Shown here piece by piece: positions 1 through 64,000 of a stretch of DNA of 64,000 bases. Origin of the DNA: Escherichia phage phiAPCEc03; the sequence record NC_047754.1. One strand, written 5' to 3'. Each line of letters starts with the position of its first letter. Positions within the stretch are counted from its first letter, which is position 1. The notes beneath the pieces were generated by a model. It saw nothing but the letters and a program-made list of their open reading frames with translations. It did no database searches and had not been told where the DNA came from. The translations under genes and the position numbers were made by a program.

Positions 1-461
1 CTGGCTTTTCTAAGTTCTTTTTCAGCCTGCTCAAGAGTTTTAAAAGTTCCTATGGTAATTCTATTACCATTTACACGTAGTTTTGCTTCGAACTTTCCCT
101 CCCCGCGTTTATATACTCCCTTAACCCCTGTAGACTCATTCTTCCATCCCGAAGAGTTTTTTCCATTCTCTGCATTTGTTGCTTTACGTAAGTTATTCCA
201 CCTATTGTTGAAGGGGTCTTGATCTTTGTGATCAATGAGAAATTCACCTGGGTCTTCTCCTGTCATGTATAGATACGCTACCCGATGGGCCTTATATAAC
301 CCATTATTACCCATTGATAGGGATATTCCTGAACTATTTCTACTACCTGCTGGTTTACCTTTACGACTCCCTGAATTCCAAGTAAATATACCTGCCTCTG
401 GATCATAGTCATATTTTTTCTTATATTCTTCTAATGATAGAAGAGGTTTATGATTTGCCAT
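1..461 (-). CDS. HNH-AP2 homing endonuclease, partial (start codon at 461, C-terminus runs off window edge)
   Basis: Hand translation of minus strand from ATG at 461 gives MANHKPLLSLEEYKKKYDYDPEAGIFTWNSG...YKAHRVAYLYMTGEDPGEFLIDHKDQDPFNNRWNNLRKATNAENGKN...GVKGVYKRGEGKFEAKLRVNGNRITIGTFKTLEQAEKELRKA with no stop to position 1; HNH motif plus AP2-like C-terminal domain; paralogous to ORFs at 40340, 47672, 60851. Absent from ORF track because it is truncated. Confidence 0.6.
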   Translation of the reverse strand, partial: MANHKPLLSLEEYKKKYDYDPEAGIFTWNSGSRKGKPAGSRNSSGISLSMGNNGLYKAHRVAYLYMTGEDPGEFLIDHKDQDPFNNRWNNLRKATNAENGKNSSGWKNESTGVKGVYKRGEGKFEAKLRVNGNRITIGTFKTLEQAEKELRKA

Positions 462-666
462 TTATCTTGAATCTCCTCCGAGAACTTCTTGAGCCATCAT
501 TCCACTCCCGCTCAAACTCCGCACGTTTCTCTTCAAACTTCCGCTCCCTTTCCGCAATCTCCCGCGATACTTCCGCAATATATTTACGATGGCTGTCGAT
601 AGCCGCAGTCATTCCGAAAATTCCCGCAAGTATCCCGATAATAAAAGCAATTATAATACTAAACAT
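448..666 (-). CDS. small membrane protein (N-terminal transmembrane helix, charged C-terminus)
   Basis: 72 aa ORF; hydrophobic N-terminus FSIIIAFIIGILAGIFGMTAAI followed by K/E/R-rich tail; function unknown. Confidence 0.4.
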   Translation of the reverse strand: MFSIIIAFIIGILAGIFGMTAAIDSHRKYIAEVSREIAERERKFEEKRAEFEREWNDGSRSSRRRFKINGKS

Positions 667-853
667 CTAATTCCCTCTCAATTTGCAGAATACGGGTACT
701 ATCACAACGTTGCAGTTCTACTAATTTTTCTATAGCAAATTGTTGCTGCTTTACCTGGGCCTCTAGAGTTTTTAGGCGAACATACGCGTTATAAGAAACA
801 ATGAAAGTTGCCCAGACTAGTATTACTATTAGTGTAGCTACTACTTCCATCAT
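659..853 (-). CDS. small membrane protein (TM helix plus coiled-coil-like tail)
   Basis: 64 aa ORF; MMEVVATLIVILVWATFIVSY hydrophobic segment; start overlaps stop of upstream small ORF (ATGA-type coupling). Confidence 0.4.
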   Translation of the reverse strand: MMEVVATLIVILVWATFIVSYNAYVRLKTLEAQVKQQQFAIEKLVELQRCDSTRILQIERELDV

Positions 854-957
854 TTACGTTTCTCCAGTAATAAAATTTCAACTCTAGCCAAGTGATTATC
901 TAAAATACATTGTCCGATAATAACAACCCCTAGTAATGCAATAATTACCCATTCCAT
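850..957 (-). CDS. very small membrane protein (35 aa)
   Basis: Hand translation MEWVIIALLGVVIIGQCILDNHLARVEILLLEKRK; overlapping stop/start with neighbours; below ORF-track size cutoff. Confidence 0.3.
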   Translation of the reverse strand: MEWVIIALLGVVIIGQCILDNHLARVEILLLEKRK

Positions 958-1085
958 TAAATCCACCCCGCCATAGCTGCTAACCAAAAACCTACGAAAA
1001 TAAAGAATAGGATAGTTCCGAACCCAAAACTATTTATCCAACTCTCATACACCTCTCCGCGTCTATTCTTTCTTTTGTTTGACAT
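957..1085 (-). CDS. very small membrane protein (42 aa)
   Basis: Hand translation MSNKRKNRRGEVYESWINSFGFGTILFFIFVGFWLAAMAGWI; basic N-terminus then hydrophobic helix; TAATG overlap with next ORF. Confidence 0.3.
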   Translation of the reverse strand: MSNKRKNRRGEVYESWINSFGFGTILFFIFVGFWLAAMAGWI

Positions 1086-1261
1086 ATCTTTCGTGCTCCC
1101 ATAAATGTGATATTTAAAATATTTTATAGTTTGTGTATAACCGACCGTGCTTGTGAACTCCTAGAAGGACTCCTATTTTTCTTACCTAGTGGTTTCTGCC
1201 AATATACCATCCAAGAAATAAAAAATTTAGTTTACTTGGATGTCTTTTTGTTTTATACTAA

Positions 1262-1528
1262 TTACAGGTAATTAGATTGCTCTAGTTTAAATTTACAATC
1301 ACCATATTTAAGGTCAAACTGACTGAGATCCCACCACCCAAATTTAGTACGGAGCTGTACTACTGGAAAGCGATCTCCCTTAATACGAACTTTTTGAACC
1401 TTGAGACCGTAATGTTCTTCTCCCGCACCACCAAAAGATTTTACAAATCCCGTACAAAATGGTTTGGGAGCAGGTGCACAACCAGATAACATAACTACGG
1501 CAACTAGTGCAATTACAAACTTTTTCAT
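1262..1528 (-). CDS. llp: Llp-like lipoprotein (receptor-blocking superinfection-exclusion lipoprotein)
   Basis: 88 aa; signal peptide MKKFVIALVAVVMLSGC with lipobox LSG-C; divergent from the receptor-binding protein gene as in T5 llp/oad; own sigma70-like promoter. Confidence 0.75.
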   Translation of the reverse strand: MKKFVIALVAVVMLSGCAPAPKPFCTGFVKSFGGAGEEHYGLKVQKVRIKGDRFPVVQLRTKFGWWDLSQFDLKYGDCKFKLEQSNYL

Positions 1529-1559
1529 ATTTATCTCTCCATTTCTAATTTATGAATCT

Positions 1560-1588
1560 ATTATAGCAAAATAGAGGGATGAAAGCAA
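1560..1588 (-). promoter_or_regulatory. sigma70-type promoter for llp (-35 TTGCTT, 17 nt spacer, -10 TATAAT)
   Basis: Minus-strand reading: TTGCTT-tcatccctctattttgc-TATAAT then GGAGAG Shine-Dalgarno before the llp ATG. Confidence 0.6.
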
Positions 1589-1613
1589 ATACATTTTTAT
1601 AATAGGAGATTAT

Positions 1614-3371
1614 ATGGGTTTTTTCGCTGGAAAGTATAGCGATGGTAAGACCGTACTATCTTTAAATACTGAATCTGGGGGTGACATTAATCGTCACTAT
1701 AGTCCAAATAATAATAGTATTTTTCATAGTGATATGCCATTTGTCCTAGTTGATGGTACTTACGAGGCTGGGTTAGGTGATGCCGGAAATGGGTTTTTCG
1801 TATGTCAGATGCCTCCTGATATAGTAAATATTAAATCTAATGATCCTGGTAGAGTTATACTAACTGCTATTGAAATTAACGGCACTCACAGAGCTTTTCT
1901 TAATGGTACTCAGAGTAAGGTTGGTCAAACTATAGTTGCCACTCAAGCTGATCCCTTTAGATCTTTTGCTAGTGTTTCTCAAACTAGTGGATTTGCATTT
2001 GGTAATAGTCTAGCATCTGGAACTTATAATTATAATTCATCGATAGGGCACGAAGAATCTATCTCTAGGAGTGGCACAGGGGGTACTACATTACATAGTA
2101 CCTACCATGGGATAGTTAGGCCCGGTGCGGGAGCTCCTGTAGGTGTTACTGTTGCAGAAGCTTTTGCACAATTAGGGTTTCCTACTAACAGTAGCACAGT
2201 ACCTGTAGATGGGAATAACCCGTACTATTGGGATCCTGGATGGATGTCGCCTCTAGGAGCAGCACATAGAGGGCATGATTGGTTTTATGTTTGCAATTCT
2301 AATATACGTGGGTACGGTGGGGTTAGGCAAGGGCTCCCAGGTAATGTAAATACTATGTACCACGACGGCGGGAACAGATTTGTTTGTAGGGGATCTACTA
2401 CTAATCTAGCTAACCAGTCGGGTGACTCTACAATACTACAGGATTGGTATAATATAACTCCTACTAAGGTTATTTGGTATGTTCTTAACTTAAGGTACTC
2501 AAATGGCGGTATGAGTATTTCCGGCAATCCCTTTACTGGTTCTGATATTCTTATATCTCCTTCTAATTTCATAATTAAAGGGGTAAGTCTCCCGAATACT
2601 GGATATAAATTTATAAATCAGAATGCTTTTGGTAACCTAGGTTACCGTCCTGATATGGAGTATATAGGGAATAACGCAGCGTATACTGGGGTTTTTGGGG
2701 ATACCACGGCAAGGTGTGAACTTGTAGGGTCTAGTAATGGAGGATTATGGTCTCCTGTAGACTATGGTGGAGCTAAATCACAGATTAGCATTTATAGGTT
2801 CGGAGTAGGTAAACAGTGGTATGTAAACTCTAACGATAATACTATTGGTAACGAGCATGGAGTTGTTTGGGGACCATCAGCAGTTCCACTGCGACTTTTT
2901 GGTGGAAATGTAGGTAGTTCTTATATGGGAGATGATATTACTCCTAGCTACCCAGGAACGGGTGATAGATACGTTGGTTTATCAACTATTGGGCTAGGTA
3001 TACCAGGCGGAAATGCTACAGTAATTCTTACTACTGAAGTTATATCAGGTAATCTTAATTGTGCGGGTGTTCCAGCTAATACATGGAATAACGGTGTGTT
3101 TCAAGTGCAAGGAAGAAGAGCATATAGCTATAGCGGCGGGGATGCAATATTCCACCAGATTTTAACGCTACCTGTGGGCTATCTAGTACCTTTTCATACT
3201 ACATCTGCTTTTAGATATACACCTAACAATGCTCTAAGTAGAAACAGTTTTATATATACAGTTAAAAATCTAGGAAATGGAAATGTGGAGTTAGGGGTAG
3301 TTATGCACGTGAGTTTGGGTAGTGCAGTTTTCCTACCTAGATTAAGAGTAACAGTTCAACGCCTTACCTAA
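1614..3371 (+). CDS. receptor-binding tail protein (T5 pb5/Oad-like)
   Basis: 585 aa; N-terminus [24 protein letters not shown] and C-terminus RVTVQRLT resemble my recollection of T5 pb5; Gly/Asn-rich; SD AGGAG; adjacent divergent llp. Confidence 0.7.
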
Positions 3372-3381
3372 AGGAGGAAAT

Positions 3382-3864
3382 ATGGCAAATGATGTATTAG
3401 TACCAGATCTTATGTCCCCTGAAGGGATGGATGTGATTGAAGCTTATTTACAGTGCGGCAGCGATGTGCCTTCTGCCGCACGTAGTCTTGGAATGTCCGA
3501 AATTGCTTTCCGAGATATTATGAATCGTAGTGAAGTTAAGAACTACTTAAATGATATTTTTATGGAAAGTGGATTCCGTAACAGGGATCGTTTGTTTGGT
3601 GTTCTAGATGAAGTTATTAAACGTAAACTAGAGGAACTGGAAGAAACTGGCATGGGTTCTGACCAGGATATTATGGATATTCTCTGGAAAGCACACAAGA
3701 TGAAGATGGAAGAGATGAAAATGATGGTAGAGTTAGAAAAAGCTAAAGCTGCCGTTCGAGCTCCTGCTAATCAGACCAATATCCAGAATAACATTATTGC
3801 TGGAGCTGGGGATCAAAACTACATGGACTTAATTACTTCCCTGGCTACTGGAGGTAAGAAATAA
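3382..3864 (+). CDS. putative terminase small subunit
   Basis: 160 aa ORF immediately upstream of and abutting large terminase (stop/start overlap); helix-turn-helix-like N-terminal region; SD AGGAGG. Confidence 0.5.
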
Positions 3865-5180
3865 TGGAAGTATCAAGACCCTACGTTAACACAGTAGATG
3901 TTATTGATTTCGGAATAGACAAACGTTTCTTTCGTTTACCTGTTTCAGGAATACTAGCACAAGAAGGTATTACACCTAATGGTCCTCAAATAGCGATTAT
4001 CAATGCGCTAGAAGACCCTAGACATCGTTTTGTAACGGCGTGTGTATCGCGCCGTGTGGGCAAGTCCTTTATAGCATATACACTTGGATTCCTAAAATTG
4101 CTGGAACCCAATGTGAAGGTACTAGTAGTTGCTCCTAACTACTCACTGGCCAACATCGGATGGTCTCAGATTCGTGGTCTTATTAAGAAGTATGGCCTAC
4201 AAACTGAACGTGAGAACGCTAAAGATAAAGAGATTGAGTTAGCTAATGGTTCTCTGTTTAAACTAGCTTCCGCGGCTCAGGCTGACTCCGCAGTTGGACG
4301 TTCATATGATTTTATCATTTTCGATGAGGCGGCAATTTCCGATGTGGGTGGTGATGCCTTTAGGGTTCAGTTACGTCCTACTCTAGATAAACCTAATTCT
4401 AAAGCTCTATTTATTTCCACCCCTCGTGGAGGTAACTGGTTTAAAGAGTTTTACGCCTATGGATTTGATGATACGTTACCTAACTGGGTGTCTATTCATG
4501 GTACATACCGTGATAACCCTCGTGCTGACCTGAATGACATTGAGGAAGCACGTCGTACAGTTAGTAAAAACTACTTCCGCCAGGAATACGAGGCCGACTT
4601 CTCTGTATTCGAAGGCCAGATCTTTGATACCTTTAATGCTATCGATCATGTTAAAGACCTCAAAGGTATGCGTCACTTCTTTAAAGATGATGAAGCATTC
4701 GAAACATTGCTTGGTATTGACGTTGGTTATCGTGATCCTACAGCAGTTCTTACTATTAAGTACCACTATGATACAGATACCTACTATGTATTAGAAGAGT
4801 ACCAGCAGGCAGAGAAAACTACAGCGCAACATGCTGCGTATATTCAGCACTGTATAGATCGTTATAACGTAGATCGTATCTTCGTTGACTCCGCGGCTGC
4901 CCAGTTCCGTCAGGACTTAGCTTATGAACATGAAATTGCATCAGCTCCAGCTAAAAAATCTGTCCTAGACGGTCTAGCATGCTTGCAAGCGCTATTCCAG
5001 CAAGGCAAGATTATTGTAGATGCTTCATGTTCCTCATTAATCCATGCGTTGCAGAACTATAAATGGGACTTCCAAGAAGGTGAAGAAAAATTATCACGTG
5101 AAAAACCACGTCATGATGCTAACTCTCACCTCTGTGATGCGCTGCGCTATGGAATTTACTCTATTTCCCGTGGTAAATAA
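3864..5180 (+). CDS. terminase large subunit
   Basis: 438 aa, same length as T5 large terminase; ATPase N-terminal region and nuclease C-terminal region; position before portal. Confidence 0.85.
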   Translation: MEVSRPYVNTVDVIDFGIDKRFFRLPVSGILAQEGITPNGPQIAIINALEDPRHRFVTACVSRRVGKSFIAYTLGFLKLLEPNVKVLVVAPNYSLANIGWSQIRGLIKKYGLQTERENAKDKEIELANGSLFKLASAAQADSAVGRSYDFIIFDEAAISDVGGDAFRVQLRPTLDKPNSKALFISTPRGGNWFKEFYAYGFDDTLPNWVSIHGTYRDNPRADLNDIEEARRTVSKNYFRQEYEADFSVFEGQIFDTFNAIDHVKDLKGMRHFFKDDEAFETLLGIDVGYRDPTAVLTIKYHYDTDTYYVLEEYQQAEKTTAQHAAYIQHCIDRYNVDRIFVDSAAAQFRQDLAYEHEIASAPAKKSVLDGLACLQALFQQGKIIVDASCSSLIHALQNYKWDFQEGEEKLSREKPRHDANSHLCDALRYGIYSISRGK

Positions 5181-5294
5181 ATAAATATAGGAAGGGATAC
5201 TACTCAGTTGGTATCCCATTCCTGCATTTTAAAATCCCCTTTACAAATTCGATACGATTATGTATACTATATTCATACAGTTGAGGAGAACACT

Positions 5295-5732
5295 ATGGCA
5301 AGCAATATAAAATATAAACGCGATGCTATATCCCTTATGAGAGACGGAATAAAAAGTCAATATAAAAAAGACTCTCAATGTGCTATCTGCGGTTGTGCTG
5401 AAGAATTAGAGCTTCATCATTACCATACGGTGTCTCTACTAGTTAAAAAATTTGCTAAAGAACTCCAATTGGATTTCACTGACGAAGAAACAGTCCTTTC
5501 AAATAGGACGGCATTCTATGATCGATATAGGCATGAGCTAGTAGAAGACACTGTTACCCTTTGTGTACACCATCACCAATTATTACATAAGGTTTACACA
5601 AAAGAACCTCCTTTATTTTCTGCTAATAAGCAAAAAGTGTGGGTTCAAAAGCAGAAAGACAAATTACAGAATCCTCAAGAAAAGACACAAGTCAAGACTG
5701 AAACAAAATCAGGATTCGCAAGGTTCTTATAA
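5295..5732 (+). CDS. HNH endonuclease (Cys/His-box type)
   Basis: CAICGCAEELELHHYH ... CVHHHQLLH metal-binding pattern; ATG at 5295 preceded by GAGGAG SD (ORF track's upstream start at 5208 is unlikely); sits between terminase and portal. Confidence 0.6.
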   Translation: MASNIKYKRDAISLMRDGIKSQYKKDSQCAICGCAEELELHHYHTVSLLVKKFAKELQLDFTDEETVLSNRTAFYDRYRHELVEDTVTLCVHHHQLLHKVYTKEPPLFSANKQKVWVQKQKDKLQNPQEKTQVKTETKSGFARFL

Positions 5733-6949
5733 TGGGTTTTAAAAGCTGGATTACTGAAAAGCTAAATCCGGGTCAACGTATTATAAGAGACATGGAACCA
5801 GTTAGTCATCGCACTAACCGTAAGCCTTTTACCACTGGACAAGCCTACAGTAAAATTGAGATTCTCAATAGAACTGCTAATATGGTTATAGATAGTGCGG
5901 CGGAGTGTTCTTATACTGTCGGAGATAAATATAATATTGTCACGTATGCCAATGGTATCAAGACAAAGACTCTAGACACTCTCTTAAATGTACGACCTAA
6001 TCCATTCATGGATATAAGCACATTCCGTAGACTTGTAGTCACTGACCTACTTTTTGAAGGTTGTGCATACATCTATTGGGATGGCACAGCACTTTACCAT
6101 GTCCCTGCTGCACTAATGCAAGTAGAGGCAGATGCCAATAAGTTTATCAAAAAATTTATATTTAATAATCAGATAGACTATCGCGTAGATGAGATTATCT
6201 TTATAAAGGATAACAGTTACATGCGCGGCACAAATTCTCAAATTTCTGGACAATCTCGTGTTGCTACTGTTATTGATTCTCTTGAGAAGCGTTCTAAGAT
6301 GCTTAACTTTAAAGAGAAATTCCTCGATAACGGAACCGTGATTGGTCTTATTCTTGAGACGGATGAAATCCTGAACAAGAAATTGCGTGAGCGTAAACAA
6401 GAAGAATTACAACTAGATTATAATCCTAGTACTGGTCAGTCCTCTGTCCTGATTCTAGATGGTGGTATGAAAGCTAAACCGTACTCCCAAATATCCTCTT
6501 TTAAAGATCTAGACTTTAAGGAAGACATTGAAGGATTTAATAAATCTATCTGTCTAGCCTTTGGTGTTCCGCAAGTACTGATTGATGGTGGTAATAATGC
6601 GAACATTCGACCAAACATCGAATTGTTCTACTATATGACTATCATCCCTATGCTGAACAAACTGACTAGTTCTCTTACTTTCTTTTTTGGTTATAAGATT
6701 ACTCCTAATACTAAGGAAGTAGCTGCATTAACACCAGATAAAGAATCTGAGGCTAAACATTTAACCTCATTGGTTAATAATGGTATTATAACTGGTAACG
6801 AAGCTCGTTTAGAGCTGAACCTTGAACCTTTAGATGATGAGCAGATGAATAAGATTCGTATTCCTGCTAACGTTGCTGGTTCTGCAACAGGCGTATCTGG
6901 TCAAGAAGGTGGTAGACCTCAAGGTTCCACCGAGGGAGATAAAGAATGA
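5732..6949 (+). CDS. portal protein
   Basis: 405 aa; position after terminase and before protease/capsid; size close to T5 portal pb7. Confidence 0.8.
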   Translation: MGFKSWITEKLNPGQRIIRDMEPVSHRTNRKPFTTGQAYSKIEILNRTANMVIDSAAECSYTVGDKYNIVTYANGIKTKTLDTLLNVRPNPFMDISTFRRLVVTDLLFEGCAYIYWDGTALYHVPAALMQVEADANKFIKKFIFNNQIDYRVDEIIFIKDNSYMRGTNSQISGQSRVATVIDSLEKRSKMLNFKEKFLDNGTVIGLILETDEILNKKLRERKQEELQLDYNPSTGQSSVLILDGGMKAKPYSQISSFKDLDFKEDIEGFNKSICLAFGVPQVLIDGGNNANIRPNIELFYYMTIIPMLNKLTSSLTFFFGYKITPNTKEVAALTPDKESEAKHLTSLVNNGIITGNEARLELNLEPLDDEQMNKIRIPANVAGSATGVSGQEGGRPQGSTEGDKE

Positions 6950-7431
6950 TTGATTATAGTGGTCTAAAGACCATTTTTGGTGAAAAACTGCCAGAATCTC
7001 ATATCTTCTTTGCTACGGTTGCTGCGCATAAATATGTTCCTAGCTACGCTTTTCTGCGTAGAGAACTAGGACTTTCATCTGCGCATACTAACCGTAAAGT
7101 ATGGAAGAAATTTGTAGAGACCTATGGTAAAGCAGTTCCTCCTGCTCCACCATTAACTCTTTCTAAGGATTTAACTGCTAGCATGTCCGTTGAAGAGGGA
7201 GCAGCGTTAACCCTTTCTGTTACTGCAACCGGTGGTATTGGTCCATATACTTATGCATGGACTAAAGATGGTTCTCCTATTCATGGTGCTTCAGGAGCTA
7301 CCTATACTAAGCCTGCAGCAGCTACAAAGTATTCTGGAGCCTATAAAGTAACTGTAACAGATAGTAAGCAAGTAAGCAAGGACTCTGCTACATGTGCTGT
7401 GACAGTTAATCCTACTGTTCCTGGAGGCTAA
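6946..7431 (+). CDS. capsid decoration protein with C-terminal Ig-like domain (T5 pb10-like)
   Basis: 161 aa; C-terminal segment SVEEGAALTLSVTATGGIGPYTYAWTKDGSPIHGASGATYTKPAAATKYSGAYKVTVTD is an Ig-like (Big/I-set type) fold signature; synteny portal-decoration-protease. Confidence 0.6.
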   Translation: MIDYSGLKTIFGEKLPESHIFFATVAAHKYVPSYAFLRRELGLSSAHTNRKVWKKFVETYGKAVPPAPPLTLSKDLTASMSVEEGAALTLSVTATGGIGPYTYAWTKDGSPIHGASGATYTKPAAATKYSGAYKVTVTDSKQVSKDSATCAVTVNPTVPGG

Positions 7432-7434
7432 TAA

Positions 7435-8067
7435 ATGACACAAGCTGCTATTGACTATAACAAGTTAAAATCAGCACACGTTCATTTAGATGCCTATATT
7501 AAATCTATTGATAGCGAATCCAAAGAGGGCGTTGTAAAAATCCGTGGATTCGCTAATACAATTAGTAAAGATCGCGCTGGTGATGTAATTCCTGCTTCTG
7601 CGTGGAAAACATCTAATGCACTTACTAACTATATGAAAAACCCGATTATTCTTTTCGGACACGATCATCGTCGTCCAATCGGTAAGTGTATTGATCTTAA
7701 CCCTACTGAAATGGGTCTCGAAATCGAATGCGAGATCTATGAAAGTTCTGACCCGGCTATCTTTTCACTAATTAAAAACGGTGTACTGAAAACTTTTAGT
7801 ATCGGATTCCGCTGCCTAGATGCAGAGTGGGATGAAGCTACTGATATATTTATTATTAAAGATTTAGAACTATACGAAGTTTCGGTAGTTTCTGTACCTT
7901 GTAATCAGGACTCAACGTTCAATCTCGCTAAGAGCATGAATGGTCATGATTATACTGAATGGCGTAAATCTTTTACTGCAATAAGTTCTAAAGCTGTCCC
8001 AGCTCAAGAACGTAATCTTTCTGAACTAGAAAAACTTGCGATAGCTTTAGGCTACGTTAAAGAATAA
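7435..8067 (+). CDS. prohead maturation protease
   Basis: 210 aa (same as T5 pb11); directly upstream of major capsid protein. Confidence 0.7.
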   Translation: MTQAAIDYNKLKSAHVHLDAYIKSIDSESKEGVVKIRGFANTISKDRAGDVIPASAWKTSNALTNYMKNPIILFGHDHRRPIGKCIDLNPTEMGLEIECEIYESSDPAIFSLIKNGVLKTFSIGFRCLDAEWDEATDIFIIKDLELYEVSVVSVPCNQDSTFNLAKSMNGHDYTEWRKSFTAISSKAVPAQERNLSELEKLAIALGYVKE

Positions 8068-8084
8068 CGGAGAATTATTTAAAA

Positions 8085-9458
8085 ATGACTATTGATATTA
8101 ATAAGCTGAAAGAAGAACTTGGTCTGGGTGATCTGGCTAAATCTCTGGAAGGTCTGACCGCTGCTCAGAAAGCTCAGGAAGCTGAACGTATGCGTAAAGA
8201 GCAGGAAGAAAAAGAACTGGCTCGTATGAATGACCTGGTTTCTAAAGCTGTTGGTGAAGACCGTAAGCGTCTGGAAGAGGCTCTGGATCTGGTTAAGTCT
8301 CTGGATGAGAAATCTAAGAAGAGCGCAGAACTGTTTGCACAAACTGTAGAAAAACAACAGGAAACTATTGTTGGTCTTCAGGACGAAATTAAATCTCTGC
8401 TAACAGCTCGTGAAGGTCGTTCCTTTGTTGGTGATAGTGTTGCTAAAGCACTGTACGGTACTCAGGAAAACTTTGAAGACGAAGTAGAAAAACTGGTTCT
8501 GTTGTCTTATGTAATGGAAAAAGGTGTATTCGAAACCGAACACGGTCAAAAACACCTGAAAGCAGTGAATCAGTCCTATTCTGTAGAAGTTTCTAGTGAA
8601 AGCTATGAAACTATTTTCTCCCAGCGTATTATCCGTGACCTGCAGAAAGAGCTGGTAGTTGGCGCACTGTTCGAAGAACTGCCGATGTCTAGTAAAATTC
8701 TTACTATGTTGGTTGAGCCAGACGCTGGTAAAGCTACTTGGGTTGCTGCTTCTACTTATGGTACTGATGCAACTACTGGTAATGAAGTTAAAGGTGCTCT
8801 TAAAGAAATCCACTTCAGTACTTACAAACTGGCTGCTAAGTCCTTCATTACTGATGAAACTGAAGAAGATGCAATCTTCTCTCTGCTGCCTCTGCTGCGT
8901 AAACGCCTGATTGAAGCACACGCTGTTTCTATCGAAGAAGCGTTTATGACTGGTGATGGTTCTGGTAAGCCGAAAGGCCTGTTGACTCTTGCTAGAGAAG
9001 ATGATGCTAAAGTTGCTACTGAAGCTAAAGCTGATGGTACTGTTCTGGTAACTGCTAAAACTATCTCTAAACTGCGTCGTAAACTGGGTCGTCATGGTCT
9101 GAAACTGAGCAAACTGGTACTTATCGTATCTATGGATGCTTACTACGATCTTCTGGAAGATGAAGAATGGCAGGATGTTGCACAGGTTGGTAACGATGCT
9201 GTTAAACTGCAAGGTCAGGTTGGTCGTATTTACGGTCTGCCGGTTGTAGTTTCTGAGTACTTCCCAGCTAAAGCTGCTTCCGCAGAGTTCGCAGTTATTG
9301 TTTATAAAGATAACTTCGTAATGCCGCGTCAGCGTGCTGTTACTGTTGAGCGTGAGCGCCAAGCTGGTAAACAGCGTGACGCATACTACGTTACCCAGCG
9401 TGTTAACCTGCAACGTTACTTTGCAAATGGCGTTGTATCTGGTACTTACGATGCTTAA
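8085..9458 (+). CDS. major capsid protein precursor (HK97 fold with N-terminal delta/scaffold domain)
   Basis: 457 aa; N-terminal ~150 aa coiled-coil rich in E/K/L (delta domain); strong high-expression codon bias (CTG, CGT, GGT, AAA); followed by strong terminator. Confidence 0.9.
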   Translation: MTIDINKLKEELGLGDLAKSLEGLTAAQKAQEAERMRKEQEEKELARMNDLVSKAVGEDRKRLEEALDLVKSLDEKSKKSAELFAQTVEKQQETIVGLQDEIKSLLTAREGRSFVGDSVAKALYGTQENFEDEVEKLVLLSYVMEKGVFETEHGQKHLKAVNQSYSVEVSSESYETIFSQRIIRDLQKELVVGALFEELPMSSKILTMLVEPDAGKATWVAASTYGTDATTGNEVKGALKEIHFSTYKLAAKSFITDETEEDAIFSLLPLLRKRLIEAHAVSIEEAFMTGDGSGKPKGLLTLAREDDAKVATEAKADGTVLVTAKTISKLRRKLGRHGLKLSKLVLIVSMDAYYDLLEDEEWQDVAQVGNDAVKLQGQVGRIYGLPVVVSEYFPAKAASAEFAVIVYKDNFVMPRQRAVTVERERQAGKQRDAYYVTQRVNLQRYFANGVVSGTYDA

Positions 9459-9477
9459 TACAGGCTTTTCAGCCGAT

Positions 9478-9505
9478 AAGGAGAGCTTCGGCTCTCCTTT
9501 TTTAT
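9478..9505 (+). terminator. intrinsic terminator after capsid gene
   Basis: Hairpin GGAGAGC-TTCG-GCTCTCC followed by TTTTTTATT. Confidence 0.7.
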
Positions 9506-9517
9506 TGGGAAAAATAA

Positions 9518-10030
9518 ATGCAAATAATCACAGCTGAAGATTATAGATTATATGGCGGGTTAAAACGACCTGAACTAGAATCTGGAGTAGAGATGATGAT
9601 TACTGCTGCCAATGCGCTGATTACTAGCCTTTTAGGTATGGATGATGCTGATGCGGTAGACCAGTTAATCAATACAAAACCTACTCGTAAAAAATACTTT
9701 TTAAGTTCTCCCTCAGCTACTTCAGTAACCAAAATGACTATTAATGATAAGGAGATAGATCCCGAACAGTATAAGTTGTACTCTGATGGGGTTATACTTC
9801 TTAAATTTAATCCTCCGGAAGGTTATATGGATGTAGAGTACACACAAGGTGGATTTAATCCAATACCTGAGGATCTCAAACTTGCAGCATGTATGCTAGT
9901 AGATCATTGGCATAAACAGGATTACCGTCAAGCTAAAACAATTGGTGGAGAAACAGTTACTTTTAATAATACTAAGTCTGGTATTCCAGAGCATATTCGT
10001 ACTATTATTGAAGTTTACAGGAGAGTATAA
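9518..10030 (+). CDS. putative head completion / head-tail adaptor protein
   Basis: 170 aa; position immediately after capsid gene in T5-like order. Confidence 0.5.
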   Translation: MQIITAEDYRLYGGLKRPELESGVEMMITAANALITSLLGMDDADAVDQLINTKPTRKKYFLSSPSATSVTKMTINDKEIDPEQYKLYSDGVILLKFNPPEGYMDVEYTQGGFNPIPEDLKLAACMLVDHWHKQDYRQAKTIGGETVTFNNTKSGIPEHIRTIIEVYRRV

Positions 10031-10797
10031 TGTCTCTTTCTGATTTAGCTACACAAATTATTAAGGAGCAACTAGATACTGTCGGACGTTCCGAGAACAA
10101 TAAAAATACTGTTGTATACTCTGTTGAAACAGGATTAAAAGATCCTACTAGGGACGGTACTGTTGCTCAAGTATCTTTTAAGTTTTCAAAACCTGTATCA
10201 CAAGATCTTCTTAATATTAGAACCGCTTCTATATTAAAAGCTGTATCCTCTAGTTTAGATCTTTCTGGAGATTTAGGTGCTCTAGAGAACTTAATACAAG
10301 CAACCGCTGGTAAAAAATCCTCAGTAGGTAAAAAACGTTCTACTGGTAGAGTGCAGGTAAATTTTGGGGATCCTAGAGACGTAGAAGATGGATATTCTGG
10401 TGCAGTAACAGGTGCTTCAGGACGTTTTGTATCAAATAGCAATATGAAGGTTATTCTGGAGTTGGTTGCTAAAGAATACTTAATAAAGGATATGAAAAAA
10501 GCAGGAGCGCCATTAAAATTTAGAACTGGTCGCTTTGCAAACTCTTTAAAAATTAAAGATGTTATGCTTAGAGACGCAGAGACTAGTAAAGGTGCCCCAG
10601 AACTAAACGTAACATATAACTATATGACTCGTCCATATTCTGTATTCAACCCCGCAGTATCTACATACAGAAGATTATCTCTACGACCTTATCCTGGCGC
10701 TAGAAACCCACAAAAACTTATTGGTGAGGCTATAGCAAAAGCTGCAAGAGACCTGATTCACTCCAGATATAAAATTAAGGTTAATCAAGGAACCTAA
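10030..10797 (+). CDS. putative neck / head-tail connector protein
   Basis: 255 aa; synteny between head completion and tail terminator genes. Confidence 0.45.
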   Translation: MSLSDLATQIIKEQLDTVGRSENNKNTVVYSVETGLKDPTRDGTVAQVSFKFSKPVSQDLLNIRTASILKAVSSSLDLSGDLGALENLIQATAGKKSSVGKKRSTGRVQVNFGDPRDVEDGYSGAVTGASGRFVSNSNMKVILELVAKEYLIKDMKKAGAPLKFRTGRFANSLKIKDVMLRDAETSKGAPELNVTYNYMTRPYSVFNPAVSTYRRLSLRPYPGARNPQKLIGEAIAKAARDLIHSRYKIKVNQGT

Positions 10798-10800
10798 TAA

Positions 10801-11286
10801 ATGGACCATAGAACAAGTATTGCACAAGCTATGGTTGACCGAATCTCTAAACAAATGGATGGTTCTCAACCTGACGAATATTTTAATAACCTATACGGAA
10901 ACGTTTCTCGTCAAACTTATAAATTTGAGGAAATACGAGAGTTTCCTTATGTGGCAGTTCATATCGGAACTGAAACTGGGCAGTATCTTCCTTCGGGCCA
11001 ACAGTGGATGTTTTTAGAACTTCCAATCCTGGTGTACGATAAAGAGAAAACAGACATTCAAGAGCAACTTGAAAAACTCGTAGCGGATATAAAAACCGTT
11101 ATTGACACAGGTGGAAATTTAGAATATACTGTTAGTAAACCTAATGGATCGACCTTCCCATGTGAGGCAACTGATATGATCATTACATCAGTTAGTACAG
11201 ATGAGGGTCTACTGGCCCCATATGGTTTAGCAGAAATAAATGTAACAGTGAGGTATCAGCCTCCACGTAGGTCACTTCGCAGATAA
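10801..11286 (+). CDS. putative tail terminator / tail completion protein (T5 p142-like)
   Basis: 161 aa, immediately upstream of tail tube gene. Confidence 0.5.
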   Translation: MDHRTSIAQAMVDRISKQMDGSQPDEYFNNLYGNVSRQTYKFEEIREFPYVAVHIGTETGQYLPSGQQWMFLELPILVYDKEKTDIQEQLEKLVADIKTVIDTGGNLEYTVSKPNGSTFPCEATDMIITSVSTDEGLLAPYGLAEINVTVRYQPPRRSLRR

Positions 11287-11312
11287 GTTACAGATTAGGA
11301 GAAAATAATTAA

Positions 11313-12707
11313 ATGTCTTTACAACTATTACGTAATACTCGAATCTTCGTGTCTACGGTTAAGACCGGTCACAATAAGACCAACACGCAAGAGATTCTAG
11401 TTCAGGATGATATTTCTTGGGGTCAGGACAGTAACTCAACAGATATTACTGTTAATGAAGCTGGTCCGCGTCCAACTCGTGGTTCTAAACGTTTTAATGA
11501 CTCTTTAAACGCAGCTGAGTGGAGTTTCTCTACTTATATCCTGCCGTATAAAGATAAAAATACTAACAAACAAATTGTTCCTGACTATATGTTATGGCAT
11601 GCACTTTCTAGTGGTAAAGCCCTTAACCTGGAAGGTGATACAGGGGCACACAATAACGAAGCTAACTTTATGGTTAACTTCAAAGATAACTCCTATCATG
11701 AGTTAGCAATGTTACATATTTATATTCTGACTGATAAAGCATGGAGTTATATCGATTCCTGTCAGATTAATCAGGCAGAAGTTAACGTTGATATCGAAGA
11801 TATTGGCCGTGTAACTTGGTCTGGTAATGGTAATCAGCTTATTCCTCTGGATAAGCAACCATTTGACCCAGATAAATTAGGTATTGATGATGAAACTTAT
11901 ATGACTATCCAGAGTTCTTATATTAAGAACAAACTTACTATCCTGAAAATTAAGGATATGGATTCTGGTAAAGCATATGATATTCCTATTACTGGTGGTA
12001 CTTTCACTATTAATAACAACATCACGTACCTAACCCCGAATATTATGTCCCGTGTAAATATTCCGATCGGTTCATTTACTGGTGCATTTGAACTAACTGG
12101 TTCATTAACTGCTTATCTGAATGATAAATTTCTTGGTTCTATGGAGCTGTACAAAGATCTTATCAAAACTCTGAAGGTAGTTAACCGCTTCGAAATTGCT
12201 CTAGTACTTGGTGGTGAATACAAGGAAGAACGTCCTGCGGCTATTCTGGTAGCTAAACAAGCACACGTTAATATTCCTACTATTGAAACTGATGATGTAC
12301 TTGGTACTTCAGTAGAGTTTAAAGCTATTCCATCTGATCTGGATGCTGGTGATGAAGGTTACTTAGGCTTCTCTAGTAAATATACCAAAACAACTATTAA
12401 TAACTTGATTGTTAATGGTGATGGTGCTACTAATGCTGTAACCGCAATTACTGTTAAATCTGCTGGTGATGCTACTACAGTAAACAACTCGGCTACTCTT
12501 CAAATGAGTGTTGAAGTTACTCCTTCTCCCGCAAAGAATAAGGAAGTTACTTGGGCTATCACTGCCGGTGATGCAGCTACTATCAGTGCAACCGGACTGT
12601 TGACAGCAGATGCTAGTAAAACTGGTGCAGTTACTGTGAAAGCTACTGCTAAAGATGGTTCTGGAGTTAAAGGTACTAAACAGATTACTGTAACAGCAGG
12701 TGGCTAA
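11313..12707 (+). CDS. major tail tube protein with C-terminal Ig-like domain (T5 pb6-like)
   Basis: 464 aa (same as T5 pb6); C-terminal ~90 aa Ig-like (Big_2-type) segment VTAITVKSAGDATTVNNSATLQMSVEVTPSPAKNKEVTWAI...; high-expression codon usage. Confidence 0.8.
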   Translation: MSLQLLRNTRIFVSTVKTGHNKTNTQEILVQDDISWGQDSNSTDITVNEAGPRPTRGSKRFNDSLNAAEWSFSTYILPYKDKNTNKQIVPDYMLWHALSSGKALNLEGDTGAHNNEANFMVNFKDNSYHELAMLHIYILTDKAWSYIDSCQINQAEVNVDIEDIGRVTWSGNGNQLIPLDKQPFDPDKLGIDDETYMTIQSSYIKNKLTILKIKDMDSGKAYDIPITGGTFTINNNITYLTPNIMSRVNIPIGSFTGAFELTGSLTAYLNDKFLGSMELYKDLIKTLKVVNRFEIALVLGGEYKEERPAAILVAKQAHVNIPTIETDDVLGTSVEFKAIPSDLDAGDEGYLGFSSKYTKTTINNLIVNGDGATNAVTAITVKSAGDATTVNNSATLQMSVEVTPSPAKNKEVTWAITAGDAATISATGLLTADASKTGAVTVKATAKDGSGVKGTKQITVTAGG

Positions 12708-12711
12708 TTAA

Positions 12712-13611
12712 ATGTACTACTCTCTAATGAGAGAGTCAAAAGTTATAGTTGAGTATGATGGTAGGGCATTTCATTTTGATGCCCTATCAAACTATGATAT
12801 ACAGACTTCCTACGAGGAATTCAAGACTCTTCGTAGGACTGTTCATCGTAGAACTAACTATGCAGACTCTATTATAAATGCTCAAACTCCCTCTTCTATC
12901 TCTCTAGCAGTAAATTTCAGCAATACTCTTACTGAGGCTAACTTCTTTGAATGGTTAGGTTTTGATAGAAAAGGTAATACTTTCTTACTCCCACTATATA
13001 GTAATAATATTGAACCTATTATGTTCAATATCTATATAGTAAACAAAGATAATAACTGTGTATATTTTGAAAACTGCTATGTATCTACAGTAGATTTTTC
13101 TTTAGATAAGAATATACCAATTCTTAATGTTGGTATTGAGTCTGGGAAATTCTCAGAAGTATCTACCTATAGAGAAGCCGCTTCTATTATACAGGGTGAA
13201 GTAATGTCTTACAGCCCAGTAATAGCTTCTACTAATGGCAGCATCTTACCCGGTCTTATTTCTGCCTCTTTATCTTTCCAACAGCAGTGCTCCTGGAGAG
13301 AGGATAAGAGTGTTTTTGATATAAATAAAATTTATAATAATAAAAGAGCCTATGTAACTGAAATGAATGCTTCGGCAACCCTTTCTCTGTATTACTTAAA
13401 ACGTTTTGCAGGAGATATGGTTTATAATATAGAACCGGAGATAGATGTACCTTTAACGATAAGAAATAATAATATTTCTATAGATTTTCCTTCAGCACGT
13501 ATTACAAAACGCCTAGATTTCTCAGATGTGTATAGAGTTGAGTGGGATATTATACCTACTGCCTCCTCAGACCCAGTGAGAATAGATTTCTTTGGAGAAA
13601 TTAAAAAATGA
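12712..13611 (+). CDS. tail collar/minor tail protein (T5 p140-like)
   Basis: 299 aa; position between tail tube and chaperone genes. Confidence 0.45.
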   Translation: MYYSLMRESKVIVEYDGRAFHFDALSNYDIQTSYEEFKTLRRTVHRRTNYADSIINAQTPSSISLAVNFSNTLTEANFFEWLGFDRKGNTFLLPLYSNNIEPIMFNIYIVNKDNNCVYFENCYVSTVDFSLDKNIPILNVGIESGKFSEVSTYREAASIIQGEVMSYSPVIASTNGSILPGLISASLSFQQQCSWREDKSVFDINKIYNNKRAYVTEMNASATLSLYYLKRFAGDMVYNIEPEIDVPLTIRNNNISIDFPSARITKRLDFSDVYRVEWDIIPTASSDPVRIDFFGEIKK

Positions 13612-14012
13612 TTAATTTAAAAGATATTACTCTTGATACTCGTACTATTACTCTTTCCTACCCAGGTATGCCGAACTTTAAACTAGAACTTAACTATATG
13701 TCTCGTGCTACCTCTAAACGTGTTATTTCTTCTGCTAAACGCGATGAATGGGTTAACGGTACTTTGGTTCAGGTACAGGATGATGATAAGTTCATTGAAG
13801 CCTTCGTTGATGCTGCGATTAAAGGTTGGACTGGTTTGACTGTTGGTGACGTTGAAAAACTGATGCTGATTGAAACAGATGCTGATCCTGAGACTGAAGT
13901 TCCTTTTAGTCGCGATAATGCTGTAATGCTTATGCAGAACTCTTCTGCGTTTGATTCCTGGATCAACCAGACAGTGTTCCACTTAGACACTTTTCGTAGC
14001 TCAAAAGCGTAA
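13608..14012 (+). CDS. putative tail assembly chaperone
   Basis: 134 aa acidic protein directly upstream of tape measure gene; canonical chaperone position. Confidence 0.5.
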   Translation: MINLKDITLDTRTITLSYPGMPNFKLELNYMSRATSKRVISSAKRDEWVNGTLVQVQDDDKFIEAFVDAAIKGWTGLTVGDVEKLMLIETDADPETEVPFSRDNAVMLMQNSSAFDSWINQTVFHLDTFRSSKA

Positions 14013-14073
14013 AGAGTTACTAGATGCTGTTGCTGATTTTGCAGACAAATGTATTAAAAGCTCAGCATCTAAA

Positions 14074-14442
14074 ATGACTAAACAACAATATTTAATACTT
14101 TGCGAGTCAATGGGTATAGAGCCTGATCCTAAGGCTATGCCCGTTGAACTTGAGGATTTTCCACCTATTGTAGCTATTAGTATGAATATTTATAATAGTC
14201 TAGTTGACTGTTTCATACCTGGTGACTTCCCTATCTTTATAGGTAAAGACAAAGCTGCTTTAGGTGTTTTATTTGATATTTATGGGATTACTGATCCTAT
14301 AGAAAAAGAATTTGTTCTACACATTATCAATATATTTGATGCTAAAGCTGTAGACGCTGCACGTAAACGTGCTGAGAAGCATAAGCCGCAAAACGGTAGA
14401 ATACCTAACGTTAAGCCGCACGCCAGATCTCGAGCACGGTAA
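14074..14442 (+). CDS. putative tail assembly chaperone, second component (possible frameshift extension)
   Basis: 122 aa; reading frame (+1 relative to upstream ORF) is open back to 13987, overlapping the upstream ORF end by 26 nt. Confidence 0.4.
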   Translation: MTKQQYLILCESMGIEPDPKAMPVELEDFPPIVAISMNIYNSLVDCFIPGDFPIFIGKDKAALGVLFDIYGITDPIEKEFVLHIINIFDAKAVDAARKRAEKHKPQNGRIPNVKPHARSRAR

Positions 14443-14467
14443 AAGTTTCCTCCAATGGGCGTTCCAC

Positions 14468-14500
14468 GATGAGGCTTGGCTCTGGGTGATTTGCCCAGAG
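14468..14500 (+). terminator. intrinsic terminator before tape measure gene
   Basis: Hairpin GGCTCTGGG-tgatttg-CCCAGAGCC followed by TTTTTTATT. Confidence 0.7.
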
Positions 14501-14525
14501 CCTTTTTTATTGGGAAAAATAAAAT

Positions 14526-17500
14526 ATGACTGATAAGCTAATACGAGAATTACTAATAGACGTTAAACAGAAGGGGGCAACCCGTACTGCAAAGTCTATT
14601 GAAAACGTATCTGATGCATTAGAAAATGCTGCTGCTGCTTCCGAACTGACAAATGAACAGTTAGGTAAAATGCCCAAAACTCTATATTCCATTGAGAGGG
14701 CAGCAGATAGAGCAGCGAAAAGTCTTACTAAAATGCAAGCTAGCAGAGGTATGCTTAGTATTACTAAATCTATTAATGATATAGGAGCTAAGTTAGATGA
14801 TCTCGCTATTACAATGATTGAAGTAGCAGATAAATTAGAAGTCGGATTTGATGGAGTTTCTAGATCTGTTAAAACAATGGGCAATGATGTTGCAGCTGCA
14901 ACAGAGAAGGTTCAAGATAGGTTATATGATACTAATAGGGCTTTAGGAGGTACGGCTAAAGGCTTTAATGATACTACTGGTGCTGCTGGTAGAGCTTCTA
15001 GAGCTATTGGTAATACTTCTGGTTCAGCACGTGGTGCAACTCGTGATTTTGCAGCAATGGCTAAAATTGGTGGTAGTTTACCTATTATGTACGCAGCTCT
15101 TGCTTCCAATATCTTCGTTCTGCAATCCGCGTTCGAACAACTTAAACTAGGTGATCAGTTAAATCGTCTAGAAAAATTTGGTGTTATAGTAGGTACTCAG
15201 ACTGGTACTCCTGTTCAGTCTCTTGCTAGATCACTACAAGAAGCTGCCGGGTATGCTATCTCCTTTGAAGAAGCAATGAGACAAGCATCCTCAGCGTCCG
15301 CTTATGGCTTTGATGCCGAACAACTTAATAAATTTGGTTTAGTAGCTCGTCGTGCTGCTGCTGTTCTTGGTGTTGATATGACTGATGCACTTAACCGTGT
15401 AATTAGGGGCGTATCTAAACAAGAAATCGAACTTCTGGATGAACTTGGTGTCACCATCCGTCTTAATGACGCATACGCTGATTATGTTAAACAGTTAAAT
15501 GCTGCAAACACAGGTATAACATATAATGTTAATAGTCTTACCACTTTCCAGAAACAACAAGCATACGCTAACGCGGTAATTGCTGAATCTACTAAGCGGT
15601 TTGGCTACCTAGATGAAGTACTACGTGCAACTCCATGGGAGCAATTTGCTGCTAATGCAGATGCTGCACTAAGAAAAATACAACAAGCTGCTGCTAAGTA
15701 TTTAGGGCCAGTAATTGATGCTATCAACACAGTATTTTATACATCTCAGGCTTCTATATCTGCTGAGGCAGCTAGAGCTCAAGAAAAAACTAATAGACAG
15801 ATAGACCCTACCAACGTTGGTGCTGTTGCTTTAAGTTTAGCTGCTTCTGAAGAAGGCTATAATAAAGCTCTAGATATGTATAAGGAATCTCTTGATAAGC
15901 GTAATAAGCTAAAATCTGAGTTCGATAAACGAATGGAACAAGCAGATTTCTATACAAAACTAGCTATACGTCAAGTTGGTGAAGGTATTCCTGTTGGTCT
16001 TGCAGCAGCAGGTGCTTCGGAGGCCAATAAGCAATTTGTAGCAGAAACTGCAGCTATGGGTTTACAAGTAACTAGACTTGGTAAAGAAGTAGAGGATTCT
16101 ACTGAAAACCTCAATGCTTGGAAATCAGCGTATCAAGCTGCTGGAGCTGCTGCTGCAAAAGCTAACCCCGAGTTTCAGAAGCAAATTAATCTACAGAGAG
16201 ATACTACTGATCCTGATGCTGTATACGATTTTAACTCTACTGTATTAAAAGGACTAACTGAGCAGCAGAAAGCGTACAATCAGACTAAGAAAACTGCTAG
16301 TGACTTAGCTAATGATATACAGAACGTTGCTCAGAATACAGATACTGCTGCTAAAACTAGTACTACGTTAGCAGATGCTATAAAAAACATAGAATCTCTA
16401 TCTCTAGGTACGGGTAAAAGTGCAGATGAGTATGTTAAAAATCTTAATTTAGGCTATAATACGTTATCTGAGATGAAAACTGCTTCTCAGGCCTTGTCCG
16501 AGTATGTTAAACTAACTGGTAATGAAACTAAAAATCAGTTAGCAGTTCAACAGAAAATAGCCGATGTGTATAATCAAACTAAGGATAAGGAAAAGGCTCA
16601 GGAAGCTGGTAGACGTTTAGAGTTGCAACAGTTAGAAGAGCAAGAAGCTGCTTTACGCCGTGTTCTTCAAACAAACCAGGGAAATAAAGCTGTTGAGAAA
16701 GAAATTGAAAAAATTCAGCTGGAGAAACTTAAACTTACCAATCAGGGTATGGAGGCCCAGAAGAAGATTAAGGATTATACAGATAAAATCCTGGGTGTAG
16801 ATCGTGAGATAGCTCTTCTGAATGACCGCACTATGACTACTACTCAATATAGATTAGCTCAGCTAAAACTAGAACTAACTATAGAGAAAGAGAAGTACGA
16901 ATGGTATACAAAACAAGCGGACAAACAGAAAGAGGCAGAACAGTCTAGACGTGCTCAAGCACAAATAAGCAGAGAAATATGGGAAGCGGAGAAACAGGCA
17001 ACTGCCTCACATGTATCAGCTCTCATGGATGCGCTAGAGGTCAGCCAAACGCAGAGGAATGTTACTGGTCAATCTCAAATTCTTACTGAAAGATTATCCA
17101 TTCTGCAGCAACAGCTGGAGCTGTCTAAGGGCAATACTGAGGAAGAAATTAAATATCGTAATGAGATTTATAAAACTTCGGCGGCCTTAGAGCAGCTTAG
17201 AAAACAGAGAGATATCCAGATGCAGCAACAGGTGGGATCTTCTGTAGGTGCTGTATATACTCCTACAACTGGACTATCTGGGGAGGATAAAGATTTTGCT
17301 GATATGCAAAATAGAATGGCTTCTTATGATCAGGCAATCTCTAAACTATCTGAATTAAATTCTGAAGCAACCGCTGTGGCTCAAAGTATGGGTAACTTAA
17401 CTAACGCTATGATTCAGTTCTCTCAGGGATCCCTAGATACTACCTCCTTGATTGCTTCTGGCATGCAAACTGTATCTTCTATGATTCAGTATAGTACTAG

Positions 17501-18206
17501 TCAACAGGTTAGTGCAATTGATCAGGCTATTGCAGCAGAACAGAAACGTGATGGTAAATCAGAAGCATCTAAAGCTAAGTTGAAGAAGTTGGAAGCTGAA
17601 AAGCTGAAGATTCAACAAGACGCAGCTAAGAAGCAGATTATCATCCAAACTGCAGTAGCTGTAATGCAAGCGGCAACAGCTGTACCATACCCGTTCTCTA
17701 TTCCTTTAATGGTTGCGGCAGGTTTAGCGGGTGCATTGGCGTTAGCACAAGCATCTTCTGCATCTGGTATGTCAAGTATTGCTGATTCTGGGGCGGATAC
17801 AACTAGTTACTTAACCTTAGGAGAGCGTCAGAAGAATATAGATGTGTCCATGTCTGCTAATGCAGGTGAACTATCTTATATTCGTGGCGATCAAGGTATA
17901 GGTAGTGCCAACTCTTTCGTTCCTCGTGCTGAGGGTGGTAATATGTATCCAGGGGTTAGCTATCAAATGGGTGAGCATGGTACAGAAGTAGTTACCCCTA
18001 TGGTTCCTATGAAAGCTACACCTAATGATGAGCTAAAAACCTCGTCTAACTCAACTTCAGGAAGACCTATCATCCTGAATATTAGTGCTATGGATGCTGC
18101 AAGTTTTAGAGAGTTTGCTTCTAGTAATAGTGGTGCTCTAAGAGACGCGGTAGAATTAGCTCTGAATGAGAACGGTGCTAGTCTGAAAACATTAGGAAAT
18201 TCTTAA
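14526..18206 (+). CDS. tape measure protein (T5 pb2-like)
   Basis: 1226 aa, largely alpha-helical/coiled-coil (A/Q/E/K rich); hydrophobic stretch near C-terminus (AVAVMQAATAVPYPFSIPLMVAAGLAGALALA); position before distal tail protein. Confidence 0.9.
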   Translation: MTDKLIRELLIDVKQKGATRTAKSIENVSDALENAAAASELTNEQLGKMPKTLYSIERAADRAAKSLTKMQASRGMLSITKSINDIGAKLDDLAITMIEVADKLEVGFDGVSRSVKTMGNDVAAATEKVQDRLYDTNRALGGTAKGFNDTTGAAGRASRAIGNTSGSARGATRDFAAMAKIGGSLPIMYAALASNIFVLQSAFEQLKLGDQLNRLEKFGVIVGTQTGTPVQSLARSLQEAAGYAISFEEAMRQASSASAYGFDAEQLNKFGLVARRAAAVLGVDMTDALNRVIRGVSKQEIELLDELGVTIRLNDAYADYVKQLNAANTGITYNVNSLTTFQKQQAYANAVIAESTKRFGYLDEVLRATPWEQFAANADAALRKIQQAAAKYLGPVIDAINTVFYTSQASISAEAARAQEKTNRQIDPTNVGAVALSLAASEEGYNKALDMYKESLDKRNKLKSEFDKRMEQADFYTKLAIRQVGEGIPVGLAAAGASEANKQFVAETAAMGLQVTRLGKEVEDSTENLNAWKSAYQAAGAAAAKANPEFQKQINLQRDTTDPDAVYDFNSTVLKGLTEQQKAYNQTKKTASDLANDIQNVAQNTDTAAKTSTTLADAIKNIESLSLGTGKSADEYVKNLNLGYNTLSEMKTASQALSEYVKLTGNETKNQLAVQQKIADVYNQTKDKEKAQEAGRRLELQQLEEQEAALRRVLQTNQGNKAVEKEIEKIQLEKLKLTNQGMEAQKKIKDYTDKILGVDREIALLNDRTMTTTQYRLAQLKLELTIEKEKYEWYTKQADKQKEAEQSRRAQAQISREIWEAEKQATASHVSALMDALEVSQTQRNVTGQSQILTERLSILQQQLELSKGNTEEEIKYRNEIYKTSAALEQLRKQRDIQMQQQVGSSVGAVYTPTTGLSGEDKDFADMQNRMASYDQAISKLSELNSEATAVAQSMGNLTNAMIQFSQGSLDTTSLIASGMQTVSSMIQYSTSQQVSAIDQAIAAEQKRDGKSEASKAKLKKLEAEKLKIQQDAAKKQIIIQTAVAVMQAATAVPYPFSIPLMVAAGLAGALALAQASSASGMSSIADSGADTTSYLTLGERQKNIDVSMSANAGELSYIRGDQGIGSANSFVPRAEGGNMYPGVSYQMGEHGTEVVTPMVPMKATPNDELKTSSNSTSGRPIILNISAMDAASFREFASSNSGALRDAVELALNENGASLKTLGNS

Positions 18207-18210
18207 AACT

Positions 18211-18240
18211 GGAGGAGGACTTTGAGTCCTCCTTTTCTTT
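18211..18240 (+). terminator. intrinsic terminator after tape measure gene
   Basis: Hairpin GGAGGAC-tttga-GTCCTCC followed by TTTTCTTT. Confidence 0.65.
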
Positions 18241-18259
18241 ATGGAAAAATAAAAATTTC

Positions 18260-18288
18260 TTGATAAAATTTTCTAATACTATTATAAT
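18260..18288 (+). promoter_or_regulatory. sigma70-like promoter upstream of baseplate genes (-35 TTGATA, 17 nt, -10 TATAAT)
   Basis: TTGATA-aaattttctaatactat-TATAAT about 30 nt upstream of the 18316 start; SD AAGAGGAG. Confidence 0.5.
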
Positions 18289-18315
18289 AATTGTATCTAA
18301 GAGGAGAAATTAACT

Positions 18316-18930
18316 ATGAGATTACCAGACCCATACACGAATCCAGAACTTTCAGGATTAGGATTCGAAAGTGTTAACCTGATTGATAATGACCCAGTAA
18401 TTCGTGATGAGTTACCAAATGGTAAAGTTAACGAAGTTAAGGTATCTGCTCAATACTGGGGTATAAATATTTCTTATCCAGAATTATTTCCAGATGAATA
18501 TAATGTTCTAGATGCTTTTATTCTAGAATACAAAAGGACTGGTAGTTATATAGATGTTATATTACCCCAATACGAAGCTTTTAGAGTTAGAGGTAATACT
18601 AACTTAGTAAATATACCAGCAGGACAAAAAGGTTCCAATATTACTATGGATACAAAAGGTGTTCTTACCGGTATCCCTAAACCAGGTGATTTATTTAAAT
18701 TATCCAATCACCCAAAAGTTTATAAAATAACATCATTTAATAGATCTGGTAATTCATGGTCTATTAACGTATACCCTGATTTATTTGTAACGACTACTGG
18801 AGCTGAAAAACCAGTATTTAATGGGATACTGTTTAGAACAAAACTCATGAATGGTGATGCTTTCGGATCTACATTAAATAATAACGGAACGTATTCCGGC
18901 ATCTCATTAAATTTACGGGAAAGTTTATGA
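18316..18930 (+). CDS. distal tail protein (T5 pb9-like)
   Basis: 204 aa (same as T5 pb9); directly after tape measure gene. Confidence 0.65.
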   Translation: MRLPDPYTNPELSGLGFESVNLIDNDPVIRDELPNGKVNEVKVSAQYWGINISYPELFPDEYNVLDAFILEYKRTGSYIDVILPQYEAFRVRGNTNLVNIPAGQKGSNITMDTKGVLTGIPKPGDLFKLSNHPKVYKITSFNRSGNSWSINVYPDLFVTTTGAEKPVFNGILFRTKLMNGDAFGSTLNNNGTYSGISLNLRESL

Positions 18931-21776
18931 AAAAAATACTAGATAGTGCTAGAAACTACTTAAAAAATAATAGCAGAATAAAAACTGCTAGTCTAATTTC
19001 CCTAGAATTACCTGGCTCTACTGGTACTAGTACTGCTTTTATTTATTTAACTGATTATTTTAGAGATGTACTATATAATGGTATTTTGTACCAGGCCGGT
19101 AAGGTTAAGTCCATTAGCACACATAAACAAAATAGAGATTTATCTATTGGCAGTCTATCTTTTACTATTACAGGTACAGCGCAGGATGAAGTACTAAAAC
19201 TAGTGCAAAATGGTGTATCCTTCTTAGATAGAACCGTATCAATTCATCAAGCAATTATTACTGAAGATGGTTCTATTCTACCAGTAGACCCCGATACAAA
19301 TGGTCCTTTACTATATTTTAGAGGGAGGATTACTGGAGGGGGTATTAAAGATAACATTAGTACCTCTGGAGTAGGAACCTCTACAATTACCTGGAATTGT
19401 TCTAACCAATTCTATGACTTTGATAGAGTTAATGGTAGATATACTGATGACGCTTCCCATAGGGGGCTTGAAGTTGTAGCTGGACAGTTAGTACCATCTA
19501 ATGGTGCTAAAAGACCAGAGTATCAAGAAGACTACGGCTTCTTCCACTCTAATAAAAGTATCTCTATCCTAGCAAAATATCAGGTTCAAGAAGAAAGATA
19601 CAAGCTAAAATCAAAGAAAAAATTATTTGGTTTATCTAGAAGCTACAGCCTTAAAAAATACTATGAAACTGTCACTAAGGAAGTGGATATAGATTTTAAC
19701 CTTGCTGCTAAATACATACCGGTGGTTTATGGAGTTCAAAAAATTCCTGGAATACCCATTTTTGCTGATACAGAACTACACAATCCCAACATAGTTTATG
19801 TCGTATACGCCTTTGCTGAGGGGGAGATTGATGGTTTTCTTGATTTCTCCTTTGGTGATAACCCTATGATCTGCGTAGATGCTAATGACAGCTCCGCTAG
19901 AACCTGCTTTGGTACTAAAAAAATAGCAGGAGATACAATGCAGAGGATAGCATCTGGAACCTCTTCTAGTAGTCCATCCGTCCATGGTCAAGAGTATAAG
20001 TATAATGATGGAAATGGTGACATAAGGATTTGGACTTATCACGGAAAATCTGATCAAACAGCCTCTGAAGTACTAGTAGATATAGCTAAAGAACGTGGAT
20101 TCTACCTTCAGAATATGAATGGCAATGGGCCGGAGTACTGGGATGCTAGATATAAGCTACTAGATACTGCATACGCAGTGGTGCGCTTCACTATTAATGA
20201 AAATAGGACTGAGATTCCAGAAGTTAGTGCTGAAATTCAAGGTAAAAAAGTAAAAGTCTATCATTCTGATGGTAGAGTAACTGCTAATAGTACTAGTTTA
20301 AATGGTATTTGGCAAACACTTGATTACTTAACCTCTGATAGATATGGCGCTAATATTACCATTGATCAGTTCCCCCTTCAGCAATTAATACAGGAAGCAT
20401 CTATTTTAGATATTATAGATGAATCCTATCAGGTATCTTGGCAGCCATATTGGAGATACGTTGGGTGGACTGATCCACTAGCAGAAAATAGACAAATAGT
20501 ACAAATGAATACTATTCTGGATACATCTGAATCAGTATTTAAAAATGTGCAAGGTTTGTTAGAGTCCTATGGTGGGGCTATTAACAATTTATCTGGCCAG
20601 TATAGGGTTACTGTAGAAAAATACTCTAATACTCCCTTAGAGATTAATTTTCTAGATACTTACGGTGATTTGGAGCTATCAGATACTACTGGTAGAAATA
20701 AATTCAACTCAGTTCAAGCATCTATCGTAGATCCCGCCCTTAGCTGGAAAACTAATTCTATTACATTCTATAATTCCAAGTATAAGGAACAGGACAAGAA
20801 CCTAGATAAAAAATTACAACTATCTTTTGCTAATATTACTAACTACTATACTGCAAGAAGTTTTGCGGATAGAGAACTTAAGAAATCCAGATACTCAAGA
20901 ACACTTTCTTTCTCATTACCATACCAGTTCATAGGGATTGAACCCAATGATGCTATTGCATTCACGTATGACCGTTACGGGTGGAACAGAAAGTATTTCC
21001 TAGTTGATGAGGTTGAAAACTCTAGAGAGGGTAAGATAAATGTTACCTTACAGGAGTATGGAGAGGATGTATTCATCAACTCTGAGCAGGTTGATAATAG
21101 CGGTAATGATATTCCTGATATTAGTAACAATGTCCTTCCTCCTAGAGACTTTAAATATACTCCTACTCCTGGCGGTTTAGTAGGCTCTATAGGTAAAAAT
21201 GGTGAGTTATCCTGGCTTCCGAGTCTAACCAATAATGTAGTTTACTACTCTATTGTGCACTCAGGCCATGCCGAACCTTACATAATACAACAGTTAGAGA
21301 CCAATCCTAACGAACGTATGATCCAAGAAATAATTGGGGAACCAGCAGGTCTGGCTATATTTGAGATAAGGGCAGTAGATATTAATGGTAGAAGAAGTTC
21401 CCCGGTGACTCTGTCTATAGAACTTAACTCTGCTAAAAACCTTAGTGTAGTATCTAATTTTAGGGTAACTAATACGGCCTCTGGGGATGTAACTGAGTTT
21501 GTCGGCCCAGATGTAAAACTAGCTTGGGATAGGATACCGGAAGAAGATATAATAGAGAGTATATTTTATACCCTTGAAATACACGATTCACAAAATAGGA
21601 TGTTAAGAAGTGTACGTATTGAAAATCAGTATACTTATGACTATTTATTAACGTATAATAAGGCAGATTTTGCTCTCCAGAACAGCGGTGCTCTAGGTAT
21701 AAATAGAAAATTGTATTTTCGTATTAGGGCTGAGGGGAATGATGGAGAACAGTCTGTGGAGTGGGCATCCATTTAA
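18927..21776 (+). CDS. baseplate hub protein (T5 pb3-like)
   Basis: 949 aa (same as T5 pb3); canonical position after distal tail protein. Confidence 0.75.
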   Translation: MKKILDSARNYLKNNSRIKTASLISLELPGSTGTSTAFIYLTDYFRDVLYNGILYQAGKVKSISTHKQNRDLSIGSLSFTITGTAQDEVLKLVQNGVSFLDRTVSIHQAIITEDGSILPVDPDTNGPLLYFRGRITGGGIKDNISTSGVGTSTITWNCSNQFYDFDRVNGRYTDDASHRGLEVVAGQLVPSNGAKRPEYQEDYGFFHSNKSISILAKYQVQEERYKLKSKKKLFGLSRSYSLKKYYETVTKEVDIDFNLAAKYIPVVYGVQKIPGIPIFADTELHNPNIVYVVYAFAEGEIDGFLDFSFGDNPMICVDANDSSARTCFGTKKIAGDTMQRIASGTSSSSPSVHGQEYKYNDGNGDIRIWTYHGKSDQTASEVLVDIAKERGFYLQNMNGNGPEYWDARYKLLDTAYAVVRFTINENRTEIPEVSAEIQGKKVKVYHSDGRVTANSTSLNGIWQTLDYLTSDRYGANITIDQFPLQQLIQEASILDIIDESYQVSWQPYWRYVGWTDPLAENRQIVQMNTILDTSESVFKNVQGLLESYGGAINNLSGQYRVTVEKYSNTPLEINFLDTYGDLELSDTTGRNKFNSVQASIVDPALSWKTNSITFYNSKYKEQDKNLDKKLQLSFANITNYYTARSFADRELKKSRYSRTLSFSLPYQFIGIEPNDAIAFTYDRYGWNRKYFLVDEVENSREGKINVTLQEYGEDVFINSEQVDNSGNDIPDISNNVLPPRDFKYTPTPGGLVGSIGKNGELSWLPSLTNNVVYYSIVHSGHAEPYIIQQLETNPNERMIQEIIGEPAGLAIFEIRAVDINGRRSSPVTLSIELNSAKNLSVVSNFRVTNTASGDVTEFVGPDVKLAWDRIPEEDIIESIFYTLEIHDSQNRMLRSVRIENQYTYDYLLTYNKADFALQNSGALGINRKLYFRIRAEGNDGEQSVEWASI

Positions 21777-23833
21777 TGATTTCAAATAATGCACCAGCCA
21801 AAATGGTCTTAAATAGTATAATGACTGGATATACTTTGGCTTATGTCCAGCACTCCATTTATACTGATTATGATGTTATTGGTAGATCTTTTTGGTTAAA
21901 AATAGGAGAAAGTATAGATAGACGTGATTACACCGGTATAGATACTTTCTTCGTAATGATTAATAATCTAACCCCCTCTACCTCCTATGAGATTCAGGGG
22001 GCTTTCTATGACTCAATTATTGACTCAGAGTTACTGGAAGCTAAGATTGGTATCAACCTCTCTAATGAAACTAATTTTAGAACAAAGGAAAAGCCAATAA
22101 TTGTTGCAGCAAGATCTGAATCAGAACCCGTCGACGTTGGTGTTGGTGCTCCAATAGTTGTTGTAGAGACTGCTGGTGAAGCTAGTTACTGCACTATTGA
22201 ATTAAAAAGTACTGCATCAGAAGACAGTGAATGGGTTAAGTATTATATAGGTGCGCTGGGACCTACTATCAAATTTGGTGGTGTTCCTGTTGGAGACTAT
22301 AAGATCAGAATATCTGGTCAAGTTACGATGCCAGATGGTGTTACAGTTGACTCATCTGGCTATTATGAATATCCTAGCGTTTTCACTGTAGCTTATAATT
22401 TCGTACCACCTACTGCACCTACTAACATTGCCTTTAAAACTGCACGAATCGCAGACGGTAAGGAACGATATGATGTTAGAATAGAATGGGACTGGGAACG
22501 TGGTGCTGGTGCTAATGTCCGTGAATTTCTGGTTACTTATATAAACTCTGAAGAATACGCTAAGACTGGTTGGGCTAAAGCTCAAAAGATAAACGTTGGG
22601 GCTGCTAGAGCTGCAACAATTATATCATTCCCATGGAAAGTTGAGCATACTTTTAAGGTATCATCAATTGCCTGGGGACCAAATAAGCAAGATATAACAG
22701 AATCAGCTCCTGTAACATTTATATTGAATGAAGATACTCCTCTAGACAACAGCTTTGTCAATGAGACGGGTATTGATGTTAATTATGCCTTTATTAAGGG
22801 CAGCATGAAAGATGGAGAAATCTGGAGACAGACATTCTTAATCGATGCAGCTACTGGTGCTATTAACATTGGTCTGCTAGATGAAGAAGGAAAAGCACCT
22901 ATTTCTTTTGACCCTATAAACCGTGTTGTTAACGTTGATGGTAAAGTAATTACTAGAGATATTAATGCTGCGAACTTTATCATGACTAACTTATCTGGTA
23001 AGGATAACCCAGCAATTTACACTCAAGGTAAATCTTGGGGGGATAATAACTCCGGTATTTGGATGGGTATGGATAATACCTCTGCCAAAGCTAAGTTAGA
23101 CATTGGTAATGCCACACAGTGGATTCGTTATGATGGTGATGTGCTACGTATTTCTAGTGGAGTAGTTATTGGAACTCCTAATGGCGATGTAGATCTTGGT
23201 ACTGGTATGCAAGGTAAGCAAACAGTATTTGTTTATAAGTTAGCAACATCTCTACCTGCTAAACCACTAGAACAAGATTATCCGCCTCCTGGTTGGTCAA
23301 AAACTCCACCTAACCGTACAGATATGACACAAAATATCTATGCCACTACAGGTACACTTGATCCCGTTACTAACAAACTTCTTGAAGGTACTAGCTGGTC
23401 TGATGTAGTTCAGTGGAGTGGTACTGAGGGTACTATAGGACATGATGGACAACGTGGTCCTGGGATGTACTCCTTAGGTATTCCTGGTCTTGGAGGCTGG
23501 GATGATGGACAAGCTAATGCCTTCTTCCAGAATAACTTTGGTAGTCCTCCTGTTAGATATGATGTATTAACCGAATTTAATAGTAATGCTCCACAATCAG
23601 CATTTACCAGACAATGGAATGGATCTGGGTGGGTGAACCCTGCAATGGTTCTTCATGGGAACATGATTGTTAATGGAACAGTGACGGCAGATAAAATTGT
23701 AGCAGGAAATGCTTTCTTGTCTCAAATTGGTGTTAATATCATTTATGATAGAAATGCTGCGTTATCCTGGAATCCTGAGGCATACTACAAGATGAAGATA
23801 GACCTAAATAGTGGGTATATCCATATAAGGTAA
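21761..23833 (+). CDS. central straight fibre / tail tip protein (T5 pb4-like)
   Basis: 690 aa; 16 nt overlap with hub gene; size close to T5 pb4. Confidence 0.65.
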   Translation: MGIHLMISNNAPAKMVLNSIMTGYTLAYVQHSIYTDYDVIGRSFWLKIGESIDRRDYTGIDTFFVMINNLTPSTSYEIQGAFYDSIIDSELLEAKIGINLSNETNFRTKEKPIIVAARSESEPVDVGVGAPIVVVETAGEASYCTIELKSTASEDSEWVKYYIGALGPTIKFGGVPVGDYKIRISGQVTMPDGVTVDSSGYYEYPSVFTVAYNFVPPTAPTNIAFKTARIADGKERYDVRIEWDWERGAGANVREFLVTYINSEEYAKTGWAKAQKINVGAARAATIISFPWKVEHTFKVSSIAWGPNKQDITESAPVTFILNEDTPLDNSFVNETGIDVNYAFIKGSMKDGEIWRQTFLIDAATGAINIGLLDEEGKAPISFDPINRVVNVDGKVITRDINAANFIMTNLSGKDNPAIYTQGKSWGDNNSGIWMGMDNTSAKAKLDIGNATQWIRYDGDVLRISSGVVIGTPNGDVDLGTGMQGKQTVFVYKLATSLPAKPLEQDYPPPGWSKTPPNRTDMTQNIYATTGTLDPVTNKLLEGTSWSDVVQWSGTEGTIGHDGQRGPGMYSLGIPGLGGWDDGQANAFFQNNFGSPPVRYDVLTEFNSNAPQSAFTRQWNGSGWVNPAMVLHGNMIVNGTVTADKIVAGNAFLSQIGVNIIYDRNAALSWNPEAYYKMKIDLNSGYIHIR

Positions 23834-23839
23834 TAAATA

Positions 23840-24262
23840 ATGAGTACTGAAAATAGAGTTATAGACTTAGTAATAGATGAGAAAGTACCTTATGGTCTAA
23901 TGATGCAATTCTTAGATGTTGATGATAGTACTTATCCCCCTACAAACACCCCTGTTAACTTAACAGGGTATTCTCTAAAGGGTACTATAAAGAATAGCCT
24001 TGATGAGAATGCGGAAACTTTGGCATCTTTTACTACTAAAATTATTGATGCTGCTCAAGGTGCTATAGCTATAAGTTTACCTGTAGAGGCGGTAGATAAT
24101 ATTGGTGAAAAAGCCACCAAAGAGAGAGATAAGTATAACCCTCGCCAACGTTTTGCAGGATACTATGATATAATTATGACACGAGATGTCATAGGATCAG
24201 CTATTAGCTCTTTTCGTATAATGGAGGGTAAAGTATTTATCAGTGATGGGGTAACTAGATAA
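23840..24262 (+). CDS. putative collar protein (T5 p132-like)
   Basis: 140 aa; immediately upstream of lateral tail fibre gene. Confidence 0.45.
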
Positions 24263-26709
24263 TGGCAATAACTACTAAGATTATTGTACAACAAATATTA
24301 AATATTGATGATACTAAAGCTACTGCTAGTAAATTTCCTAGATACACAGTAACTCTTGGAAACTCTATTAGCTCTATTACTGCTATAGAGTTAGTATCCT
24401 CTATAGAGGCCGCTGCTAAATCTGCTGCGGCTGCAAAAGATTCTGAAATAGCTGCTAAAACCTCAGAACTTAATGCTAAGAACTCTGAACAGGAAGCTGC
24501 TATTTCTGCTGGAGCTTCAGAAGCTTCTGCTAATCAGTCTGCTACCTCTGCTACTCAGTCCGCAGCGTCAGCCAATAAGTCTGCAGAATCCGCTGCCGCA
24601 GCTAAAATATCCGAGACTAATGCGAAGACTAGTGAAACTAATGCGAAGACTAGTGAAACTAACGCGAAGACTAGTGAAACTAATGCTGACGCATCAGCTG
24701 CTGCTGCAAAAATTAGTGAGACTAATGCAAAGGCAAGTGAGACTAATGCAGCTCAATCAGCTGCTGATGCAAAACTTAGCGAGGGTAACGCAAAGGTCAG
24801 TGAGACTAATGCAGCTCAATCAGCAGCTGATTCTAGCGGTTTTAGGAATGAGGCGGAAATATTTTCTGGGCAAGCTGCTGCATCGGCATCTGCGGCAAAA
24901 ATCTCTGAAACCAATGCAAAAACCTCGGAAACAAAAGCTAAGGCTAGTGAAACTAATGCTGCGGGATCTGCAACTTCTGCTAGCCAATCTGTAGCTACTA
25001 TTCAAGGACTTAAATCAGATGTCGAACAGTTAAAATCTGATACCCAGGACATTAAAAATAGTGCTATAACAGAGACAACAGCTTTAAAAGCGGATGTCGA
25101 ACAGTTAAAATCTGATACCCAGGCCATTAAAAATAGCGCTATAACAGAGACAACAGCTTTAAAAGCGGATGTTGAGCAACTAAAAACAGATACACAAGGT
25201 ATTAAGGATAGCGCGGTATCTGAGACAACAACTTTAAAAGATCAAGCTGCTGCTTCTGCTGCACAAGCAGGTAATAGTGCTGTTGAGGCCGGGCAACAAG
25301 CTAGCAATGCTGCTGGTAGTGCAAATAGCTCTAAAGTAGAAGCAGACCGTGCAAAGGCAGAAGCAGACCGTGCGGAAGTTGCAGCTAATAGGGATCCTGA
25401 TCTTCAACCATTCCCTGACGTATGGATTCCATTTAATGACTCGCTTGATATGCTCGCAGGTTATTCACCCGGCTATAAGAAAATAACAGTTGGTGAAGAT
25501 GTTATTACAATGCCTTCTGATAAGGTTGTTAGTTTCACGCGTGCGTCAAATGCAACATACATAAATAAGCATGGTGAATTTTGTATTGCTAATATCGATG
25601 AACCCAGATTTGAAAAGCAAGGACTCTTGATTGAAGGCCAGAGGACAAATCACATTACTTTCAGTAATGACCCCGCTTCACTAAATACAGATAAGCACCG
25701 TAGTGATGTTACTTATAATGTTGATAAGTATGGTTTTGCATATGCAACGGCTACAGCTAACGAAAATTCACATGGTGAGTACCCTTCATTATTTTATTGT
25801 AAAACCGTGAATGCAATCAACTGTCAGCAAAATGAATATGTTTCTTTATCTATACGAGTAAAGGCAAACTCGGATATCTATATCACCCCACAATTTTATT
25901 TAGTAGGTAAGGATGGAGGTCTTATTCTCGGTGCTAGATCTTTCATAAGTTGCGAAACCGGCGAAGTTTCTTCTGTAGTAGAAGGGAGGGGGACTATAGC
26001 ACATAGAATATATAGAGAAGACAACGGATGGTTGAAAGTTGAAGCTATGTGTAAATTTGTAGAACGTGGAGGTAGTTCTATTGGATCTGTAAATTATTGT
26101 CGGAATAATGATCAACCTTCGCAAGTTGGGGATACAATATCATTTTGTACTCCGCAATTTGAAAAGGGTTTTTGTGCATCCTCCTTCATTATTACGGGAA
26201 GCACTCCTGCAACAAGGGCTCTGGATTATGTTACTATACCTGCAAGAAATAATTTCTCAGGGACGAATATTTCATTCCTTGCTGAGGTAAGTATCAACTG
26301 GAATAGCTTTCAATTAGATAATATATACCCAATGATAGTGGATAACAACCACTACTTCGTAAGAGGAAAAGCATTTGTTGCGGAATTTGACAGAACCTCC
26401 GTTACACCTTACACGTATGTGGTAACTGAGGATGGATCAACTATTCTGTCCAGAGGTTATTCATTTGAAAAACAATTTTCTCCACATGTATTTGGTTTTA
26501 TTCTCAGTGGCGATGTAGAGGTCACCTCGTTTGTTAATGGTAATAGTGGTGAGACCTCACACGGTTCTACCTGGAAAGGAACGGACTCGGACGCACTAGT
26601 AGAAATAGGCGGTAGACTTTCAGATTCAACTAAATTGTATGGTCATATTCGTAACCTTAGAATATGGAATAGAGTATTAACAGATAGTCAAATGCGGGAG
26701 AAAGTTTAA
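24262..26709 (+). CDS. lateral tail fibre protein A (repeat-rich shaft, C-terminal LamG/concanavalin-like lectin-type domain)
   Basis: 815 aa; N-terminal half made of SETNAK and 25-aa DVEQLKSDTQxIKNSAITETTALKA repeats; C-terminal domain ends ...LYGHIRNLRIWNRVLTDSQMREKV, resembling the characteristic C-terminal strand of LamG-type domains. Confidence 0.7.
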   Translation: MAITTKIIVQQILNIDDTKATASKFPRYTVTLGNSISSITAIELVSSIEAAAKSAAAAKDSEIAAKTSELNAKNSEQEAAISAGASEASANQSATSATQSAASANKSAESAAAAKISETNAKTSETNAKTSETNAKTSETNADASAAAAKISETNAKASETNAAQSAADAKLSEGNAKVSETNAAQSAADSSGFRNEAEIFSGQAAASASAAKISETNAKTSETKAKASETNAAGSATSASQSVATIQGLKSDVEQLKSDTQDIKNSAITETTALKADVEQLKSDTQAIKNSAITETTALKADVEQLKTDTQGIKDSAVSETTTLKDQAAASAAQAGNSAVEAGQQASNAAGSANSSKVEADRAKAEADRAEVAANRDPDLQPFPDVWIPFNDSLDMLAGYSPGYKKITVGEDVITMPSDKVVSFTRASNATYINKHGEFCIANIDEPRFEKQGLLIEGQRTNHITFSNDPASLNTDKHRSDVTYNVDKYGFAYATATANENSHGEYPSLFYCKTVNAINCQQNEYVSLSIRVKANSDIYITPQFYLVGKDGGLILGARSFISCETGEVSSVVEGRGTIAHRIYREDNGWLKVEAMCKFVERGGSSIGSVNYCRNNDQPSQVGDTISFCTPQFEKGFCASSFIITGSTPATRALDYVTIPARNNFSGTNISFLAEVSINWNSFQLDNIYPMIVDNNHYFVRGKAFVAEFDRTSVTPYTYVVTEDGSTILSRGYSFEKQFSPHVFGFILSGDVEVTSFVNGNSGETSHGSTWKGTDSDALVEIGGRLSDSTKLYGHIRNLRIWNRVLTDSQMREKV
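24616..24678 (+). repeat. 21 bp tandem repeat x3 inside fibre gene
   Basis: actaatgcgaagactagtgaa repeated three times (third copy one mismatch), encoding TNAKTSE units. Confidence 0.8.
25018..25242 (+). repeat. 75 bp tandem repeat x3 inside fibre gene
   Basis: Unit starting gatgtcgaacagttaaaatctgatacccagg recurs at 25018, 25093, 25168 with increasing divergence. Confidence 0.8.
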
Positions 26710-26973
26710 GTGAAAGATATTAATTTACAATTCAAGGATGAAAAACATTATCTGGATGTTGTCGTTGATAGTGGGTGGCTTAAGACAAACTACGGTAACG
26801 TGTTTATAGATGAAATTGGTTTTATCCCTGTGGTAGACGACCCTAAAAGTAAAACCCCTGCTATTATTGGTAAAGAAGGTTATTACATAAATATAAGGGT
26901 AGGAGATAATATAGACTTGTCAGACATCGAACAATTCATTATTAAGAATCCCGATGTACGCAAATGGGCATAA
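26710..26973 (+). CDS. hypothetical small protein between the two fibre genes (GTG start)
   Basis: 87 aa ORF starting at GTG directly after the fibre A stop; no recognisable motif. Confidence 0.3.
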   Translation: MKDINLQFKDEKHYLDVVVDSGWLKTNYGNVFIDEIGFIPVVDDPKSKTPAIIGKEGYYINIRVGDNIDLSDIEQFIIKNPDVRKWA

Positions 26974-26983
26974 GAGGTGATCA

Positions 26984-28726
26984 ATGACTACTTATACTAA
27001 TATCCCCCAGGATATTACAAAACTTAAAGACGAAAAGATGGATAAAAACAACAATTTATCCGATCTTGCAGACCGTGCAGCAGCATGGTTAAATGTGCGT
27101 CCTATTGGGTCCACCCCTCTTGCGGGGGATCCTGTTGGGGACTATGATGCCGCAACTAAACGTTGGGTAGAGAATAAGATTAACACCGGTACAGTCGGTC
27201 CCACTATGAATGGTGTTATGAATTACGGTGTTGGTGATTTCCACCTTCGAGATAGTCGTGCGTATATCCAGCCGTACGAGGTGGTTTCTGATGGTCAGCT
27301 TCTTAACAGGGCTGACTGGCCGGAGCTTTGGGCATACGCTCAAAGGGTTGGTGTTATAGAGGATTCGGTATGGTTAGCTTATAAATTCCAGCGTGGAAAA
27401 TACTCTAATGGTGACGGAGCAACAACTTTTCGTGTTCCAGATAAGAATGGGGTGCAGGAGGGATCAATACGTGCTCTTTATGGCCGTGGAGATGGCGGGA
27501 ATAGTGGTGCAAATGGGCAACTGTTCGAATCCGCTGCGCCTAATATTACAGGCTTTTTCACCACATATTCCGCTCAAACTTACGGCCAGGTATTAGGTAT
27601 GACAGGTGGTTCTTTTACCACAAGTAATAAAATATTTCCGGAAGGAAAAGGAGACGGTATACCCCCAGGCACAGCGCCGCTCGCTGGGCGTTATAATACC
27701 TGCGACTTCAATGCCTCAATGTCAAGTCCGATTTACGGGGCATCAACTGATGAGATTCTTACACGAAACTTTGTCGGCGTGTGGGTAATACGGGCGTCCG
27801 GTGGTTTCGTTGCGGCAAATACATCATGGAGTGTAATAAACGCTGATGCTGCCAAACCTCCTACTGGTACAGTTGTAAGGGGTGGTAGTGTGAAGTCAGA
27901 ATACAAGATTGGCACAACTACTACGCATCAAGCATATCTGCAATCTTACGGAAAGATTGATGGATTGACGTCTGAACAAGGTGCAGTTATATCAAACGGG
28001 GTTCAAGAGTGGTCATTTAATCAAGCTGGGACTTTGTACTTCCCAAGCGCAGAAACTCAAATTGGCACGCTAAGGTCTGATGGCGCGCTACAGGTTAACG
28101 CATACGTACGAGCAAAAGACTTCGTTGCACAGCCATTAAACTCTGTTGGAGTTGCCGCTATAGAAAGAAACGCCATCAGAATGATTAACTACGCGAATGT
28201 GTCAGAAGGGTATTATGTAAACACTATAAGCGGCGATTGGTACGATGGAAGCTGGATATTTGGTGGTATTCGCTCCGGTAATAGGTTGTTAGATAGGGTA
28301 CAGCTTAATGTCTATAACGGAATCGGAGGAGCTGCATCTTATATTTTTGGGACGGATGGTATAGCAAAAGGTCAAGAATGGAGAAACTTATCCGACAAAC
28401 GCATTAAAAGTAATATTGAGCGTATAAACGATCCACTATCTAAGATGCGAAACATTAAAGGGGTTAAATGGGTACTAGAAACAAACGGCTCAGTTGGGTA
28501 TGGATTTATTGCTCAGGATGTAGAGAAAGACTTTCCTGAAGCAGTATCTGAAACTCAGTCATCACCTGTTACTCTGCGCGACGGTTCGACGTTGGATAAC
28601 ATAAAATCTGTTAATATGCCAGGTGTAGCAGCTGCACTGCACCACGAGGCGATACTTGCTTTGATGGAAAAGGTGGAGAACCTAGAAGCAGAATTAGCTG
28701 CATTAAAAGAAGCGAATGGTTCCTAA
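26984..28726 (+). CDS. lateral tail fibre protein B (phage tail-collar-type N-terminal domain, C-terminal intramolecular chaperone/peptidase S74 domain)
   Basis: 580 aa; N-terminal region has collar-domain pattern (GQLLNRADWPELWAYAQ...GDGATTFRVPDKNG); C-terminal ~120 aa (LSDKRIKSNIERINDP...GVKWVLETNGSVGYGFIAQDVEKDFPEAV...LEAELAALKEANGS) matches auto-cleaving chaperone domains of fibres and tailspikes; SD AGAGGTG. Confidence 0.7.
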   Translation: MTTYTNIPQDITKLKDEKMDKNNNLSDLADRAAAWLNVRPIGSTPLAGDPVGDYDAATKRWVENKINTGTVGPTMNGVMNYGVGDFHLRDSRAYIQPYEVVSDGQLLNRADWPELWAYAQRVGVIEDSVWLAYKFQRGKYSNGDGATTFRVPDKNGVQEGSIRALYGRGDGGNSGANGQLFESAAPNITGFFTTYSAQTYGQVLGMTGGSFTTSNKIFPEGKGDGIPPGTAPLAGRYNTCDFNASMSSPIYGASTDEILTRNFVGVWVIRASGGFVAANTSWSVINADAAKPPTGTVVRGGSVKSEYKIGTTTTHQAYLQSYGKIDGLTSEQGAVISNGVQEWSFNQAGTLYFPSAETQIGTLRSDGALQVNAYVRAKDFVAQPLNSVGVAAIERNAIRMINYANVSEGYYVNTISGDWYDGSWIFGGIRSGNRLLDRVQLNVYNGIGGAASYIFGTDGIAKGQEWRNLSDKRIKSNIERINDPLSKMRNIKGVKWVLETNGSVGYGFIAQDVEKDFPEAVSETQSSPVTLRDGSTLDNIKSVNMPGVAAALHHEAILALMEKVENLEAELAALKEANGS

Positions 28727-28813
28727 CAAATTTGAGCAAGAATTAATCGAACTGAAAAACTTGTGAACCAGCTCAATAATCCAGATAGATAATTATATAC
28801 GCATAGTAAAAAG

Positions 28814-28844
28814 AAACCCCAGTGGACAAAATCCGCTGGGGTTT
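28814..28844. terminator. bidirectional intrinsic terminator at late/early module boundary
   Basis: Hairpin AAACCCCAG-tggacaaaatccg-CTGGGGTTT flanked by A-run and T-run; lies between convergent gene blocks. Confidence 0.7.
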
Positions 28845-28849
28845 TTATA

Positions 28850-29059
28850 TTACTTGCTTCTACAACCTTCTATAATACCAAGATTATAGATAGTTAATAG
28901 TATTTTTAAATGCTCATTATCAGTATTAGTACAAAATTCTACAAAACCTTCAGGATCCCAGAAAGTAACATTACCTTCTTTATCTGTTTTTAGCACAAAC
29001 GTTTCTGGTTTAGTAGTTTTAATCTGATAAGCTGACATACTAGTATCAATACCTACCAT
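28850..29059 (-). CDS. hypothetical protein
   Basis: ORF track gives 28850..29113 (87 aa) overlapping dUTPase; internal Met at 29059 (MVGIDTS...) avoids overlap. Confidence 0.35.
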   Translation of the reverse strand: MVGIDTSMSAYQIKTTKPETFVLKTDKEGNVTFWDPEGFVEFCTNTDNEHLKILLTIYNLGIIEGCRSK

Positions 29060-29075
29060 ATTAGGATCACTAAAA

Positions 29076-29522
29076 TTATTTGCTTCCTGAGCTTCCAAAC
29101 CCGCCTTCCCCACGATCAGTTTCCCCTAGTTCATCAACAATTTCAAAATTATGTGTTGAGTAGTGTGGTACTACTACCAACTGGCAAAGTCTTTCAAAAT
29201 TTTCCAGAGTTTGAATTTCAGAACCGTAGTTATAAAGGTTCATCTTAATAGTTCCACGATAGTCTGAGTCGATCACTCCTGCGGTATTTGCGATCATCAG
29301 ATGACGCTTACCTAAAGAGCTGCGAGGAACTACCAAACCGAACCAACCTCGCGGAATTTCCACCGCGACACCGGTGTCAATCATTAGGGATTTGCCTGGT
29401 GCAATAGCGCGTAAATCTGCAGCAGGGTTAGTACCAAAGAATGCTCGCAGGTCCATACCTGCGGCATCTTTGGAACCAATCTTAGGCATACAATCTGGAT
29501 GAGTTAATTTAATTTTAATCAT
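29076..29522 (-). CDS. dut: dUTP diphosphatase (dUTPase)
   Basis: 148 aa; conserved dUTPase motifs AGMDLRA, GVIDSDYRG and C-terminal RGEGGFGSSG. Confidence 0.85.
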   Translation of the reverse strand: MIKIKLTHPDCMPKIGSKDAAGMDLRAFFGTNPAADLRAIAPGKSLMIDTGVAVEIPRGWFGLVVPRSSLGKRHLMIANTAGVIDSDYRGTIKMNLYNYGSEIQTLENFERLCQLVVVPHYSTHNFEIVDELGETDRGEGGFGSSGSK

Positions 29523-30394
29523 TGTTCTGCAATCTCCAAAATATCTTTTGTAAACTTATCTAATACATCTTGACCTACAGCAGCAATAGCATCCACACAG
29601 TAGGTAGGTAAATCAACCAGAATTAGGTTTCGATAAAGCAATTCTTCCGAAGCGTTTAAATTCTGTATATATTTCTGTTTTCCAGGTAGTGGAAGCTGAT
29701 CAATAATATCCAGAACATTACCAAATTCACGAATAATGTTATATCCTCGTTTCGCTCCAATACCTTCAACGCCACGGATATTATCCCCTAAATCACCCAT
29801 AATTGCTTTCAGAGAGATAAACTGCTCTACATCGTCAACATTATGGTGCTCATACATATCACGAAGATGATATTCACGACGTGTTGTGAAAGAGAAGCGA
29901 GAAACTTTATCAGTTAATAAAGTATCCCAGTCACCGTCAGTAGAAATCAACCAAACGTGGTCATATAGATGCCCGATGAGCTTAACAATATAAGCTGCCA
30001 TATCATCTGCTTCTACACCACGAATAGTGAAAGTTGGAAATGTAGTTTCGCATAACTCGAAAGCATCTCTCAGATATTCGAAGAATTGTTCATCTAATGC
30101 TTTCTCCTCTTCCGTACGCTGTGAGTATTTCTCATCTCGATTCCCTTTATACTCGGGGAGATGCTCTAAGCGGAATGCAGACTTCCCTTTATCTCCTAAA
30201 ACTATTGTAGTTCTAGCGGAATAAGATTTTGCTAGAGACTGAATAGTGGAAACATAACTTGAGGCAAAGGGTTTTTTACTGTTATTATGTTTGAAGCGAA
30301 AGCCTAAGTTAGTTCCATCGACAATCATTAGGTTACGACGGGAAGCCATTTCAGCTTCCTCTTCTTCAATAAATTTTCCCCAGGATTTACTCAT
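29519..30394 (-). CDS. flap endonuclease / 5'-3' exonuclease (T5 D15-like)
   Basis: 291 aa (same as T5 D15 exonuclease); acidic residue clusters typical of FEN/5'-nuclease family; synteny with dUTPase and SbcCD-like genes. Confidence 0.8.
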   Translation of the reverse strand: MSKSWGKFIEEEEAEMASRRNLMIVDGTNLGFRFKHNNSKKPFASSYVSTIQSLAKSYSARTTIVLGDKGKSAFRLEHLPEYKGNRDEKYSQRTEEEKALDEQFFEYLRDAFELCETTFPTFTIRGVEADDMAAYIVKLIGHLYDHVWLISTDGDWDTLLTDKVSRFSFTTRREYHLRDMYEHHNVDDVEQFISLKAIMGDLGDNIRGVEGIGAKRGYNIIREFGNVLDIIDQLPLPGKQKYIQNLNASEELLYRNLILVDLPTYCVDAIAAVGQDVLDKFTKDILEIAEQ

Positions 30395-30876
30395 TATTTA
30401 ATTAAGTCCTCAACAGATGCATGATGTAGCCACGGCTCAAATAAACCAATTACGATTTCCATGTCTTTCTTATTTAACACCATATGGGTACGACTCATTA
30501 AGTTGTCAACCATCGGGTCTGAGCTATCCAAAGCTATTAACCACTGTCCTCTGTCTTTTTTGAATATTAATGCAGGTTTGGAGTTCATCTGCTCACCTTC
30601 ACGTGAGCACTGCTGCCACCACTTCTCTAGAGTGGATTCACCAACATTAAATAAATTACTTGATATATTATCATCTTTATACCACTTAACTTCGAAGCAG
30701 TATTTACTAATGTGTCCGCTTTGTGGTGGAAGGTAGATGTCACCTTTCAGTCCGTGGCTCTGGCCAAAAGCACCAGAGCCAGGAACACGTTCCCACTCAA
30801 GACCTGTACGCTCACGTAGAATATCTCTTACCTGATATTCACCACGTTTACCTTTCTCTCTACTATCTACAGCCAT
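30394..30876 (-). CDS. putative PD-(D/E)xK nuclease / Holliday-junction-resolvase-like protein
   Basis: 160 aa; N-terminal GKRGEYQVRDILRERTGLEWERVPGSGAFG...KGDIY resembles Hjc-type resolvase core; placed between FEN and SbcC-like genes. Confidence 0.4.
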   Translation of the reverse strand: MAVDSREKGKRGEYQVRDILRERTGLEWERVPGSGAFGQSHGLKGDIYLPPQSGHISKYCFEVKWYKDDNISSNLFNVGESTLEKWWQQCSREGEQMNSKPALIFKKDRGQWLIALDSSDPMVDNLMSRTHMVLNKKDMEIVIGLFEPWLHHASVEDLIK

Positions 30877-30879
30877 GTT

Positions 30880-32718
30880 TTATTCTAAGTAGGAAAATCC
30901 TTCTGCATCTTTTTTGACAGTAATCTTATGAGCTAATGGATGCGTATGCCCATGAGAAACAATGATAGAATTTAGACTTTCTTCCCCATTTAATAGTTCA
31001 ACGAGAGTATCAAGTCCTTTCGTATCAATAAAGCTAATTACTTCATCAAGGAATAGAAGATTAATATTAACTTTACTAATAGATGTTAACAGCATCCGAA
31101 TAGCTAACAGGGTTGCTAGATTAATTCGACTTTGCTGACCAGTAGAGCAGTTCTCCATACTGGTACGATTTCCATCATTGAAGATTACTACTTGTAATTT
31201 TGTTTCATCAAGTTCAAATCCAAGTGCGAATTTACCTCCAGTCATAATAGAAAGGTATTTATTAATTAATTCTTCGAATACTTTCACACTATGCTCTAGT
31301 TTATATCCTACTAGATTCTTCAATGCAGCAATCAGAATATCGAGATCAGCAACAGCTTCAGATACTCCATCCAGTTTGGAAGTAATCTCAGTCATTTCTG
31401 CTTCTGCTTTCTCAATCTGTTCTAACTTTGCTTTATATTTTGCATTGGCTAATTCGACATTTGCATTATGCTCTTTGGCAATTGCAACCTTAGAGCGGCC
31501 ATCAGCGATTTCCTGTTCTAATTGTCGGATTTGCACCTGTAGGATTTGCACATTGAGTTCTTCAAAAGAAGCATCACTCATTGAATTTTTGAACTCGTCT
31601 CTAGCTACCACTGCTTTATCCAAAGCATCCTTTGCTTTAGTATACGCAACGTACTCAAGTTGTTCTTTCTTCAACTGTTCTAGCTTAGCTTCAAGAGATT
31701 GCTTCTCTTTGAACAGAGGATCATATTCTATTCTAGCCATATCCATTGCTTTTTGAGCAGCAGTTGTATCCAGATGAGTACCACAAGTAGGGCATTCAGT
31801 ATTTGAAGCCTCTTGCTTAAACTTCTGATAACGTTTCTTAACTTCGCTCGCACGTGAGGTCACAATCGTTAGGTCACGCGTAACACTCGAGATCTCTTCA
31901 TTTTGGTCGGTGGGCGCGGGCAGATTTTTGAAAGGTTCGAAAGATTGTTCGGCAACTTGTACAGCTTTGTCCAAATTACGCAACTTAGTAATATTAGCCT
32001 CTTGAGACTTGGCTAATGCCGCCTTAATTTTCGATTCAGTAAGTTCTTGTGCTAATGGCTCTTCATCAAACTCCGGTACTTCTACAGGTTCCTGTAAACT
32101 CCCGAGATTATCTTTACTATTTAGAATCTTCGTAATTACAGCCATTTGGCCCTGCAGATTACTTAATGTAGCTGCCACTTCTTTACGATCAGCTTTGATA
32201 GTCTCAGACATTTCTTTGTATTGTTCTTGATTGAATAAGTTAACAAGAAAAGCCTTACGTGTTGCATCTGTTGCTTTTAGAAAATCTAGGTTGGAACCCA
32301 CTGATTGATAAATCAGTTTGGTGAATGTTTGAAAGTCACCACCCATAATCTCTTCAATCATCTTGTATGTTTGGGTTGCCGTGTGTCCACTAATATCTTC
32401 CCCGTTCTTAATCAACGTTACTTTAGCAGTTGACTTGACAACTTTATGCAGCTCATACTCATCATCGTCTTTTGAAAAGTAAGCGTGCATATCATATTCT
32501 TTCTTGGGGGCATTCCAAGAGAACAATGCATCCTTCTTGATACCTCGAGAGTTCTTGTTATAAAACAATTCCTCGATAACCGTAGCGATGGTGGATTTCC
32601 CTAGCCCATTGCCACCAATTAGTTGAGTAACTGGATTCTTATCGAAATGAATTACGATGTCCTTACCGTAAGACATAACGTTACTAAATTTTAGTGTCTT
32701 AATTGTAATCTTTGACAT
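30880..32718 (-). CDS. SbcC/Rad50-like recombination ATPase (T5 D13-like)
   Basis: Walker A GGNGLGKST near N-terminus, long coiled coil with CPTCG zinc-hook-like motif, C-terminal LLFLDEV D-loop; ATG at 32718 preferred over upstream GTG used by ORF track (32799). Confidence 0.8.
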   Translation of the reverse strand: MSKITIKTLKFSNVMSYGKDIVIHFDKNPVTQLIGGNGLGKSTIATVIEELFYNKNSRGIKKDALFSWNAPKKEYDMHAYFSKDDDEYELHKVVKSTAKVTLIKNGEDISGHTATQTYKMIEEIMGGDFQTFTKLIYQSVGSNLDFLKATDATRKAFLVNLFNQEQYKEMSETIKADRKEVAATLSNLQGQMAVITKILNSKDNLGSLQEPVEVPEFDEEPLAQELTESKIKAALAKSQEANITKLRNLDKAVQVAEQSFEPFKNLPAPTDQNEEISSVTRDLTIVTSRASEVKKRYQKFKQEASNTECPTCGTHLDTTAAQKAMDMARIEYDPLFKEKQSLEAKLEQLKKEQLEYVAYTKAKDALDKAVVARDEFKNSMSDASFEELNVQILQVQIRQLEQEIADGRSKVAIAKEHNANVELANAKYKAKLEQIEKAEAEMTEITSKLDGVSEAVADLDILIAALKNLVGYKLEHSVKVFEELINKYLSIMTGGKFALGFELDETKLQVVIFNDGNRTSMENCSTGQQSRINLATLLAIRMLLTSISKVNINLLFLDEVISFIDTKGLDTLVELLNGEESLNSIIVSHGHTHPLAHKITVKKDAEGFSYLE

Positions 32719-33676
32719 ATTTCGCAGCTCTAGCCAAGATTCTATCAATGTCGCCTTGAGATAGCTTCTCGACTTCACGGAAGTAAAGTTCAAGTTCACC
32801 TAACATATCAAGATCGACAAGATTTAACTTAGCATCTTTAGTAACTCGATGGTTAATCTTCTTATCTAATAAATCAGAGTCTTTGATAGACTTTAATTGA
32901 ACAACGTCACCAGTAACTTCGTAGACTACACGATCATAATCACTAGGTTCCATCTCTTCACCAGCTCCGATTGTTTTACGAATCAGTTGTGGTAAATCAC
33001 CTAGTTCAATCCATTCTACTTTTAATGTGTCGGTATCAATGATAAAGCAACCATTTGTACCTTTTGTGCGTTCTCTATGGAACGATGTGGTTAATGGAGA
33101 CCCTGGGTAGAGAAGTCTAGTAGATCCAATAGTCTGGCTATTAGTATAAGAATGTAAATCGCCAGCAATTACAGTATCATAACAGTTGTACTTAGTTAGA
33201 TCAATTTCTGGTTTTACATGTGGAGGGATTTCACCACGAACATGCGTGAAACATAGTTTTGATTCAGCAGGTTTCCACTTGGGTTTATGAATCTCATCAT
33301 AGGGGACAATATCAAATTCTGGGGAACGATATGGTTTGGTAATTACTTCCCACTTCCCACTAGTTACTTTATTAATAACTCCCGCATAATGGTATAGACA
33401 TGAAATGGTTTTAGTTAACATTTCATGATTTCCAGTAAAGATTTTGCCTGGATGGTCAAGTCTTGACATAAACTGTTCAAGCAGTTCTATTTCTTCTGAT
33501 GACGGGTCGGCAACATCAAGTATATCACCGCCAGCAATATGAAGATCACAGTTATGATTATGGAATATATCATTTAACCGTTCTCCTAGCATCAGGAAGC
33601 GACGCTTCTGCCATTCCTTTGGAACTTTATCCTGTCCTAGTTTGATATGATGATCAGCACTAAATAATATTCTCAT
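32699..33676 (-). CDS. SbcD/Mre11-like nuclease (T5 D12-like)
   Basis: 325 aa; calcineurin-like phosphoesterase motifs (SADHH, GGDILD, GNHE); directly upstream of SbcC-like gene. Confidence 0.8.
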   Translation of the reverse strand: MRILFSADHHIKLGQDKVPKEWQKRRFLMLGERLNDIFHNHNCDLHIAGGDILDVADPSSEEIELLEQFMSRLDHPGKIFTGNHEMLTKTISCLYHYAGVINKVTSGKWEVITKPYRSPEFDIVPYDEIHKPKWKPAESKLCFTHVRGEIPPHVKPEIDLTKYNCYDTVIAGDLHSYTNSQTIGSTRLLYPGSPLTTSFHRERTKGTNGCFIIDTDTLKVEWIELGDLPQLIRKTIGAGEEMEPSDYDRVVYEVTGDVVQLKSIKDSDLLDKKINHRVTKDAKLNLVDLDMLGELELYFREVEKLSQGDIDRILARAAKYVKDYN

Positions 33677-33712
33677 TGGTTAAAAAGAAAGGGGCCGAAG
33701 CCCCTCTATTTA
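33677..33712 (-). terminator. intrinsic terminator after SSB-like gene
   Basis: Minus-strand hairpin AGGGGC-TTCG-GCCCCT followed by TTCTTTTT. Confidence 0.65.
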
Positions 33713-34486
33713 TTAGTCATCCAGATCGCTTGCAGCTTCGTGGTCAATACCTTTCTGGGAACCAGCATTGCTGTTACCAGATTTGGCATCATCATCTTTA
33801 TTCTCACGACCTTCCATGAAGGCTTGAATTGCTTCTTTCTGCTCTTCATAGGTAGGAACCGGATAGGTTTGTTCCAGAGAAGGAACTTTTTCGAACTTAA
33901 TGATGTCGCCATCTTCGTCACACATAGCTTCACCAATCAGATCTACATCCGCAGCATATTGCTTAGATTCTGCACTGTTAGGATCTTGCAGCTTAATCTG
34001 GAACTGCATAGCAGCAATCTGCTGTACATCATACTCAGTATCGAAACCTTTGCCTTTTTTCTCGATAGAAATATCAATATCAAACGGAGTTGCCAGATTC
34101 AACTGCTTCATGATAGACTGGATGCCTTTCAGAATAGTAGCTTTGACTTCCATTACTTTCAGTTTGTTATCGGAACGGTCGATAACAAAAGCGATATAGT
34201 TTTTCTTCGGTTTCAGCGGAACACGATTGCCATCTTTATCCAGCTCTTTCTCAAAGAAGCCCATCTCATGAACCGGGTCAGCTTTACCACGAACAAAGCT
34301 CTCTTTGTCGCGGTTAAAACGGAGACATTCGAAAGGAGCTACGCTACCCTCTTTATTAGTCAGCCAATAGACATAACGTGGAAGAACACCAGAAACGATA
34401 CGAACACGGGTGATACCGTTGTTGAACTTCAGGAATTCGATTTTATCGTTAGAACCGCCAGTAGTTTCGCCCCAAGACTTAGCCAT
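33713..34486 (-). CDS. putative single-stranded DNA-binding protein (acidic C-terminal tail)
   Basis: 257 aa; strong high-expression codon bias; C-terminus ...DHEAASDLDD acidic tail typical of SSBs; flanked by its own terminator. Confidence 0.45.
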   Translation of the reverse strand: MAKSWGETTGGSNDKIEFLKFNNGITRVRIVSGVLPRYVYWLTNKEGSVAPFECLRFNRDKESFVRGKADPVHEMGFFEKELDKDGNRVPLKPKKNYIAFVIDRSDNKLKVMEVKATILKGIQSIMKQLNLATPFDIDISIEKKGKGFDTEYDVQQIAAMQFQIKLQDPNSAESKQYAADVDLIGEAMCDEDGDIIKFEKVPSLEQTYPVPTYEEQKEAIQAFMEGRENKDDDAKSGNSNAGSQKGIDHEAASDLDD

Positions 34487-34763
34487 ATTTTATTTCCTCT
34501 TTAAAGATTAATTTCGATTTGTTAATTGCGATTAGTGGGTTAGTGTCGATTACTAAACGTGGTATCCATACTGGAACATATTGTATGTCCAAACTAGGAT
34601 CGTTTGTAAACTTGTATTCGGCATAATTTCGTAGACTTAAAATTCCTAGATATTCTGCCAGTTGTCTATTAGACAATTTATTTGGATTATCAACTATTGT
34701 TGATTCGTTCAAAATGAATGAGGAACCGACCAATAATTGGTGAGCATCAGGCTCTGTAAGCAT
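34479..34763 (-). CDS. hypothetical protein
   Basis: 94 aa ORF downstream of tandem early promoters. Confidence 0.4.
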   Translation of the reverse strand: MLTEPDAHQLLVGSSFILNESTIVDNPNKLSNRQLAEYLGILSLRNYAEYKFTNDPSLDIQYVPVWIPRLVIDTNPLIAINKSKLIFKEEIKYG

Positions 34764-34870
34764 TCTTTTGAATAGCTTAATAATTAGGTCGGAATTTCCT
34801 CTAGCTAGTAAGTATAGCTTTTCATAATCGAAGAATTTAATTTTTGTTTTCTCCTCGAATTTATGTATAT

Positions 34871-34900
34871 ATTATACTAGATTTCGAGAGAATTTAGCAA
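34871..34900 (-). promoter_or_regulatory. sigma70 promoter (-35 TTGCTA, 18 nt, -10 TATAAT)
   Basis: Minus strand TTGCTA-aattctctcgaaatctag-TATAAT-ATATACATAAATTCGAGGAG. Confidence 0.55.
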
Positions 34901-34971
34901 CTAAAAGTTTTATTTTTCTGCTTCGGACTTTCTTATCAACCCGAAACTTTCTCTCTCAAATTTATGTATAT

Positions 34972-35000
34972 ATTATACATCATTTATGAGCTGTTGCCAA
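34972..35000 (-). promoter_or_regulatory. sigma70 promoter (-35 TTGGCA, 17 nt, -10 TATAAT), tandem with previous
   Basis: Minus strand TTGGCA-acagctcataaatgatg-TATAAT-ATATACATAAATTTGAGAG; -35 lies in 3' end of helicase gene. Confidence 0.5.
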
Positions 35001-36336
35001 ATGCAATTTTAGCTAATTGAACTGCTTTCTCCGGAGTCATAGTAATAGTTTTCCACCCGTTGTTACGATATACTGTCATACGTCCAGAAGCCTGTCTTAG
35101 CCCAGTGCCACCTTTCATAATTAGATCTACAACGATTGGGTCGAGTTTACCCTCGACAATACGTTGAACACGGCCTGCAAGCTGTTCAATTAGAGATTCA
35201 TTATTAATGAGGCTTCCCATTATTAAACAAGACAGCTCGTTAAGTGAAATACCTTCAGAGAAGATGCTTTGAGCTGCTGCAAGCACACACGGCCCGCCTT
35301 TTGCTATATCTTCCTGAATTTTTAATCGGTCATCTAAGTGGGTTGCTCCTATAATTTCATAGGTTGTAACACCACGCTGTGTAAGAGCTTCTAGTATTGT
35401 TTGTATTAACTCTGTTCTATCACTTACAATGAGTACTTTATGTCCCATATTCGCATATAAATGTGCTAGGTTTATAATAGTCTCTCGGTATTCAGGATGG
35501 TTATACACATCGTTAGCACGTAATGCCCACGGTACGTTTTGGTTTCCTGATAGCTCAACAGGCACGGAATACCTATGTATTGTAGGAGCAACAGTATTAT
35601 TAACCGGCGGGCTAAATATCTTATATCCAAAGAAATCTTTGAACATAAATTGTAAACCATCTTTTCGTTTTAATGTACCGGATAGTCCAATTTTATAGCG
35701 AGCACATGATATTTCTAGGAAATTAGTGAAAGTTGTAGCTACACAATGGTGAACTTCATCAACTATAACAGTACCGAATACTTTAGAAAGATTATTCGCA
35801 TGTTTATTCACTGTTTGAATATTACTGACTACAATTGGTGGATCAATATTGTATTTCCCAGAACCTATAATGCCCGGTTCAAACCCAAACCATTTACGAA
35901 CTTCTGCCGCCCACATTTCACGAATGGATGTATTCGTACAGATTACCAAAGTTTTCTGGCCAAATTTATATGCAAGTGCAAGGGCTAGGATAGTTTTACC
36001 AAACCCAGGCTTACCATTAATAATACAGGTATCATCGCACTCTTCATATATTGGAAGCTGATCTTCTTCACGCAGTTTAAACGACGGTTTTGGTATATCT
36101 ACCGGAGCTAATGTGCGTTTATCAACTAATTCGTATTTTATTCCTTTAGCATCTAGTAAGTCCAGACGCGTAATAGGAATCCACTTAATCTCTTTGGCAA
36201 CAACACCACTATTCTTATACATAATAGGGTATTTACTAGTCATTGTCTCTATGTGATAAGTGGTTTGCTTACTACAATAGTCCCAAAGTTCATCATCGGG
36301 CTTGAAATAGGCTTTATTAGATATAACAACCTTCAT
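34984..36336 (-). CDS. SF2 DEAH-type DNA helicase (T5 D10-like)
   Basis: 450 aa; Walker A GKPGFGKT, Walker B VIVDEVHH. Confidence 0.8.
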   Translation of the reverse strand: MKVVISNKAYFKPDDELWDYCSKQTTYHIETMTSKYPIMYKNSGVVAKEIKWIPITRLDLLDAKGIKYELVDKRTLAPVDIPKPSFKLREEDQLPIYEECDDTCIINGKPGFGKTILALALAYKFGQKTLVICTNTSIREMWAAEVRKWFGFEPGIIGSGKYNIDPPIVVSNIQTVNKHANNLSKVFGTVIVDEVHHCVATTFTNFLEISCARYKIGLSGTLKRKDGLQFMFKDFFGYKIFSPPVNNTVAPTIHRYSVPVELSGNQNVPWALRANDVYNHPEYRETIINLAHLYANMGHKVLIVSDRTELIQTILEALTQRGVTTYEIIGATHLDDRLKIQEDIAKGGPCVLAAAQSIFSEGISLNELSCLIMGSLINNESLIEQLAGRVQRIVEGKLDPIVVDLIMKGGTGLRQASGRMTVYRNNGWKTITMTPEKAVQLAKIAFGNSS

Positions 36337-36830
36337 AATTTTATTCTAAGTCTAGGAATTTCAGGCTCCTCTTGATGGACTTGATAAATAACAGGGCTAT
36401 TATTTACCAGAATATAGCTTATATAAGCTGGAACGTAGGATAATACAAATGGATAAGGGACTTTAGCCACATAGCATTGGTATTTTCCATTATAAATTCT
36501 AGCTGAATGCAAAACTTTAGAGGTGACAACATCATAGAACGTAGTTTTCTTCCAATTAATAAGATTTCCATCAGAATCTATAAATTGGTTACGCTTTGAC
36601 CCAACTAATTGAGACAACATTGATATTCTACCCCTAATAGGATAGAGCTTGTATGGTAATTCTTTCCGTTTCTCAAATAGAATAAGCCTACGTTGAGAAA
36701 ACGTGCCAGGCAACTTCCTGTTATCTAGCACATATTTATTATATCTTGTTGTAATTACGGAATAATCACCTTCTTGCTCAATTGATACAAACGCCCGTAA
36801 TGCATAGACGGGCAATTTGAAATTAAGCAC
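36333..36830 (-). CDS. hypothetical protein
   Basis: 165 aa ORF between DNA polymerase and helicase genes, overlapping both by a few nt. Confidence 0.45.
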   Translation of the reverse strand: MLNFKLPVYALRAFVSIEQEGDYSVITTRYNKYVLDNRKLPGTFSQRRLILFEKRKELPYKLYPIRGRISMLSQLVGSKRNQFIDSDGNLINWKKTTFYDVVTSKVLHSARIYNGKYQCYVAKVPYPFVLSYVPAYISYILVNNSPVIYQVHQEEPEIPRLRIKL

Positions 36831-39390
36831 CGAGAATCCTTTTCACGTTATCCAGATCTTTACATACAGCAATAAACTTATCATCCTTGTACTTGCTGTG
36901 GTCTGGATGCTCTTTATCCATTGCTGCTAATTTCTTATACTCGAAATCTGCATCAAGTAATACACCCTTGACATAACGAGTATATTCATCATCATCAATA
37001 CAAGCGATTGATGGGTGCTGTTTCTTCATCTTACCACAAGAATAGTCACGAGAACCTCCAGCTTCAGAATCTGAATCAATACCAATCGGACAGCCAGGAA
37101 TACTGATACCACGGTCTTTCTGAATATTACGAATCAGGATTTCATTGTATTGGTCGATCAAATCCTCACGAACAATAGCAACTACGGAATCGTGAACCAG
37201 CATAACAATCTTCATCTCTTGTTCTAGGCCAAGAGAAATGATCTCATTATCTGCATCTACAGCACCTAAAAGGAGACTATCAGAAGAAGCAGACTGAATG
37301 ATTGCATTAAATCCAGAACGAATTTCTTCACCCTGAACGCCACGGTCTTCGGAATGGATATTATGCAGACGACGTTTACGACCAAAGTGACTATAGATAA
37401 ATCCATGATTCTTGATCTGATCGTGGCACTTATCAATCCAACGCTTAAGCTGTGGGAACTGACTGAAGTAAGTTTCGATATAGTCCTTCGCATCTGCAAC
37501 AGTACATTCAACAAACGGTTCGCCTGTTTTAGCAGATTGTTCCAGAAGAGCTTCGTTAACAGAATGCGCTACTTTAGCCGGGCCAGAGCCGTATAGAATA
37601 CCGAAGGTAATTGCCTTAGCGGCCTGACGCAGCGCTGGGAATAGCTTTTTAACATCACGGGGTTCGCATTGCAGCTTAAACACCATGTGTGCGATGTTAG
37701 AGTGGAAGTCAGGGTATTTATCAGGTTCATTTCTCATGTTGATAAATACTTGTTGCATATTTCTATCACCAGATAGAACAGCAGCATAATAAACTTCCGC
37801 AGTTGTTAAGTCCCATGCGATTACACGGTATCCCGGCGGTGCAACTACACAACCCTTAATGATAGATTCATCACGAGGTAACTGTTGCAGGTTCAGTTTA
37901 CCAGAAGAACTCAGACGACCAGAAGTAGTCATATGTTCGTGGAAACCTGTACGAATGCAACCATCTGCATCAATACTCAGAAGAATCTTCTCAACATAAG
38001 TAGAGATCAGCTTAGTCAGCTTACGAATCTCTAGAAGAGTTTTAGCAATCGGATGTTGGGTTGCCAACTCATTCAGAGCTTCTGCATCCGTAGAATCTGC
38101 ACCAGTATCTGTTAATTTACCAGTTGGAGTCAAACCAACATAATCGAACAGAAGAACACGAAGTTGCTTAACAGAGTTCGGGTTAAATGCTTCATTCTGA
38201 TCTTGTTCTAGCTGTTTAACTTCTGGATAAGTATACAGTTTCTCACGGGCTTTATTCAGGTTATGAGTTAACTGATACTGAGCTTCTTTCAAACGATCAA
38301 TAGAGATAGGTACTCCACGATCCTCAACACGTTGCAAGAATACGCAACCAGGCATCAAAACATCATAGTACAGACTGCAAAGTTTTTCATTCTTCTCAAT
38401 TTTTGGTAAGAAGAAGTTGTGCAAACGTATGGTGGCATCTGTATCTTTCGCAGCATATGGCCACATAATATCAAACGGAATTAAATCATAGGTGAAATCT
38501 TCTTTCTTGATTTTATGTGCTTTGCAGTAATCATCTTTGAACTTATCTAGTTCGAAGTCATAGTCACCCATATCGGTATACTTCATTGCTAGAGATTTCA
38601 AGCCATGAGTACCACGACGTTCATCTAGAACATAGTGCTGCAACATGGTATCATGGAGCCTGCGTTCTTTATGTGCTTTATCAAAAGTAAGTCCCAGATG
38701 GTACTTATAAAAGTGCATATCAAACTTCAAGTTGTGAAAAACAATAGTGTGGTTTTCACTATCCAGAATTTTCTGGAGATAATATACTGCAACTTCTGTG
38801 AGACAATCAGAATCGATATATACACCCTGATATTCTTGGTGAGATATAGAAACACCAAGCAGATAACCATCTCTACAGTATAGTGCTGAGGTTTCGGAGT
38901 CGAATGCGACAGGTCCGATAACCATATTATACACCATCTTGATATATTCTTCTGCCTCATCAGGGTCAGTAATAGGACGGTAATCACCAGCTTTTGCAAT
39001 CTTCTCACGACCATTGATAATATCGTGGATATTCTCTACTGTTGCATCAAAAACTGGTTTCATCTCAGGTTTAAAGTGTAACTGGGCTGGGCTGATACTC
39101 GCAATCCAGTTAGCATATCCATTATACTCTACACGTTTACCGGTATAATCACCAATACCTTTCTTACCTGCAAAGTACAGAAAAGGTTCGGCACCTACCA
39201 GTATAACAAAATCATAATCATTCGGGTCAAATGGGTTTTCCGGAGTCCCGATAGTAATATGCTTTTTGAGCAAACGACCGGATAACTTCTCGTTACACAT
39301 ATGGAATACATCAACTTCCTCGCCGTATAGCTGGAAATGTTTATCATAACGAGTGTTATTTAGGGCTTTATCAACTACTGCGATTTTCAA
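36823..39390 (-). CDS. DNA polymerase, family A with 3'-5' exonuclease domain
   Basis: 855 aa (same as T5 DNA polymerase); exonuclease motif AFDSETS; polymerase motifs incl. KAITFGILYGSG and LVHDS. Confidence 0.9.
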   Translation of the reverse strand: MKIAVVDKALNNTRYDKHFQLYGEEVDVFHMCNEKLSGRLLKKHITIGTPENPFDPNDYDFVILVGAEPFLYFAGKKGIGDYTGKRVEYNGYANWIASISPAQLHFKPEMKPVFDATVENIHDIINGREKIAKAGDYRPITDPDEAEEYIKMVYNMVIGPVAFDSETSALYCRDGYLLGVSISHQEYQGVYIDSDCLTEVAVYYLQKILDSENHTIVFHNLKFDMHFYKYHLGLTFDKAHKERRLHDTMLQHYVLDERRGTHGLKSLAMKYTDMGDYDFELDKFKDDYCKAHKIKKEDFTYDLIPFDIMWPYAAKDTDATIRLHNFFLPKIEKNEKLCSLYYDVLMPGCVFLQRVEDRGVPISIDRLKEAQYQLTHNLNKAREKLYTYPEVKQLEQDQNEAFNPNSVKQLRVLLFDYVGLTPTGKLTDTGADSTDAEALNELATQHPIAKTLLEIRKLTKLISTYVEKILLSIDADGCIRTGFHEHMTTSGRLSSSGKLNLQQLPRDESIIKGCVVAPPGYRVIAWDLTTAEVYYAAVLSGDRNMQQVFINMRNEPDKYPDFHSNIAHMVFKLQCEPRDVKKLFPALRQAAKAITFGILYGSGPAKVAHSVNEALLEQSAKTGEPFVECTVADAKDYIETYFSQFPQLKRWIDKCHDQIKNHGFIYSHFGRKRRLHNIHSEDRGVQGEEIRSGFNAIIQSASSDSLLLGAVDADNEIISLGLEQEMKIVMLVHDSVVAIVREDLIDQYNEILIRNIQKDRGISIPGCPIGIDSDSEAGGSRDYSCGKMKKQHPSIACIDDDEYTRYVKGVLLDADFEYKKLAAMDKEHPDHSKYKDDKFIAVCKDLDNVKRILGA

Positions 39391-39451
39391 ATTTAATCTC
39401 CTCTTGGTAAGTAAGTATAACTTCAGTGTTTCTTCTCTAACTTACCAATAT

Positions 39452-39481
39452 ATTATACCAAATCTTTAAGCGATTCAGCAA
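39452..39481 (-). promoter_or_regulatory. sigma70 promoter for DNA polymerase gene (-35 TTGCTG, 18 nt, -10 TATAAT)
   Basis: -10 overlaps primase stop codon; conserved downstream ATATATTGG... Confidence 0.5.
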
Positions 39482-40343
39482 CTAAAATTTCAATACGTTT
39501 TGCTAACATATCAATCTCTTCTTTATTTAAGTCACCAGGGTCTTTACCTTCAGGCAGAAGAAAGTTAGCAACTACAGGTGTTAAACGCGTTTTTGTACGA
39601 ATTAGCTTGGCCAATGCTTGTGCAGCTTTATTACCAGAAGCATCATTATCTAGTAAGATAACAACAACTTTTACACCGGCAATAATATAAGGACTGAACT
39701 TATCTGCAATGTTATCTGAAGTAAACTGATGTGTACCAAAGCAGCAGGAAGCATAGTCTATACCATTATCCTCTAGATTCAGCATATCAAAGATACCTTC
39801 AACTAGAATAAGAACTGGAGTATTATATCGTACAGGAAAAATTGGTGGTGAAACTTGTTTTGGTTTTACTAAGTATTTAGGAGGGGCAGAACTGTTTATA
39901 GAACGACCCAAAAATAGGATATTGCGTCCAACAGCATCTGTGATTGGGAATACAATTCTGCCTTCCCAGTCTGCTTGGTGTTGGAAAGCAAAATATTTCT
40001 TCAAGGTCTTAGAACTTATGCCTCGGAAATCACCTTCGAAAAGGTAAGCAGATTCAGGAATTGCAAGATTCGTTGATCCATTCCTAATCTCTGAAATCTT
40101 TTTACGTACTTGCGATAGCCTTGGGGACTGTCGGTACTGAGTCTCATTAAAATAATGGTAAATGCTCGGTATACCTTTACCGAATCCACAACTCAAGCAG
40201 TGCATAATACCTGTTTCAGGGTCAATACGCAAACTTGGGTGTTTATCGTCATGATCTGGATTGAGACAACATATAAGAATATCCCCGCCTGTATCCTTGT
40301 ACTCAATTCCTTTTAGATCAAGTAACTCTGTTATTCTACTCAT
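39453..40343 (-). CDS. DNA primase (DnaG-like: zinc finger plus TOPRIM)
   Basis: 296 aa; CHC2-type zinc finger CCLNPDHDDKHPSLRIDPETGIMHCLSCG; TOPRIM-like LVEGIFD...ILLDNDASG. Confidence 0.8.
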   Translation of the reverse strand: MSRITELLDLKGIEYKDTGGDILICCLNPDHDDKHPSLRIDPETGIMHCLSCGFGKGIPSIYHYFNETQYRQSPRLSQVRKKISEIRNGSTNLAIPESAYLFEGDFRGISSKTLKKYFAFQHQADWEGRIVFPITDAVGRNILFLGRSINSSAPPKYLVKPKQVSPPIFPVRYNTPVLILVEGIFDMLNLEDNGIDYASCCFGTHQFTSDNIADKFSPYIIAGVKVVVILLDNDASGNKAAQALAKLIRTKTRLTPVVANFLLPEGKDPGDLNKEEIDMLAKRIEILVAESLKDLV

Positions 40344-40873
40344 GAATTTAACTCCTCCAGTGAAGGATAATTAGATGTATCAAAAATTTCTATAACAGCA
40401 CGTTCTCCATGTAACTTAGTCCTTAATATATTTGCTGAATTTACAGCTAGCTCTAGCTCTTCATACTTAAATCTGCCACCATTTTTAAGAGTGCTATTAG
40501 AGTCTCTTACTTGAACTCTCCATCTTTGTTTTTCTATATCCCAAGCAACTCCCAAATATCCAGACTTACTACATGCGGTTTTATTTCTACTATTTTCCTG
40601 GGCTGTGGCGTCTCTTAGATTACACCATCGGTTATCAAAGGGTATTCTATTTACATGGTCTACTTTTTCAGGTAACGTGTTTTCCATAAATAGGAAGGCC
40701 ATACGATGGGCTTTATAATCACTACCATCTATACCGATAATTATATAACCGTTTGAATCCTTTCTAGTTACTATACTCCCGGCTTTCTGGTTGCCTCTAG
40801 ATACTTTTCTAATAAACTCCCCAGTCTCTGGGGAGTAGTCAAACAGTTCTTTTAGTCGTTCCTGTGTTATCAT
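40340..40873 (-). CDS. HNH-AP2 homing endonuclease
   Basis: 177 aa; HNH core VDHVNRIPFDNRWCNLRDATAQEN, AP2-like YLGVAWDIEKQRWRVQV; N-terminus MITQERLKELFDYSPETGEF nearly identical in pattern to the 60851 ORF. Confidence 0.75.
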   Translation of the reverse strand: MITQERLKELFDYSPETGEFIRKVSRGNQKAGSIVTRKDSNGYIIIGIDGSDYKAHRMAFLFMENTLPEKVDHVNRIPFDNRWCNLRDATAQENSRNKTACSKSGYLGVAWDIEKQRWRVQVRDSNSTLKNGGRFKYEELELAVNSANILRTKLHGERAVIEIFDTSNYPSLEELNS

Positions 40874-42393
40874 ATATCGCTGGCCTGTTCACCTGTTGAA
40901 TTTTCAGCTTTGTCTTTCTTAGCACGTTTAGATTGAGCTGGCTTATCCTTCTCAATAGGGATAACGAACTCAGCTTCCATTTGAGATATATCTTCCATTG
41001 CTAGGTTGGTAGTGTTATCCATCCGCAGGGTTTCCCAGTTCATTTTAGGCATAAACTTCACGCTATCAGAAGAACGAGTCTTAACGAAGTCAAACATAAT
41101 AGCACCTTGACCATTATCAGCTTTTGCAGCATTAAGATTAGCAGCCATGTCTGCGGAATCAAGAATCCCCTTTGACATACGTGTTCTACCATCTTGATCA
41201 ATCTGGTAAGGAGCTACACCAGCCACGTTATGTTTCTGGCAGATAGATTTGAAAGACGAGCTAACAACCATCTGTTCTTTCCAGTCATACATATCAATGG
41301 TTTTAGAGTCTGGAAGTCGGGTTTGGTTAATATAGTCCAGTAAAGCTACTGTAACTTTATCCCCATATCTAGCAACTAATTTATTTAATTCTACGTCAAC
41401 TGTTGTAATAGACAGCTCAGGATCATAAACAATAATCATAGGAGTATGTAGCTCATATCCTTCTATTAGCTTACTTTCCATATCGTAGAAATCACTCATC
41501 TTAGCCATTGTGTACTGTTTAACGAAATTGTCGAAAAGCTCTTCACCACCGTTAAACATCCTAGCTCTAGTTCTGGCTAATCTCAACAGAGCTGCACCTT
41601 CTAGAGTATTATTACGCATTGCTAGTGCTGATACACCAGCTAGCATAGCTAGATTACGTCTAAATACTTCATGTTCTTTCATCTCAATTGAGAAGTATGG
41701 AGCAATATCTCCATTCAAATATTGCTGAACCTGTATGTTTGAACAGATAATGGATTTACCAGTACCACGCCAACCACCAAGCAGTAACGTTTCTGTGCGA
41801 GCTAAACCAATTTGAGCGTCGAACTCATTACAAATACCAAGAGCGATTAAGTTCAGTTTGGTATCTTCTTCTCTCTGGAAAATACGCATGTTATCTGCGT
41901 TGAATACTTTTCCAGTATTCGTTACTTTCTCTTCTAATTTTAAGTGAAGGGAGGCAACTCGGTTAAGAATTTCTCCCTGATCCAGCATTGTTAAATCTTG
42001 AAGCACGTCTGTTTCTAGAAGCTTCAGGAATAAATCCTGTGTATACTCGGCCTCTAGGACTTCAAGTGCCTGTTCCATGCTAACTTCTGGAATTTGAGTG
42101 TTAGCTAAGACGACTAGAGCTTGAGAAAGGCGGGCGTTCCTATTAGCTTCAAGCATAAGTGCGTCAATGGACGGCATTGTGTTATATTTTTTATAATAAT
42201 TCTGGACGGCTTGGTAAATTGAGGAGAAAGCGTCATTAAAATGATCTTTATGCAGTTTTGAGAATGTTTCCAATGCTATTTGCTTCTGTTCGGAAGCTAG
42301 AAGCATCTTCAACACTACAGCTTGCACGTTAAACAAGGTCATTCTCCTTTGCACGCTTTCGTGCCTTCTAAATGCAAAAAGGGGAAGGAGCAT
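40870..42393 (-). CDS. DnaB-like replicative DNA helicase
   Basis: 507 aa; RecA-like C-terminal domain with Walker A GGWRGTGKS; adjacent to primase. Confidence 0.65.
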   Translation of the reverse strand: MLLPLFAFRRHESVQRRMTLFNVQAVVLKMLLASEQKQIALETFSKLHKDHFNDAFSSIYQAVQNYYKKYNTMPSIDALMLEANRNARLSQALVVLANTQIPEVSMEQALEVLEAEYTQDLFLKLLETDVLQDLTMLDQGEILNRVASLHLKLEEKVTNTGKVFNADNMRIFQREEDTKLNLIALGICNEFDAQIGLARTETLLLGGWRGTGKSIICSNIQVQQYLNGDIAPYFSIEMKEHEVFRRNLAMLAGVSALAMRNNTLEGAALLRLARTRARMFNGGEELFDNFVKQYTMAKMSDFYDMESKLIEGYELHTPMIIVYDPELSITTVDVELNKLVARYGDKVTVALLDYINQTRLPDSKTIDMYDWKEQMVVSSSFKSICQKHNVAGVAPYQIDQDGRTRMSKGILDSADMAANLNAAKADNGQGAIMFDFVKTRSSDSVKFMPKMNWETLRMDNTTNLAMEDISQMEAEFVIPIEKDKPAQSKRAKKDKAENSTGEQASDI

Positions 42394-42424
42394 AGCCCCC
42401 TCCCCTTAGGTTTAATTTACCAGA
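42394..42424 (-). terminator. intrinsic terminator
   Basis: Minus-strand hairpin AAGGGGAGGG-ggctatgct-CCTTCCCCTT followed by TTTGCATTT. Confidence 0.55.
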
Positions 42425-43192
42425 TTATTCAGCAGCCGCAGCTTTTGCATCCAGTTTAGCACGCTTAGCGGCACCATCATAGTCCTTAGCAACCAGACCA
42501 CGACGAGACAGCATAGATTTAACACCGCGCTCAGATTTACCAGTTTTCTCAGCGATCTCAGCAACAGTCATGTTAACCAGATCCAGACCTTCTAACAGAT
42601 CTTCACGAGTTTTAGCACTTGAGGTTTCCTGTACCGGCATAGCAGCGATACGACCTTCACGAAGCAGGCTCAGAGCTTTACCACGGATCTGCTTAATATT
42701 GCGACCGAAGTGAGCAGCGATAGCTTCAATAGTAGCACCAGCAACAACCTGATTAACAAAATCAGTTTCTTCATCCGGAGTGAAGGAACGAACAGCAGCA
42801 GCTTTTTCGGTTGGCTTAACAGAAGCGGTCATTTCCAGACTCAGGATCTTACCCTGTACCTGTTTAGCACCGAACTGACCACCAGCTACAGCAGCAGCGA
42901 TTTCAGCATAGGTATACTGACCAGCATGAGCGTTCAGGAAATCAACCAGTTCAGCTTCCTGCTCAGGAGTCCATGGGGATTTCTGTACTTCGTTGGCTTT
43001 CTGTACTTCAAAACCTTCTTTACGCAGTTTAGAACCAACAGAGCGGGCAGTAACATCTTTGCCAGTTTCAGCAGCCAGTTCAGCAGCGATAGCAGCTACT
43101 TGTTCTTGAGAGATTACAGAAACACCCAGAGCAGTGGCTTTTGCTTTCAGAGACTCGGTTACACCTTCTACGTTCCAGTTCAGTTTAGACAT
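42425..43192 (-). CDS. abundant DNA-binding protein with three HTH-like repeats (possibly T5 D5-like)
   Basis: 255 aa; three similar segments (YTYAEIAAAVAGGQFGAKQVQGKILSL / ATIEAIAAHFGRNIKQIRGKALSL / MTVAEIAEKTGKSERGVKSMLSRRGL); high-expression codon usage; Ala-rich. Confidence 0.45.
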   Translation of the reverse strand: MSKLNWNVEGVTESLKAKATALGVSVISQEQVAAIAAELAAETGKDVTARSVGSKLRKEGFEVQKANEVQKSPWTPEQEAELVDFLNAHAGQYTYAEIAAAVAGGQFGAKQVQGKILSLEMTASVKPTEKAAAVRSFTPDEETDFVNQVVAGATIEAIAAHFGRNIKQIRGKALSLLREGRIAAMPVQETSSAKTREDLLEGLDLVNMTVAEIAEKTGKSERGVKSMLSRRGLVAKDYDGAAKRAKLDAKAAAAE

Positions 43193-43958
43193 TATTATTT
43201 TTCTCCAATAGTTCTTTAATCGACAGGATTTCTATCCCATTCGTTTCGGCTTTCTTATAAGATGAGGAAGAACGTTTTGATTCATCCTCACAGATCAGGT
43301 ATTTGACATCTTTGGTAACGGATTTCTTAACCGTATATCCTAGACCTTCTAAATAGTTTGTTGCATCCGTTCTATTTGCAAAGTCTTGCAAAGATCCGGT
43401 AATACATACCGCGATTCCATTTGGCTGGGCAACTAAATCATCAGTAACGACGGTTTTAGCTTTAGCACCAGTTGAGAATTTCCACGGTAATTCGATAACA
43501 TCCTTGCCTTGTGGGGAATTTAGCCAGGCTTTATAGTTTTCTCCAGCCTTGCCGTCAGCCTTCACATCGTGGAAGCTAGTGCAATTTTGGGATAATTTCT
43601 TTGCTGCAACCTCTCCGATTAGAGGGATTCCTAAAGAACCGAGAACTGAACCAAAGTCAATGTCTCCGCGAACTTTAGTATTTAATTCGCTAATTAACTT
43701 AGCGGCAACCTTGCTACCCACGGCTCTAACCAAATCTTCTTCGGTTAGGTAAAATAGTTCTGAAATCTTCGTCAGCTCCAGCTTCTCAATAGTTTTTGGA
43801 CCAAAGCCCTTTAACTTAATTTTTGTACAGAAGTTCTCAATTAACTTACTTGATTGCGCTGGACAGTTGGACTTATTCCGACAGAATAATTGTCCGTTGA
43901 CAAGATCTAGCTTAGAACCACAAGAGGGACATTGTGTTGGAATTTCGATTTTCATCAA
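43185..43958 (-). CDS. ligB: NAD-dependent DNA ligase, C-terminal subunit (Zn finger, HhH, BRCT-like)
   Basis: 257 aa; CPSCGSKLDLVNGQLFCRNKSNC zinc finger near N-terminus, helix-hairpin-helix-like segments; separate ORF from adenylation domain. Confidence 0.7.
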   Translation of the reverse strand: MMKIEIPTQCPSCGSKLDLVNGQLFCRNKSNCPAQSSKLIENFCTKIKLKGFGPKTIEKLELTKISELFYLTEEDLVRAVGSKVAAKLISELNTKVRGDIDFGSVLGSLGIPLIGEVAAKKLSQNCTSFHDVKADGKAGENYKAWLNSPQGKDVIELPWKFSTGAKAKTVVTDDLVAQPNGIAVCITGSLQDFANRTDATNYLEGLGYTVKKSVTKDVKYLICEDESKRSSSSYKKAETNGIEILSIKELLEKNNNV

Positions 43959-43985
43959 AGTTCTTCCTTATCAATTTATATAAAT

Positions 43986-44014
43986 ATTATAGCAAGTATT
44001 TAAGCATTTAGCAA
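43986..44014 (-). promoter_or_regulatory. sigma70 promoter between the ligase halves (-35 TTGCTA, 17 nt, -10 TATAAT)
   Basis: Minus strand TTGCTA-aatgcttaaatacttgc-TATAAT-ATTTATATAAATTGAT. Confidence 0.6.
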
Positions 44015-44157
44015 CTACAATTTTAACTAACTTTGCTTACCCTCGCCATAACTTTCTATCCCTCAACTGAATGATAATAGTATATACCTAAGCGGCGAAA
44101 ATGTCAATAACCACTTTATAATTCCGATATGGTAGATGGGTAGCAAAGGGTTATGTA

Positions 44158-45129
44158 TTAATCGTATACTCGCTCTACTATACACGGGATTACACCACCA
44201 GCACGAATTACTCGAATCTGGCAACCGATCTCTAGATCAAGAGAGTTAATATAATCAACGTTATTAAGAGTCGCCTTAACAATTGTAGCATCATCAATAA
44301 TTACCGGTTCGAAATAACCAACTGGAGTTACTTTACCAGAGGCCCCTACCTGCCATTCAACTTTAGTAAGAGTTGTAATCTCGCCTTCTTCATCCTCTTT
44401 AATAGCGAAGGCTCCACGAGGGAATTTATTAGTCCAGCCCTCTCGGAAGAATTTGTTGTTATCATTAATACGAACAACTTTACCGTCCGTCGGAATCCAT
44501 TTAAAGAAGGAACGCACATTAACAACTGTTAAGAAGTTCTCATTCTCTAGCCAAAGCATATCTTTTAAATATGCTTCTGTAATACCTACAGATTCAGCAG
44601 AACACTGGATACCGTATGCGACGAAGATTAAACCACCTTCCCCTATACGTTGTACGAAATCATCGCTATCTTTGAGGTTAATAGCACCAGAGGCAAAGTT
44701 ACGTTTATTTTCTACTTCTTTTGTAATTAGAACTTCACCAGTGATTTGAGTAGGTACTTTTTGGGAAATCTTTTGAGGGATGTTCAGCAATCTTACGTTG
44801 CTTGTGACATCATTCCCTAGAATACCATTACCACGAGTTAGTGCTTGAACAAATTCGCCATTAATATATAACAGAGAAATCGCACAACCATCTAACTTAT
44901 CAGTTTCTACCTGACCTAACGGGTTGAACGGAGGTTTATCTCCACGATTATAATAAACTTTCTGTAAAGAATACATACGATACAGATGTGGAATATCACC
45001 CTTAGGCCCGATCTCTTCTTCTAATGGAAATCTTTTAATCAGACGATCATATTCTTCGTCAGAGATTAAAGACATACCTTGATAATATGCTTCTTGACAG
45101 CGTTTAATAAAGTCTTTTACATTAGTCAT
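44158..45129 (-). CDS. ligA: NAD-dependent DNA ligase, N-terminal adenylation subunit
   Basis: 323 aa; adenylation motif KLDGCAISLLY (KxDG) and OB-fold region; stops 199 nt before the Zn-finger subunit. Confidence 0.75.
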   Translation of the reverse strand: MTNVKDFIKRCQEAYYQGMSLISDEEYDRLIKRFPLEEEIGPKGDIPHLYRMYSLQKVYYNRGDKPPFNPLGQVETDKLDGCAISLLYINGEFVQALTRGNGILGNDVTSNVRLLNIPQKISQKVPTQITGEVLITKEVENKRNFASGAINLKDSDDFVQRIGEGGLIFVAYGIQCSAESVGITEAYLKDMLWLENENFLTVVNVRSFFKWIPTDGKVVRINDNNKFFREGWTNKFPRGAFAIKEDEEGEITTLTKVEWQVGASGKVTPVGYFEPVIIDDATIVKATLNNVDYINSLDLEIGCQIRVIRAGGVIPCIVERVYD

Positions 45130-45160
45130 TTATTTATATCTCTCATCAATTTATATAAAT

Positions 45161-45189
45161 ATTATATAATAAAACTGAGTTGAAAGCAA
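45161..45189 (-). promoter_or_regulatory. sigma70 promoter for ligA (-35 TTGCTT, 17 nt, -10 TATAAT)
   Basis: Minus strand TTGCTT-tcaactcagttttatta-TATAAT-ATTTATATAAATTGATGAGAG. Confidence 0.6.
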
Positions 45190-45202
45190 ATACATTTATA
45201 AA

Positions 45203-45233
45203 GAAAAAGCCAAGAACTAGGCATTCTTGGCTT
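45203..45233 (-). terminator. intrinsic terminator
   Basis: Hairpin GCCAAGAA-tgcctag-TTCTTGGC followed by TTTTTC on minus strand. Confidence 0.6.
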
Positions 45234-45525
45234 TGAGTTCTTCAGCTCGTTTCTGTACTTCATGTAAAACCTCAGATTCGCTAAGAATCTGTGTAAACGC
45301 ATAGAAAAGCTGTGATGTTGTTTCTAGGGTGTAAGGAAAAGAGAAGCCAGATTTCGTTGGAAACCATTCATCATTAATATCAAGAAGCCAGTAACGAATA
45401 CCCATGTATAGATTCCCACGAAATTCAGATACTGTTAATCTTACTTGTTCTCCCTCCTTCTCCCAAAGTATGATGGACTGGTCATCAACGTGTCCTTCAT
45501 AGTTTTGATTTACCTGTTCGCTCAT
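45217..45525 (-). CDS. hypothetical protein
   Basis: 102 aa ORF with upstream SD; no recognised motif. Confidence 0.45.
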   Translation of the reverse strand: MSEQVNQNYEGHVDDQSIILWEKEGEQVRLTVSEFRGNLYMGIRYWLLDINDEWFPTKSGFSFPYTLETTSQLFYAFTQILSESEVLHEVQKRAEELKAKNA

Positions 45526-45575
45526 TTACATATTCCAAATACACAAAAAGCCCCATATAGGGGCTAATTGGTTTC

Positions 45576-45872
45576 TTATCGGCCTACTGGAGAAGCACGA
45601 TCTAACTCTGATTGGAGGCTAGTCACACGACGGACTTTCTCGACAGGAATAAAACGGAAGCTATCATTAGTACGAGAGAAGACAAGGATCTCATCATCTT
45701 TCGCTTTACGAATACGTTCACGTTTAATACGCTCAGCTAGATATTTATCTTGGGCTGGATCAAATTCCATTGTACCCTGAAGGTACGTGGTTCCTTTCTG
45801 ACGAAGTTTCTCGTAATGAAGATAAAACTCACCAAATTTTTCACATTGTGCGATAATTTCAGCTTTGGTCAT
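45576..45872 (-). CDS. hypothetical protein
   Basis: 98 aa ORF; followed by hairpin AGCCCC-tatat-GGGGCT-TTTT. Confidence 0.45.
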   Translation of the reverse strand: MTKAEIIAQCEKFGEFYLHYEKLRQKGTTYLQGTMEFDPAQDKYLAERIKRERIRKAKDDEILVFSRTNDSFRFIPVEKVRRVTSLQSELDRASPVGR

Positions 45873-45908
45873 AACTGTGTTCCTTTTGTTGGTGGATTTA
45901 TCTAAAAA

Positions 45909-46319
45909 TTACTTAGTGATAGCTCGGATTGCTTCTGCCAGATGAGCAGCCGCTTTACCGGTCAGTTTGTCGATAATTGCATCATCCAGAAAATCTGGTG
46001 CTAGGCCAGCATCAGAGAATGCTGAACGAAGGTCGGCGTGAGCTTGGGCTTTGGAGGTACGAGAACCACCGGAAGCTTTTTCTCCAGTAGATGCGCTAGA
46101 TTTAGAAGCAGAGCCAGCAGCTTTCTTGATATACAAACCTGCTTTAGTCAGCTTCATACGAAAACCGTTCGGAGTTACACCATTTTCCTGGGCAATTTCG
46201 CTAACAATTTCCATGCTAACACCCGGACGTTCATCCTCTGGGAATTGCTCCATACGAGCAACGTATTCGGAAGACATTTTTTCGAACAGTTCATCAGTCC
46301 ACTGAGTTGGAGTAGTCAT
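45909..46319 (-). CDS. hypothetical protein (Ser/Ala-rich low-complexity centre)
   Basis: 136 aa ORF downstream of promoter at 46377. Confidence 0.45.
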   Translation of the reverse strand: MTTPTQWTDELFEKMSSEYVARMEQFPEDERPGVSMEIVSEIAQENGVTPNGFRMKLTKAGLYIKKAAGSASKSSASTGEKASGGSRTSKAQAHADLRSAFSDAGLAPDFLDDAIIDKLTGKAAAHLAEAIRAITK

Positions 46320-46376
46320 ATTTTATATTTCCTTAATTAAGAATTAAACAGAATAGTTCTTTCAAACTATGAGAAT

Positions 46377-46405
46377 ATTATATCAAGAATTATAAGATTA
46401 AGCAA
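46377..46405 (-). promoter_or_regulatory. sigma70 promoter (-35 TTGCTT, 17 nt, -10 TATAAT)
   Basis: Minus strand TTGCTT-aatcttataattcttga-TATAAT-ATTCTCATAG. Confidence 0.6.
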
Positions 46406-46425
46406 CTGAAATTTTTCTGTAATTG

Positions 46426-46713
46426 CTACACATCTAGCTCAACGATCTCCCAATCATCCGCCAGAGCTTCTTCTAGGGTTAGGGAGGTGGTTTTCCATGT
46501 TGCGTCTTTTATATCGAACTTGGTATACCCATCTTCATTGGGCCACCAGGTAAACTCGACAATATCATTATTATCAACATCTACTTTTATAATAGTAGAG
46601 TAATAAGTACGAGCATCCCAGTTACCCCAGCTATCTCGCTGGAGATATTTTACATCTCCATCTTTGAGCAAATCTGTTAGTTTACTCACGGCGTTTTCCT
46701 TTTTCTTTATCAA
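46426..46713 (-). CDS. hypothetical protein
   Basis: 95 aa acidic ORF. Confidence 0.4.
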   Translation of the reverse strand: MIKKKENAVSKLTDLLKDGDVKYLQRDSWGNWDARTYYSTIIKVDVDNNDIVEFTWWPNEDGYTKFDIKDATWKTTSLTLEEALADDWEIVELDV

Positions 46714-47386
46714 GTTTCAGGGCAGCCTTAACAGCTTCGTTAATCAACGTAATAATTTCTTCACGAGTCCATTTATACCCCAGAGACTTTACGTCTACCC
46801 CTAACTTTTCCAGATGTTTAACAGAAGCCAGCTCGTAATTCATATAATGAACGTTCTGTTGTTTGCCTTCTGATAGAAGCCATACACGGTAGCAACCAAC
46901 AGGATTATCCATTGCTTTTTTGATTTCACCGATACACTGGTATCCAGGAACCCAAACAAGCTCACCAACTGCAAATTCTTCTGCTACAGCATCATCAGGA
47001 ATAATCGGAGGATTCAATGGATCTACAATATCATTCAAACGAAGTAGAGCACCGTAGCGTTCCAGAACAGATTTAACCATTGCTACAGAGCGATAATTAC
47101 GATCGGCAATTTCTTCAAAAGAATCACCAGATAAATACTGCTCAATAACGTTGGCTAACTCGATGCCTTCAATAAGTGTGCCACGTTTCTTTTTCTTCAT
47201 TTCGGCAACTTGAATCTGGCGGTCTTGCCATTCTTCAATCATCCTTTCCATAGTTGGGTTGGATGATACGCCGAGCATTTCACATGCTGCTTTCTTAGTA
47301 CCACCGTTCTCCAGATGCTCTATAACTTTTTTAAAGACTTCATCCGGGATTTCATGGATATGTTTCTTTCTGCGAGAACCAGCCAT
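46682..47386 (-). CDS. putative HTH DNA-binding regulator
   Basis: 234 aa; N-terminal helix-turn-helix-like segment TKKAACEMLGVSSNPTMERMIEEW; basic termini. Confidence 0.45.
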   Translation of the reverse strand: MAGSRRKKHIHEIPDEVFKKVIEHLENGGTKKAACEMLGVSSNPTMERMIEEWQDRQIQVAEMKKKKRGTLIEGIELANVIEQYLSGDSFEEIADRNYRSVAMVKSVLERYGALLRLNDIVDPLNPPIIPDDAVAEEFAVGELVWVPGYQCIGEIKKAMDNPVGCYRVWLLSEGKQQNVHYMNYELASVKHLEKLGVDVKSLGYKWTREEIITLINEAVKAALKLDKEKGKRRE

Positions 47387-47417
47387 ATTTAAACTCCTCT
47401 CTCAAATTTATGAATCT

Positions 47418-47446
47418 ATTATACAGAAAAATTTTCCTGAAAGCAA
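47418..47446 (-). promoter_or_regulatory. sigma70 promoter (-35 TTGCTT, 17 nt, -10 TATAAT)
   Basis: Minus strand TTGCTT-tcaggaaaatttttctg-TATAAT-AGATTCATAAATTTGAGAGAGGAG then ATG at 47386. Confidence 0.6.
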
Positions 47447-47454
47447 ATAAATTT

Positions 47455-47796
47455 TTACGATTCCTTGAGCAAAGAAGAAAGTTCAGCATATACTTTATCT
47501 AACTCAAACCCTATGCGAAGAGATACGTTAGTCCTCCGTTGTTTAAGTAACCACTCGGATATGTTAGGGATGCCAGCTAATCTATGTGGTACCACCCTAC
47601 ATAGCTTTTCCGAAGTATCATAAACAGGAACTTTACGTTCTTTTACTGGAAACTTCCTTGTTTCCCATTTTTTATTCTTCACTGTCATATCTCTCCGAGG
47701 GATTAAATTCACCAAACAGCTCTTTAACTCCCCTAAGGTATAGCTGATGGGCTTCTTCCGGGGTATCTCGTCTACCAAAAATATGTTGCTTTCCAT
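47455..47796 (-). CDS. hypothetical protein (true start possibly internal Met near 47690)
   Basis: 113 aa ORF overlapping 3' end of upstream HNH gene by 125 nt; basic. Confidence 0.3.
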   Translation of the reverse strand: MESNIFLVDEIPRKKPISYTLGELKSCLVNLIPRRDMTVKNKKWETRKFPVKERKVPVYDTSEKLCRVVPHRLAGIPNISEWLLKQRRTNVSLRIGFELDKVYAELSSLLKES

Positions 47797-48202
47797 CGCA
47801 GTAAGCGTAGGCCATATACCTATTACCTCGTTTTACAACTCCAGTGAATCCGGTAGAATTAGTAGAACACTTCTTATTCTTTCCATTTTCGGAATAGGTA
47901 GCCTTACGTAAATTATCCCACAAGTTGTTTAAACTATCACCGTCTTTATGGTCAATAGTTTTATCTCCAGGATCTTCACCTGTCTTTATAAACCAGATTA
48001 TTCTATGGGCTAAGTAAGCTGTCCGCTCCCCATTTATCATAAACTCTAGCTGTCTCCCAGTTTTCATTTTGGAGCCCGCTACTTTTCCCTTCCTTGGGCC
48101 AGATAACCAAATTAAGTCCCCAGTACTTTCGTCATATCTAAGCTTTTCTAGGATAAATGCCATAGGAGGCATTGGTTTATGCATCTTCATTAGTTGCTCC
48201 AA
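47672..48202 (-). CDS. HNH-AP2 homing endonuclease
   Basis: 176 aa; HNH core IDHKDGDSLNNLWDNLRKATYSENGKN, AP2-like TGFTGVVKRGNRYMAYAYCDGKQHIFGRRDTPEEAHQLY. Confidence 0.75.
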   Translation of the reverse strand: MEQLMKMHKPMPPMAFILEKLRYDESTGDLIWLSGPRKGKVAGSKMKTGRQLEFMINGERTAYLAHRIIWFIKTGEDPGDKTIDHKDGDSLNNLWDNLRKATYSENGKNKKCSTNSTGFTGVVKRGNRYMAYAYCDGKQHIFGRRDTPEEAHQLYLRGVKELFGEFNPSERYDSEE

Positions 48203-50963
48203 GTTCGGACAGTACTTCTTCTGCCATAGCCTTCTCTTCCTCTGTCATGAATTTGAAAGGAATTGGCATACACTCGATTTTACAATAGGTTCTGTACCAG
48301 TCTACGATATTTTCAGTGTTCATATCCTTACCAATACCCATCATACCAAGATACATTCTAGCATATTTTGGGTTAGCACTCTGACCTGTTTTAAGGAAGA
48401 AATCTTTCTTCTTACCTTTCAGAGCTTCTATGAATGGTTTGATAGTAACATTTGAACACTTCTTAATATCTTCCCAGAACATCTCGTGCATCTTATGGAA
48501 GAATGCAGCTCGATCATTAGGTTTATCTTTGATATATTGTTCAACATGCTCAACTGTTACATCTTTAATAGACTCAAGATGATAGTAGCGAACAAGAAGT
48601 AGTTTAGCTTCGTACGCATCTGCATGGCGTGGAGCACAATAATCAGGAGTTGAATATAAAATAGCTTTGATTCGCTCTTCCGTATACTCTTTTCCTGCAC
48701 CTTCGATAGTTCCCCAGCTTTCACTGAAAATATCAATAGTTGCACCCTGATCAAGCAAGTAATAACGTAAAGTACTAGTATAGTTCCTAGACTCCAGCTC
48801 CCTACGACGTGCGTATAATTGCTGTGCTAACTCCAGCCAACCTTCATCAATGTTATATTGTTCAGAACCTGCGGAGAATCCACTCGTAGATTTATCAATG
48901 AAATAATAAATGTTCTGAGCGCCACGGTCGCGCCTGATTGCTTGGAAACGCATGTTTGGCGCTTGGTTACTAGTTCTAGTAATAACGAATACGTTATCAA
49001 AGTAGTTAAAGTCAACTCCACTCGTTACGGATGGACTACATAATAAGCAATCAATTTGTTGATCAATTAGCTCATTAGTTGTGTAATCCAGAATACGTCT
49101 AATATCCACATCAGACGTAGAGTTTGAGTGGATTTCCTTAACTAACGCACCCGTATTACGACGCAACGCCATGCCCTTCTCATTCAGTTCATCTGGTCCA
49201 CAGTCAGATACTAGGATAGATTTCTCACCCATCTCTAGAGATGTCTGAAGTGCAACCCAAATACTGGATTCATCAGGAAACTCATAAGCATGAGCTTTTG
49301 ACAGCATTCTACGGTGATGATTATAAAATGCAACCGGTTTATCAAACTCAATCAAGGAACCATATGCTTCAATTGTTTCTGCACTAATATCACCATCAGA
49401 TAATATAATGATTTTTGCAGTTGCAAGAATGTCCCGAAGAACCTGAATACATTCACGACGTTGTTTAACAACCGGGGCGAATAATAGGTCATTCATTACA
49501 GCGTCACATTCATCGATAAAGATTGCATCAATTTGACCAATAAAACTCTTGAACTTATGCAAAGAGTGAATAGTTGTGGACATACGGTCAATAGCACCAC
49601 GCTTAAAATTGAGCATATCTACAGACTTATCATATTGTCCTGCACTAAATTTCTTGGCATTTGAAGATACCAGTGCTCTAGTATTGGTAATTGCTAAGAA
49701 ATTACCTTTAATAACTCCTGAGTCTAACCAACGCACAACCGCCGTGGTTTTACCTGTACCTAGACTTGCTTTTACAAAAGTCATATAACCTTCTGGTGGC
49801 ACAGTATTTAATTTCAAGAAGTTATCAGTTTCTAGAGAATTAGTTTCTAGCTTTTTAAGTGGAATACCTTTTAAAACATCTGGTATATCACGTTTAGAAT
49901 TATTAACAAACGCTTTCAGAGCCTGCTTACGACCGTTGTTAAAATAATCTTGAATATTACGACTATTATCTTTAGTTGCAATATACTCAGATAAAGCTGG
50001 GCGGATCTCCTTCTCTAGCCAACCAAAATCTACACCATCCTCTAGTGCTCGGTGATAGAGTTTAGGAATAATACGTAGATATACACCATCCTCAGCTTCT
50101 TCTAACTCGCTGATGGTTTCTTCTACTTTATCAGAGGCAGCCTTTTTACCTTTAATTTGATCGAGTAAGGAGTAGAACTCCTCTTTAAACTCTCCTCTAG
50201 TTGTTTCATAGTCAACTAGATTATTGGGTAAATTTACTTTTGAGCCTTTAACAAATACCAGACGTGAAGCACCCTCCGCTTTAAACGGATCTACTATACC
50301 ATCAGTAAATAAAGGATCTGCAAAGTAATGGAGCTGTACGGAAGAGTAATAAGCTAAGTCGGCAATATCAAAGCCATACTTTTGTCTACTACTTTCGTTG
50401 ATAGATGTAAATAAGAACTTGATTTGACCCTGAGTTACTTTAACATTAGATTCTAGTATTAAGTGCATTCGGATACCTGGTTTTAGCCCAGCCGAAGACG
50501 ATGCATGAGCAATAAACCCTGCATCAAGAGGAAACATGTCCTCACTAATACTATTTAACATTCTAATAATATGTCGAGCCATGCCAACAAGATCAAACTT
50601 GTTACAACCACCTGTATCTACAATACCATCCACGTCCATTGCAATTATATGACTTGGGTTAGATACATTAAAGTTGCCCTTCTTACGTCGCACATTATTT
50701 TTAGGTGCAAGACATCGACCTCGTACCGCAACGATATGAGGGTCAGACGTTAAACGTCTCATAAGAGGAAGCATTTCTACTAGGGTTTGAGGATCAACTT
50801 CATCAATTACATCAAACTTGAAGGGCATTGAAGCTGGTTTACCTTCAGGATGCTTTGAGGAAAATCTTTTAGCAAAAAGATAGTCTTCTGCTTTAACTTC
50901 TCGCCAATTGCCTGTGGCTAAATCGCGATGAAATCCTGCATGACCTTGTAGGATTGAGAACAC
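48177..50963 (-). CDS. large P-loop ATPase / helicase-like protein (possible replication-origin-binding protein)
   Basis: Walker A SLGTGKTTAV and Walker B IFIDECDAV; ORF track start (51041) is a TTG; GTG at 50963 with AGGAG SD 7 nt upstream is preferred; first ATG is further downstream. Confidence 0.6.
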   Translation of the reverse strand: MFSILQGHAGFHRDLATGNWREVKAEDYLFAKRFSSKHPEGKPASMPFKFDVIDEVDPQTLVEMLPLMRRLTSDPHIVAVRGRCLAPKNNVRRKKGNFNVSNPSHIIAMDVDGIVDTGGCNKFDLVGMARHIIRMLNSISEDMFPLDAGFIAHASSSAGLKPGIRMHLILESNVKVTQGQIKFLFTSINESSRQKYGFDIADLAYYSSVQLHYFADPLFTDGIVDPFKAEGASRLVFVKGSKVNLPNNLVDYETTRGEFKEEFYSLLDQIKGKKAASDKVEETISELEEAEDGVYLRIIPKLYHRALEDGVDFGWLEKEIRPALSEYIATKDNSRNIQDYFNNGRKQALKAFVNNSKRDIPDVLKGIPLKKLETNSLETDNFLKLNTVPPEGYMTFVKASLGTGKTTAVVRWLDSGVIKGNFLAITNTRALVSSNAKKFSAGQYDKSVDMLNFKRGAIDRMSTTIHSLHKFKSFIGQIDAIFIDECDAVMNDLLFAPVVKQRRECIQVLRDILATAKIIILSDGDISAETIEAYGSLIEFDKPVAFYNHHRRMLSKAHAYEFPDESSIWVALQTSLEMGEKSILVSDCGPDELNEKGMALRRNTGALVKEIHSNSTSDVDIRRILDYTTNELIDQQIDCLLCSPSVTSGVDFNYFDNVFVITRTSNQAPNMRFQAIRRDRGAQNIYYFIDKSTSGFSAGSEQYNIDEGWLELAQQLYARRRELESRNYTSTLRYYLLDQGATIDIFSESWGTIEGAGKEYTEERIKAILYSTPDYCAPRHADAYEAKLLLVRYYHLESIKDVTVEHVEQYIKDKPNDRAAFFHKMHEMFWEDIKKCSNVTIKPFIEALKGKKKDFFLKTGQSANPKYARMYLGMMGIGKDMNTENIVDWYRTYCKIECMPIPFKFMTEEEKAMAEEVLSELGATNEDA

Positions 50964-51462
50964 AACAATACTCCTGTGTTGGAAATGAAATAAGTTTTCT
51001 TTAGGACTATTCAGAAAGAATAGAACAACTGTTACTGTCAATTTCTCAACAAATTAATTGCAAATACTGAAGTGGGGTGGCAACTTCCACTTTCACGCTG
51101 CGCTGCTGCTTTGCTATACCGCACAAATCCTTGAGGATGGCCGCTAAGCCAGATTTGCTCACCTAATGCTTCATATACTAGCTCATACTAGATGCAATAT
51201 AACTTACAGAATCACGTCTCGGAGTTTTTCACTCCTCCCGTCTCACTTCACAACCACCTCTGTCTAGGTTGCTTCGAGGCCTTACCAGGGTTCCTACGGG
51301 ACGCAGATCGCTAAGTATTCTATTAACTATTTGTTTAAAAACTAACACGTAACAGTTAAAACAACCCTTAATGGGGCAGCCTAACTGTTCCGTATCGCGG
51401 ATTGTAAACAAGAAAAATTAGCAAAATCAATTTTTACTAATGTCTCTCAATTCAATATAAAT

Positions 51463-51491
51463 ATTATATCAAGATTTTGGGCATCCTGCAA
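51463..51491 (-). promoter_or_regulatory. sigma70 promoter (-35 TTGCAG, 17 nt, -10 TATAAT) firing into a ~500 nt leader
   Basis: Minus strand TTGCAG-gatgcccaaaatcttga-TATAAT-ATTTATATTGAATTGAG. Confidence 0.5.
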
Positions 51492-51582
51492 GTAAAATTT
51501 TCCGGATGGTGCTATCATTGGTCTTGAGTACGGATAAAACCGAGCCAAAATGACTCGGTAATCAGAGTTCAGCTAATAAAAA

Positions 51583-51975
51583 TCATTCATCATTTAGGCC
51601 TGGAACATAAATCCCAACACGATTTAATTGTTCTTTAGCTTCTGCGAGAATATCTGGAGTGTACTCCCAAATATCATCTTCCACCTGTAAAAGATGGGGC
51701 GAACAACCATCATCCGGCACACGACATATGGCCAAACCACGTGGATGGAATATAGAGAAGTTTAGGGCAACAATTAAACCCATAGCGGATAATTCATTCC
51801 AGTCCAATTCCCATTCCCCCGCGTAGCCGGATAGGAAAACACCAACACAGGGATCATCTATTTGCTGCTCCGGAAAAGTGAAGGAGGCTTGTCTTACCCC
51901 CAACCAACGTTGTAGCAGCTTCTCCGCACGTTTCACCAAACTAGGATCAATCTGACGCCAATATACTTGTTCCAT
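51583..51975 (-). CDS. hypothetical protein, tandem paralog B
   Basis: 130 aa; aligns with neighbour at 51985 (PCVGVFL..W.EL..MGLIVALNF..F.P......YVPGL versus PCIGLIV..WKELDEMGLVFALNYKLFMP....YMIPGL). Confidence 0.5.
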   Translation of the reverse strand: MEQVYWRQIDPSLVKRAEKLLQRWLGVRQASFTFPEQQIDDPCVGVFLSGYAGEWELDWNELSAMGLIVALNFSIFHPRGLAICRVPDDGCSPHLLQVEDDIWEYTPDILAEAKEQLNRVGIYVPGLNDE

Positions 51976-51984
51976 TATGCCCTC

Positions 51985-52413
51985 TTAAGCAGTTAAACCT
52001 GGGATCATATACCCGAAACGTCGAAGTTTCTGAATCCCCTCATCTACTTCTTCCGGTGAGTAAGACCAACCATAACGTTCATTAACCTGAAAACCAGGAG
52101 ATTCACTAGTTTTATAGTTAACAACGAGGCGATGCTTAGCAGGCATAAACAGCTTATAGTTTAACGCAAAAACTAAGCCCATTTCATCTAACTCTTTCCA
52201 GCCGACAATCTCTTCAAGACCCTCCTCTACCTGAACAATTAAACCAATACAGGGGGCCTCATCAATATCATCTTTAAAAGCAAAGGAGATTTCGTTATTC
52301 TCACACCATATTTTCAAAGAGTTAATAGCCTCATTATACAGGCTAGCTGGGAGAGTACGCCAAAAGTTAACCAAAATTGGGTTAGCTTCTTTAGAGAATA
52401 CATTATTGAACAT
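51985..52413 (-). CDS. hypothetical protein, tandem paralog A
   Basis: 142 aa; see paralog B. Confidence 0.5.
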   Translation of the reverse strand: MFNNVFSKEANPILVNFWRTLPASLYNEAINSLKIWCENNEISFAFKDDIDEAPCIGLIVQVEEGLEEIVGWKELDEMGLVFALNYKLFMPAKHRLVVNYKTSESPGFQVNERYGWSYSPEEVDEGIQKLRRFGYMIPGLTA

Positions 52414-52415
52414 AT

Positions 52416-52955
52416 TTACACCTTAAATTGTTGCAAGGATTTACACATTTCAAGATCTGGGCTAAATTCTAGCATATAGCTAACAGCTTTTAAATCTTGA
52501 AGATTTATCCCAGTCCTACCGTTGACTATAACCGTTGGATACTGATACATCATAGCACCCGCATCATCAAGCACACACCAATGTTTGAGCTTATGCTTTT
52601 CAACGAAGCGAAGAACAGAATTACCCCTAGATAATCCACCACCAGTAAAATCCGTTGTACCAAGAAAACGATCGATAAGACCTAATCCGGTCATAATCTG
52701 AACGTTCTCCATCTCATTTCTGACAGAAAACCAAGATGATACTCCGACAATCATTATCGGAGAAGGACGAATAAAGTCCTGAAAAGCCTTGAGAAGCGGT
52801 TTGAAAACCCAGTCACTTCCAAAGAAAATCTTTTCATCATCAGGTGCATGATGGTGGGAGATGCTCGAATTGAGCACCCCATCAATGTCTAGAAAAATAA
52901 TTGGAGTATTACTTATTTCCACCAGTAGCATCCCACGTCCAGACTTTAACTTCAT
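52416..52955 (-). CDS. HAD-superfamily phosphatase-like protein
   Basis: 179 aa; motif I FLDIDGVL near N-terminus; downstream VLDDAG-type acidic motif. Confidence 0.6.
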   Translation of the reverse strand: MKLKSGRGMLLVEISNTPIIFLDIDGVLNSSISHHHAPDDEKIFFGSDWVFKPLLKAFQDFIRPSPIMIVGVSSWFSVRNEMENVQIMTGLGLIDRFLGTTDFTGGGLSRGNSVLRFVEKHKLKHWCVLDDAGAMMYQYPTVIVNGRTGINLQDLKAVSYMLEFSPDLEMCKSLQQFKV

Positions 52956-53094
52956 CAGTAAAAGGAACCGGAACCTTCAATTCACCCTTACCCCACATAA
53001 CAGACAGGAACAGAGAATAAATGGTAATCATACCAATTAGGTTGACAAACCATACTAGACCTTTCCAGATACCCTTAAAAATCTTCTTTATCAT
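52909..53094 (-). CDS. small membrane protein
   Basis: 61 aa; hydrophobic helix LVWFVNLIGMITIYSLFLSVMW; start overlaps stop of upstream small ORF (ATGA). Confidence 0.4.
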   Translation of the reverse strand: MIKKIFKGIWKGLVWFVNLIGMITIYSLFLSVMWGKGELKVPVPFTDEVKVWTWDATGGNK

Positions 53095-53261
53095 TCGTTC
53101 TCCTCTAGGAACGTATCATACTCAACCGTATCAACATATATGACACCATAGTCATCGGATTTATAGTCCATTTCCCACAGCTCACAGCGATAGCACCAAC
53201 TACCATCCGCCCATACAAATATATCATCGGGATGTGTATACACAGATTTAACTATGGACAT
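53091..53261 (-). CDS. small hypothetical protein (56 aa), paralog of 53252..53437
   Basis: Hand translation MSIVKSVYTHPDDIFVWADGSWCYRCELWEMDYKSDDYGVIYVDTVEYDTFLEENE; shares D-IF-x-GSWCYR motif with neighbour; below ORF-track cutoff. Confidence 0.35.
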   Translation of the reverse strand: MSIVKSVYTHPDDIFVWADGSWCYRCELWEMDYKSDDYGVIYVDTVEYDTFLEENE

Positions 53262-53437
53262 ATCTGTTTCCCCTCATCTCCAGAGGATAACCATATGTTC
53301 TCTGTAGTATAGATAATTTTATATGTGTTGCCCAACCTTTCTTTAACATTAGGAAATCTATAGGCAAACCTATAACACCACGTGCCAGACTCAGTTATAA
53401 AAATATCCCATTCATTATTTCTTGCTTCCCGACACAT
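53252..53437 (-). CDS. small hypothetical protein
   Basis: 61 aa; EWDIFITESGTWCYRF motif shared with 53091..53261. Confidence 0.35.
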   Translation of the reverse strand: MCREARNNEWDIFITESGTWCYRFAYRFPNVKERLGNTYKIIYTTENIWLSSGDEGKQICP

Positions 53438-54233
53438 AAGGTCTACCCTCTAAATGAGCTTCTACACGAGCAATAAAATCAGGATCACTGAAAGCATCTA
53501 CCGCACCTTTACTCCAGTAAGGGATACCGCGTTCTTCCAGCTGGTACATCTCACTACGAGTCATACCTTGATAGCCCGGTTCCGCCGCTAGGGCACTATC
53601 ATAGTAGTTAACAACCATTAGCTTGGCAGCAGTCAAATTAAGAACAGGAAATAATTCCCAGTAGAAGTTAATTACTTGGTTAGAGCAACCAATCACAACG
53701 ATCATATCTTGACTGGTAATACCATCAAAAACATTGTACATTTCTGCGTATGCAGGAGCATGCTCTCCAAAGAAGATTACATTAGGTTTAACCCATTTAT
53801 AATCATCTGGATCAATAGAATTATATCCTACATCAATAATCCGTTTATTACTACTACTGTAGCTATCCGCTACAACAACCTCTTTTAAGTATCCATGAAT
53901 GTGCAGAATGTCACTATGTGGAACTCCAGCACGCTCAATAAGGTCATCAACGTTGGTAGTCAAGTTTACTATTTGACCGGGATATTGTTTATACCATTCG
54001 CCAATACGCAAATGCGCAAGATTGGGTTCAACAGTTTTTAGCTCTTCACGACGCTTGTTGTAAAACATATGGGTTTTATGATAAAAATTACCACGAAAGG
54101 CATGAATATTACATACTTCTTCTAGATCATAATCATCCCACAGTGCTTTACCACTAGCAGTATCAGTACGGAAGGCTCGTACACCACTTTCAACACTCAA
54201 ACCTGCACCGCTAATAATAATTAATCTACGCAT
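53415..54233 (-). CDS. Sir2-family (sirtuin-like) NAD-dependent protein, zinc-ribbon-less
   Basis: 272 aa; sirtuin signature motifs GAGLSVESGVRAFR (cf. GAGISxxSGIPxFR), TTNVDDL (cf. TQNID), HIHG catalytic His, NVIFFGE, VIGCS; no CxxC...CxxC zinc module between HG and FFGE. Confidence 0.7.
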   Translation of the reverse strand: MRRLIIISGAGLSVESGVRAFRTDTASGKALWDDYDLEEVCNIHAFRGNFYHKTHMFYNKRREELKTVEPNLAHLRIGEWYKQYPGQIVNLTTNVDDLIERAGVPHSDILHIHGYLKEVVVADSYSSSNKRIIDVGYNSIDPDDYKWVKPNVIFFGEHAPAYAEMYNVFDGITSQDMIVVIGCSNQVINFYWELFPVLNLTAAKLMVVNYYDSALAAEPGYQGMTRSEMYQLEERGIPYWSKGAVDAFSDPDFIARVEAHLEGRPYVSGSKK

Positions 54234-54447
54234 TTTTCACCTGTTCTCTGAAGTTTTGCCCAATACTGCCTAATAGCTCAGCTAATTCTTTATTGCCTTT
54301 CTCCATTAAGGTATTAGCAATAACTTCTAGCATAGTAGCGCAGGATTCAACACCATCCTTATAGCCAGTTTCCCAGTGCTGCATTAATGCATTTTCCAAA
54401 GCGGCGTTTAACCCCTTATCTGGTAGCATCGGCTTCGAGAATGCCAT
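54226..54447 (-). CDS. hypothetical protein
   Basis: 73 aa ORF. Confidence 0.35.
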   Translation of the reverse strand: MAFSKPMLPDKGLNAALENALMQHWETGYKDGVESCATMLEVIANTLMEKGNKELAELLGSIGQNFREQVKNA

Positions 54448-54619
54448 ACAGTTTCTCCTCTAGTTCCATAACACGATTTTCATAAGAGGCACGCAACTTT
54501 TCAATTGCCAGCGCACGCACTGTAACCTCATTAGAATTAATAGCTAATTGGGCCAGATCTTCTGTTTCCATACGTCCGTTGTAAATTAAGCGATATTTAA
54601 GATGTTTTACGTTTTTCAT
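54416..54619 (-). CDS. hypothetical protein
   Basis: 67 aa ORF. Confidence 0.35.
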   Translation of the reverse strand: MKNVKHLKYRLIYNGRMETEDLAQLAINSNEVTVRALAIEKLRASYENRVMELEEKLYGILEADATR

Positions 54620-54990
54620 ACTTTTAGCTCCGCTCCAATATCCTCATAGAAGTAATCGTAGTAAACCTGCTTAATATGATGTTTAATAACAGAAGAGAAA
54701 TCCTCTGTGCCGTTAGAGGTAACATTAAATACTTGTAAGTGGTTCCAATATACAAATTCTAGAGTCTCTTTTAAGTCTTCAGGTTCTTCATATATAGGAT
54801 TATAGACAGTAATATCTAATTCTTGCTCTACGAAGTCACCTAGTAATGTAGGATATCCAATACCTCCTAGCAATGAGTAATCACCTGTAGCAGCAAAAAT
54901 AGCTTCCTGAATAGTATCTACTCCTAAGTGATAATGTCCTAACTTAGATACAACAATAAATGGTTTTAGGTCCATATACCCTCCTCTCAA
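54616..54990 (-). CDS. hypothetical protein
   Basis: 124 aa acidic ORF with SD GAGAGGAGGG and upstream promoter. Confidence 0.45.
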   Translation of the reverse strand: MRGGYMDLKPFIVVSKLGHYHLGVDTIQEAIFAATGDYSLLGGIGYPTLLGDFVEQELDITVYNPIYEEPEDLKETLEFVYWNHLQVFNVTSNGTEDFSSVIKHHIKQVYYDYFYEDIGAELKV

Positions 54991-55002
54991 ATTTATAAAT
55001 CA

Positions 55003-55031
55003 ATTATACATAAGTTTTAGCTCGAAAGCAA
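55003..55031 (-). promoter_or_regulatory. sigma70 promoter (-35 TTGCTT, 17 nt, -10 TATAAT)
   Basis: Minus strand TTGCTT-tcgagctaaaacttatg-TATAAT-TGATTTATAAATTTGAGAGGAGGG then ATG at 54990. Confidence 0.6.
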
Positions 55032-55066
55032 ATAAAATAAAAGCCAGGTCGACTAGCAACCCGGCT
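55032..55066 (-). terminator. intrinsic terminator after nrdD
   Basis: Minus-strand hairpin AGCCGGG-ttgctagtcga-CCTGGCT followed by TTTTATTTTATTT. Confidence 0.6.
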
Positions 55067-55073
55067 GATTAGC

Positions 55074-56948
55074 TTATTTAGCTCGAATATCCTGATGCTT
55101 CACTCTGCCCATCACCTCGTGCTGTTTGCCGGGGTTAAATGGACGAGCACCCGGATTTCCAAGATACCCACAAACTCTACGAGTTACTTCAAGAGTTTCG
55201 GGGTCATGATTACCACAGATAGGGCACTTAAATCCATCTTCGGATGCTATTGTTTCACCTAAGAATCCACATTTACCACAAGAATCCACTGGAGTATTAA
55301 TACCGAAGTAATGAACCTTACTAGCAGCATAATTAATAACCCATTCCAGTGCATCTGGGAATCGTTTCATATCCGGTAGTTCTACATAGGAAATGCACCC
55401 ACCAGAAGCAATCGGAGTAAAGTTAGATTCATAATCAAATTTTACGTTAGGAGCAACTTTACGTTCCACATCAAGGTGATGAGAGTTAGTGTAGTATCCT
55501 TTGGACAGAATATCTTCATGCTCCGAGAAATATTCACGGTCTAGACGACAAAAACGGTCACATAGGGATTCTGATGGTGTAGCATACAGGCTATAACCTA
55601 ACTTAGTTTCTTCCTTCTTCTGATCGACTCTATCCCGCATGTACTGCAATACACGCTGAACAAACTTGATGCAGGTCTCGGACATTGTGTCTACATCTTT
55701 GCCAAACATGAACTGTAGCATTTCATGGCAACCAATATACCCTAGAGATACAGAAGCACGGTTATAGAAGTGATCGAATACATATTCATCAGGCTCCAAG
55801 CGCAGTCCAAAGGCTCCTGACATATAGAGGATGGGCGCAGCTTTAGCTTGAATGTATTTTAAGCGATCAACTCTCCACTCCAATGCTTTTAACGCTGTAT
55901 CCACACGTAGCTCAAGCAAATCAAAGAATAGATCAATATTTCCTTCAGCTTCGATAGCAATTCTAGGCAAGTTTACAGAAACAACACCTAAGTTATTACG
56001 ACCGGCAGTTTCACCATCTTCTGTAGCAGCTAGGAATGAACGGCAGCCCATAGAAACTTTATAGTCGCCAGTAACTTCCACAACCTTGTCATAGCTGATA
56101 TAATCTGGATACATACGTTCAGACGTACATTTCATAGCTAACTTCTTGATGTCATAATTAACATCTCCTGGTTTCATGTTAACGCCATCACGAAGCACAA
56201 ATACTAGTTTCGGGAAGATAGCTGTACGTTTATTGATACCTAAACCATCCATACGTACTTTTAGTATTGCTTTCTGTACTAGACGTGCCTCCCAAGAAGT
56301 TCCTAGACCAAAACCAAAGGTAATAAATGGACTCTGACCATTAGAGTTGAACATGGTATTGATTTCATATTCTAAACCCTGACAAGCGTCATAGACTTCT
56401 TTCTCAGTCATCTCCGTAGCCATTACGGATGCTTTGGCTTCATCCTTAGTCCAACGTTTTGCAAACGCATGATTTTTGTCATAGGATTTACGAACATAAG
56501 GGGCTAATACTTCATCAAGGCGGTCTACAGAAGTACCACCATACTGATGGGAGCTAACTTGAGTGATAATCTGAGCAGTAATAGCCGCCGCAGTAGTGAT
56601 AGAGTTTGGAGTGCTAATTTCAGCATTACCAACCTTCATACCATTCTTCAACATATCTTCCAGAGCTACCAGACAACAGTTAGTCATGCCTAATGCAGCA
56701 TAATCAGCATCATGGAAATGAATATCCCCAATCATATGAGCATTTCGAATCTGAATTGGCATTTCTTCTAGAATCAGATACTTACTCAATTCACCTGCAA
56801 GCATATCCCTTTGTGTAGGGAAACGTTCTGAGGGTTTATTGGCATTATTAAACAGCAGCTCTTCATCTGCTGACCCTTCGATAATCTCTTTGCAGTTTCT
56901 AATTAACGCCTGCATTTCTTTATACTTTAGTTCTTCATTGCGATTCAT
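55074..56948 (-). CDS. nrdD: anaerobic ribonucleoside-triphosphate reductase (class III, NrdD)
   Basis: 624 aa; C-terminal CPICGNHD zinc ribbon and glycyl-radical motif RVCGYLG; SD GAAGGAGAG. Confidence 0.85.
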   Translation of the reverse strand: MNRNEELKYKEMQALIRNCKEIIEGSADEELLFNNANKPSERFPTQRDMLAGELSKYLILEEMPIQIRNAHMIGDIHFHDADYAALGMTNCCLVALEDMLKNGMKVGNAEISTPNSITTAAAITAQIITQVSSHQYGGTSVDRLDEVLAPYVRKSYDKNHAFAKRWTKDEAKASVMATEMTEKEVYDACQGLEYEINTMFNSNGQSPFITFGFGLGTSWEARLVQKAILKVRMDGLGINKRTAIFPKLVFVLRDGVNMKPGDVNYDIKKLAMKCTSERMYPDYISYDKVVEVTGDYKVSMGCRSFLAATEDGETAGRNNLGVVSVNLPRIAIEAEGNIDLFFDLLELRVDTALKALEWRVDRLKYIQAKAAPILYMSGAFGLRLEPDEYVFDHFYNRASVSLGYIGCHEMLQFMFGKDVDTMSETCIKFVQRVLQYMRDRVDQKKEETKLGYSLYATPSESLCDRFCRLDREYFSEHEDILSKGYYTNSHHLDVERKVAPNVKFDYESNFTPIASGGCISYVELPDMKRFPDALEWVINYAASKVHYFGINTPVDSCGKCGFLGETIASEDGFKCPICGNHDPETLEVTRRVCGYLGNPGARPFNPGKQHEVMGRVKHQDIRAK

Positions 56949-56977
56949 TATACTCTCCTTCTCTAACTAAGACTACT

Positions 56978-57006
56978 ATTATAACTCATTCGAGGGCGGA
57001 TGTCAA
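56978..57006 (-). promoter_or_regulatory. sigma70 promoter for nrdD (-35 TTGACA, 17 nt, -10 TATAAT)
   Basis: Perfect consensus hexamers on minus strand with 17 nt spacer. Confidence 0.65.
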
Positions 57007-57057
57007 CAATATTTTACTATAAAGTTCTGTAACATGATCTGAGTCAAAAAATTTTAT

Positions 57058-57086
57058 TTGCCAATCTCTATTAAAAATTGTATAAT
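57058..57086 (+). promoter_or_regulatory. sigma70 promoter (-35 TTGCCA, 17 nt, TG-extended -10 TATAAT)
   Basis: TTGCCA-atctctattaaaaattg-TATAAT on + strand, about 215 nt upstream of phoH. Confidence 0.5.
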
Positions 57087-57198
57087 CACGCACTCGTGTA
57101 CGCGATATAAAATGATTATCTAGTATCACACATCTCACGTTAAAAGCAAGCAAATTTTTTATTTAAATGCAATATCATAGGCTTATTTAAAATTGTAG

Positions 57199-57227
57199 TT
57201 GCTTTTTACTGTATATATTGGTATAAT
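57199..57227 (+). promoter_or_regulatory. sigma70 promoter for phoH operon (-35 TTGCTT, 17 nt, -10 TATAAT)
   Basis: TTGCTT-tttactgtatatattgg-TATAAT, AT-rich upstream region. Confidence 0.6.
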
Positions 57228-57300
57228 ATATTTGTAAGTTGATAAACAAGATCTTTTTGTTGATCCTCTGTTAGCGAAGTACACTATAGGAGTGTTATTT

Positions 57301-58053
57301 ATGGGAAAAGCACGTCAAAAAAGAGAGAACCGCAATGGTTCAAGAAAGCGTGGCAACAAATATGAGAACAACGTAATTCAGGCTGATTTTTCTAATGATT
57401 ACGCTAATCCAGTTGCTAAATCCCTAGTAGGTAAAAACCGCGAGCAAAAATCATATATCAATATGATCAAGAACAACACAGTGACCGTGGGTATCGGTGA
57501 GCCGGGTACTGGTAAAACCTTTATTCCGTCCGTTCTTGCAGCTCAGGAACTCGTAGACATTCACTCAGATATTGAGCAAGTGATTCTCGTACGTCCTAAT
57601 GAACCTCTAGGTAAGTCTCTTGGTATGCTTCCTGGTGATCTAGCGGAAAAGCTAGAGCCTTGGTTGGAGCCAATAGCTGATGGTATGAAATGGGCCATCG
57701 GCGATCATGCATATAAAGGATATGTCGAACGTCAGAAAATTAAATTTTTGGCTGTCGAACATGCTCGTGGCAGAACTTTCAACAACTCCTATGTAATTGT
57801 CGATGAAGCTCAGAATATTTCCGTTGAGGCAATGATTTGTCTCCTAACTCGTGTAGGACAAGACTGCCGTTTAATTATCTGCGGAGATATAGCTCAGAAA
57901 GACATTAAAGGTGACTCAGGTCTAGCACTCCTTATGGAAGTCTATGAAAAATACGAAAATGCCCCATTCTCAATGATCGAATTGGTTGATAACGTTCGTT
58001 CTGTTGAGTCTAAAGCATTCTATGATATTTTTAAAGACATGGGGAAGGTGTAA
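57301..58053 (+). CDS. phoH: PhoH-like ATPase
   Basis: Walker A GEPGTGKT, Walker B VIVDEAQN; ATG at 57301 with TAGGAG SD preferred over GTG at 57292 used by ORF track. Confidence 0.85.
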   Translation: MGKARQKRENRNGSRKRGNKYENNVIQADFSNDYANPVAKSLVGKNREQKSYINMIKNNTVTVGIGEPGTGKTFIPSVLAAQELVDIHSDIEQVILVRPNEPLGKSLGMLPGDLAEKLEPWLEPIADGMKWAIGDHAYKGYVERQKIKFLAVEHARGRTFNNSYVIVDEAQNISVEAMICLLTRVGQDCRLIICGDIAQKDIKGDSGLALLMEVYEKYENAPFSMIELVDNVRSVESKAFYDIFKDMGKV

Positions 58054-58054
58054 T

Positions 58055-58276
58055 ATGGGAAACGTCGTTCATCTGAGCCGTAAAACTAAAATACATCGTA
58101 CCTCACTGAGTGCTGCTAATATGATTACACGTAAAGAAGGGGAAGAAAGTCCTAAGACAACCCTAGCGTGGAAAATTGTAACCTCAAATCCAAATAAACC
58201 ATTCAATTATAACGAGCTGAGCACCTCTATAGATATTCTATTAAAAGAAGTAGCTAGAGCTAAAGTAATTGAATAA
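58055..58276 (+). CDS. hypothetical small protein
   Basis: ATG at 58055 directly after phoH stop (TAATATG); ORF track's longer version (57986) overlaps phoH; 73 aa. Confidence 0.4.
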   Translation: MGNVVHLSRKTKIHRTSLSAANMITRKEGEESPKTTLAWKIVTSNPNKPFNYNELSTSIDILLKEVARAKVIE

Positions 58277-58304
58277 GCTAAAAAGCTAGACTGGTAGTAT
58301 ACAG

Positions 58305-58336
58305 GGCCTGGGTATGAAAATACTCGGGCCTTTTCT
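58305..58336 (+). terminator. intrinsic terminator
   Basis: Hairpin GGCCTGGGTAT-gaaa-ATACTCGGGCC (with G-U pairs) followed by TTTTCT. Confidence 0.5.
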
Positions 58337-58351
58337 ATCAGAAAATTTTAT

Positions 58352-58380
58352 TTGCCTAATGACCAATAATAATGTAGAAT
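58352..58380 (+). promoter_or_regulatory. sigma70 promoter for nrdA (-35 TTGCCT, 17 nt, -10 TAGAAT)
   Basis: TTGCCT-aatgaccaataataatg-TAGAAT. Confidence 0.5.
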
Positions 58381-58418
58381 ATTCCTTAAATCCTGATAAC
58401 TATAAAAAGGAAAGCCAA

Positions 58419-60749
58419 ATGAGCCATCGCATTGAAAAAGTAATTAAACGTGACGGTACTGTAGAAGACTTTGCTCCTGAAAAACTCAATGGTTGGGCAG
58501 AGTATGGTTGCAAAACAGTTGATGTAAGTTGGTCAGCCATTACTATGGCTGCTCAAAAAACTCTGCCTAAAGGGGTTGTAGATTCCGACACTCTGATGGA
58601 TGCATTAATTAAAGCTGCTGAAAGTCTTATTAAAGATAATCCAGCATACGATGTGCCAGCAAAGGAATTACGTCTTGCGCAAATGCGTAAGCGCCTTTAT
58701 GACTCTTTCGAACCACCTTCTCTACGCTTCTTCCATGATCATATGGTTAGTGTAGGTGCATGGGAAGACATGAGTGCATGGATTACCGATGAGCAGTTTG
58801 AGGCTTTGAATCAGGTTATTGACCATGATCGTGACCGTCTTTTCACTAGTGGAGGACTGAAACAATTCTTTGATAAGTATTCTCGCCGTAATATAGCAAC
58901 TGGAGAAATTTACGAAACTCCGCAATTCGCCTATATGGGTATGGCAATGGCGATGTTATCTCAACCTAACTGGACAATTCTAGATGCAATCGACCTCTAC
59001 AATGCAATGTCGCTCCACAAAATCAACGTTCCTACGCCGCCATTGGTTGGCTTGCGCTCTAGTGATCGTGGATTTGCTAGTTGTTGCCTCGTTGATTCCA
59101 CTGACACATTGGATTCAATCGACACGGCCGAACACATCGTCTTCAAAATGGTTGCAGCCAGAGCGGGAATCGGGTATCATCTTGAAAGCCGATCAATTGC
59201 TGATCCGGTGCGAAATGGGGCATTCCCGCATTCCGGAAAACTGCCATATTATCGACACATTGACCGCTCAGTAAAGGCCAATACTCAGCAAACTCGTGGT
59301 GGTTCTGCTACAGTGTCTTATCCATACTTTGATCCTGAGATCATTCAATTGATGCAGGTTAAGCAACAACGTGCTACAGATGAGAATAAAATCGATAAGA
59401 TGGATTATTCTCTGAGCTTCAACAATCTTTTACTAAAACGTTATCTGAAAAATGAAGATATTACGCTAATGTCATACTTCTATGCTCCAGAAGTTCATGA
59501 AGCGTTTTATAGTGATGACGAGGCTAAATTTGAAGAAATCTATGTGGCAGCGGAGAAACGTGTGGCATCTCTTACAAAGATCGACCACGAAGGAAAAACA
59601 GTTCCAGCAGCTCCTAAAGTCTCTGCAAAAGAAATCCTAGATACTTGGCTACGTATCCGCATGGAAACAGGACGTATGTATGCACACCACATTGCAGAAT
59701 CTAATCGTCATGGTAACTTCCTTGACCAGATTCGTATGACTAACCTTTGTGTTGAAATTACTCAACCTACACGTCCATTCCATCACATTACAGAACTGTA
59801 TAAGACAAAAGAGCAGCTTGATCAAATGAAGCCGGAGGATATTGGTGAAGTATCTCTGTGTAACTTAGGGGGTGTTGTACTTGGACGCATGGAATCTCTG
59901 GCTGAGTGGGAAAAAACTTGCTACATCCTTCTGAAATTCGTTGATACAATTATCGAAATTCAGGATTATCCGTTCCCAACTATGGAATATACGGCTAAGA
60001 AACGTCGTAATGTTGGTATTGGCCTAATGAACGCAGCAGGTGCAATGGCCGCAGAAGGTCTGGCTTATGAAGGTATTGAAGCCCGTAACTGGATTCACCG
60101 TGAGGCTGAAAAACTGTCCTACTTCCTGCATAAAGCCTCTGTACGCCTAGCTAAAGAACAGGGTGCATGTGAGTGGTTCGATCGTACTAAACCATCTAAA
60201 GGAATTCTGGTAATCGACACGTACAAGAAAACTGTTGATGAACTGGTATCCGTAGGTCTAGAAATGGATTGGGAGTCTCTACGTGCAGATATTTTGAAAT
60301 ATGGTATGCGTAACTCTGTTCTGACTGCTCAGATGCCGGGAGAAAGTTCTTCTGTTCTGTTAGGTGTTACTAACTCTATCGAACCACCACGTAAGATTGT
60401 ATCTATCAAGGGTAGTGCAGTGAATAAAGTAATTGCAATTGCTCCAGGTGCAACCGATTGGGAAACGTTAATGAGCTATAAACTGGCTTATGATGTAGAT
60501 CGTATCGAGTGGATCAAATGGGTAGCAACTATGCAGAAATTCTTCAGTCAGTCTATCAGTACGAATATGTACTATGACTACACCAAGTTTGAGAATGAAA
60601 TCATTCCTGGCCCAGTAGTAGTTCGTGATTTCATGACTGCTGTTAAGTATGGGTGGAAAACTTGGTATTATGCTAACTTCAACACTGCAAATGGTGGAGG
60701 TGCTGGAGAAGAAGCAGCCGGTTGTGCATCCGGTGGTTGTACTATTTAA
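58419..60749 (+). CDS. nrdA: ribonucleoside-diphosphate reductase large subunit (class Ia NrdA)
   Basis: ATP-cone start MSHRIEKVIKRDGTVEDF at ATG 58419 with SD AAAGGAAAG (ORF track start 58314 is upstream and unlikely); C-terminal tail Cys pair ...GCASGGCTI. Confidence 0.85.
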   Translation: MSHRIEKVIKRDGTVEDFAPEKLNGWAEYGCKTVDVSWSAITMAAQKTLPKGVVDSDTLMDALIKAAESLIKDNPAYDVPAKELRLAQMRKRLYDSFEPPSLRFFHDHMVSVGAWEDMSAWITDEQFEALNQVIDHDRDRLFTSGGLKQFFDKYSRRNIATGEIYETPQFAYMGMAMAMLSQPNWTILDAIDLYNAMSLHKINVPTPPLVGLRSSDRGFASCCLVDSTDTLDSIDTAEHIVFKMVAARAGIGYHLESRSIADPVRNGAFPHSGKLPYYRHIDRSVKANTQQTRGGSATVSYPYFDPEIIQLMQVKQQRATDENKIDKMDYSLSFNNLLLKRYLKNEDITLMSYFYAPEVHEAFYSDDEAKFEEIYVAAEKRVASLTKIDHEGKTVPAAPKVSAKEILDTWLRIRMETGRMYAHHIAESNRHGNFLDQIRMTNLCVEITQPTRPFHHITELYKTKEQLDQMKPEDIGEVSLCNLGGVVLGRMESLAEWEKTCYILLKFVDTIIEIQDYPFPTMEYTAKKRRNVGIGLMNAAGAMAAEGLAYEGIEARNWIHREAEKLSYFLHKASVRLAKEQGACEWFDRTKPSKGILVIDTYKKTVDELVSVGLEMDWESLRADILKYGMRNSVLTAQMPGESSSVLLGVTNSIEPPRKIVSIKGSAVNKVIAIAPGATDWETLMSYKLAYDVDRIEWIKWVATMQKFFSQSISTNMYYDYTKFENEIIPGPVVVRDFMTAVKYGWKTWYYANFNTANGGGAGEEAAGCASGGCTI

Positions 60750-60756
60750 TAAAAAC

Positions 60757-60790
60757 AAGGAGATCTTCGGGTCTCCTTTTTCTTTGAAAT
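60757..60790 (+). terminator. intrinsic terminator after nrdA
   Basis: Hairpin AAGGAGATC-TTCG-GGTCTCCTT followed by TTTCTTT. Confidence 0.65.
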
Positions 60791-60795
60791 TTTAC

Positions 60796-60824
60796 TTGCT
60801 AATCGCTATCAGATTTGCTATAAT
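60796..60824 (+). promoter_or_regulatory. sigma70 promoter (-35 TTGCTA, 17 nt, -10 TATAAT)
   Basis: TTGCTA-atcgctatcagatttgc-TATAAT directly upstream of the inserted HNH gene. Confidence 0.6.
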
Positions 60825-60850
60825 ATCTCCATTAGTTAAGGAGATTAGTT

Positions 60851-61366
60851 TTGATAACACAAGATGAATTAAAAAGGATTCTGGAGTATAATCCAGATGA
60901 AGGAACATTTACTTGGTTAAATAACCAAGAAGTACACAATAAAGTAAGAGGACTACCTGCTGGTTGTTTAAAACCACACTCAGTAGACCCTAACCGAAAA
61001 GACTTAGTGATACAAATCAAGGGTAAGAAGTACCCTGCACAAAATATTGCTTTCCTGTACATGACAGGAAACTTACCTAAAGTTATGGTTGACCATATAG
61101 ATGGAGATTCACTAAACTATAAGTGGACTAACCTAAGAGAAGCAGACTGGCAGTTAAATAGTCAAAATAGAAAAACCAGTAAAAACAATATATTGGGTAC
61201 TAAGAATATTCGGAAGAAAGGGTCTGGATTTCAAGTTAGAAAATCTATTAACGGAAAAGAATACGTGAAAACTCTTCCAACTCTAGAAGAGGCAATAGAG
61301 TATCGAGATTCTTTAATCCTCTCTATAACCAAAGATCCAACACTACTTAGAAACACAGATAAATAG
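60851..61366 (+). CDS. HNH-AP2 homing endonuclease inserted between nrdA and nrdB
   Basis: 171 aa; HNH core VDHIDGDSLNYKWTNLREADWQLNSQN, AP2-like SGFQVRKSINGKEYVKTLPTLEEAIEYRD; N-terminus MITQDELKRILEYNPDEGTF parallels the 40340 ORF. Confidence 0.75.
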   Translation: MITQDELKRILEYNPDEGTFTWLNNQEVHNKVRGLPAGCLKPHSVDPNRKDLVIQIKGKKYPAQNIAFLYMTGNLPKVMVDHIDGDSLNYKWTNLREADWQLNSQNRKTSKNNILGTKNIRKKGSGFQVRKSINGKEYVKTLPTLEEAIEYRDSLILSITKDPTLLRNTDK

Positions 61367-61374
61367 GAGAACTA

Positions 61375-62520
61375 ATGACAACTTTACTTAACTTAAACTG
61401 GGATCATACCAATAAAGATCTATTTCTCGGTGATTCTCTTGGTATTGCAGATTATGTACGAGTAGCCCATCCAGAGCTGGAAAGGCTGGCGTTATTAGCT
61501 CGCTCTCAATTTTGGACTGAAACTGAAATCAGTCTGGAAGCAGATAAGAAACAATGGCCCAACCTCCCACGTGAAATTCAGGAAATTACACTCCTGAACT
61601 TAGCATGGCAGACCCAAACAGATTCTTTCATTAGTCGCGCACCTGAAGCAGCTATTATGCCGCTTGTAAGCCGCCCTGAACTGGAAGGAATGCTAAAACA
61701 GTGGAGCTACTTCGAAGACCTGCATAGCCGTGCGTATAGCAACATTATCCGTAATGTGCTGACTGATCCGGCAGAATTTATTGATTCTGTAACTAAAAAC
61801 CAAGAAGCATTTGCACGTATCGCAGATTCTGTTGAACTGTTTGATGAACTGTACCAGTTAGGTCAGTATTTCATTGCAGTACGTGATCATCGTGGTGACA
61901 ATACATATCCAGAAACTGAGTTCCCTGAAGTTAAGCGTGAAACTCAGGCTAAACTGTTAGATGCTTATTTTGCAATCTACGGTCTGGAAGCAATGCAGTT
62001 CTACGCATCCTTTGCATGTACCTTTGCGTTAGCAGAGAACGATATTCTGCAAGGTATTGCTAAAAATCTGCAATTGATTGCTAAAGATGAAGCCCTACAT
62101 ACTCAGATGTCTAAAACAATCATCCAGATTATGTTCCAGCAGTTTGACAAAGATCTGGTAGATGAAGCAGTGGCTAAAGCACCAGCACAGCTCCTGAAAA
62201 CTCTGAAAACTGAAATTGAATGGGGTCATTTCATTTTCAAAGGTCGTAGTCTGATTGGCTTGAATGCAGAACTTCTAGAAGAATATCTGTACTTTGTGGG
62301 GCGCAATGCATTTATGCACATCGGTGTAGAATGGCCAAGTAATCTGCCGGTAATCACCAAAAACCCTATTCCGTGGATCATGAACTGGTTGGATACTACT
62401 TCTCTACAGCCTGCTCCGCAAGAAATCCAGATTGGTGCAGCTTACCGTGTAGGTCAGGTAACTGAGACCTCTACTGATACTCTGAAAGATCTGGGTAATG
62501 AATTTGGAGATTTCTTATGA
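61375..62520 (+). CDS. nrdB: ribonucleoside-diphosphate reductase small subunit (class Ia NrdB)
   Basis: 381 aa; ferritin-like di-iron protein with EALH-type ligand motifs; adjacent to nrdA. Confidence 0.8.
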   Translation: MTTLLNLNWDHTNKDLFLGDSLGIADYVRVAHPELERLALLARSQFWTETEISLEADKKQWPNLPREIQEITLLNLAWQTQTDSFISRAPEAAIMPLVSRPELEGMLKQWSYFEDLHSRAYSNIIRNVLTDPAEFIDSVTKNQEAFARIADSVELFDELYQLGQYFIAVRDHRGDNTYPETEFPEVKRETQAKLLDAYFAIYGLEAMQFYASFACTFALAENDILQGIAKNLQLIAKDEALHTQMSKTIIQIMFQQFDKDLVDEAVAKAPAQLLKTLKTEIEWGHFIFKGRSLIGLNAELLEEYLYFVGRNAFMHIGVEWPSNLPVITKNPIPWIMNWLDTTSLQPAPQEIQIGAAYRVGQVTETSTDTLKDLGNEFGDFL

Positions 62521-63050
62521 TTACAGCAATATATGCAGTTGGGCCGAATGGGGAGTTCGGCCTCCGCGGTAAACTTCCATGGGGTTCCTTCAAAGAAGAA
62601 CTAGATGCTTTCTATTCTCAACTGGACGTGTTGAATCCAGATAACATCATCATTGGTGCTGGTACTTATTTAGCTCTTCCATACGCCGTTAGGGAACGTA
62701 TGATTGGAGCTTCTGATCTATTTATTCGTGCTGATCGTCCACTGCCAGACGATATTACACATGATATTTACACCCCAATTTCTAAGATTGGGGATACATT
62801 GCCCACGTTCTTAAAAGATCAACAGACAGTGGTTTTAGGTGGCGCAACATTACTGTACGAAATGTATATTCATGGTCATATTGAAAGTGCTTTCGTATCC
62901 ACAATCTTTAGTAATCAAAAACTAGAGGCAGATGTACATCTGGATAATACGATTCTAGATTACAACTATGAATCTACTCGTTTAGTTTACGCAACTGGCG
63001 CAAACAGTGATAACAGCCTGCGATTTGTACAGGAATTGGTTACTTATTAA
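62517..63050 (+). CDS. frd: dihydrofolate reductase
   Basis: 177 aa; N-terminal DHFR pattern ITAIYAVGPNGEFGLRGKLPW; translationally coupled to nrdB and thyA. Confidence 0.8.
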   Translation: MITAIYAVGPNGEFGLRGKLPWGSFKEELDAFYSQLDVLNPDNIIIGAGTYLALPYAVRERMIGASDLFIRADRPLPDDITHDIYTPISKIGDTLPTFLKDQQTVVLGGATLLYEMYIHGHIESAFVSTIFSNQKLEADVHLDNTILDYNYESTRLVYATGANSDNSLRFVQELVTY

Positions 63051-63889
63051 TGCAACAATACTTAAAAATTTTGACAGATGTAATTTTACTAGGTGAACCC
63101 CGTAATGACCGTACAGGAACAGGCACAGTTTCAATTTTTGATTCCTATGCTAAGTTCGATCTACGTGAGGGATTCCCTGCCGTAACCACTAAACGTCTAG
63201 CTTGGAAATCGGTAGTTGGAGAACTCTTATGGTTCCTATCTGGGTCTACAAATCTCCATGATCTGCGTATATTCACATTTGGGCGTGACGAAGGACAGTG
63301 GACTATCTGGACCCCAAATTATGAAGACCAAGCTATAAGCATGGGTTATGCCAATGGTAATCTAGGACCAGTATATGGTAAACAATGGCGCAACTTTGGC
63401 GGACGAGATCAGATTTTAGAACTCATTGAGGGACTCAAGAATAATCCACATGGTCGTAGACACCTAGTATCTGCATGGAACGTTGCTGAACTGGATAAGA
63501 TGGCACTACCACCATGTCATTATGGTTTTCAGTGTTACGTAAGTAATGATGGATACTTAGATCTTAAATGGACACAACGTTCTGTAGACTGTTTTCTAGG
63601 CCTACCTTTCAATATTGCTAGTTATGCTTTATTAACGCACATATTAGCAAAACTGACAGGATTAAAACCTCGTTATCTTATCTTTAGTGGCGGTGATACT
63701 CATATCTATAATGACCACATGGAACAGGTAGAAGAACAGGTAAAACGTAAACCTCGTCCTCTACCGACTCTAGTAATGCCAGAATTTGTAGATTTTTACG
63801 ACTTACTAGAAAATAATACGGCAGCTTGGTCATTCCATTTAGAGGGGTACGATCCTCATCCAGCTCTTAAAGCTAAAATGTCCTCTTAA
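63050..63889 (+). CDS. thyA: thymidylate synthase
   Basis: 279 aa; active-site region LPPCHYGFQCYV and conserved N-terminal folate-binding region. Confidence 0.85.
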   Translation: MQQYLKILTDVILLGEPRNDRTGTGTVSIFDSYAKFDLREGFPAVTTKRLAWKSVVGELLWFLSGSTNLHDLRIFTFGRDEGQWTIWTPNYEDQAISMGYANGNLGPVYGKQWRNFGGRDQILELIEGLKNNPHGRRHLVSAWNVAELDKMALPPCHYGFQCYVSNDGYLDLKWTQRSVDCFLGLPFNIASYALLTHILAKLTGLKPRYLIFSGGDTHIYNDHMEQVEEQVKRKPRPLPTLVMPEFVDFYDLLENNTAAWSFHLEGYDPHPALKAKMSS

Positions 63890-63893
63890 CTTA

Positions 63894-63920
63894 AATAGCC
63901 CTTCGGGGCTATTATATTTA
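63894..63920 (+). terminator. intrinsic terminator after thyA
   Basis: Hairpin AATAGCCC-TTCG-GGGCTATT followed by ATATTTAAATTT. Confidence 0.6.
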
Positions 63921-63982
63921 AATTTCATTTGCTTATTTAGTGAAATTTAAATATAATATATTTTATAAATTGGAGGTATACA

Positions 63983-64000
63983 ATGATTTCAGCCAAAGAA
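63983..64000 (+). CDS. start of next gene (5' partial, only 6 codons in window)
   Basis: ATG at 63983 preceded by TGGAGGT SD. Confidence 0.3.

Follow-up and report, generated by a model that had tools for sequence, protein, structure and literature searches.

The interval 51583-54990 of the window (the whole stretch of 64,000 nucleotides analysed here) is one promoter-to-terminator transcription unit and, judged from its sequence, is the already annotated early operon T5.100-T5.107 of T5-like phages in a new, ten-gene mosaic version. Recombination has added or removed five of its small ORFs or exchanged them for divergent alleles. I hold with moderate confidence that the mosaic has two halves, one encoding a deacylase and a phosphatase and the other a pair of DUF7415 proteins that would act as replication adaptors. 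The locus is ordinary, since it is an annotated early operon with five constant genes and five swappable mini-genes, yet its enzymes are still unexplained.

Layout of the operon

The operon lies between nrdD and the gene for the replication-origin-binding protein (a UL9-type helicase). Its features, and those at its edges, are as follows.

55042..55066, minus strand: intrinsic terminator of the upstream nrdD, the 5' limit of the unit (10-bp GC-rich stem, then a T-run)
55003..55031, minus strand: predicted sigma-70-type early promoter, TTGCTT-17 nt-TATAAT (direct sequence reading)
54616..54975, minus strand: acidic 119-aa protein, T5.100-like, phrog_11748, variable accessory gene (ATG at 54975 behind GAGGAGG)
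54416..54619, minus strand: 67-aa protein, T5.101-like, phrog_5236, core gene (PHROG E 3.7e-46)
54226..54447, minus strand: 73-aa protein, phrog_5827, variable (PHROG E 2.6e-30)
53415..54233, minus strand: Sir2 family protein, 272 aa, T5.102-like, a CobB/class III-like sirtuin without zinc cysteines
53252..53437, minus strand: WCYR mini-protein 1, 61 aa, T5.103-like, phrog_5116, rare accessory copy
53091..53261, minus strand: WCYR mini-protein 2, 56 aa, T5.104-like, phrog_5116
52909..53094, minus strand: 61-aa hydrophobic mini-protein, phrog_11166, rare accessory gene (PHROG E 2.5e-44)
52416..52955, minus strand: cap-less HAD-superfamily phosphatase, 179 aa, HAD_SAK_2, T5.105-like, start at M1 or M9
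51985..52413, minus strand: DUF7415 paralog 1, 142 aa, T5.106-like, two DUF7415 repeats (Pfam DUF7415 5.2e-36)
51583..51975, minus strand: DUF7415 paralog 2, 130 aa, T5.107-like, two DUF7415 repeats
51534..51559, minus strand: intrinsic terminator closing the operon, ACCGAG...CTCGGT then TTTTAT (direct sequence reading)
51205..51315, minus strand: structured RNA in the leader (about 490 nt) of the origin-binding-protein gene (covariation)

The initial annotation had listed ten minus-strand genes in the interval. All ten ORFs were confirmed at their coordinates and each matches a PHROG family (E-values from 1e-24 to 1e-120), so there is no chance ORF among them. Its remark that their roles are not known also stands, as no function has been characterised for any of the ten. 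The first gene had been read as an acidic protein of 124 aa (54616-54990); acidic it is (pI 4.36), but a start at ATG 54975 is likelier, giving 119 aa.

The genes are tightly packed, neighbors either overlapping or lying at most 9 nt apart. The promoter comes after the nrdD terminator in the window, and T5 has a promoter and a terminator annotated at the matching positions. The terminator at the end of the operon, annotated at the equivalent place in both T5 and HdH2, is absent from the list produced by a consensus terminator scan.

Just outside the ten-gene interval sits the structured RNA, composed of 22 base pairs in 5 helices, with 96.8% of cells paired and compensatory changes at 11 pairs (0 of 500 shuffles were as good). 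It occurs as a single copy in the window, in Pantoea phage AAS21 and in Erwinia phage KEY, and it matches no Rfam family.

Constant and variable genes

The operon of T5 (NC_005859, 55786-58927) has the same place, gene order, and promoter and terminator positions as that of the window. Seven of its eight annotated genes (Sir2, both WCYR ORFs, the 67-aa T5.101-like ORF, HAD and both DUF7415 genes) encode proteins 88-98% identical to their counterparts, whereas the identity of T5.100 is only 49%, the two phages carrying different alleles of the acidic protein. The window's ten ORFs exceed the eight of T5 by the 73-aa ORF and the hydrophobic 61-aa ORF. More widely, the operon is present in 446 phage records; no single record of the phage collection extends over more than 90% of the interval.

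The interval had been regarded as an accessory island, to be checked by presence and absence across T5-like genomes. That comparison supports the idea for one half of the genes and contradicts it for the other. Five ORFs do vary, either in presence or as divergent alleles, namely those for the acidic protein, the 73-aa product, the two WCYR mini-proteins and the hydrophobic 61-aa protein. The other five, encoding the 67-aa protein, Sir2, HAD and both DUF7415 proteins, are conserved in 26 of the 27 T5-like genomes sampled; the remaining one has a deletion running through Sir2. The 67-aa protein (86-100% identity) and DUF7415 paralog 1 are found at all 27 loci. Even distant Demerecviridae retain parts of the operon. 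Sir2, a WCYR ORF and DUF7415 are present in Klebsiella phage Sealy; in Pantoea phage AAS21, HAD and Sir2 remain, still linked but in a changed gene order. With the core genes so constant, the GC content (0.37-0.44) like that of the flanks (0.37-0.42) and only five small ORFs patchy, the locus as a whole is not an accessory island in terms of presence and absence.

The variable ORFs differ in how they vary. The acidic protein, confined to 129 phage records, all from Demerecviridae, exists as two alleles (at least 90% or 45-49% identity); it has no match in Pfam, nor in a PDB sequence search at E-values up to 1. The 73-aa ORF, which overlaps the 67-aa ORF as the initial annotation had it (the overlap is 32 nt), is more than 90% identical in 10 of the 27 loci, 65% in one and a 29-34% variant in another 10, with a partial match in one more (L035). 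It is unmatched in five, and T5 itself has no detected homolog. The two WCYR mini-proteins were rightly paired, both belonging to phrog_5116 and sharing DIF..G.WCYR, and they are weak paralogs. The first occurs in only 3 of the 27 sampled IMG/VR T5-like loci, T5 itself being one of them. The second occurs in 22, usually after Sir2, and in 482 phage records, where it typically falls under or beside a Sir2 annotation; in phage Sealy, too, Sir2 is followed by an ORF 45% identical to it. The hydrophobic 61-aa protein is found at 6 of the 27 loci (AKFV33 type), each time together with a long N-terminus of the HAD gene. It had been called a small membrane protein; the ORF is sound, and its membrane character is suggested by hydrophobicity alone (a hydrophobic N-terminus, GRAVY +0.42).

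The DUF7415 pair

The last two genes had been recognised as tandem paralogs, and indeed the 142-aa and 130-aa proteins are 31% identical (E 4e-20) and both match Pfam DUF7415 (PF24187), with scores of 123.1 and 110.7 bits (cut-off 27). Each protein is matched in two stretches and is an internal tandem of a 53-aa module found only in phages. In an alignment of 146 family members, each of the residues G, L, N, H, P, G, G and S is shared by at least 90%, and they can be made out by eye in the C-terminal repeat. The family has no known fold relative.

Among 80 IMG/VR loci with DUF7415, 38 place it within 2.3 kb of the P2-type replication initiator gpA, and in 15 of those 38 it lies 9-17 nt upstream of gpA; since P2-like loci share ancestry, this association amounts to few independent events. 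Other copies adjoin class I/II RNR, and in Klebsiella and Proteus T4-like phages DUF7415 lies between nrdD and nrdG. It is also found fused to thymidylate kinase and to a PF04447 dATP/dGTP pyrophosphohydrolase, within a heterogeneous set of partners that includes Cox, ASCH/DUF3850, DUF551 and a ClpX zinc finger.

T5.107 is also the one gene of the operon for which an effect on fitness has been reported. In the CRISPRi-ART screen of T5 (PMC11879866 supplement), T5.100-T5.106 were scored "Not Fit", i.e., dispensable on laboratory E. coli, and so was T5.108, the origin-binding protein gene, while T5.107 was one of 17 "Fit" genes, if marginally (fitness -2.90, p 0.02). The T5.107-like last gene does not look dispensable, then, but weakly important. 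The initial annotation held that none of the ten genes belongs to the replication core, a statement that is doubtful for the T5.107 gene, because its family is associated, in other phages, with replication and dNTP genes.

The sirtuin and the phosphatase

Both enzyme-family assignments of the initial annotation were borne out. The Sir2-like protein matches Pfam SIR2 (1.7e-24; 87.2 bits against a cut-off of 24) over profile positions 1-178 of 180, and among PDB entries it comes closest to E. coli CobB (1s5p, 1e-17). Aligned to 1s5p, it has GAGLSVESGVRAFR (the NAD-binding GAGxS), TTNVD (the Asn/Asp of TQNID) and HIHG (the catalytic His), and the motifs GAGxSxESGIxxFR, FYNxRR, TxNxD, HG and FGE all align with CobB. 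Its FYNKRR falls on FYNARR, so the Tyr-x-x-Arg pair is kept. In SIRT5 and CobB this pair binds succinyl or malonyl (acidic acyl) groups. The zinc module is a different matter: there is no Cys between HG and FGE, and only two in the whole protein, yet the length of the module is kept although the four zinc cysteines are gone. None of the NCBIfam CobB equivalog or subfamily models was reached (best score 99.7 bits against 243). The protein thus resembles the CobB-type (class III) lysine deacylases, with loss of the zinc cysteines, a resemblance that would fit deacylation; given the absent zinc ligands and scores far below the equivalog cut-offs, it might instead be an NADase or ADP-ribosyltransferase. 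The defence-type SIR2 NADases (ThsA, DSR1/2, SIR2-HerA) were considered as relatives and rejected, no PADLOC family matching at E-values up to 0.01. Among T5-like phages Sir2 has two alleles, 92-97% and about 50% identical.

The HAD protein, found in 497 records of the phage collection, matches Pfam HAD_SAK_2 (4.9e-20; 72.7 bits against a cut-off of 27.5) over profile positions 1-138 of 139. It has the Rossmannoid HAD fold with no cap domain, and all four catalytic motifs are kept (the DxD nucleophile, Ser/Thr, Lys/Arg and the acidic DD). Across 22 homologs with identities down to 27%, D23, D25, S73/S74, R110 and D130 never vary, and at least 90% have D131. A sequence-level relative in PDB was not found.

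Possible functions of the operon

The reading that I prefer takes the operon to be a conditionally useful early module outside the core machinery, with two functional halves. Sir2, probably with the WCYR protein encoded downstream, would remove acyl groups from host or phage proteins at the expense of NAD+, and the cap-less HAD would take a phosphomonoester off a bulky substrate such as ADP-ribose phosphate, an RNA 3' end or a phosphoprotein. The DUF7415 pair would serve as acidic, protein-binding adaptors on the machinery of replication and dNTP supply, a role that would explain both why the pair lies between nrdD and the gene of the origin-binding helicase and why T5.107 alone has a fitness effect. 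The variable mini-ORFs would be strain-specific cargo. The neighborhoods of HAD homologs give conflicting hints: one lineage has NARP1-like genes there, others have an RNA ligase or Metallophos gene, and most have nothing telling.

The first of these hints suggests a counter-defence module centered on NAD, an unlikely reading in my judgment. HAD would be a non-Macro analogue of Adpp, clearing phosphorylated ADP-ribose left by RES-type or other NAD-degrading defences, while Sir2 and its mini-protein would modulate NAD/ADPR-dependent immunity and the variable mini-ORFs would inhibit defence proteins directly. The closest HAD homologs outside T5-like phages (38-40% identical), those of Serratia phage ChuuTotoro (with a 4-nt overlap) and the JGI contig L049, lie directly upstream of a Prs-like and NAPRTase-family pair, which is the published signature of NARP1 (bioRxiv 10.1101/2024.02.11.579819). 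Homologs of the Prs-like protein, 37-42% identical, occur in ICP1 and in E. coli and Salmonella phages of roughly 86-89 kb. NARP1 operons can recruit a phosphatase, the Macro-domain Adpp (bioRxiv 10.64898/2026.01.28.702374), and 4 of 60 IMG/VR loci with distant relatives of HAD have NAMPT- or Adps-like genes no more than 6 kb away. Laboratory dispensability of the genes also suits such a role, and the mosaic of alleles seen for Sir2, the acidic protein and the 73-aa ORF is a typical arms-race pattern. Against this, the NARP1 adjacency is confined to one phage lineage, the window has no Adps or Namat homolog, a sirtuin uses up NAD+ rather than restoring it, and the core genes are family-wide, not patchy. 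The claim that the combination of genes is typical of counter-defence cargo is plausible as a hypothesis but unsupported as it was put: PADLOC gives no hits, no defence or anti-defence family matches, these proteins are missing from a catalogue of 268 anti-defence proteins, and the window has no NAD-reconstitution genes.

The second hint leads to the repair of RNA (tRNA) ends, which I consider quite unlikely. HAD would be a 3'-phosphate or 2',3'-cyclic-phosphate phosphatase, like the T4 Pnkp domain, acting against the damage of anticodon nucleases, with Sir2 as a co-travelling NAD-dependent step. The Pfam class is that of the "HAD domain in Swiss Army Knife RNA repair proteins", and the absence of a cap suits substrates that are macromolecules. 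An RNA ligase gene (PF09414) is found 1.3 kb from HAD in a jumbo-phage group, and another contig has one 3 kb away; Rnl1, a PNK-like kinase and Metallophos adjoin distant relatives in IMG/VR loci. Metallophos is the commonest bacterial neighbor family (6 of 39 loci), where one RlaP RNA-repair nucleotidyltransferase also appears, and in Klebsiella phage VLCpiM5b a T5-type Sir2 stands in a run of Metallophos, Rnl1, AAA_33 kinase, Sir2 and DNA ligase. In the window, tblastn with three RNA ligases, a PNK-like kinase and a Metallophos protein found nothing, which rejects a healing/sealing system of the Pnkp type there.

Another reading, in which the small ORFs are mostly decaying or spurious and Sir2 and HAD alone are true genes, is very improbable: five ORFs are no longer than 73 aa, several are absent from many relatives and knock-downs gave no phenotype, but the PHROG matches, the constancy of the 67-aa ORF, the WCYR ORF beside Sir2 in another genus and gene overlaps typical of translational coupling all speak for genuine genes.

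Comparison with known systems

Adpp of NARP1-AP is a small phage phosphatase beside Adps/Namat-type genes, much as the ChuuTotoro homolog of HAD is, but it has a Macro fold (Poa1p-like), while the protein of the window is a HAD without Macro match. Membership of the operon in NARP1-AP was rejected on this ground and for want of an Adps/Namat operon in the window, that feature belonging only to the ChuuTotoro and L049 homologs. With the cap-less (C0) HAD phosphatases MDP-1, Scp1/Fcp1, UBLCP1 and the phosphatase domain of T4 Pnkp, the phage HAD shares only 12-14% identity and, unlike T4 Pnkp, it has no fused kinase.

CobB and SIRT5 offer the best PDB and NCBIfam matches to the phage Sir2, with the same NAD, catalytic and acyl-pocket motifs, though the phage protein lacks the four zinc cysteines and stays below the equivalog cut-offs. 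A zinc-less Sir2 has been described in KVP40-like phages, with its conservation in T5 noted as well (PMC5107563). In these Vibrio phages (roughly 246 kb) Sir2/CobB is 34-39% identical to the window's Sir2 over most of its length, but they also carry NAMPT/NMNAT genes for NAD salvage, of which the window has none.

The 53-aa DUF7415 module is also encoded, sometimes as a fusion to DUF5405, by small ORFs next to gene A in the early operon of P2/186-like phages. Those ORFs mostly have a single domain, whereas the T5 proteins have two repeats each and form a tandem gene pair, and where the P2/186-like genes adjoin the gpA nickase gene, the T5 pair instead precedes the gene for a UL9-type helicase.

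An annotated operon of T5-like phages

The ten minus-strand ORFs that the initial annotation placed in 51583-54990 were matched exactly by those in the ORF list of 50500-56500. All ten find a PHROG family (E-values of 1e-24 to 1e-120), and four contain Pfam domains: SIR2, HAD_SAK_2, and DUF7415 in both of the terminal ORFs. Adjacent genes share 4 to 47 nt or else lie no more than 9 nt apart, and the elements around them are as follows:

55066-55042, minus strand: terminator of nrdD, upstream of the operon promoter
55031-55003, minus strand: operon promoter (TTGCTT-17-TATAAT), directly after the nrdD terminator
about 51559-51534, minus strand: operon terminator (hairpin and T-run), downstream of the last gene
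51491-51463, minus strand: next promoter (TTGCAG-17-TATAAT), within the 616-nt gap
51315-51205, minus strand: structured RNA (five helices, 22 pairs), in the gap 50967-51582

The packing of the genes, together with the promoter and terminators that flank them, marks the interval as one compact transcription unit. A consensus scan gave no excess over shuffled sequence of either promoter-like sites (14 vs 13.0) or terminator-like sites (4 vs 2.7), and the boundaries were therefore read by eye and checked against the annotation of T5. For the first ORF the most probable start is the ATG at 54975, with a GAGGAGG Shine-Dalgarno sequence ahead of it; this would give a product of 119 aa rather than the 124 aa first proposed; the acidic character ascribed to the protein stands (pI 4.36). 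The two WCYR mini-proteins have phrog_5116 and the motif DIF..G.WCYR in common, and the terminal DUF7415 proteins are indeed tandem paralogs, 31% identical to each other (E = 4e-20).

In the annotations of HdH2 and T5 alike, nrdD is followed by a terminator, a promoter, T5.100-T5.107, a terminator, a promoter, and then the origin-binding gene T5.108. The same arrangement in both identifies the interval as the known T5 early operon. By megablast it is matched by 446 phage records, all T5-like; none covers more than 90% of it, and this combination of ten genes is therefore a new mosaic. The locus is thus a known operon, annotated family-wide in hundreds of genomes, and not an accessory island, as had been proposed. 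Its GC content (0.37-0.44) equals that of the flanks, which does not suggest a recent foreign origin. The earlier interpretation is partly right, in that the genes lack a characterised function, can mostly be spared in the laboratory, and form in part a mosaic.

Core and variable genes

The ten proteins were compared by tblastn to 27 T5-like loci from IMG/VR. The 67-aa protein, Sir2, HAD, and the two DUF7415 proteins persist in all of the loci except one, in which a deletion takes in Sir2, reaching from the 73-aa ORF on one side into the 5' part of HAD on the other. Sir2 has two alleles in this set (92-97% and about 50% identity). The 73-aa ORF appears at more than 90% identity in ten loci, at 65% in one, and as a 29-34% variant in another ten; it was undetected in five and is partial in the locus with the deletion. 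WCYR mini-protein 2 is present in 22 of the 27, WCYR mini-protein 1 in only three (T5 itself among them), the hydrophobic 61-aa ORF in six, and the acidic protein, as two alleles, in 11. In the phage collection as a whole, only 129 records, all of Demerecviridae, have the acidic protein.

The core is partly kept in more distant relatives. Klebsiella phage Sealy lacks HAD; its nrdD is followed by a small ORF and by Sir2, after which come a WCYR-like ORF (45% identity) and a pair of ORFs of about 130 aa, of which the second resembles DUF7415, and then a gap and the gene for the origin-binding protein (OBP). Pantoea phage AAS21 lacks nrdD; its series runs from HAD through a 118-aa ORF, Sir2, and small ORFs to a gap and the OBP gene.

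The neighboring nrdD (55074-56948) of T5-like phages likewise has two alleles (in loci L010-L036, 90-99% and about 60% identity), and that of HdH2 is annotated as two separate adjoining CDSs. Records named as Listeria phage or Campylobacter phage (for example, search matches H309 and H317) carry near-identical T5-like sequence and are probably mislabelled or contaminated submissions.

Fitness and the DUF7415 proteins

The literature search found no assay of any of the ten operon proteins. In a genome-wide CRISPRi-ART knock-down of T5, T5.100-T5.106 were scored 'Not Fit'. T5.107, to which 51583-51975 is orthologous, was scored 'Fit' with a fitness of -2.90 (p 0.0215); it is among 17 Fit T5 genes and is called 'of entirely unknown function' (PMC11879866 supplementary files). 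The call for T5.107 is marginal, and the OBP gene was also scored Not Fit, indicating that the sensitivity of the screen is limited.

The two terminal proteins match DUF7415 with E-values of 5e-36 and 4e-32, each over two stretches, and the domain occurs in about 870 of 50,697 phage records, some of which label the gene 'tail tube protein'. Of 80 IMG/VR loci (L136-L215; for example, L180 3617-6393 and L144 1159-4237), 38 have a DUF7415 ORF immediately next to replication gene A, on its upstream or its downstream side, an arrangement of P2/186-like prophages. Some of these copies carry a fused N-terminal region, the phage homologs of which are labelled DUF5405 in RefSeq, and tblastn with a P2-like DUF5405-DUF7415 fusion gave matches dominated by the DUF5405 part. 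A search for the dhr gene of phage 186 yielded nothing usable. The fusions weaken the view of DUF7415 as specifically a nucleotide-metabolism domain: only about 3-5 of 146 representatives are joined to enzymes of this kind, and the remaining fusion partners are a mixed set. If DUF7415 binds replication or dNTP-synthesis proteins, this would account for T5.107, a Fit gene of T5, as well as for the conserved neighbor of gene A in P2-like prophages.

A candidate leader RNA

The operon is followed by a non-coding gap of 616 nt (50967-51582), in which the next promoter and a leader of about 490 nt precede the OBP gene. Most of the sampled T5-like loci conserve the first 239 nt and last 70 nt of the gap, and the middle 300 nt or so (about 51036-51343) exists among T5-like phages in at least two unrelated versions. 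The version present in the window occurs in 164 phage records; AAS21 and Erwinia phage KEY have it at about 77% identity. The structured RNA is supported by seven distinct sequences, with 96.8% of cells paired and 11 pairs showing compensatory changes that span T5-like phages, AAS21, and KEY; none of 500 shuffles reached these values, and slid controls gave no more than 3 compensatory pairs. The window, AAS21, and KEY each gave a single match to a covariance model, which found no copy in T5, Sealy, or AKFV33-type loci; the motif is thus not family-wide. T5 holds the other version of the gap (about 7212-7472 of its locus, L002), which the model does not match. A search of 50900-55200 against Rfam at E-values up to 1 returned only a chance miRNA match, leaving the leader RNA without an Rfam family. 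On this comparative evidence it is a candidate for a new cis-regulatory RNA of a phage replication gene.

Sir2 and the WCYR mini-protein

The 272-aa Sir2 protein matches Pfam SIR2 (E = 1.7e-24), and its closest solved relatives in a PDB search are E. coli CobB (1s5p, 1e-17) and SIRT5. Aligned with CobB, it keeps the NAD-binding GAGLSVESGVRAFR, FYNKRR, TTNVD, the catalytic HIHG, and FGE but has lost all four cysteines of the zinc module, the length of which is unchanged. In class III sirtuins (SIRT5/CobB), the tyrosine and arginine of the FYNKRR-type segment serve acidic acyl-lysines. Among NCBIfam models it matches only those for CobB, far below their cut-offs. The same zinc-less type of sirtuin was described in KVP40-like Vibrio phages, and its presence in T5 noted, in a study of in-silico modelling and transcript data that did not include an enzyme assay (PMC5107563). 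Sir2 is a mobile and common phage gene: homologs are found in 998 of the 50,697 phage records, among them those of jumbo phages and of V5-like phages (Vequintavirinae and relatives), the latter at 52-60% identity. A WCYR mini-ORF follows Sir2 across genera, which suggests that the mini-protein may be its partner.

Klebsiella phage VLCpiM5b has a T5-type Sir2 (60% identity) within a run (L052 1449-6578) of Metallophos phosphoesterase, Rnl1 RNA ligase, AAA_33 (PNK-like) kinase, Sir2, and ATP-dependent DNA ligase, which in gene content resembles an RNA end-repair style cassette.

The HAD phosphatase and its neighborhoods

The 179-aa HAD protein matches Pfam HAD_SAK_2 (E = 4.9e-20), a family found in about 500 of the 50,697 phage records. 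PDB searches with HAD (single sequence and profile) and with the acidic protein gave no match, and nothing was found in the literature on HAD_SAK_2 or DUF7415. RefSeq and PHROG label the gene (52416-52955; T5.105) 'Sir2 (NAD-dependent deacetylase)' by way of phrog_18062, a 92-position profile that matches HAD residues 88-179 at 7e-58; the label looks like a propagated mis-annotation.

The genes around HAD relatives suggest two directions. On the side of NAD, HAD remains linked to Sir2 in AAS21 despite the different gene order, and it lies directly upstream of a Prs-like and NAPRTase-family pair in Serratia phage ChuuTotoro (L005 5001-8217; 4-nt overlap) and in a JGI contig (L049 6001-9569). 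The Prs-like protein is a member of the broad Adps/Prs family of phages, and the pair is the published signature of the NAD+ reconstitution operon NARP1 (bioRxiv 10.1101/2024.02.11.579819). On the side of RNA repair, the Pfam family name itself refers to RNA-repair proteins, and HAD lies 1.3 kb from an RNA ligase in a group of jumbo phages and 3 kb from one in another contig. A set of 60 distant IMG/VR loci includes about four with RNA ligase, accompanied or not by PNK-like and Metallophos genes, and about four with NAMPT- or Adps-like genes. Of the families beside HAD in 39 bacterial loci, Metallophos is the commonest (six loci), and one RlaP RNA-repair nucleotidyltransferase occurs; all of these are raw counts. 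The window contains none of these NARP1-like or RNA-repair partner genes, and both contexts are therefore treated as leads. That HAD is generally linked to NAD is weakened by its jumbo-phage, distant IMG/VR, and bacterial contexts.

Discussion

As a locus T5.100-T5.107 adds little, annotated as it already is in hundreds of genomes. The interest of the operon lies in testable hypotheses regarding Sir2, DUF7415, and HAD_SAK_2, three protein families very common among phages and in particular virulent enterobacterial phages. The counter-defence role first proposed for the genes is unproven: dispensability and mosaicism speak for it, and against it, a PADLOC scan of all ten proteins, defence-SIR2 models included, gave no match, and a catalogue paper of anti-defence proteins does not mention them.

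One reading, which I think unlikely, would join these families. HAD_SAK_2 would be a second, non-Macro class of phosphatase acting on ADPR-1''-phosphate or a related ADPR-phosphate, and this one activity would account for its presence beside both RNA-repair genes and NAD-handling genes (the NARP1-like operons of ChuuTotoro-type phages and the zinc-less sirtuin of Demerecviridae). In T5-like phages, Sir2 and HAD, with the WCYR mini-protein, would form a pair for NAD/ADPR-based counter-defence or metabolite clearing, and the tandem DUF7415 proteins would represent a widespread, unrecognised class of replication-linked takeover factors.

ADPR-1''-phosphate is a by-product of NAD-dependent removal of RNA 2'-phosphates. 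As the substrate of HAD it would reconcile the two contexts, a speculation to which I give little credence. The compound is also a product of the aRES defence, and Macro-domain Poa1p/Adpp shows the same double life; NARP1 operons recruit Macro-domain Adpp, an ADPR-1''-phosphate phosphatase, to overcome aRES (bioRxiv 10.64898/2026.01.28.702374). From its position, the HAD_SAK_2 protein of ChuuTotoro and the JGI contig may be a non-Macro counterpart of the Adpp of NARP1-AP operons. If HAD is indeed an ADPR-phosphate phosphatase, then the phage NAD+ arms race between NARP1-AP and aRES would gain a second enzyme fold.

Follow-up and report, generated by a model that had tools for sequence, protein, structure and literature searches.

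The HAD gene and its operon

The window analysed here, the whole stretch of 64,000 nucleotides from Escherichia phage phiAPCEc03 (NC_047754.1), belongs to a T5-like phage and carries on its minus strand what is, judged from its sequence, a real and intact HAD-family phosphatase gene, the ortholog of T5.105 (Table 1). An open reading frame (ORF) containing DIDGVL had originally been placed at 52416..52955, and it does exist there on the minus strand, with 179 aa and the motif embedded in LDIDGVL. The ATG at 52955 opens this longest ORF; the protein probably begins at the conserved GTG at 52922 and has 168 aa, since among 24 T5-like loci compared the sole in-frame start in most relatives, 11 codons before DIDG (MEISNTP...), aligns with this GTG. 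T5.105 itself is annotated at 168 aa in T5, and the 33 bases at 52923..52955 are probably part of the small upstream ORF alone.

The HAD gene, the Sir2-like gene and the three small ORFs that separate them all lie on one strand, closely spaced or overlapping, and form one apparent operon. The adjacency of the HAD and Sir2-like genes claimed in the original prediction thus holds for strand and apparent operon, but not in the strict sense, as three small ORFs lie in between. Where the window has these three ORFs, T5 and slur09 have two, and an ORF similar to the one directly after Sir2 in the window follows the Sir2 gene of Klebsiella phage Roth49. No significant Pfam match was found for the small companion ORFs of either the Sir2-HAD or the NARP1-type operons. 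Downstream, the first of two DUF7415 genes starts 2 nt past the HAD stop codon. At the place equivalent to the upstream hairpin, a terminator followed by a promoter is annotated in T5. The hairpin at the 3' end of the operon was missed by a simple terminator scan and located by folding; the 91 nt around it fold with an energy that is not statistically unusual (z -0.27). The operon is early in infection, and the HAD gene sits between replication genes and a nucleotide-metabolism cluster (NrdD, PhoH, and NrdAB). Neither a kinase gene nor the NARP1 genes for Adps and Namat were found in the operon by Pfam and PHROG matches.

Table 1. Features of the HAD operon in the window, listed in the direction of transcription
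Feature	Coordinates	Strand	Evidence
Terminator-like hairpin after nrdD, upstream limit of the operon	55042..55066	-	
Three small ORFs at the operon head, T5.100/T5.101 region	54616..54990, 54416..54619, 54226..54447	-	
Sir2-like gene, T5.102 ortholog, CobB-like, without zinc-binding cysteines	53415..54233	-	Pfam SIR2, E 1.7e-24
Small ORF directly after Sir2, 61 aa, phrog_5116	53252..53437	-	
Small ORF, 56 aa, phrog_5116, WCYR motif, additional paralog compared with T5	53091..53261	-	
Small ORF, 61 aa, phrog_11166, T5.104 counterpart, overlaps the HAD start	52909..53094	-	
HAD_SAK_2 phosphatase gene, T5.105 ortholog, 168 aa from the conserved GTG	52416..52922	-	Pfam PF18143, T5 annotation, start comparison, AlphaFold
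HAD motif I, DIDGVL	52872..52889	-	L-D-I-D-G-V-L invariant in 66 sequences and across clades
HAD motif II, SSW	52731..52739	-	S62 and W64 invariant, S63 at least 90% conserved
Gly-rich loop and motif III, TGGGLSRG	52623..52646	-	R99 invariant
HAD motif IV, DD, predicted Mg2+ ligands	52563..52568	-	D119 invariant, D120 at least 90% conserved
DUF7415 gene, T5.106 ortholog	51985..52413	-	Pfam PF24187, E 5.2e-36
Second DUF7415 paralog closing the operon, T5.107 ortholog	51583..51975	-	Pfam PF24187, E 3.8e-32; T5 annotation
Terminator-like hairpin, 9-bp stem and U tract, 24 nt past the last DUF7415 gene	51535..51559	-	Fold; T5 terminator at matching position

With an E value of 4.9e-20 and 72.7 bits (gathering threshold 27.5 bits), the HAD protein matches Pfam family PF18143 (HAD_SAK_2) from position 1 to 138 of a profile of 139 positions. 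It also matches phrog_1818 (E 1.6e-57), and 1612 homologs were recovered in a profile search. This family assignment is far beyond chance. The family name stands for "HAD domain in Swiss Army Knife RNA repair proteins"; UniRef labels family members "RNA repair protein". At E values up to 0.1 there was no Pfam match besides HAD_SAK_2 and no Macro domain, NCBIfam and PADLOC searches yielded nothing useful, and a search of PDB sequences with the family profile found no relative, T4 Pnkp included.

Catalytic motifs and predicted fold

HAD enzymes act through an aspartate that attacks a phosphate monoester, forming an aspartyl-phosphate that is then hydrolysed by water. For the original reading of the protein as such an aspartate-nucleophile phosphatase, one finding named as speaking against it was that the motif I aspartates are not conserved among aligned homologs; this was looked for, and the aspartates are invariant in 66 homologs, the alignment on which conservation was scored. 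Of the two aspartates in motif I, the first, numbered D12 from the GTG (168 aa) and D23 from the ATG (179 aa), is predicted to act as nucleophile and the other as acid/base; the serine of motif II, followed by an invariant tryptophan, is predicted to bind phosphate. In motif III an arginine replaces the usual lysine, an allowed variant in the HAD superfamily. The four motifs are kept across HAD clades down to 19-31% identity.

The AlphaFold model (pLDDT 96.8) has a cap-less HAD fold with a Rossmann-like core (strands at residues 8-11, 57-60, 86-89, and 115-119) and a flap hairpin after the first strand (31-40); no cap domain is present in the model. According to Foldseek, its closest solved structures are cap-less HAD phosphatases, namely MDP-1, KdsC/YrbI and T4 Pnkp, and also the CTD phosphatase Scp1. 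Together with the invariant motifs, this confidently modelled fold and its top matches argue for the phosphatase assignment. The best solved match is MDP-1 (1u7p; E 8.6e-4, TM 0.54, identity about 15%); MDP-1 and KdsC/YrbI have the minimal cap-less core in common with the model and act on unrelated substrates, and the likeness places the fold class only. The phosphatase domain of T4 Pnkp (2ia5; Foldseek probability 0.82, TM 0.42, 13% identity) is likewise a cap-less, DxDxT-type phage HAD, and acts on ribose-linked phosphates. In contrast to it, the window HAD has no fused kinase and carries its motif III arginine in a Gly-rich loop, and no sequence relationship between the two was found. The match to the deoxyribonucleotidase cdN (2i7d) is weak (probability 0.20).

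The sirtuin partner

In the Sir2-like protein, the NAD+-binding residues of the GAGxS motif (G9, A10, G11, and S13) and the catalytic N94, D96 and H113 are invariant among 22 sequences. The four-cysteine zinc module is absent from the same sequences, which have a single conserved cysteine (C41) and no CxxC pairs. The closest fold match is E. coli CobB (1s5p), and there was no PADLOC match. From its modelled fold, the sirtuin looks like a CobB-like lysine deacylase.

Linkage of HAD and sirtuin genes across phages

The original prediction called for an analysis of the genetic linkage with the Sir2-like gene across phages. This linkage is frequent, but it is not obligate. About 400 T5-like records carry the HAD gene, and HAD and sirtuin genes share one operon in T5-like phages as well as in My1. 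The pair survives inversion: distant T5-like contigs and Pantoea phage AAS21 have the order HAD, small ORF, SIR2, while the rest of the cassette differs. Both genes are gone together from phage DT57C, where a chimeric Sir2-HAD remnant is left. On the other side, the sirtuin is retained and the HAD missing in Sugarland-like and Kamaji phages, hundreds of phages, T5-like lineages among them, have Sir2 without HAD (998 Sir2 records vs. 497 HAD records), and T4-like phages carry the HAD without Sir2 or NAD genes. In many phage annotations the HAD gene is mislabelled "Sir2".

No Sir2 gene was found within 6 kb of the HAD gene in 60 diverse viral loci by single-sequence phmmer, and clustering of the neighbours in these loci gave no universal partner. 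When the genes directly beside the HAD were surveyed without bias in about 85 diverse lineages, no partner related to NAD was dominant; what recurs are RNA ligases and Metallophos proteins. In an unbiased Pfam census of 288 neighbouring ORFs the only recurrences, all of low frequency, were HNH, terminase, RNA ligases and Metallophos, the last of which is the commonest neighbour of bacterial HAD_SAK_2 genes. HAD_SAK_2 domains are also found fused to Pol-beta nucleotidyltransferases and to Metallophos domains. A 262-aa gene upstream of the HAD gene in Proteus phage Pm5461 was considered as a hidden sirtuin and rejected, having no Pfam or BLASTP similarity.

The HAD family and its pairing with Sir2 have already been described computationally. 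Iyer, Burroughs, Anantharaman and Aravind (2022) reported the Sir2 and SAK-like HAD neighbourhood of phage SP15 and predicted a role in RNA-end repair (PMC9503650). The DNA of SP15, itself T5-like, matches the window at 93.6%, and its gene pair is therefore the same as that of the window. Both the named family HAD_SAK_2 and this publication had escaped the original prediction. No experimental work on T5.105, T5.102, HAD_SAK proteins or phage sirtuins was found in the literature.

A sister clade in NARP1 operons and a ligase-linked clade

A new lead comes from a sister clade of the window HAD (32-45% identity, with the common signatures (T/C)GGGxxRG and DDAG), whose members head NARP1 NAD+-rebuilding operons. 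In five Vequintavirinae-like contigs, diverged to 44-75% from one another, the sister-clade HAD gene follows one ORF of 125-140 aa and lies immediately upstream of Adps-like and Namat-like genes. The Adps-like protein of these contigs shares 39-42% identity with its counterparts in Felixounavirus records and 37% with those of ICP1. Felixounavirus is the genus of Bas63, in which NARP1 was defined. In the Vequintavirinae-like group, as in Demerecviridae-like phages, the linkage could partly be inherited gene order.

HADs encoded beside RNA ligases fall into a distant clade, at 19-31% identity, that lacks the GGG loop. An RNA ligase gene directly adjoins the HAD gene in 3 viral lineages out of about 40, clusters of Rnl1, kinase and Metallophos genes lie 2-5 kb from the HAD in further loci (L046/L047, L087, and L091), and in another (L141) an Rnl1 gene cut by the locus end lies 4.4 kb away. 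The (T/C)GGG loop is the hallmark of the clades linked to Sir2 and to NARP1. It also occurs in the three other subfamily members sampled (L092, L093, and Pm5461), and it is absent from three distant-clade HADs (L046, L067, and L075). Judged by tblastn, T5-like phages lack Rnl1-type ligases (matches in 827 phage records, only 14 of them from Salmonella phages) and Rnl2-type ligases (186 records, 15 Salmonella and 10 Escherichia), counts to be set against the roughly 400 T5-like records with the HAD; very divergent ligases could escape such a search.

Possible functions of the HAD protein

The original prediction is right that sequence alone does not reveal the substrate. Of the two options it offered, a dNMP nucleotidase finds little support, whereas a substrate derived from NAD or ADP-ribose is favoured by the context, because a sirtuin is encoded in the same operon and the sister clade lies inside NARP1 operons. 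Also in its favour are the survival of the pair through inversion, its joint loss in DT57C, and the intact NAD+-binding and catalytic residues of the sirtuin. Our preferred reading, which we hold tentatively, is that the protein may be an active, cap-less, Mg2+-dependent phosphomonoesterase of HAD_SAK_2 that strips the phosphate from a NAD-derived ADP-ribose phosphate in putative cooperation with the sirtuin. It would be made early, from the same operon as a zinc-less, CobB-like sirtuin that would consume NAD+. Asp12 (Asp23 in the long ORF) would attack the phosphate monoester, and water would hydrolyse the resulting aspartyl-phosphate. Candidate substrates are ADP-ribose-1''-phosphate, 2'-phospho-ADP-ribose, and the compound formed when ADP-ribose-1'',2''-cyclic phosphate is opened; the product would be plain ADP-ribose, which could then be recycled or disposed of.

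Extended NARP1 operons (NARP1-AP) encode an accessory enzyme, the Macro-domain ADP-ribose-1''-phosphate phosphatase Adpp, that turns modified ADP-ribose into ADP-ribose (bioRxiv 10.64898/2026.01.28.702374), and the HAD may be a non-homologous counterpart of Adpp. Both are phosphomonoesterases, the window HAD putatively so from its sequence, encoded within or beside phage NAD+ genes, and the sister clade occupies the equivalent place in NARP1 operons. In contrast, Adpp has a Macro (Poa1p-like) fold and the window operon encodes a sirtuin instead of NARP1, so that the relation is a functional analogy at most. The glycosidase RyDEP is a second NARP1-operon accessory enzyme that converts modified ADP-ribose to ADP-ribose.

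Several observations stand against this ADP-ribose phosphatase. The window operon lacks the NARP1 genes, and therefore ADP-ribose made there could not be rebuilt to NAD+ by the NARP1 route. The sirtuin is deacylase-like, and the products of lysine deacylation bear no extra phosphate. The linkage is loose in both directions, the census shows no NAD partner, and the domain fusions fit the processing of nucleic-acid ends. In addition, cap-less HADs frequently have macromolecular substrates.

Somewhat unlikely, in our view, is the main alternative, an RNA or DNA end-healing phosphatase that would remove 3'- or 2'-phosphates left when RNA is cut by anticodon nucleases of the host or by other metal-independent RNases, with a KptA/Tpt1-like sirtuin moving the 2'-phosphate to NAD+. 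This is the function predicted in print for exactly the Sir2 and HAD neighbourhood, typified by SP15 (PMC9503650, section 3.7.3), and it agrees with the family name and UniRef label, the Pol-beta nucleotidyltransferase and Metallophos fusions, the ligases and Rnl1-kinase-Metallophos clusters adjoining or near some HAD genes, and a cap-less fold with some likeness to T4 Pnkp. However, the published function is a computational prediction, and the window sub-clade lies beside NAD+ enzymes, the ligase-adjacent HADs belonging to the distant clade. T5-like phages have neither an Rnl1- nor an Rnl2-type ligase and their operon has no kinase, and therefore they possess no self-contained repair pathway. 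The likeness to Pnkp does not exceed that to small-molecule HADs, and the KptA-like activity of the sirtuin is putative, its fold being CobB-like. The acidity of the HAD family (median pI 5.3) is a further, weak argument against a nucleic-acid-binding surface.

It is unlikely that the HAD acts on another substrate, such as a phosphoprotein or sugar phosphate, and stands beside the sirtuin through inherited order with no functional link. The top solved match, MDP-1, followed by KdsC and Scp1, would suit such a substrate, as would the heterogeneous neighbour census and a linkage that is obligate in neither direction, but the pair has stayed together while its order was inverted and the rest of the cassette changed, and the sister clade again lies beside NAD+ enzymes in an unrelated phage group.

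Quite unlikely is a nucleotide monophosphatase acting on dNMPs, NMPs or a modified mononucleotide, which would shape nucleotide pools or remove a nucleotide alarm signal. The position of the gene between the replication genes and the NrdD, PhoH and NrdAB cluster would fit, as would T4-like homologs near td, DHFR or dUTPase. There is also MisB of the Metis system, a HAD phosphatase on m6dAMP from NAD+-centred phage-host conflict that is paired with a Metallophos protein, the commonest partner of bacterial HAD_SAK_2 genes and a recurrent neighbour and fusion of the family (bioRxiv 10.1101/2025.11.05.686725). Still, MisB is a bacterial defence component of another Pfam family (PF13419), and the window HAD matches no NT5C-type or other nucleotidase family, lacks a cap domain for base recognition, and resembles deoxyribonucleotidases weakly in fold. 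Also against a nucleotidase, T5 presumably has a dedicated pre-early 5'-deoxyribonucleotidase, Dmp. Finally, a catalytically dead HAD-fold protein that binds only a ligand or partner is very improbable: nothing specific points to it beyond the dispensability of the gene in DT57C, and the four catalytic motifs are invariant even across distant clades.

A broader form of the ADP-ribose phosphatase reading, which we put forward as a rather unlikely conjecture, is that phages have a second class of ADP-ribose-phosphate phosphatase besides the Macro enzymes, namely the (T/C)GGGxxRG sub-clade, feeding NARP1 in Vequintavirinae-like phages and partnering in T5-like phages a zinc-less sirtuin that yields phosphorylated ADP-ribose. 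If true, the Vequintavirinae-like HADs would give rise to a new extended form of NARP1 that could beat aRES-type or NADP-cleaving defences, and the sirtuin would use a phosphate nucleophile, in a Tpt1-like or phosphorolytic reaction, instead of deacylating lysine.

NAD+ depletion and repair are central themes of phage-bacteria conflict (NARP1, NARP2, NARP3, Adpp, and RyDEP), and T5-like phages are model phages in therapeutic use with a NAD+-dependent DNA ligase. Processing of NAD-derived ADP-ribose phosphates by the HAD would explain the purpose of a virus-encoded sirtuin and the unremarked third gene in Vequintavirinae-like NARP1 operons, and would provide the NAD+ counter-defence repertoire with a new class of enzyme; an RNA-end phosphatase would instead confirm the published computational prediction. 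Some T5-like phages also carry the NARP3 NAD+ salvage module.

Family, active site and fold of the HAD protein

The window comes from a T5-like phage (Demerecviridae, Tequintavirus), and the 3 kb around the HAD gene match 445 phage records, with 96% to Salmonella phage ABTNLsp4 and Escherichia phage slur09. The ORF is the ortholog of T5.105, annotated in T5 as a 168-aa "conserved hypothetical protein", and matches both phrog_1818, a family without assigned function, and the whole profile of Pfam PF18143 (HAD_SAK_2, "HAD domain in Swiss Army Knife RNA repair proteins"; E 4.9e-20, 72.7 bits, cut-off 27.5). Most T5-like relatives have a single in-frame start 11 codons 5' of DIDG, equivalent to GTG 52922 in the window, and the 33 extra bases of the long ORF fall within the upstream small gene. 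Judged by this conserved start codon, the protein is probably 168 aa long, not 179.

The original prediction of a HAD phosphatase with a DIDGVL motif I was borne out by the ORF, its PF18143 match and its motifs. Two alignments, with 13 and 66 homologs and reaching down to ~22% identity, show motif I (LDIDGVL), on whose aspartates the prediction hinged, to be invariant. The same holds (numbering of the 168-aa protein) for S62 and W64 of motif II, D119 of motif IV, and Arg99, which lies within a glycine-rich TGGGxxRG loop in place of motif III; S63 and D120 are at least 90% conserved. No solved structure related by sequence was found. An AlphaFold model built from the 66-sequence alignment (pLDDT 96.8, pTM 0.92) has a small Rossmann-like core and a flap hairpin without a cap domain, and its best fold matches among solved structures are cap-less HAD phosphatases. 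These are MDP-1 (E 8.6e-4, TM 0.54), AQ2171, KdsC/YrbI, Scp1 and the phosphatase domain of T4 Pnkp (probability 0.82, TM 0.42). Good matches among predicted viral structures were confined to proteins of unassigned function or with generic phosphatase/HAD labels.

Operon context and the phage sirtuin

The HAD gene sits in a tightly packed minus-strand block with a terminator-like hairpin at each end, bounds that are consistent with the T5 annotation of promoter and terminator features. The block consists of three small ORFs of no known function, the sirtuin gene, three small ORFs, the HAD gene and two DUF7415 paralogs, the first of which begins 2 nt past the HAD stop codon. The HAD and Sir2-like genes had been described as adjacent; they do share the block, but three small ORFs intervene, compared with two in T5 and slur09. 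Two tandem phrog_5116 ORFs (56 and 61 aa, with a common "WCYR" motif) occupy 53091..53437, 3' of the sirtuin, where T5 and slur09 have one, and a similar small ORF also follows the sirtuin in Klebsiella phage Roth49. Besides the sirtuin-HAD operon, the window contains structural genes on the plus strand, replication genes on the minus strand and a nucleotide-reductase cluster. No tRNA genes were found in the window (1..64000), so the T5-type tRNA cluster must lie elsewhere in the genome.

Features of the window and operons combining HAD with NARP1 (L-numbers, loci around HAD homologs)
Feature	Coordinates	Strand	Remark
Terminator-like hairpin	55042..55066		after nrdD
Sirtuin	53415..54233	-	T5.102 ortholog
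HAD ORF	52416..52955	-	179 aa; contains LDIDGVL, encoded 52872..52889
Two DUF7415 paralogs	51583..52413	-	3' of HAD
Terminator-like hairpin	51535..51559		after the block's last gene
HAD + NARP1 operon	L086:7603-11217		
HAD + NARP1 operon	L087:7630-11519		
HAD + NARP1 operon	L091:7637-11708		
HAD + NARP1 operon	L141:4631-8489		
HAD + NARP1 operon	L142:4606-8569		

The sirtuin retains the GAGxS loop and the catalytic Asn, Asp and His and lacks the zinc-binding cysteines; its predicted fold comes closest to E. coli CobB and to class III sirtuins rather than to SIR2 NADases of the defence type. Its clade is found in phages that include T5-like, rV5-like and Mydovirus phages, PVP-SE1 and Vibrio jumbo phages. 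We found no experimental work on T5.105, T5.102 or any phage sirtuin of this clade in the literature. Within the very active field of NAD+ conflict, the gene is of moderate interest.

Linkage of sirtuin and HAD across phages

Followed across phages, the pairing of the HAD with the Sir2-like gene proved frequent but not obligate. The pair occurs in T5-like records (of the 497 HAD matches, 436 reach 80% identity or more), and the distant Pectobacterium phage My1 has it too. The order is inverted (HAD, one small ORF, SIR2) in four divergent T5-like metagenomic contigs and in Pantoea phage AAS21, which lack the DUF7415 genes; the pair thus outlives its neighbours. Escherichia phage DT57C has lost both genes, leaving a 90-aa chimera (L095:2480-2752, annotated "sir2 (defective)") of sirtuin residues ~171-212 joined to the last 39 HAD residues (~141-179); this deletion indicates that the module is dispensable in the laboratory and that its parts were lost together. 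Other findings speak against an obligate link: 998 phage records contain the sirtuin clade and 497 the HAD, and in T4-like Proteus and Aeromonas phages the HAD has no sirtuin beside it. At the syntenic site, where no HAD was found, Roth49 and Serratia phage Kamaji have the sirtuin and DUF7415 genes (Roth49 also the small "WCYR" ORF).

The DUF7415-like proteins of Roth49 (L139:4969-5762) and Kamaji (L140:4798-5289), recognized by eye, are encoded directly 3' of the sirtuin; since they occur there without the HAD, DUF7415 may be a further sirtuin-associated family of unknown function. The 92-aa profile phrog_18062, labelled "Sir2", in fact hits the HAD in its C-terminal half (E 7e-58), and deletion chimeras of the DT57C type are probably the source of this label. 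The mislabel is spreading: many phage annotations name the HAD gene "Sir2 NAD-dependent deacetylase", with two such entries per genome.

A sister clade associated with NARP1

Beyond the T5-like group, the nearest homologs (32-45% identity) are those of Serratia phage ChuuTotoro and four metagenomic contigs. These five contigs are Vequintavirinae-like, and their HADs share 44-75% identity. All five have the same gene order: a 125-140-aa ORF, HAD, zero to two small ORFs, a Prs-like (Adps-like) gene and a gene for a 594-600-aa NAPRTase-family (Namat-like) protein. The HAD stop codon of ChuuTotoro overlaps the start of the Prs-like gene. The Prs-like proteins are 39-42% identical to those of records from Felixounavirus, the genus to which we take Bas63 to belong, and 37% to those of ICP1. 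The pair is NARP1, the NAD+ reconstitution pathway of Adps and Namat defined in phage Bas63 (bioRxiv 10.1101/2024.02.11.579819).

In a distance tree, sirtuin-linked and NARP1-linked HADs form neighbouring clades of one subfamily with a common (T/C)GGGxxRG loop and DDAG motif. HADs adjoining RNA ligases or Macro-like genes (L046, L067, L075) belong to a distant clade (19-31% identity) in which the loop is absent. NARP1-like genes also lie 6 kb from the HAD in L093, NMNAT-Nudix and Nampt genes (NARP2-like) 3.6 kb away in L067, and a Nampt-like gene two genes upstream in L043.

Accessory genes of NARP1 operons convert modified ADP-ribose to plain ADP-ribose; the Macro phosphatase Adpp acts on ADP-ribose-1''-phosphate from aRES defence (bioRxiv 10.64898/2026.01.28.702374), and RyDEP is a glycosidase of cyclic ADP-ribose signals. 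The papers on NARP1, NARP1-AP (with Adpp) and RyDEP do not mention a HAD gene in NARP1 operons, and in the literature searched the only paper joining NARP1 with haloacid terms concerned the unrelated Metis system (bioRxiv 10.1101/2025.11.05.686725). Within that literature the association seems not to have been described before, and it offers a directly testable hypothesis.

Candidate substrates

The analysis establishes the family, the fold, an intact active site and the operon setting of the HAD; its activity and substrate are inferred. We tentatively favour a phosphomonoesterase that would strip phosphate from an NAD-derived ADP-ribose phosphate and cooperate with the NAD+-consuming sirtuin. 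The gene-order evidence from the two phage groups may be partly inherited. Further weaknesses of this reading are that NARP1 is absent from the window operon and that the sirtuin is deacylase-like, with usual products carrying no extra phosphate.

Iyer et al. proposed sirtuin-HAD as an NAD+-using RNA repair system, with a KptA-like action of the sirtuin on 2'-phosphates and a HAD that aids RNA terminal-phosphate processing or processes the ADP-ribose cyclic phosphate by-product (PMC9503650). SP15, which typifies the proposal, is a T5-like phage matching the window at 93.6%, so the window pair is the published one, and UniRef already labels HAD orthologs "RNA repair protein"; gene, family and sirtuin pairing are thus already known, an ordinary finding that the original prediction read correctly. 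RNA-end healing is a possible but doubtful role. In its favour, HAD_SAK_2 members are fused to Pol-beta nucleotidyltransferase and Metallophos domains. When the two ORFs closest to the HAD on either side were compared with Pfam, without preselection, in ~40 diverse viral lineages, they included three RNA ligases, two Rv2179c-like exoribonucleases and two Metallophos proteins; a second census, of 8 further viral and ~36 bacterial-genome loci, had Metallophos as its most frequent neighbour. Clusters of Rnl1, kinase and Metallophos lie 2-5 kb from the HAD in L046/L047, L087 and L091, and an Rnl1 gene interrupted by the locus end lies 4.4 kb away in L141. However, T5-like phages lack Rnl1-type and Rnl2-type ligases, and in the Vequintavirinae-like contigs the HAD is co-oriented with NARP1, with the ligase cluster forming a transcription unit that diverges from it.

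An unrelated substrate is unlikely. A nucleotidase, which the nearby nucleotide-metabolism genes and the precedent of Metis MisB would favour, seems rather improbable, and deoxyribonucleotidases rank far down the fold matches. With its active site intact, the HAD is most unlikely to be catalytically dead.

Other HAD_SAK_2 loci vary in composition. On a 171-kb phage contig (L067:73-6453, also L068), NMNAT-Nudix, Nampt, an RNA ligase (PF09414), a small ORF (630 bp) and HAD_SAK_2 follow one another in this order on a single strand. Borderline Macro ORFs (21.4 bits, cut-off 22) adjoin distant HAD_SAK_2 genes at L075:5511-6005, where the ORF overlaps the HAD start, and at L030:3692-4228. Metallophos (calcineurin-like phosphoesterase) neighbours occur in L046, L051, L054, L087, L091 and the bacterial loci of alignment A4, Metallophos being the most frequent neighbour in bacterial genomes, and one homolog, P0040 (417 aa), fuses both domains; Metis has a similar Metallophos and HAD architecture, although its HAD is from another Pfam family. 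Tandem HAD_SAK_2 paralogs are found in one viral and two bacterial loci (L043:5995-7010, L104:5449-6504 and L134:5404-6480).

Follow-up and report, generated by a model that had tools for sequence, protein, structure and literature searches.

Described phage and cellular sirtuins

The gene analysed here is a well-known early gene of T5-type phages and is annotated as 'Sir2-like' in hundreds of phages. The T5-type 'Sir2-like protein' of SP15 (HWA82_gp120), slur09 (cobB), SPC35 and DT571/2 (sir2) is the same gene with the same neighbours, and our copy shows no difference of substance from that family, of which it is an ordinary member. The absence of the zinc site in a Vibrio phage Sir2 was reported in 2016 on the basis of in-silico modelling only, and T5 was listed there as a carrier (Skliros et al., PMC5107563). 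The Sir2/CobB proteins of Vibrio phages KVP40, phiSt2 and phi-Grn1 belong to the same broad clade of phage proteins (39% identity and E 2e-38 in tblastn against phi-Grn1), but they are more distant and shorter, and occur in schizoT4-like myoviruses with the NadV/NatV NAD salvage pathway. For exactly this sirtuin clade, a role in RNA repair was predicted by Iyer et al. in 2022, who name the sirtuin and Swiss-army-knife HAD phosphatase of phage SP15 as the third of their neighbourhood types (PMC9503650, section 3.7.3). In a search of the literature, no experimental study of a phage sirtuin from this clade came up. The observation made here is thus real but already known, and the window adds nothing beyond the existing annotation and literature; because the idea of an RNA-directed sirtuin is in print as a prediction, only its demonstration would be new.

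Outside phages, the closest proteins in both sequence and fold are Escherichia coli CobB, SIRT5 and Sir2Af1. CobB (PDB 1S5P, 6RXJ) and human and zebrafish SIRT5 have the same fold as the phage protein at ~25-32% identity. They share with it the GAGxS, FR, NxD, HG and FGE motifs, as well as the Y-x-x-R and small-residue pocket that binds acidic acyl-lysines. Unlike CobB and SIRT5, the phage protein has no zinc ligands, a shorter ribbon tip, Thr for the Gln of TQNxD and VINF for V-x-P; in members from T5-like phages there is an additional insert at aa ~210-232. It also differs in being phage-encoded and linked to genes for RNA-end processing. The defence SIR2 NADases (ThsA, DSR1/2, SIR2-HerA and SIR2-APAZ/pAgo) belong to the same Rossmann-type sirtuin superfamily and likewise have no zinc cysteines. 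The phage protein differs from them in having retained the acyl pocket and the two-lobed small domain typical of canonical sirtuins.

Identification of the Sir2-like gene

The window is a stretch of 64,000 nucleotides from Escherichia phage phiAPCEc03 (NC_047754.1), a Tequintavirus (T5-like) genome. The Sir2-like ORF encodes 272 aa from an ATG start, with boundaries exactly as given in the first-pass annotation. A Shine-Dalgarno sequence, AGGTGA, lies 5 nt before the ATG, and the start overlaps the stop codon of the preceding ORF (ATGCGTAG). The gene and its motifs are as follows; residues are called invariant on the basis of an alignment of 39 Sir2-like sequences reaching down to ~54% identity (A1).

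53415..54233, minus strand: Sir2-like gene, T5 'Sir2-like protein' family, PHROG 2162 (PF02146 and PHROG 2162 matches)
54168..54209, minus strand: NAD-binding motif GAGLSVESGVRAFR, aa 9-22 (sequence and A1)
54048..54065, minus strand: FYNKRR, aa 57-62, the class III Y-x-x-R (Y58, R61; aligned to CobB Y92/R95)
53940..53960, minus strand: TTNVDDL, aa 92-98, with N94 and D96 kept and Thr (T93) at the Gln position of TQNxD
53892..53903, minus strand: HIHG, aa 111-114, which contains the catalytic His113 and aligns to HMHG of CobB
53784..53894, minus strand: cysteine-free remnant of the zinc ribbon, aa 114-150 (three-stranded sheet predicted by AF2, no Cys)
53763..53789, minus strand: KPNVIFFGE, aa 149-157, the 'FGE' loop of the substrate cleft (A1 and alignment to Sir2Tm)
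53682..53696, minus strand: VIGCS, aa 180-184, the G-x-S NAD-ribose motif (A1)

The similarity of the ORF to the Sir2 family is, by sequence, far beyond chance. It matches Pfam PF02146 (SIR2) at E 1.7e-24 with 87.2 bits (cut-off 24) over profile positions 1-178 of 180, and PHROG 2162 at E 4.8e-120. It is 95-98.5% identical to annotated Sir2 genes of T5-like phages, and protein identity within the T5-type family named above is 90-98.5%. All five motifs quoted in the first-pass annotation are present, among them NVIFFGE at aa 151-157, and its assignment to the Sir2 family with an intact NAD-binding and catalytic signature holds. Invariant residues include G9, A10, G11, S13, S16, G17, F21 and R22 of the NAD-binding motif, N94 and D96, H113 and G114, and K149, P150, V152, F154, F155 and E157 of the FGE loop. 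The same is true of G182 and S184 and, in the VINF sequence (aa 187-190) that follows VIGCS at the usual sirtuin V-x-P position, of V187, I188 and F190. Y58 and R61 are invariant both in A1 and in 120 of 120 homologues. T93 stands in place of the usual Gln throughout the clade.

Fold and zinc ribbon

The AlphaFold model of the protein (pLDDT 89.5, pTM 0.88) has the two-domain sirtuin fold, with a Rossmann domain and a small helical/ribbon domain. The best 50 Foldseek matches are all sirtuins, CobB 1S5P being matched at E 2e-18 with a TM score of 0.84 normalised to CobB, and the profile match to CobB reaches E 6e-30. C41 aligns to the small-residue position occupied by CobB A76 and SIRT5 A86, and the class III acyl pocket (C41, Y58-x-x-R61) is invariant in the clade. 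We conclude from sequence and model that the protein is probably a class III sirtuin (CobB/SIRT5 lineage) that is catalytically competent and independent of zinc.

The first-pass annotation described the protein as lacking the zinc ribbon. The part of this claim that concerns the ligands is borne out: the protein has only two cysteines, C41 and C183, neither of them in the zinc module (no Cys at aa 114-150) and no CxxC, and CxxC is found in 0 of 120 close homologues, so that the loss is clade-wide. The ribbon itself, however, is still confidently predicted as a three-stranded sheet (strands 114-122, 131-134 and 147-152, pLDDT 90-97); the four zinc ligands are missing, and the module is kept according to the model. 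V121 and S124/S126 occupy the position of the first CxxC. The second knuckle either has been deleted (7 residues, by comparison with CobB and Sir2Tm) or corresponds to D141-P-D-D144 (by alignment to Sir2Af1). The Gln-to-Thr change in TQNxD tracks zinc loss among 150 cluster representatives (Gln with zinc site, 79; Thr without, 35; Gln without, 13; Thr with, 8). Whether sirtuins can do without their 'structural' zinc is a question for which this clade offers a natural test.

Genomic context in T5-like phages

In T5-like phages, this one included, the Sir2-like gene stands between nrdD and the gene for the origin-binding helicase. The surrounding features are:

54226..54990, minus strand: three small ORFs of 124, 67 and 73 aa upstream of the Sir2-like gene (conserved in T5-like phages)
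52909..53437, minus strand: three small ORFs of 61, 56 and 61 aa between the Sir2-like gene and the phosphatase gene (ORF calls)
52416..52955, minus strand: HAD-family phosphatase of the 'Swiss-army-knife' RNA-repair type, with DxD in FLDIDGVLN (PF18143 HAD_SAK_2)
51583..52413, minus strand: two tandem DUF7415 paralogues downstream of the phosphatase gene (homologues of T5.106/T5.107)

The HAD ORF matches PF18143 at E 4.9e-20 (cut-off 27.5) and lies 460 nt downstream of the Sir2-like gene; its true start may be internal, since RefSeq relatives annotate 168 aa. The intervening ORFs, two of which are tandem paralogues (phrog_5116), each overlap their neighbours, suggesting translational coupling. 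The Sir2 and HAD_SAK_2 genes are also paired in phage SP15, which has ~95% DNA identity to the window, and in Erwinia phage KEY. Two of six T5-like lineages keep Sir2 and have no HAD gene, and in phage DT57C both were lost together by one deletion. An odd phrog_18062 match was traced to the DT57C deletion chimera. The DUF7415 pair (PF24187, E 5e-36 and 4e-32) is found in 5/6 T5-like lineages. A gene for an NAD-dependent DNA ligase lies ~9 kb from the Sir2-like gene.

BLASTP revealed no real similarity between the Sir2 and HAD proteins, and the HAD protein had no match among solved structures. There are no tRNA genes within the window, the phage tRNA array being located outside it, and NAD-salvage genes (NadR/PnuC, the NARP3 pathway) are neither present in the window nor annotated in SP15. 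In a scan for promoters and terminators, the site counts were not above those of shuffled controls.

Distribution and context in other phages

The clade is large and found mainly in big virulent phages. Relatives of the Sir2-like protein are encoded in 976 of 50,697 phage records (~2%), the carriers being T5-like, rV5/V5-like, Mydovirus, KVP40-like and jumbo phages, and many carrier phages are candidates for phage therapy. Erwinia phage KEY has the reverse order, with HAD first, then an ORF of 118 aa and Sir2 last, and the linkage of Sir2 and HAD therefore survives rearrangement. Raoultella phage Ro1 has a series of genes for Rnl1, cREC, an AAA_33 kinase, SIR2 and a DNA ligase, whose stop and start codons touch or overlap; two further loci (L005 and L006) are variants of this cluster, and a 607-kb jumbo phage contig encodes Rnl1 1.2 kb upstream of Sir2.

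Among 25 Sir2 loci, dereplicated at 80% identity, 13 have a gene for RNA-end healing or sealing within 4 kb of Sir2. Six loci, all Phapecoctavirus-like, have no recognisable RNA-repair neighbour, and Pfam scans of the conserved neighbours in this subgroup gave DUFs only or nothing. The neighbourhoods agree with those described by Iyer et al. (PMC9503650): their third type is the locus analysed here, with no macrodomain in either, and their second type (Rnl1, cREC, kinase, calcineurin-like) is reproduced at Ro1, L005 and L006. What goes beyond their prediction is that the HAD partner is absent in some T5-like lineages and that a large subgroup has no RNA-repair neighbours.

A possible role in RNA-end repair

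Sequence and model together make it very probable that the protein is an active NAD-dependent enzyme of the sirtuin type, and neither a defence-type NADase nor a decoy. What the analysis shows is the family, the fold, the conservation of residues and the linkage of genes; substrate, chemistry and biological role are inferences. The leading, still tentative, proposal, put forward by Iyer et al. in 2022 for this very clade, is that the enzyme carries out the NAD-consuming step in a phage module for RNA-end repair. NAD+ would be bound in the Rossmann cleft, nicotinamide would be expelled, and an anionic substrate would receive C1'' of ADP-ribose on an oxygen nucleophile, with His113 activating the ribose 2'-OH. 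By an action like that of KptA/Tpt1, an RNA 2'-phosphate or terminal phosphate would attack NAD+, and the phosphate would then leave as ADP-ribose 1'',2''-cyclic phosphate. The enzyme would work with the neighbouring HAD_SAK_2 phosphatase and, in other phages, with the Rnl1 RNA ligase, the cREC phosphatase, a polynucleotide-kinase-like P-loop protein and a metallophosphoesterase.

KptA/Tpt1 likewise uses up NAD+ and sets nicotinamide free, the group that is removed being passed to ADP-ribose, and the mechanisms of sirtuins and Tpt1 are parallel step by step. KptA/Tpt1 is proposed here as a functional analogue; it has the unrelated fold of the ART superfamily and no sequence similarity to the phage protein. 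It is possible, if rather doubtful, that the clade constitutes the first lineage of sirtuins acting on nucleic acids, zinc-free and with Thr for Gln, which would use NAD+ to strip or cap RNA phosphates held in the class III Y-x-x-R pocket, now taking a phosphate in place of a carboxylate. With similar reserve we suggest that 2'- or terminal phosphates would be handled in this way during phage tRNA/RNA repair, in convergence on KptA/Tpt1.

The proposal of RNA-end repair draws on the gene linkage: the HAD_SAK_2 gene three small ORFs downstream, the persistence of this pairing in Erwinia phage KEY, the joint loss of both genes in DT57C, the Rnl1-cREC-kinase-Sir2-ligase operons elsewhere with RNA-end genes near about half of the loci, and the lack of an adjacent macrodomain. 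Against it, neither an RNA ligase nor a polynucleotide kinase is listed in the fully annotated close relative SP15, and T5-like phages would therefore lack a self-contained repair pathway. The missing HAD gene in two lineages and the six loci with no RNA-repair neighbour also speak against it, and phage early regions cluster accessory genes of unrelated function as well. The phage family is acidic (median pI 5.2, net charge ~-11), a property shared with the CobB core but not with typical RNA-binding enzymes, and Tpt1 is basic; computed pI and net charge being a rough guide to RNA binding, the argument against the proposal is weak and not decisive. A1 contains no clade-specific conserved basic residues, and the acyl-lysine pocket residues of desuccinylases (C41, Y58, R61, V95, V152, F155) are all retained, as in an ordinary deacylase.

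Alternative activities

Almost as likely as RNA-end repair is protein lysine deacylation of the ordinary CobB/SIRT5 kind, in which the enzyme would take succinyl, malonyl, glutaryl or acetyl groups off host or phage proteins early in infection. Reactivation of acetyl-CoA synthetase or a reshaping of host metabolism or transcription are possible effects, and nicotinamide would be recycled via phage or host NAD salvage. The nearest relatives in sequence and fold are all lysine deacylases, the class III specificity triad (C41, Y58, R61) is invariant, and the KPNVIFFGE loop is nearly identical to RPNIVFFGE of Sir2Tm. The protein is acidic like the CobB core, and the alignment shows no sign of retooling toward polyanions. 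In place of the structural zinc, the ribbon would simply be held by its hydrophobic packing. Skliros et al. came to the same conclusion in 2016 from a model of the Vibrio phage homologue, which is 39% identical (PMC5107563). Yet a deacylase leaves unexplained why the gene sits in operons with RNA ligase, kinase and phosphatase genes in several unrelated phage groups, as well as the clade-wide Q93T, the lost proline of V-x-P and the loss of zinc. The scores are far below the NCBIfam equivalog cut-offs for CobB (at best 99.7 bits against 243 for NF001753, and 89 against 320 for NF040867), and there is no known target. With a decision between an RNA-directed sirtuin and a viral desuccinylase/deacetylase, it would become clear whether nucleic acids are within the reach of sirtuin chemistry, and on what large virulent phages use up the NAD+ that is rebuilt by phage NAD+-reconstitution pathways such as NARP1-3.

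From the zinc-less Sir2 domain, best known from NAD-consuming effectors of bacterial anti-phage systems, the first-pass annotation had reasoned, as a hypothesis, that the protein could be an NADase or a decoy, and this reasoning is not supported. The profile search it proposed did return canonical Sir2, PF02146 being the only Pfam match at E<=1, but no SIR2_2 match, and none of 5027 PADLOC defence models matched at E<=1. The structure comparison it proposed likewise recovered a sirtuin fold with its Rossmann domain, and no defence SIR2 appeared among the best 50 fold matches. On these grounds we rule out a defence-type SIR2. The protein is a stand-alone single domain, and no fused or adjacent defence sensor or partner (SLOG, HerA, APAZ/pAgo or a large C-terminal domain) is found at the locus. 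A sirtuin of the SirTM type, in which QG replaces the catalytic HG (PMC4518038), is also ruled out, as HG is kept and a macrodomain is absent both from the flanking ORFs and from the annotated SP15 genome. From the earlier list, deacylase and ADP-ribosyltransferase activities may still apply.

T4 takes over its host with Alt, ModA and ModB, and an NAD+ glycohydrolase or a mono-ADP-ribosyltransferase acting on protein or nucleic acid may serve host takeover, superinfection exclusion, or the destruction or generation of NAD-derived immune signals. We regard such an enzyme as unlikely here. Sirtuins can ADP-ribosylate, with SirTM as the precedent (PMC4518038), and in phage ECO340P2 a sponge gene of the Acb2/Tad1 type is found 4 kb away from the homologue. 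One jumbo phage homologue is flanked by DUF4326 and nucleoside 2-deoxyribosyltransferase-like genes. Both of these gene types are tied to the processing of ADP-ribose or nucleotides. On the other side stand the lack of similarity to defence NADase SIR2 families and of the SirTM hallmarks, and the retained acyl or anion pocket, which argues for a specific co-substrate; a free-running NADase would moreover be counterproductive, because the phage depends on its own NAD-dependent DNA ligase.

It is highly improbable that the protein is, as the first-pass annotation also suggested, an immune decoy, that is, a catalytically dead sponge for NAD-derived signals or a protein titrating a host immune sensor: the general precedent of phage sponges and a reading of zinc loss as decay would favour this, but the fold is predicted with confidence, and the catalytic and NAD-binding residues are invariant in the 39 sequences and 120 homologues, as is the class III acyl pocket in the clade, so that the protein is probably an active enzyme. 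The truly decayed copy in DT57C, a 90-aa deletion remnant, looks quite different.

Family and fold of the Sir2 protein

We identified a 272-aa open reading frame (ORF) on the minus strand at 53415..54233, exactly where the first-pass annotation had placed it, and all five motifs quoted there are present. The gene has the ribosome-binding site AGGTGA and overlaps its neighbours on both sides, through a ATGCGTAG start/stop upstream and by 23 nt downstream. Judged by its sequence, the protein is a genuine Sir2 domain, given its score against Pfam PF02146 (E 1.7e-24; 87 bits versus a cut-off of 24); no other Pfam family was detected at E<=1. It also matches PHROG 2162, labelled ‘Sir2’ (E 4.8e-120).

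The proposal that a zinc-less Sir2 domain is likely to be of the defence type fails. The best solved relative by sequence is E. coli CobB (1e-17 with the single sequence, 6e-30 with the family profile), followed by Sir2Af1/2 and SIRT5. An AlphaFold model built from a 39-sequence alignment (pLDDT 89.5, pTM 0.88) shows disorder only in the cofactor-binding loop (aa 23-29) and at the C-terminal tip. Foldseek comparison of this model with the PDB placed CobB first (E 2e-18, TM 0.84 on CobB length), with SIRT5, Sir2Af1 and Sir2Tm below it and no defence SIR2 among the best 50 matches. PADLOC models gave no match to the protein, and NCBIfam CobB-type models match with scores far under their cut-offs. 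We therefore conclude that the protein is a canonical sirtuin, though a divergent one, that descends from class III, and not a ThsA/DSR-type domain. SirTM proteins, in which QG replaces HG and which are linked to macrodomains (Rack et al. 2015; PMC4518038), differ on both counts.

The sequence derives from a T5-like phage (genus Tequintavirus). Megablast matched 1.7 kb around the gene to 443 phage records, with 95-97% identity over the Sir2 region in the Salmonella and Escherichia phages PH204, slur09 and SP15; these records label the gene ‘Sir2 (NAD-dependent deacetylase)’, ‘cobB’ or ‘sirtuin-5’. A tblastn search found relatives encoded in 976 of 50,697 phage records, spanning T5-like, Vequintavirus, Mydovirus, Phapecoctavirus, Vibrio KVP40-like (39% identity in Vibrio phage phi-Grn1) and jumbo phages.

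Loss of the zinc site

The protein contains two cysteines, C41 and C183, and no CxxC anywhere in its 272 residues; the motif was found in 0 of 120 close homologues. The first-pass annotation was right that the cysteine ligands are absent, but the zinc ribbon described there as lacking is predicted to persist without them: strands 114-122, 131-134 and 147-152 of the AlphaFold model occupy its place with pLDDT 90-97. V121 and S124/S126 occupy the positions of the first ligand pair. For the second knuckle, comparison with CobB and Sir2Tm shows a 7-residue deletion, whereas alignment to Sir2Af1 places D141-P-D-D144 there; the CobB part of the former comparison agrees with the alignments obtained in the sequence and profile searches of solved structures.

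We searched a family profile against 1.84 billion cluster representatives and analysed the best 150 (P0115 and P0121-P0269). In raw counts that ignore phylogeny, zinc loss accompanies a Gln-to-Thr change in TQNxD (Gln with zinc site, 79; Thr without, 35; Gln without, 13; Thr with, 8). The association may mark functional coupling or simply a single clade. Among these representatives the zinc-free lineage is broad: at 50% identity it falls into dozens of clusters. One zinc-free TTN-type protein (P0283, in the cluster of P0129) lies on a 200-kb contig annotated as a Neptunomonas phycophila MAG, which suggests that the lineage extends beyond viruses, perhaps to bacteria or prophages within them.

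Genomic neighbourhood

Downstream of Sir2 on the same strand are three small overlapping ORFs, the HAD-family phosphatase gene HAD_SAK_2 and two paralogues with the DUF7415 domain.

Features around the Sir2 gene
57006..56978, minus strand: sigma-70 consensus TTGACA-17 nt-TATAAT (12/12), just upstream of nrdD
55066..55042, minus strand: 10-bp GC-rich hairpin with T-run, directly after the nrdD stop
53252..53437, minus strand: small paralogue 2, 61 aa, phrog_5116
53091..53261, minus strand: small paralogue 1, 56 aa, phrog_5116
51583..51975 and 51985..52413, minus strand: tandem DUF7415 paralogues, two domain copies each

The 179-aa HAD protein, encoded at 52416..52955 on the minus strand, matches PF18143, ‘HAD domain in Swiss Army Knife RNA repair proteins’ (E 4.9e-20), and its DxD motif is intact. 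The tandem phrog_5116 pair between Sir2 and HAD shares the motif W..G(S/T)WCYR, and the DUF7415 genes stay beside Sir2 even in T5-like lineages without HAD. Given this consensus and hairpin on either side of nrdD, expression of the Sir2 block may require read-through or a promoter of a kind not recognised by our promoter/terminator scan, whose total sites were not above shuffled controls.

T5 synteny around Sir2 includes NrdD, an origin-binding helicase and an NAD-dependent DNA ligase that is split. The ligase, which like Sir2 would draw on NAD+ and is encoded ~9 kb away on the same strand, consists of two ORFs ~200 nt apart (44158..45129 and 43185..43958, minus strand), with adenylation and OB domains in one and HhH and BRCT in the other; slur09 and SP15 have the same split.

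For a wider survey, 58 IMG/VR loci and five others were dereplicated at 80% Sir2 identity to 25 loci and their neighbours clustered. An RNA-end healing or sealing gene lies within 4 kb in 13 of the 25. In Raoultella phage Ro1 the series is metallophosphoesterase, Rnl1, cREC, AAA_33 kinase, SIR2 and ATP-dependent DNA ligase, with stops and starts touching or overlapping from Rnl1 to the ligase, and variants of this cluster occur in two further lineages. Erwinia phage KEY has HAD_SAK_2, a 118-aa ORF and SIR2, the opposite order to that seen here. On a 607-kb jumbo contig Rnl1 is 1.2 kb upstream of Sir2; on a 279-kb jumbo contig Sir2 is flanked by a nucleoside-deoxyribosyltransferase-like gene and one encoding DUF4326. 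In six Phapecoctavirus-like loci all the neighbours are DUFs or lack annotation.

The Mydovirus-like Ro1 locus (L003) and another Mydovirus-like Rnl1–Sir2 locus (L006) have NAPRTase-family and PRPP-synthetase-like genes (at 1-2209 of L003 and 1-1416 of L006) ~5 kb from the operon on the opposite strand, and Ro1 has a NADAR gene (14608-15114) ~6 kb downstream of it; this region is overall rich in NAD/ADP-ribose functions. The Phapecoctavirus-like Escherichia phage ECO340P2 carries an Acb2/Tad1-hairpin family gene (anti-CBASS/anti-Thoeris sponge type; 1940-2215 of its locus) ~4 kb upstream of its Sir2 homologue, the remaining neighbours being DUF7275/DUF7277 genes and unannotated ORFs.

Predicted role

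Family, fold, active-site conservation and gene linkage are observed, and from them we infer everything concerning the substrate. Most viral sirtuins were reported to form one clade tied to RNA repair, and their neighbourhoods were sorted into three types, of which the last is ‘typified by Escherichia phage SP15’ and includes a Swiss-army-knife HAD phosphatase; KptA-like removal of RNA 2'-phosphates was proposed (Iyer et al. 2022; PMC9503650). The Sir2/CobB proteins of Vibrio phages phiSt2, phi-Grn1 and KVP40 were earlier described as having no zinc site (Skliros et al. 2016; PMC5107563). The zinc-less Sir2 observation is correct but already known: the gene is routinely annotated, its zinc loss published and a specific proposal for the function of precisely this kind of locus in print. 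In the literature searched, no phage sirtuin belonging to the clade had been studied experimentally.

We tentatively favour a role in RNA repair, in which Sir2 would be coupled to the RNA-end enzymes, because the linkage to such enzymes recurs across gene orders and partner phosphoesterases, and because sirtuin chemistry parallels the Tpt1 reaction, onto which it maps stepwise. Recurrent linkage in varied orders is a signature of functional coupling. Within T5-like phages specifically the case is weak, since HAD is not always present (absent from two of six T5-like lineages in the 25-locus survey), the fully annotated SP15 genome lists neither RNA ligase nor polynucleotide kinase, the Sir2 family is acidic (pI ~5.2) and conserved residues in the 39-sequence alignment show no sign of polyanion adaptation. 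A sirtuin directed at RNA is somewhat unlikely, and would be notable if shown experimentally.

Alternatively, the protein may be a CobB/SIRT5-like lysine deacylase, a conservative reading that we consider almost as likely. In 39 sequences, down to ~54% identity, C41, Y58 and R61 (FYNxRR) are invariant and align to CobB A76, Y92 and R95, the three residues through which class III sirtuins favour acidic acyl-lysines. The clade differs from other sirtuins in T93, in VINF replacing V-x-P and in the lost cysteines. Skliros et al. modelled the Vibrio phage Sir2 on CobB, argued that it is still a deacetylase and named T5 as a carrier (PMC5107563). A free NADase or ADP-ribosyltransferase, suggested earlier by comparison with defence proteins, is improbable. 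Also invariant in the 39 sequences are NAD-binding G9, A10, G11, S13, S16, G17, F21 and R22; N94, D96 and catalytic H113-G114; K149, P150, V152, F154, F155 and E157 of the cleft loop; and G182 and S184. This pattern indicates a functional active site maintained by purifying selection, which makes the immune decoy of the first-pass annotation very improbable.

Deletion and mislabelling of the module

Phage DT57C encodes a 90-aa ‘defective sir2’, a chimera in which Sir2 aa ~172-213 are joined to the final ~38 aa of the HAD protein. A single deletion thus took the greater part of both sir2 and HAD together with the three small ORFs, and DT57C is viable; the Sir2–HAD module is accessory under laboratory conditions. 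The chimera (2480-2752 of the DT57C locus) is the likely origin of a mislabelled family, phrog_18062, which is named ‘Sir2 (NAD-dependent deacetylase)’ and matches the C-terminal half of HAD_SAK_2 (E 7e-58). Because of this match slur09 and SP15 have their HAD gene entered as ‘Sir2’ in RefSeq, and the annotation error is spreading.
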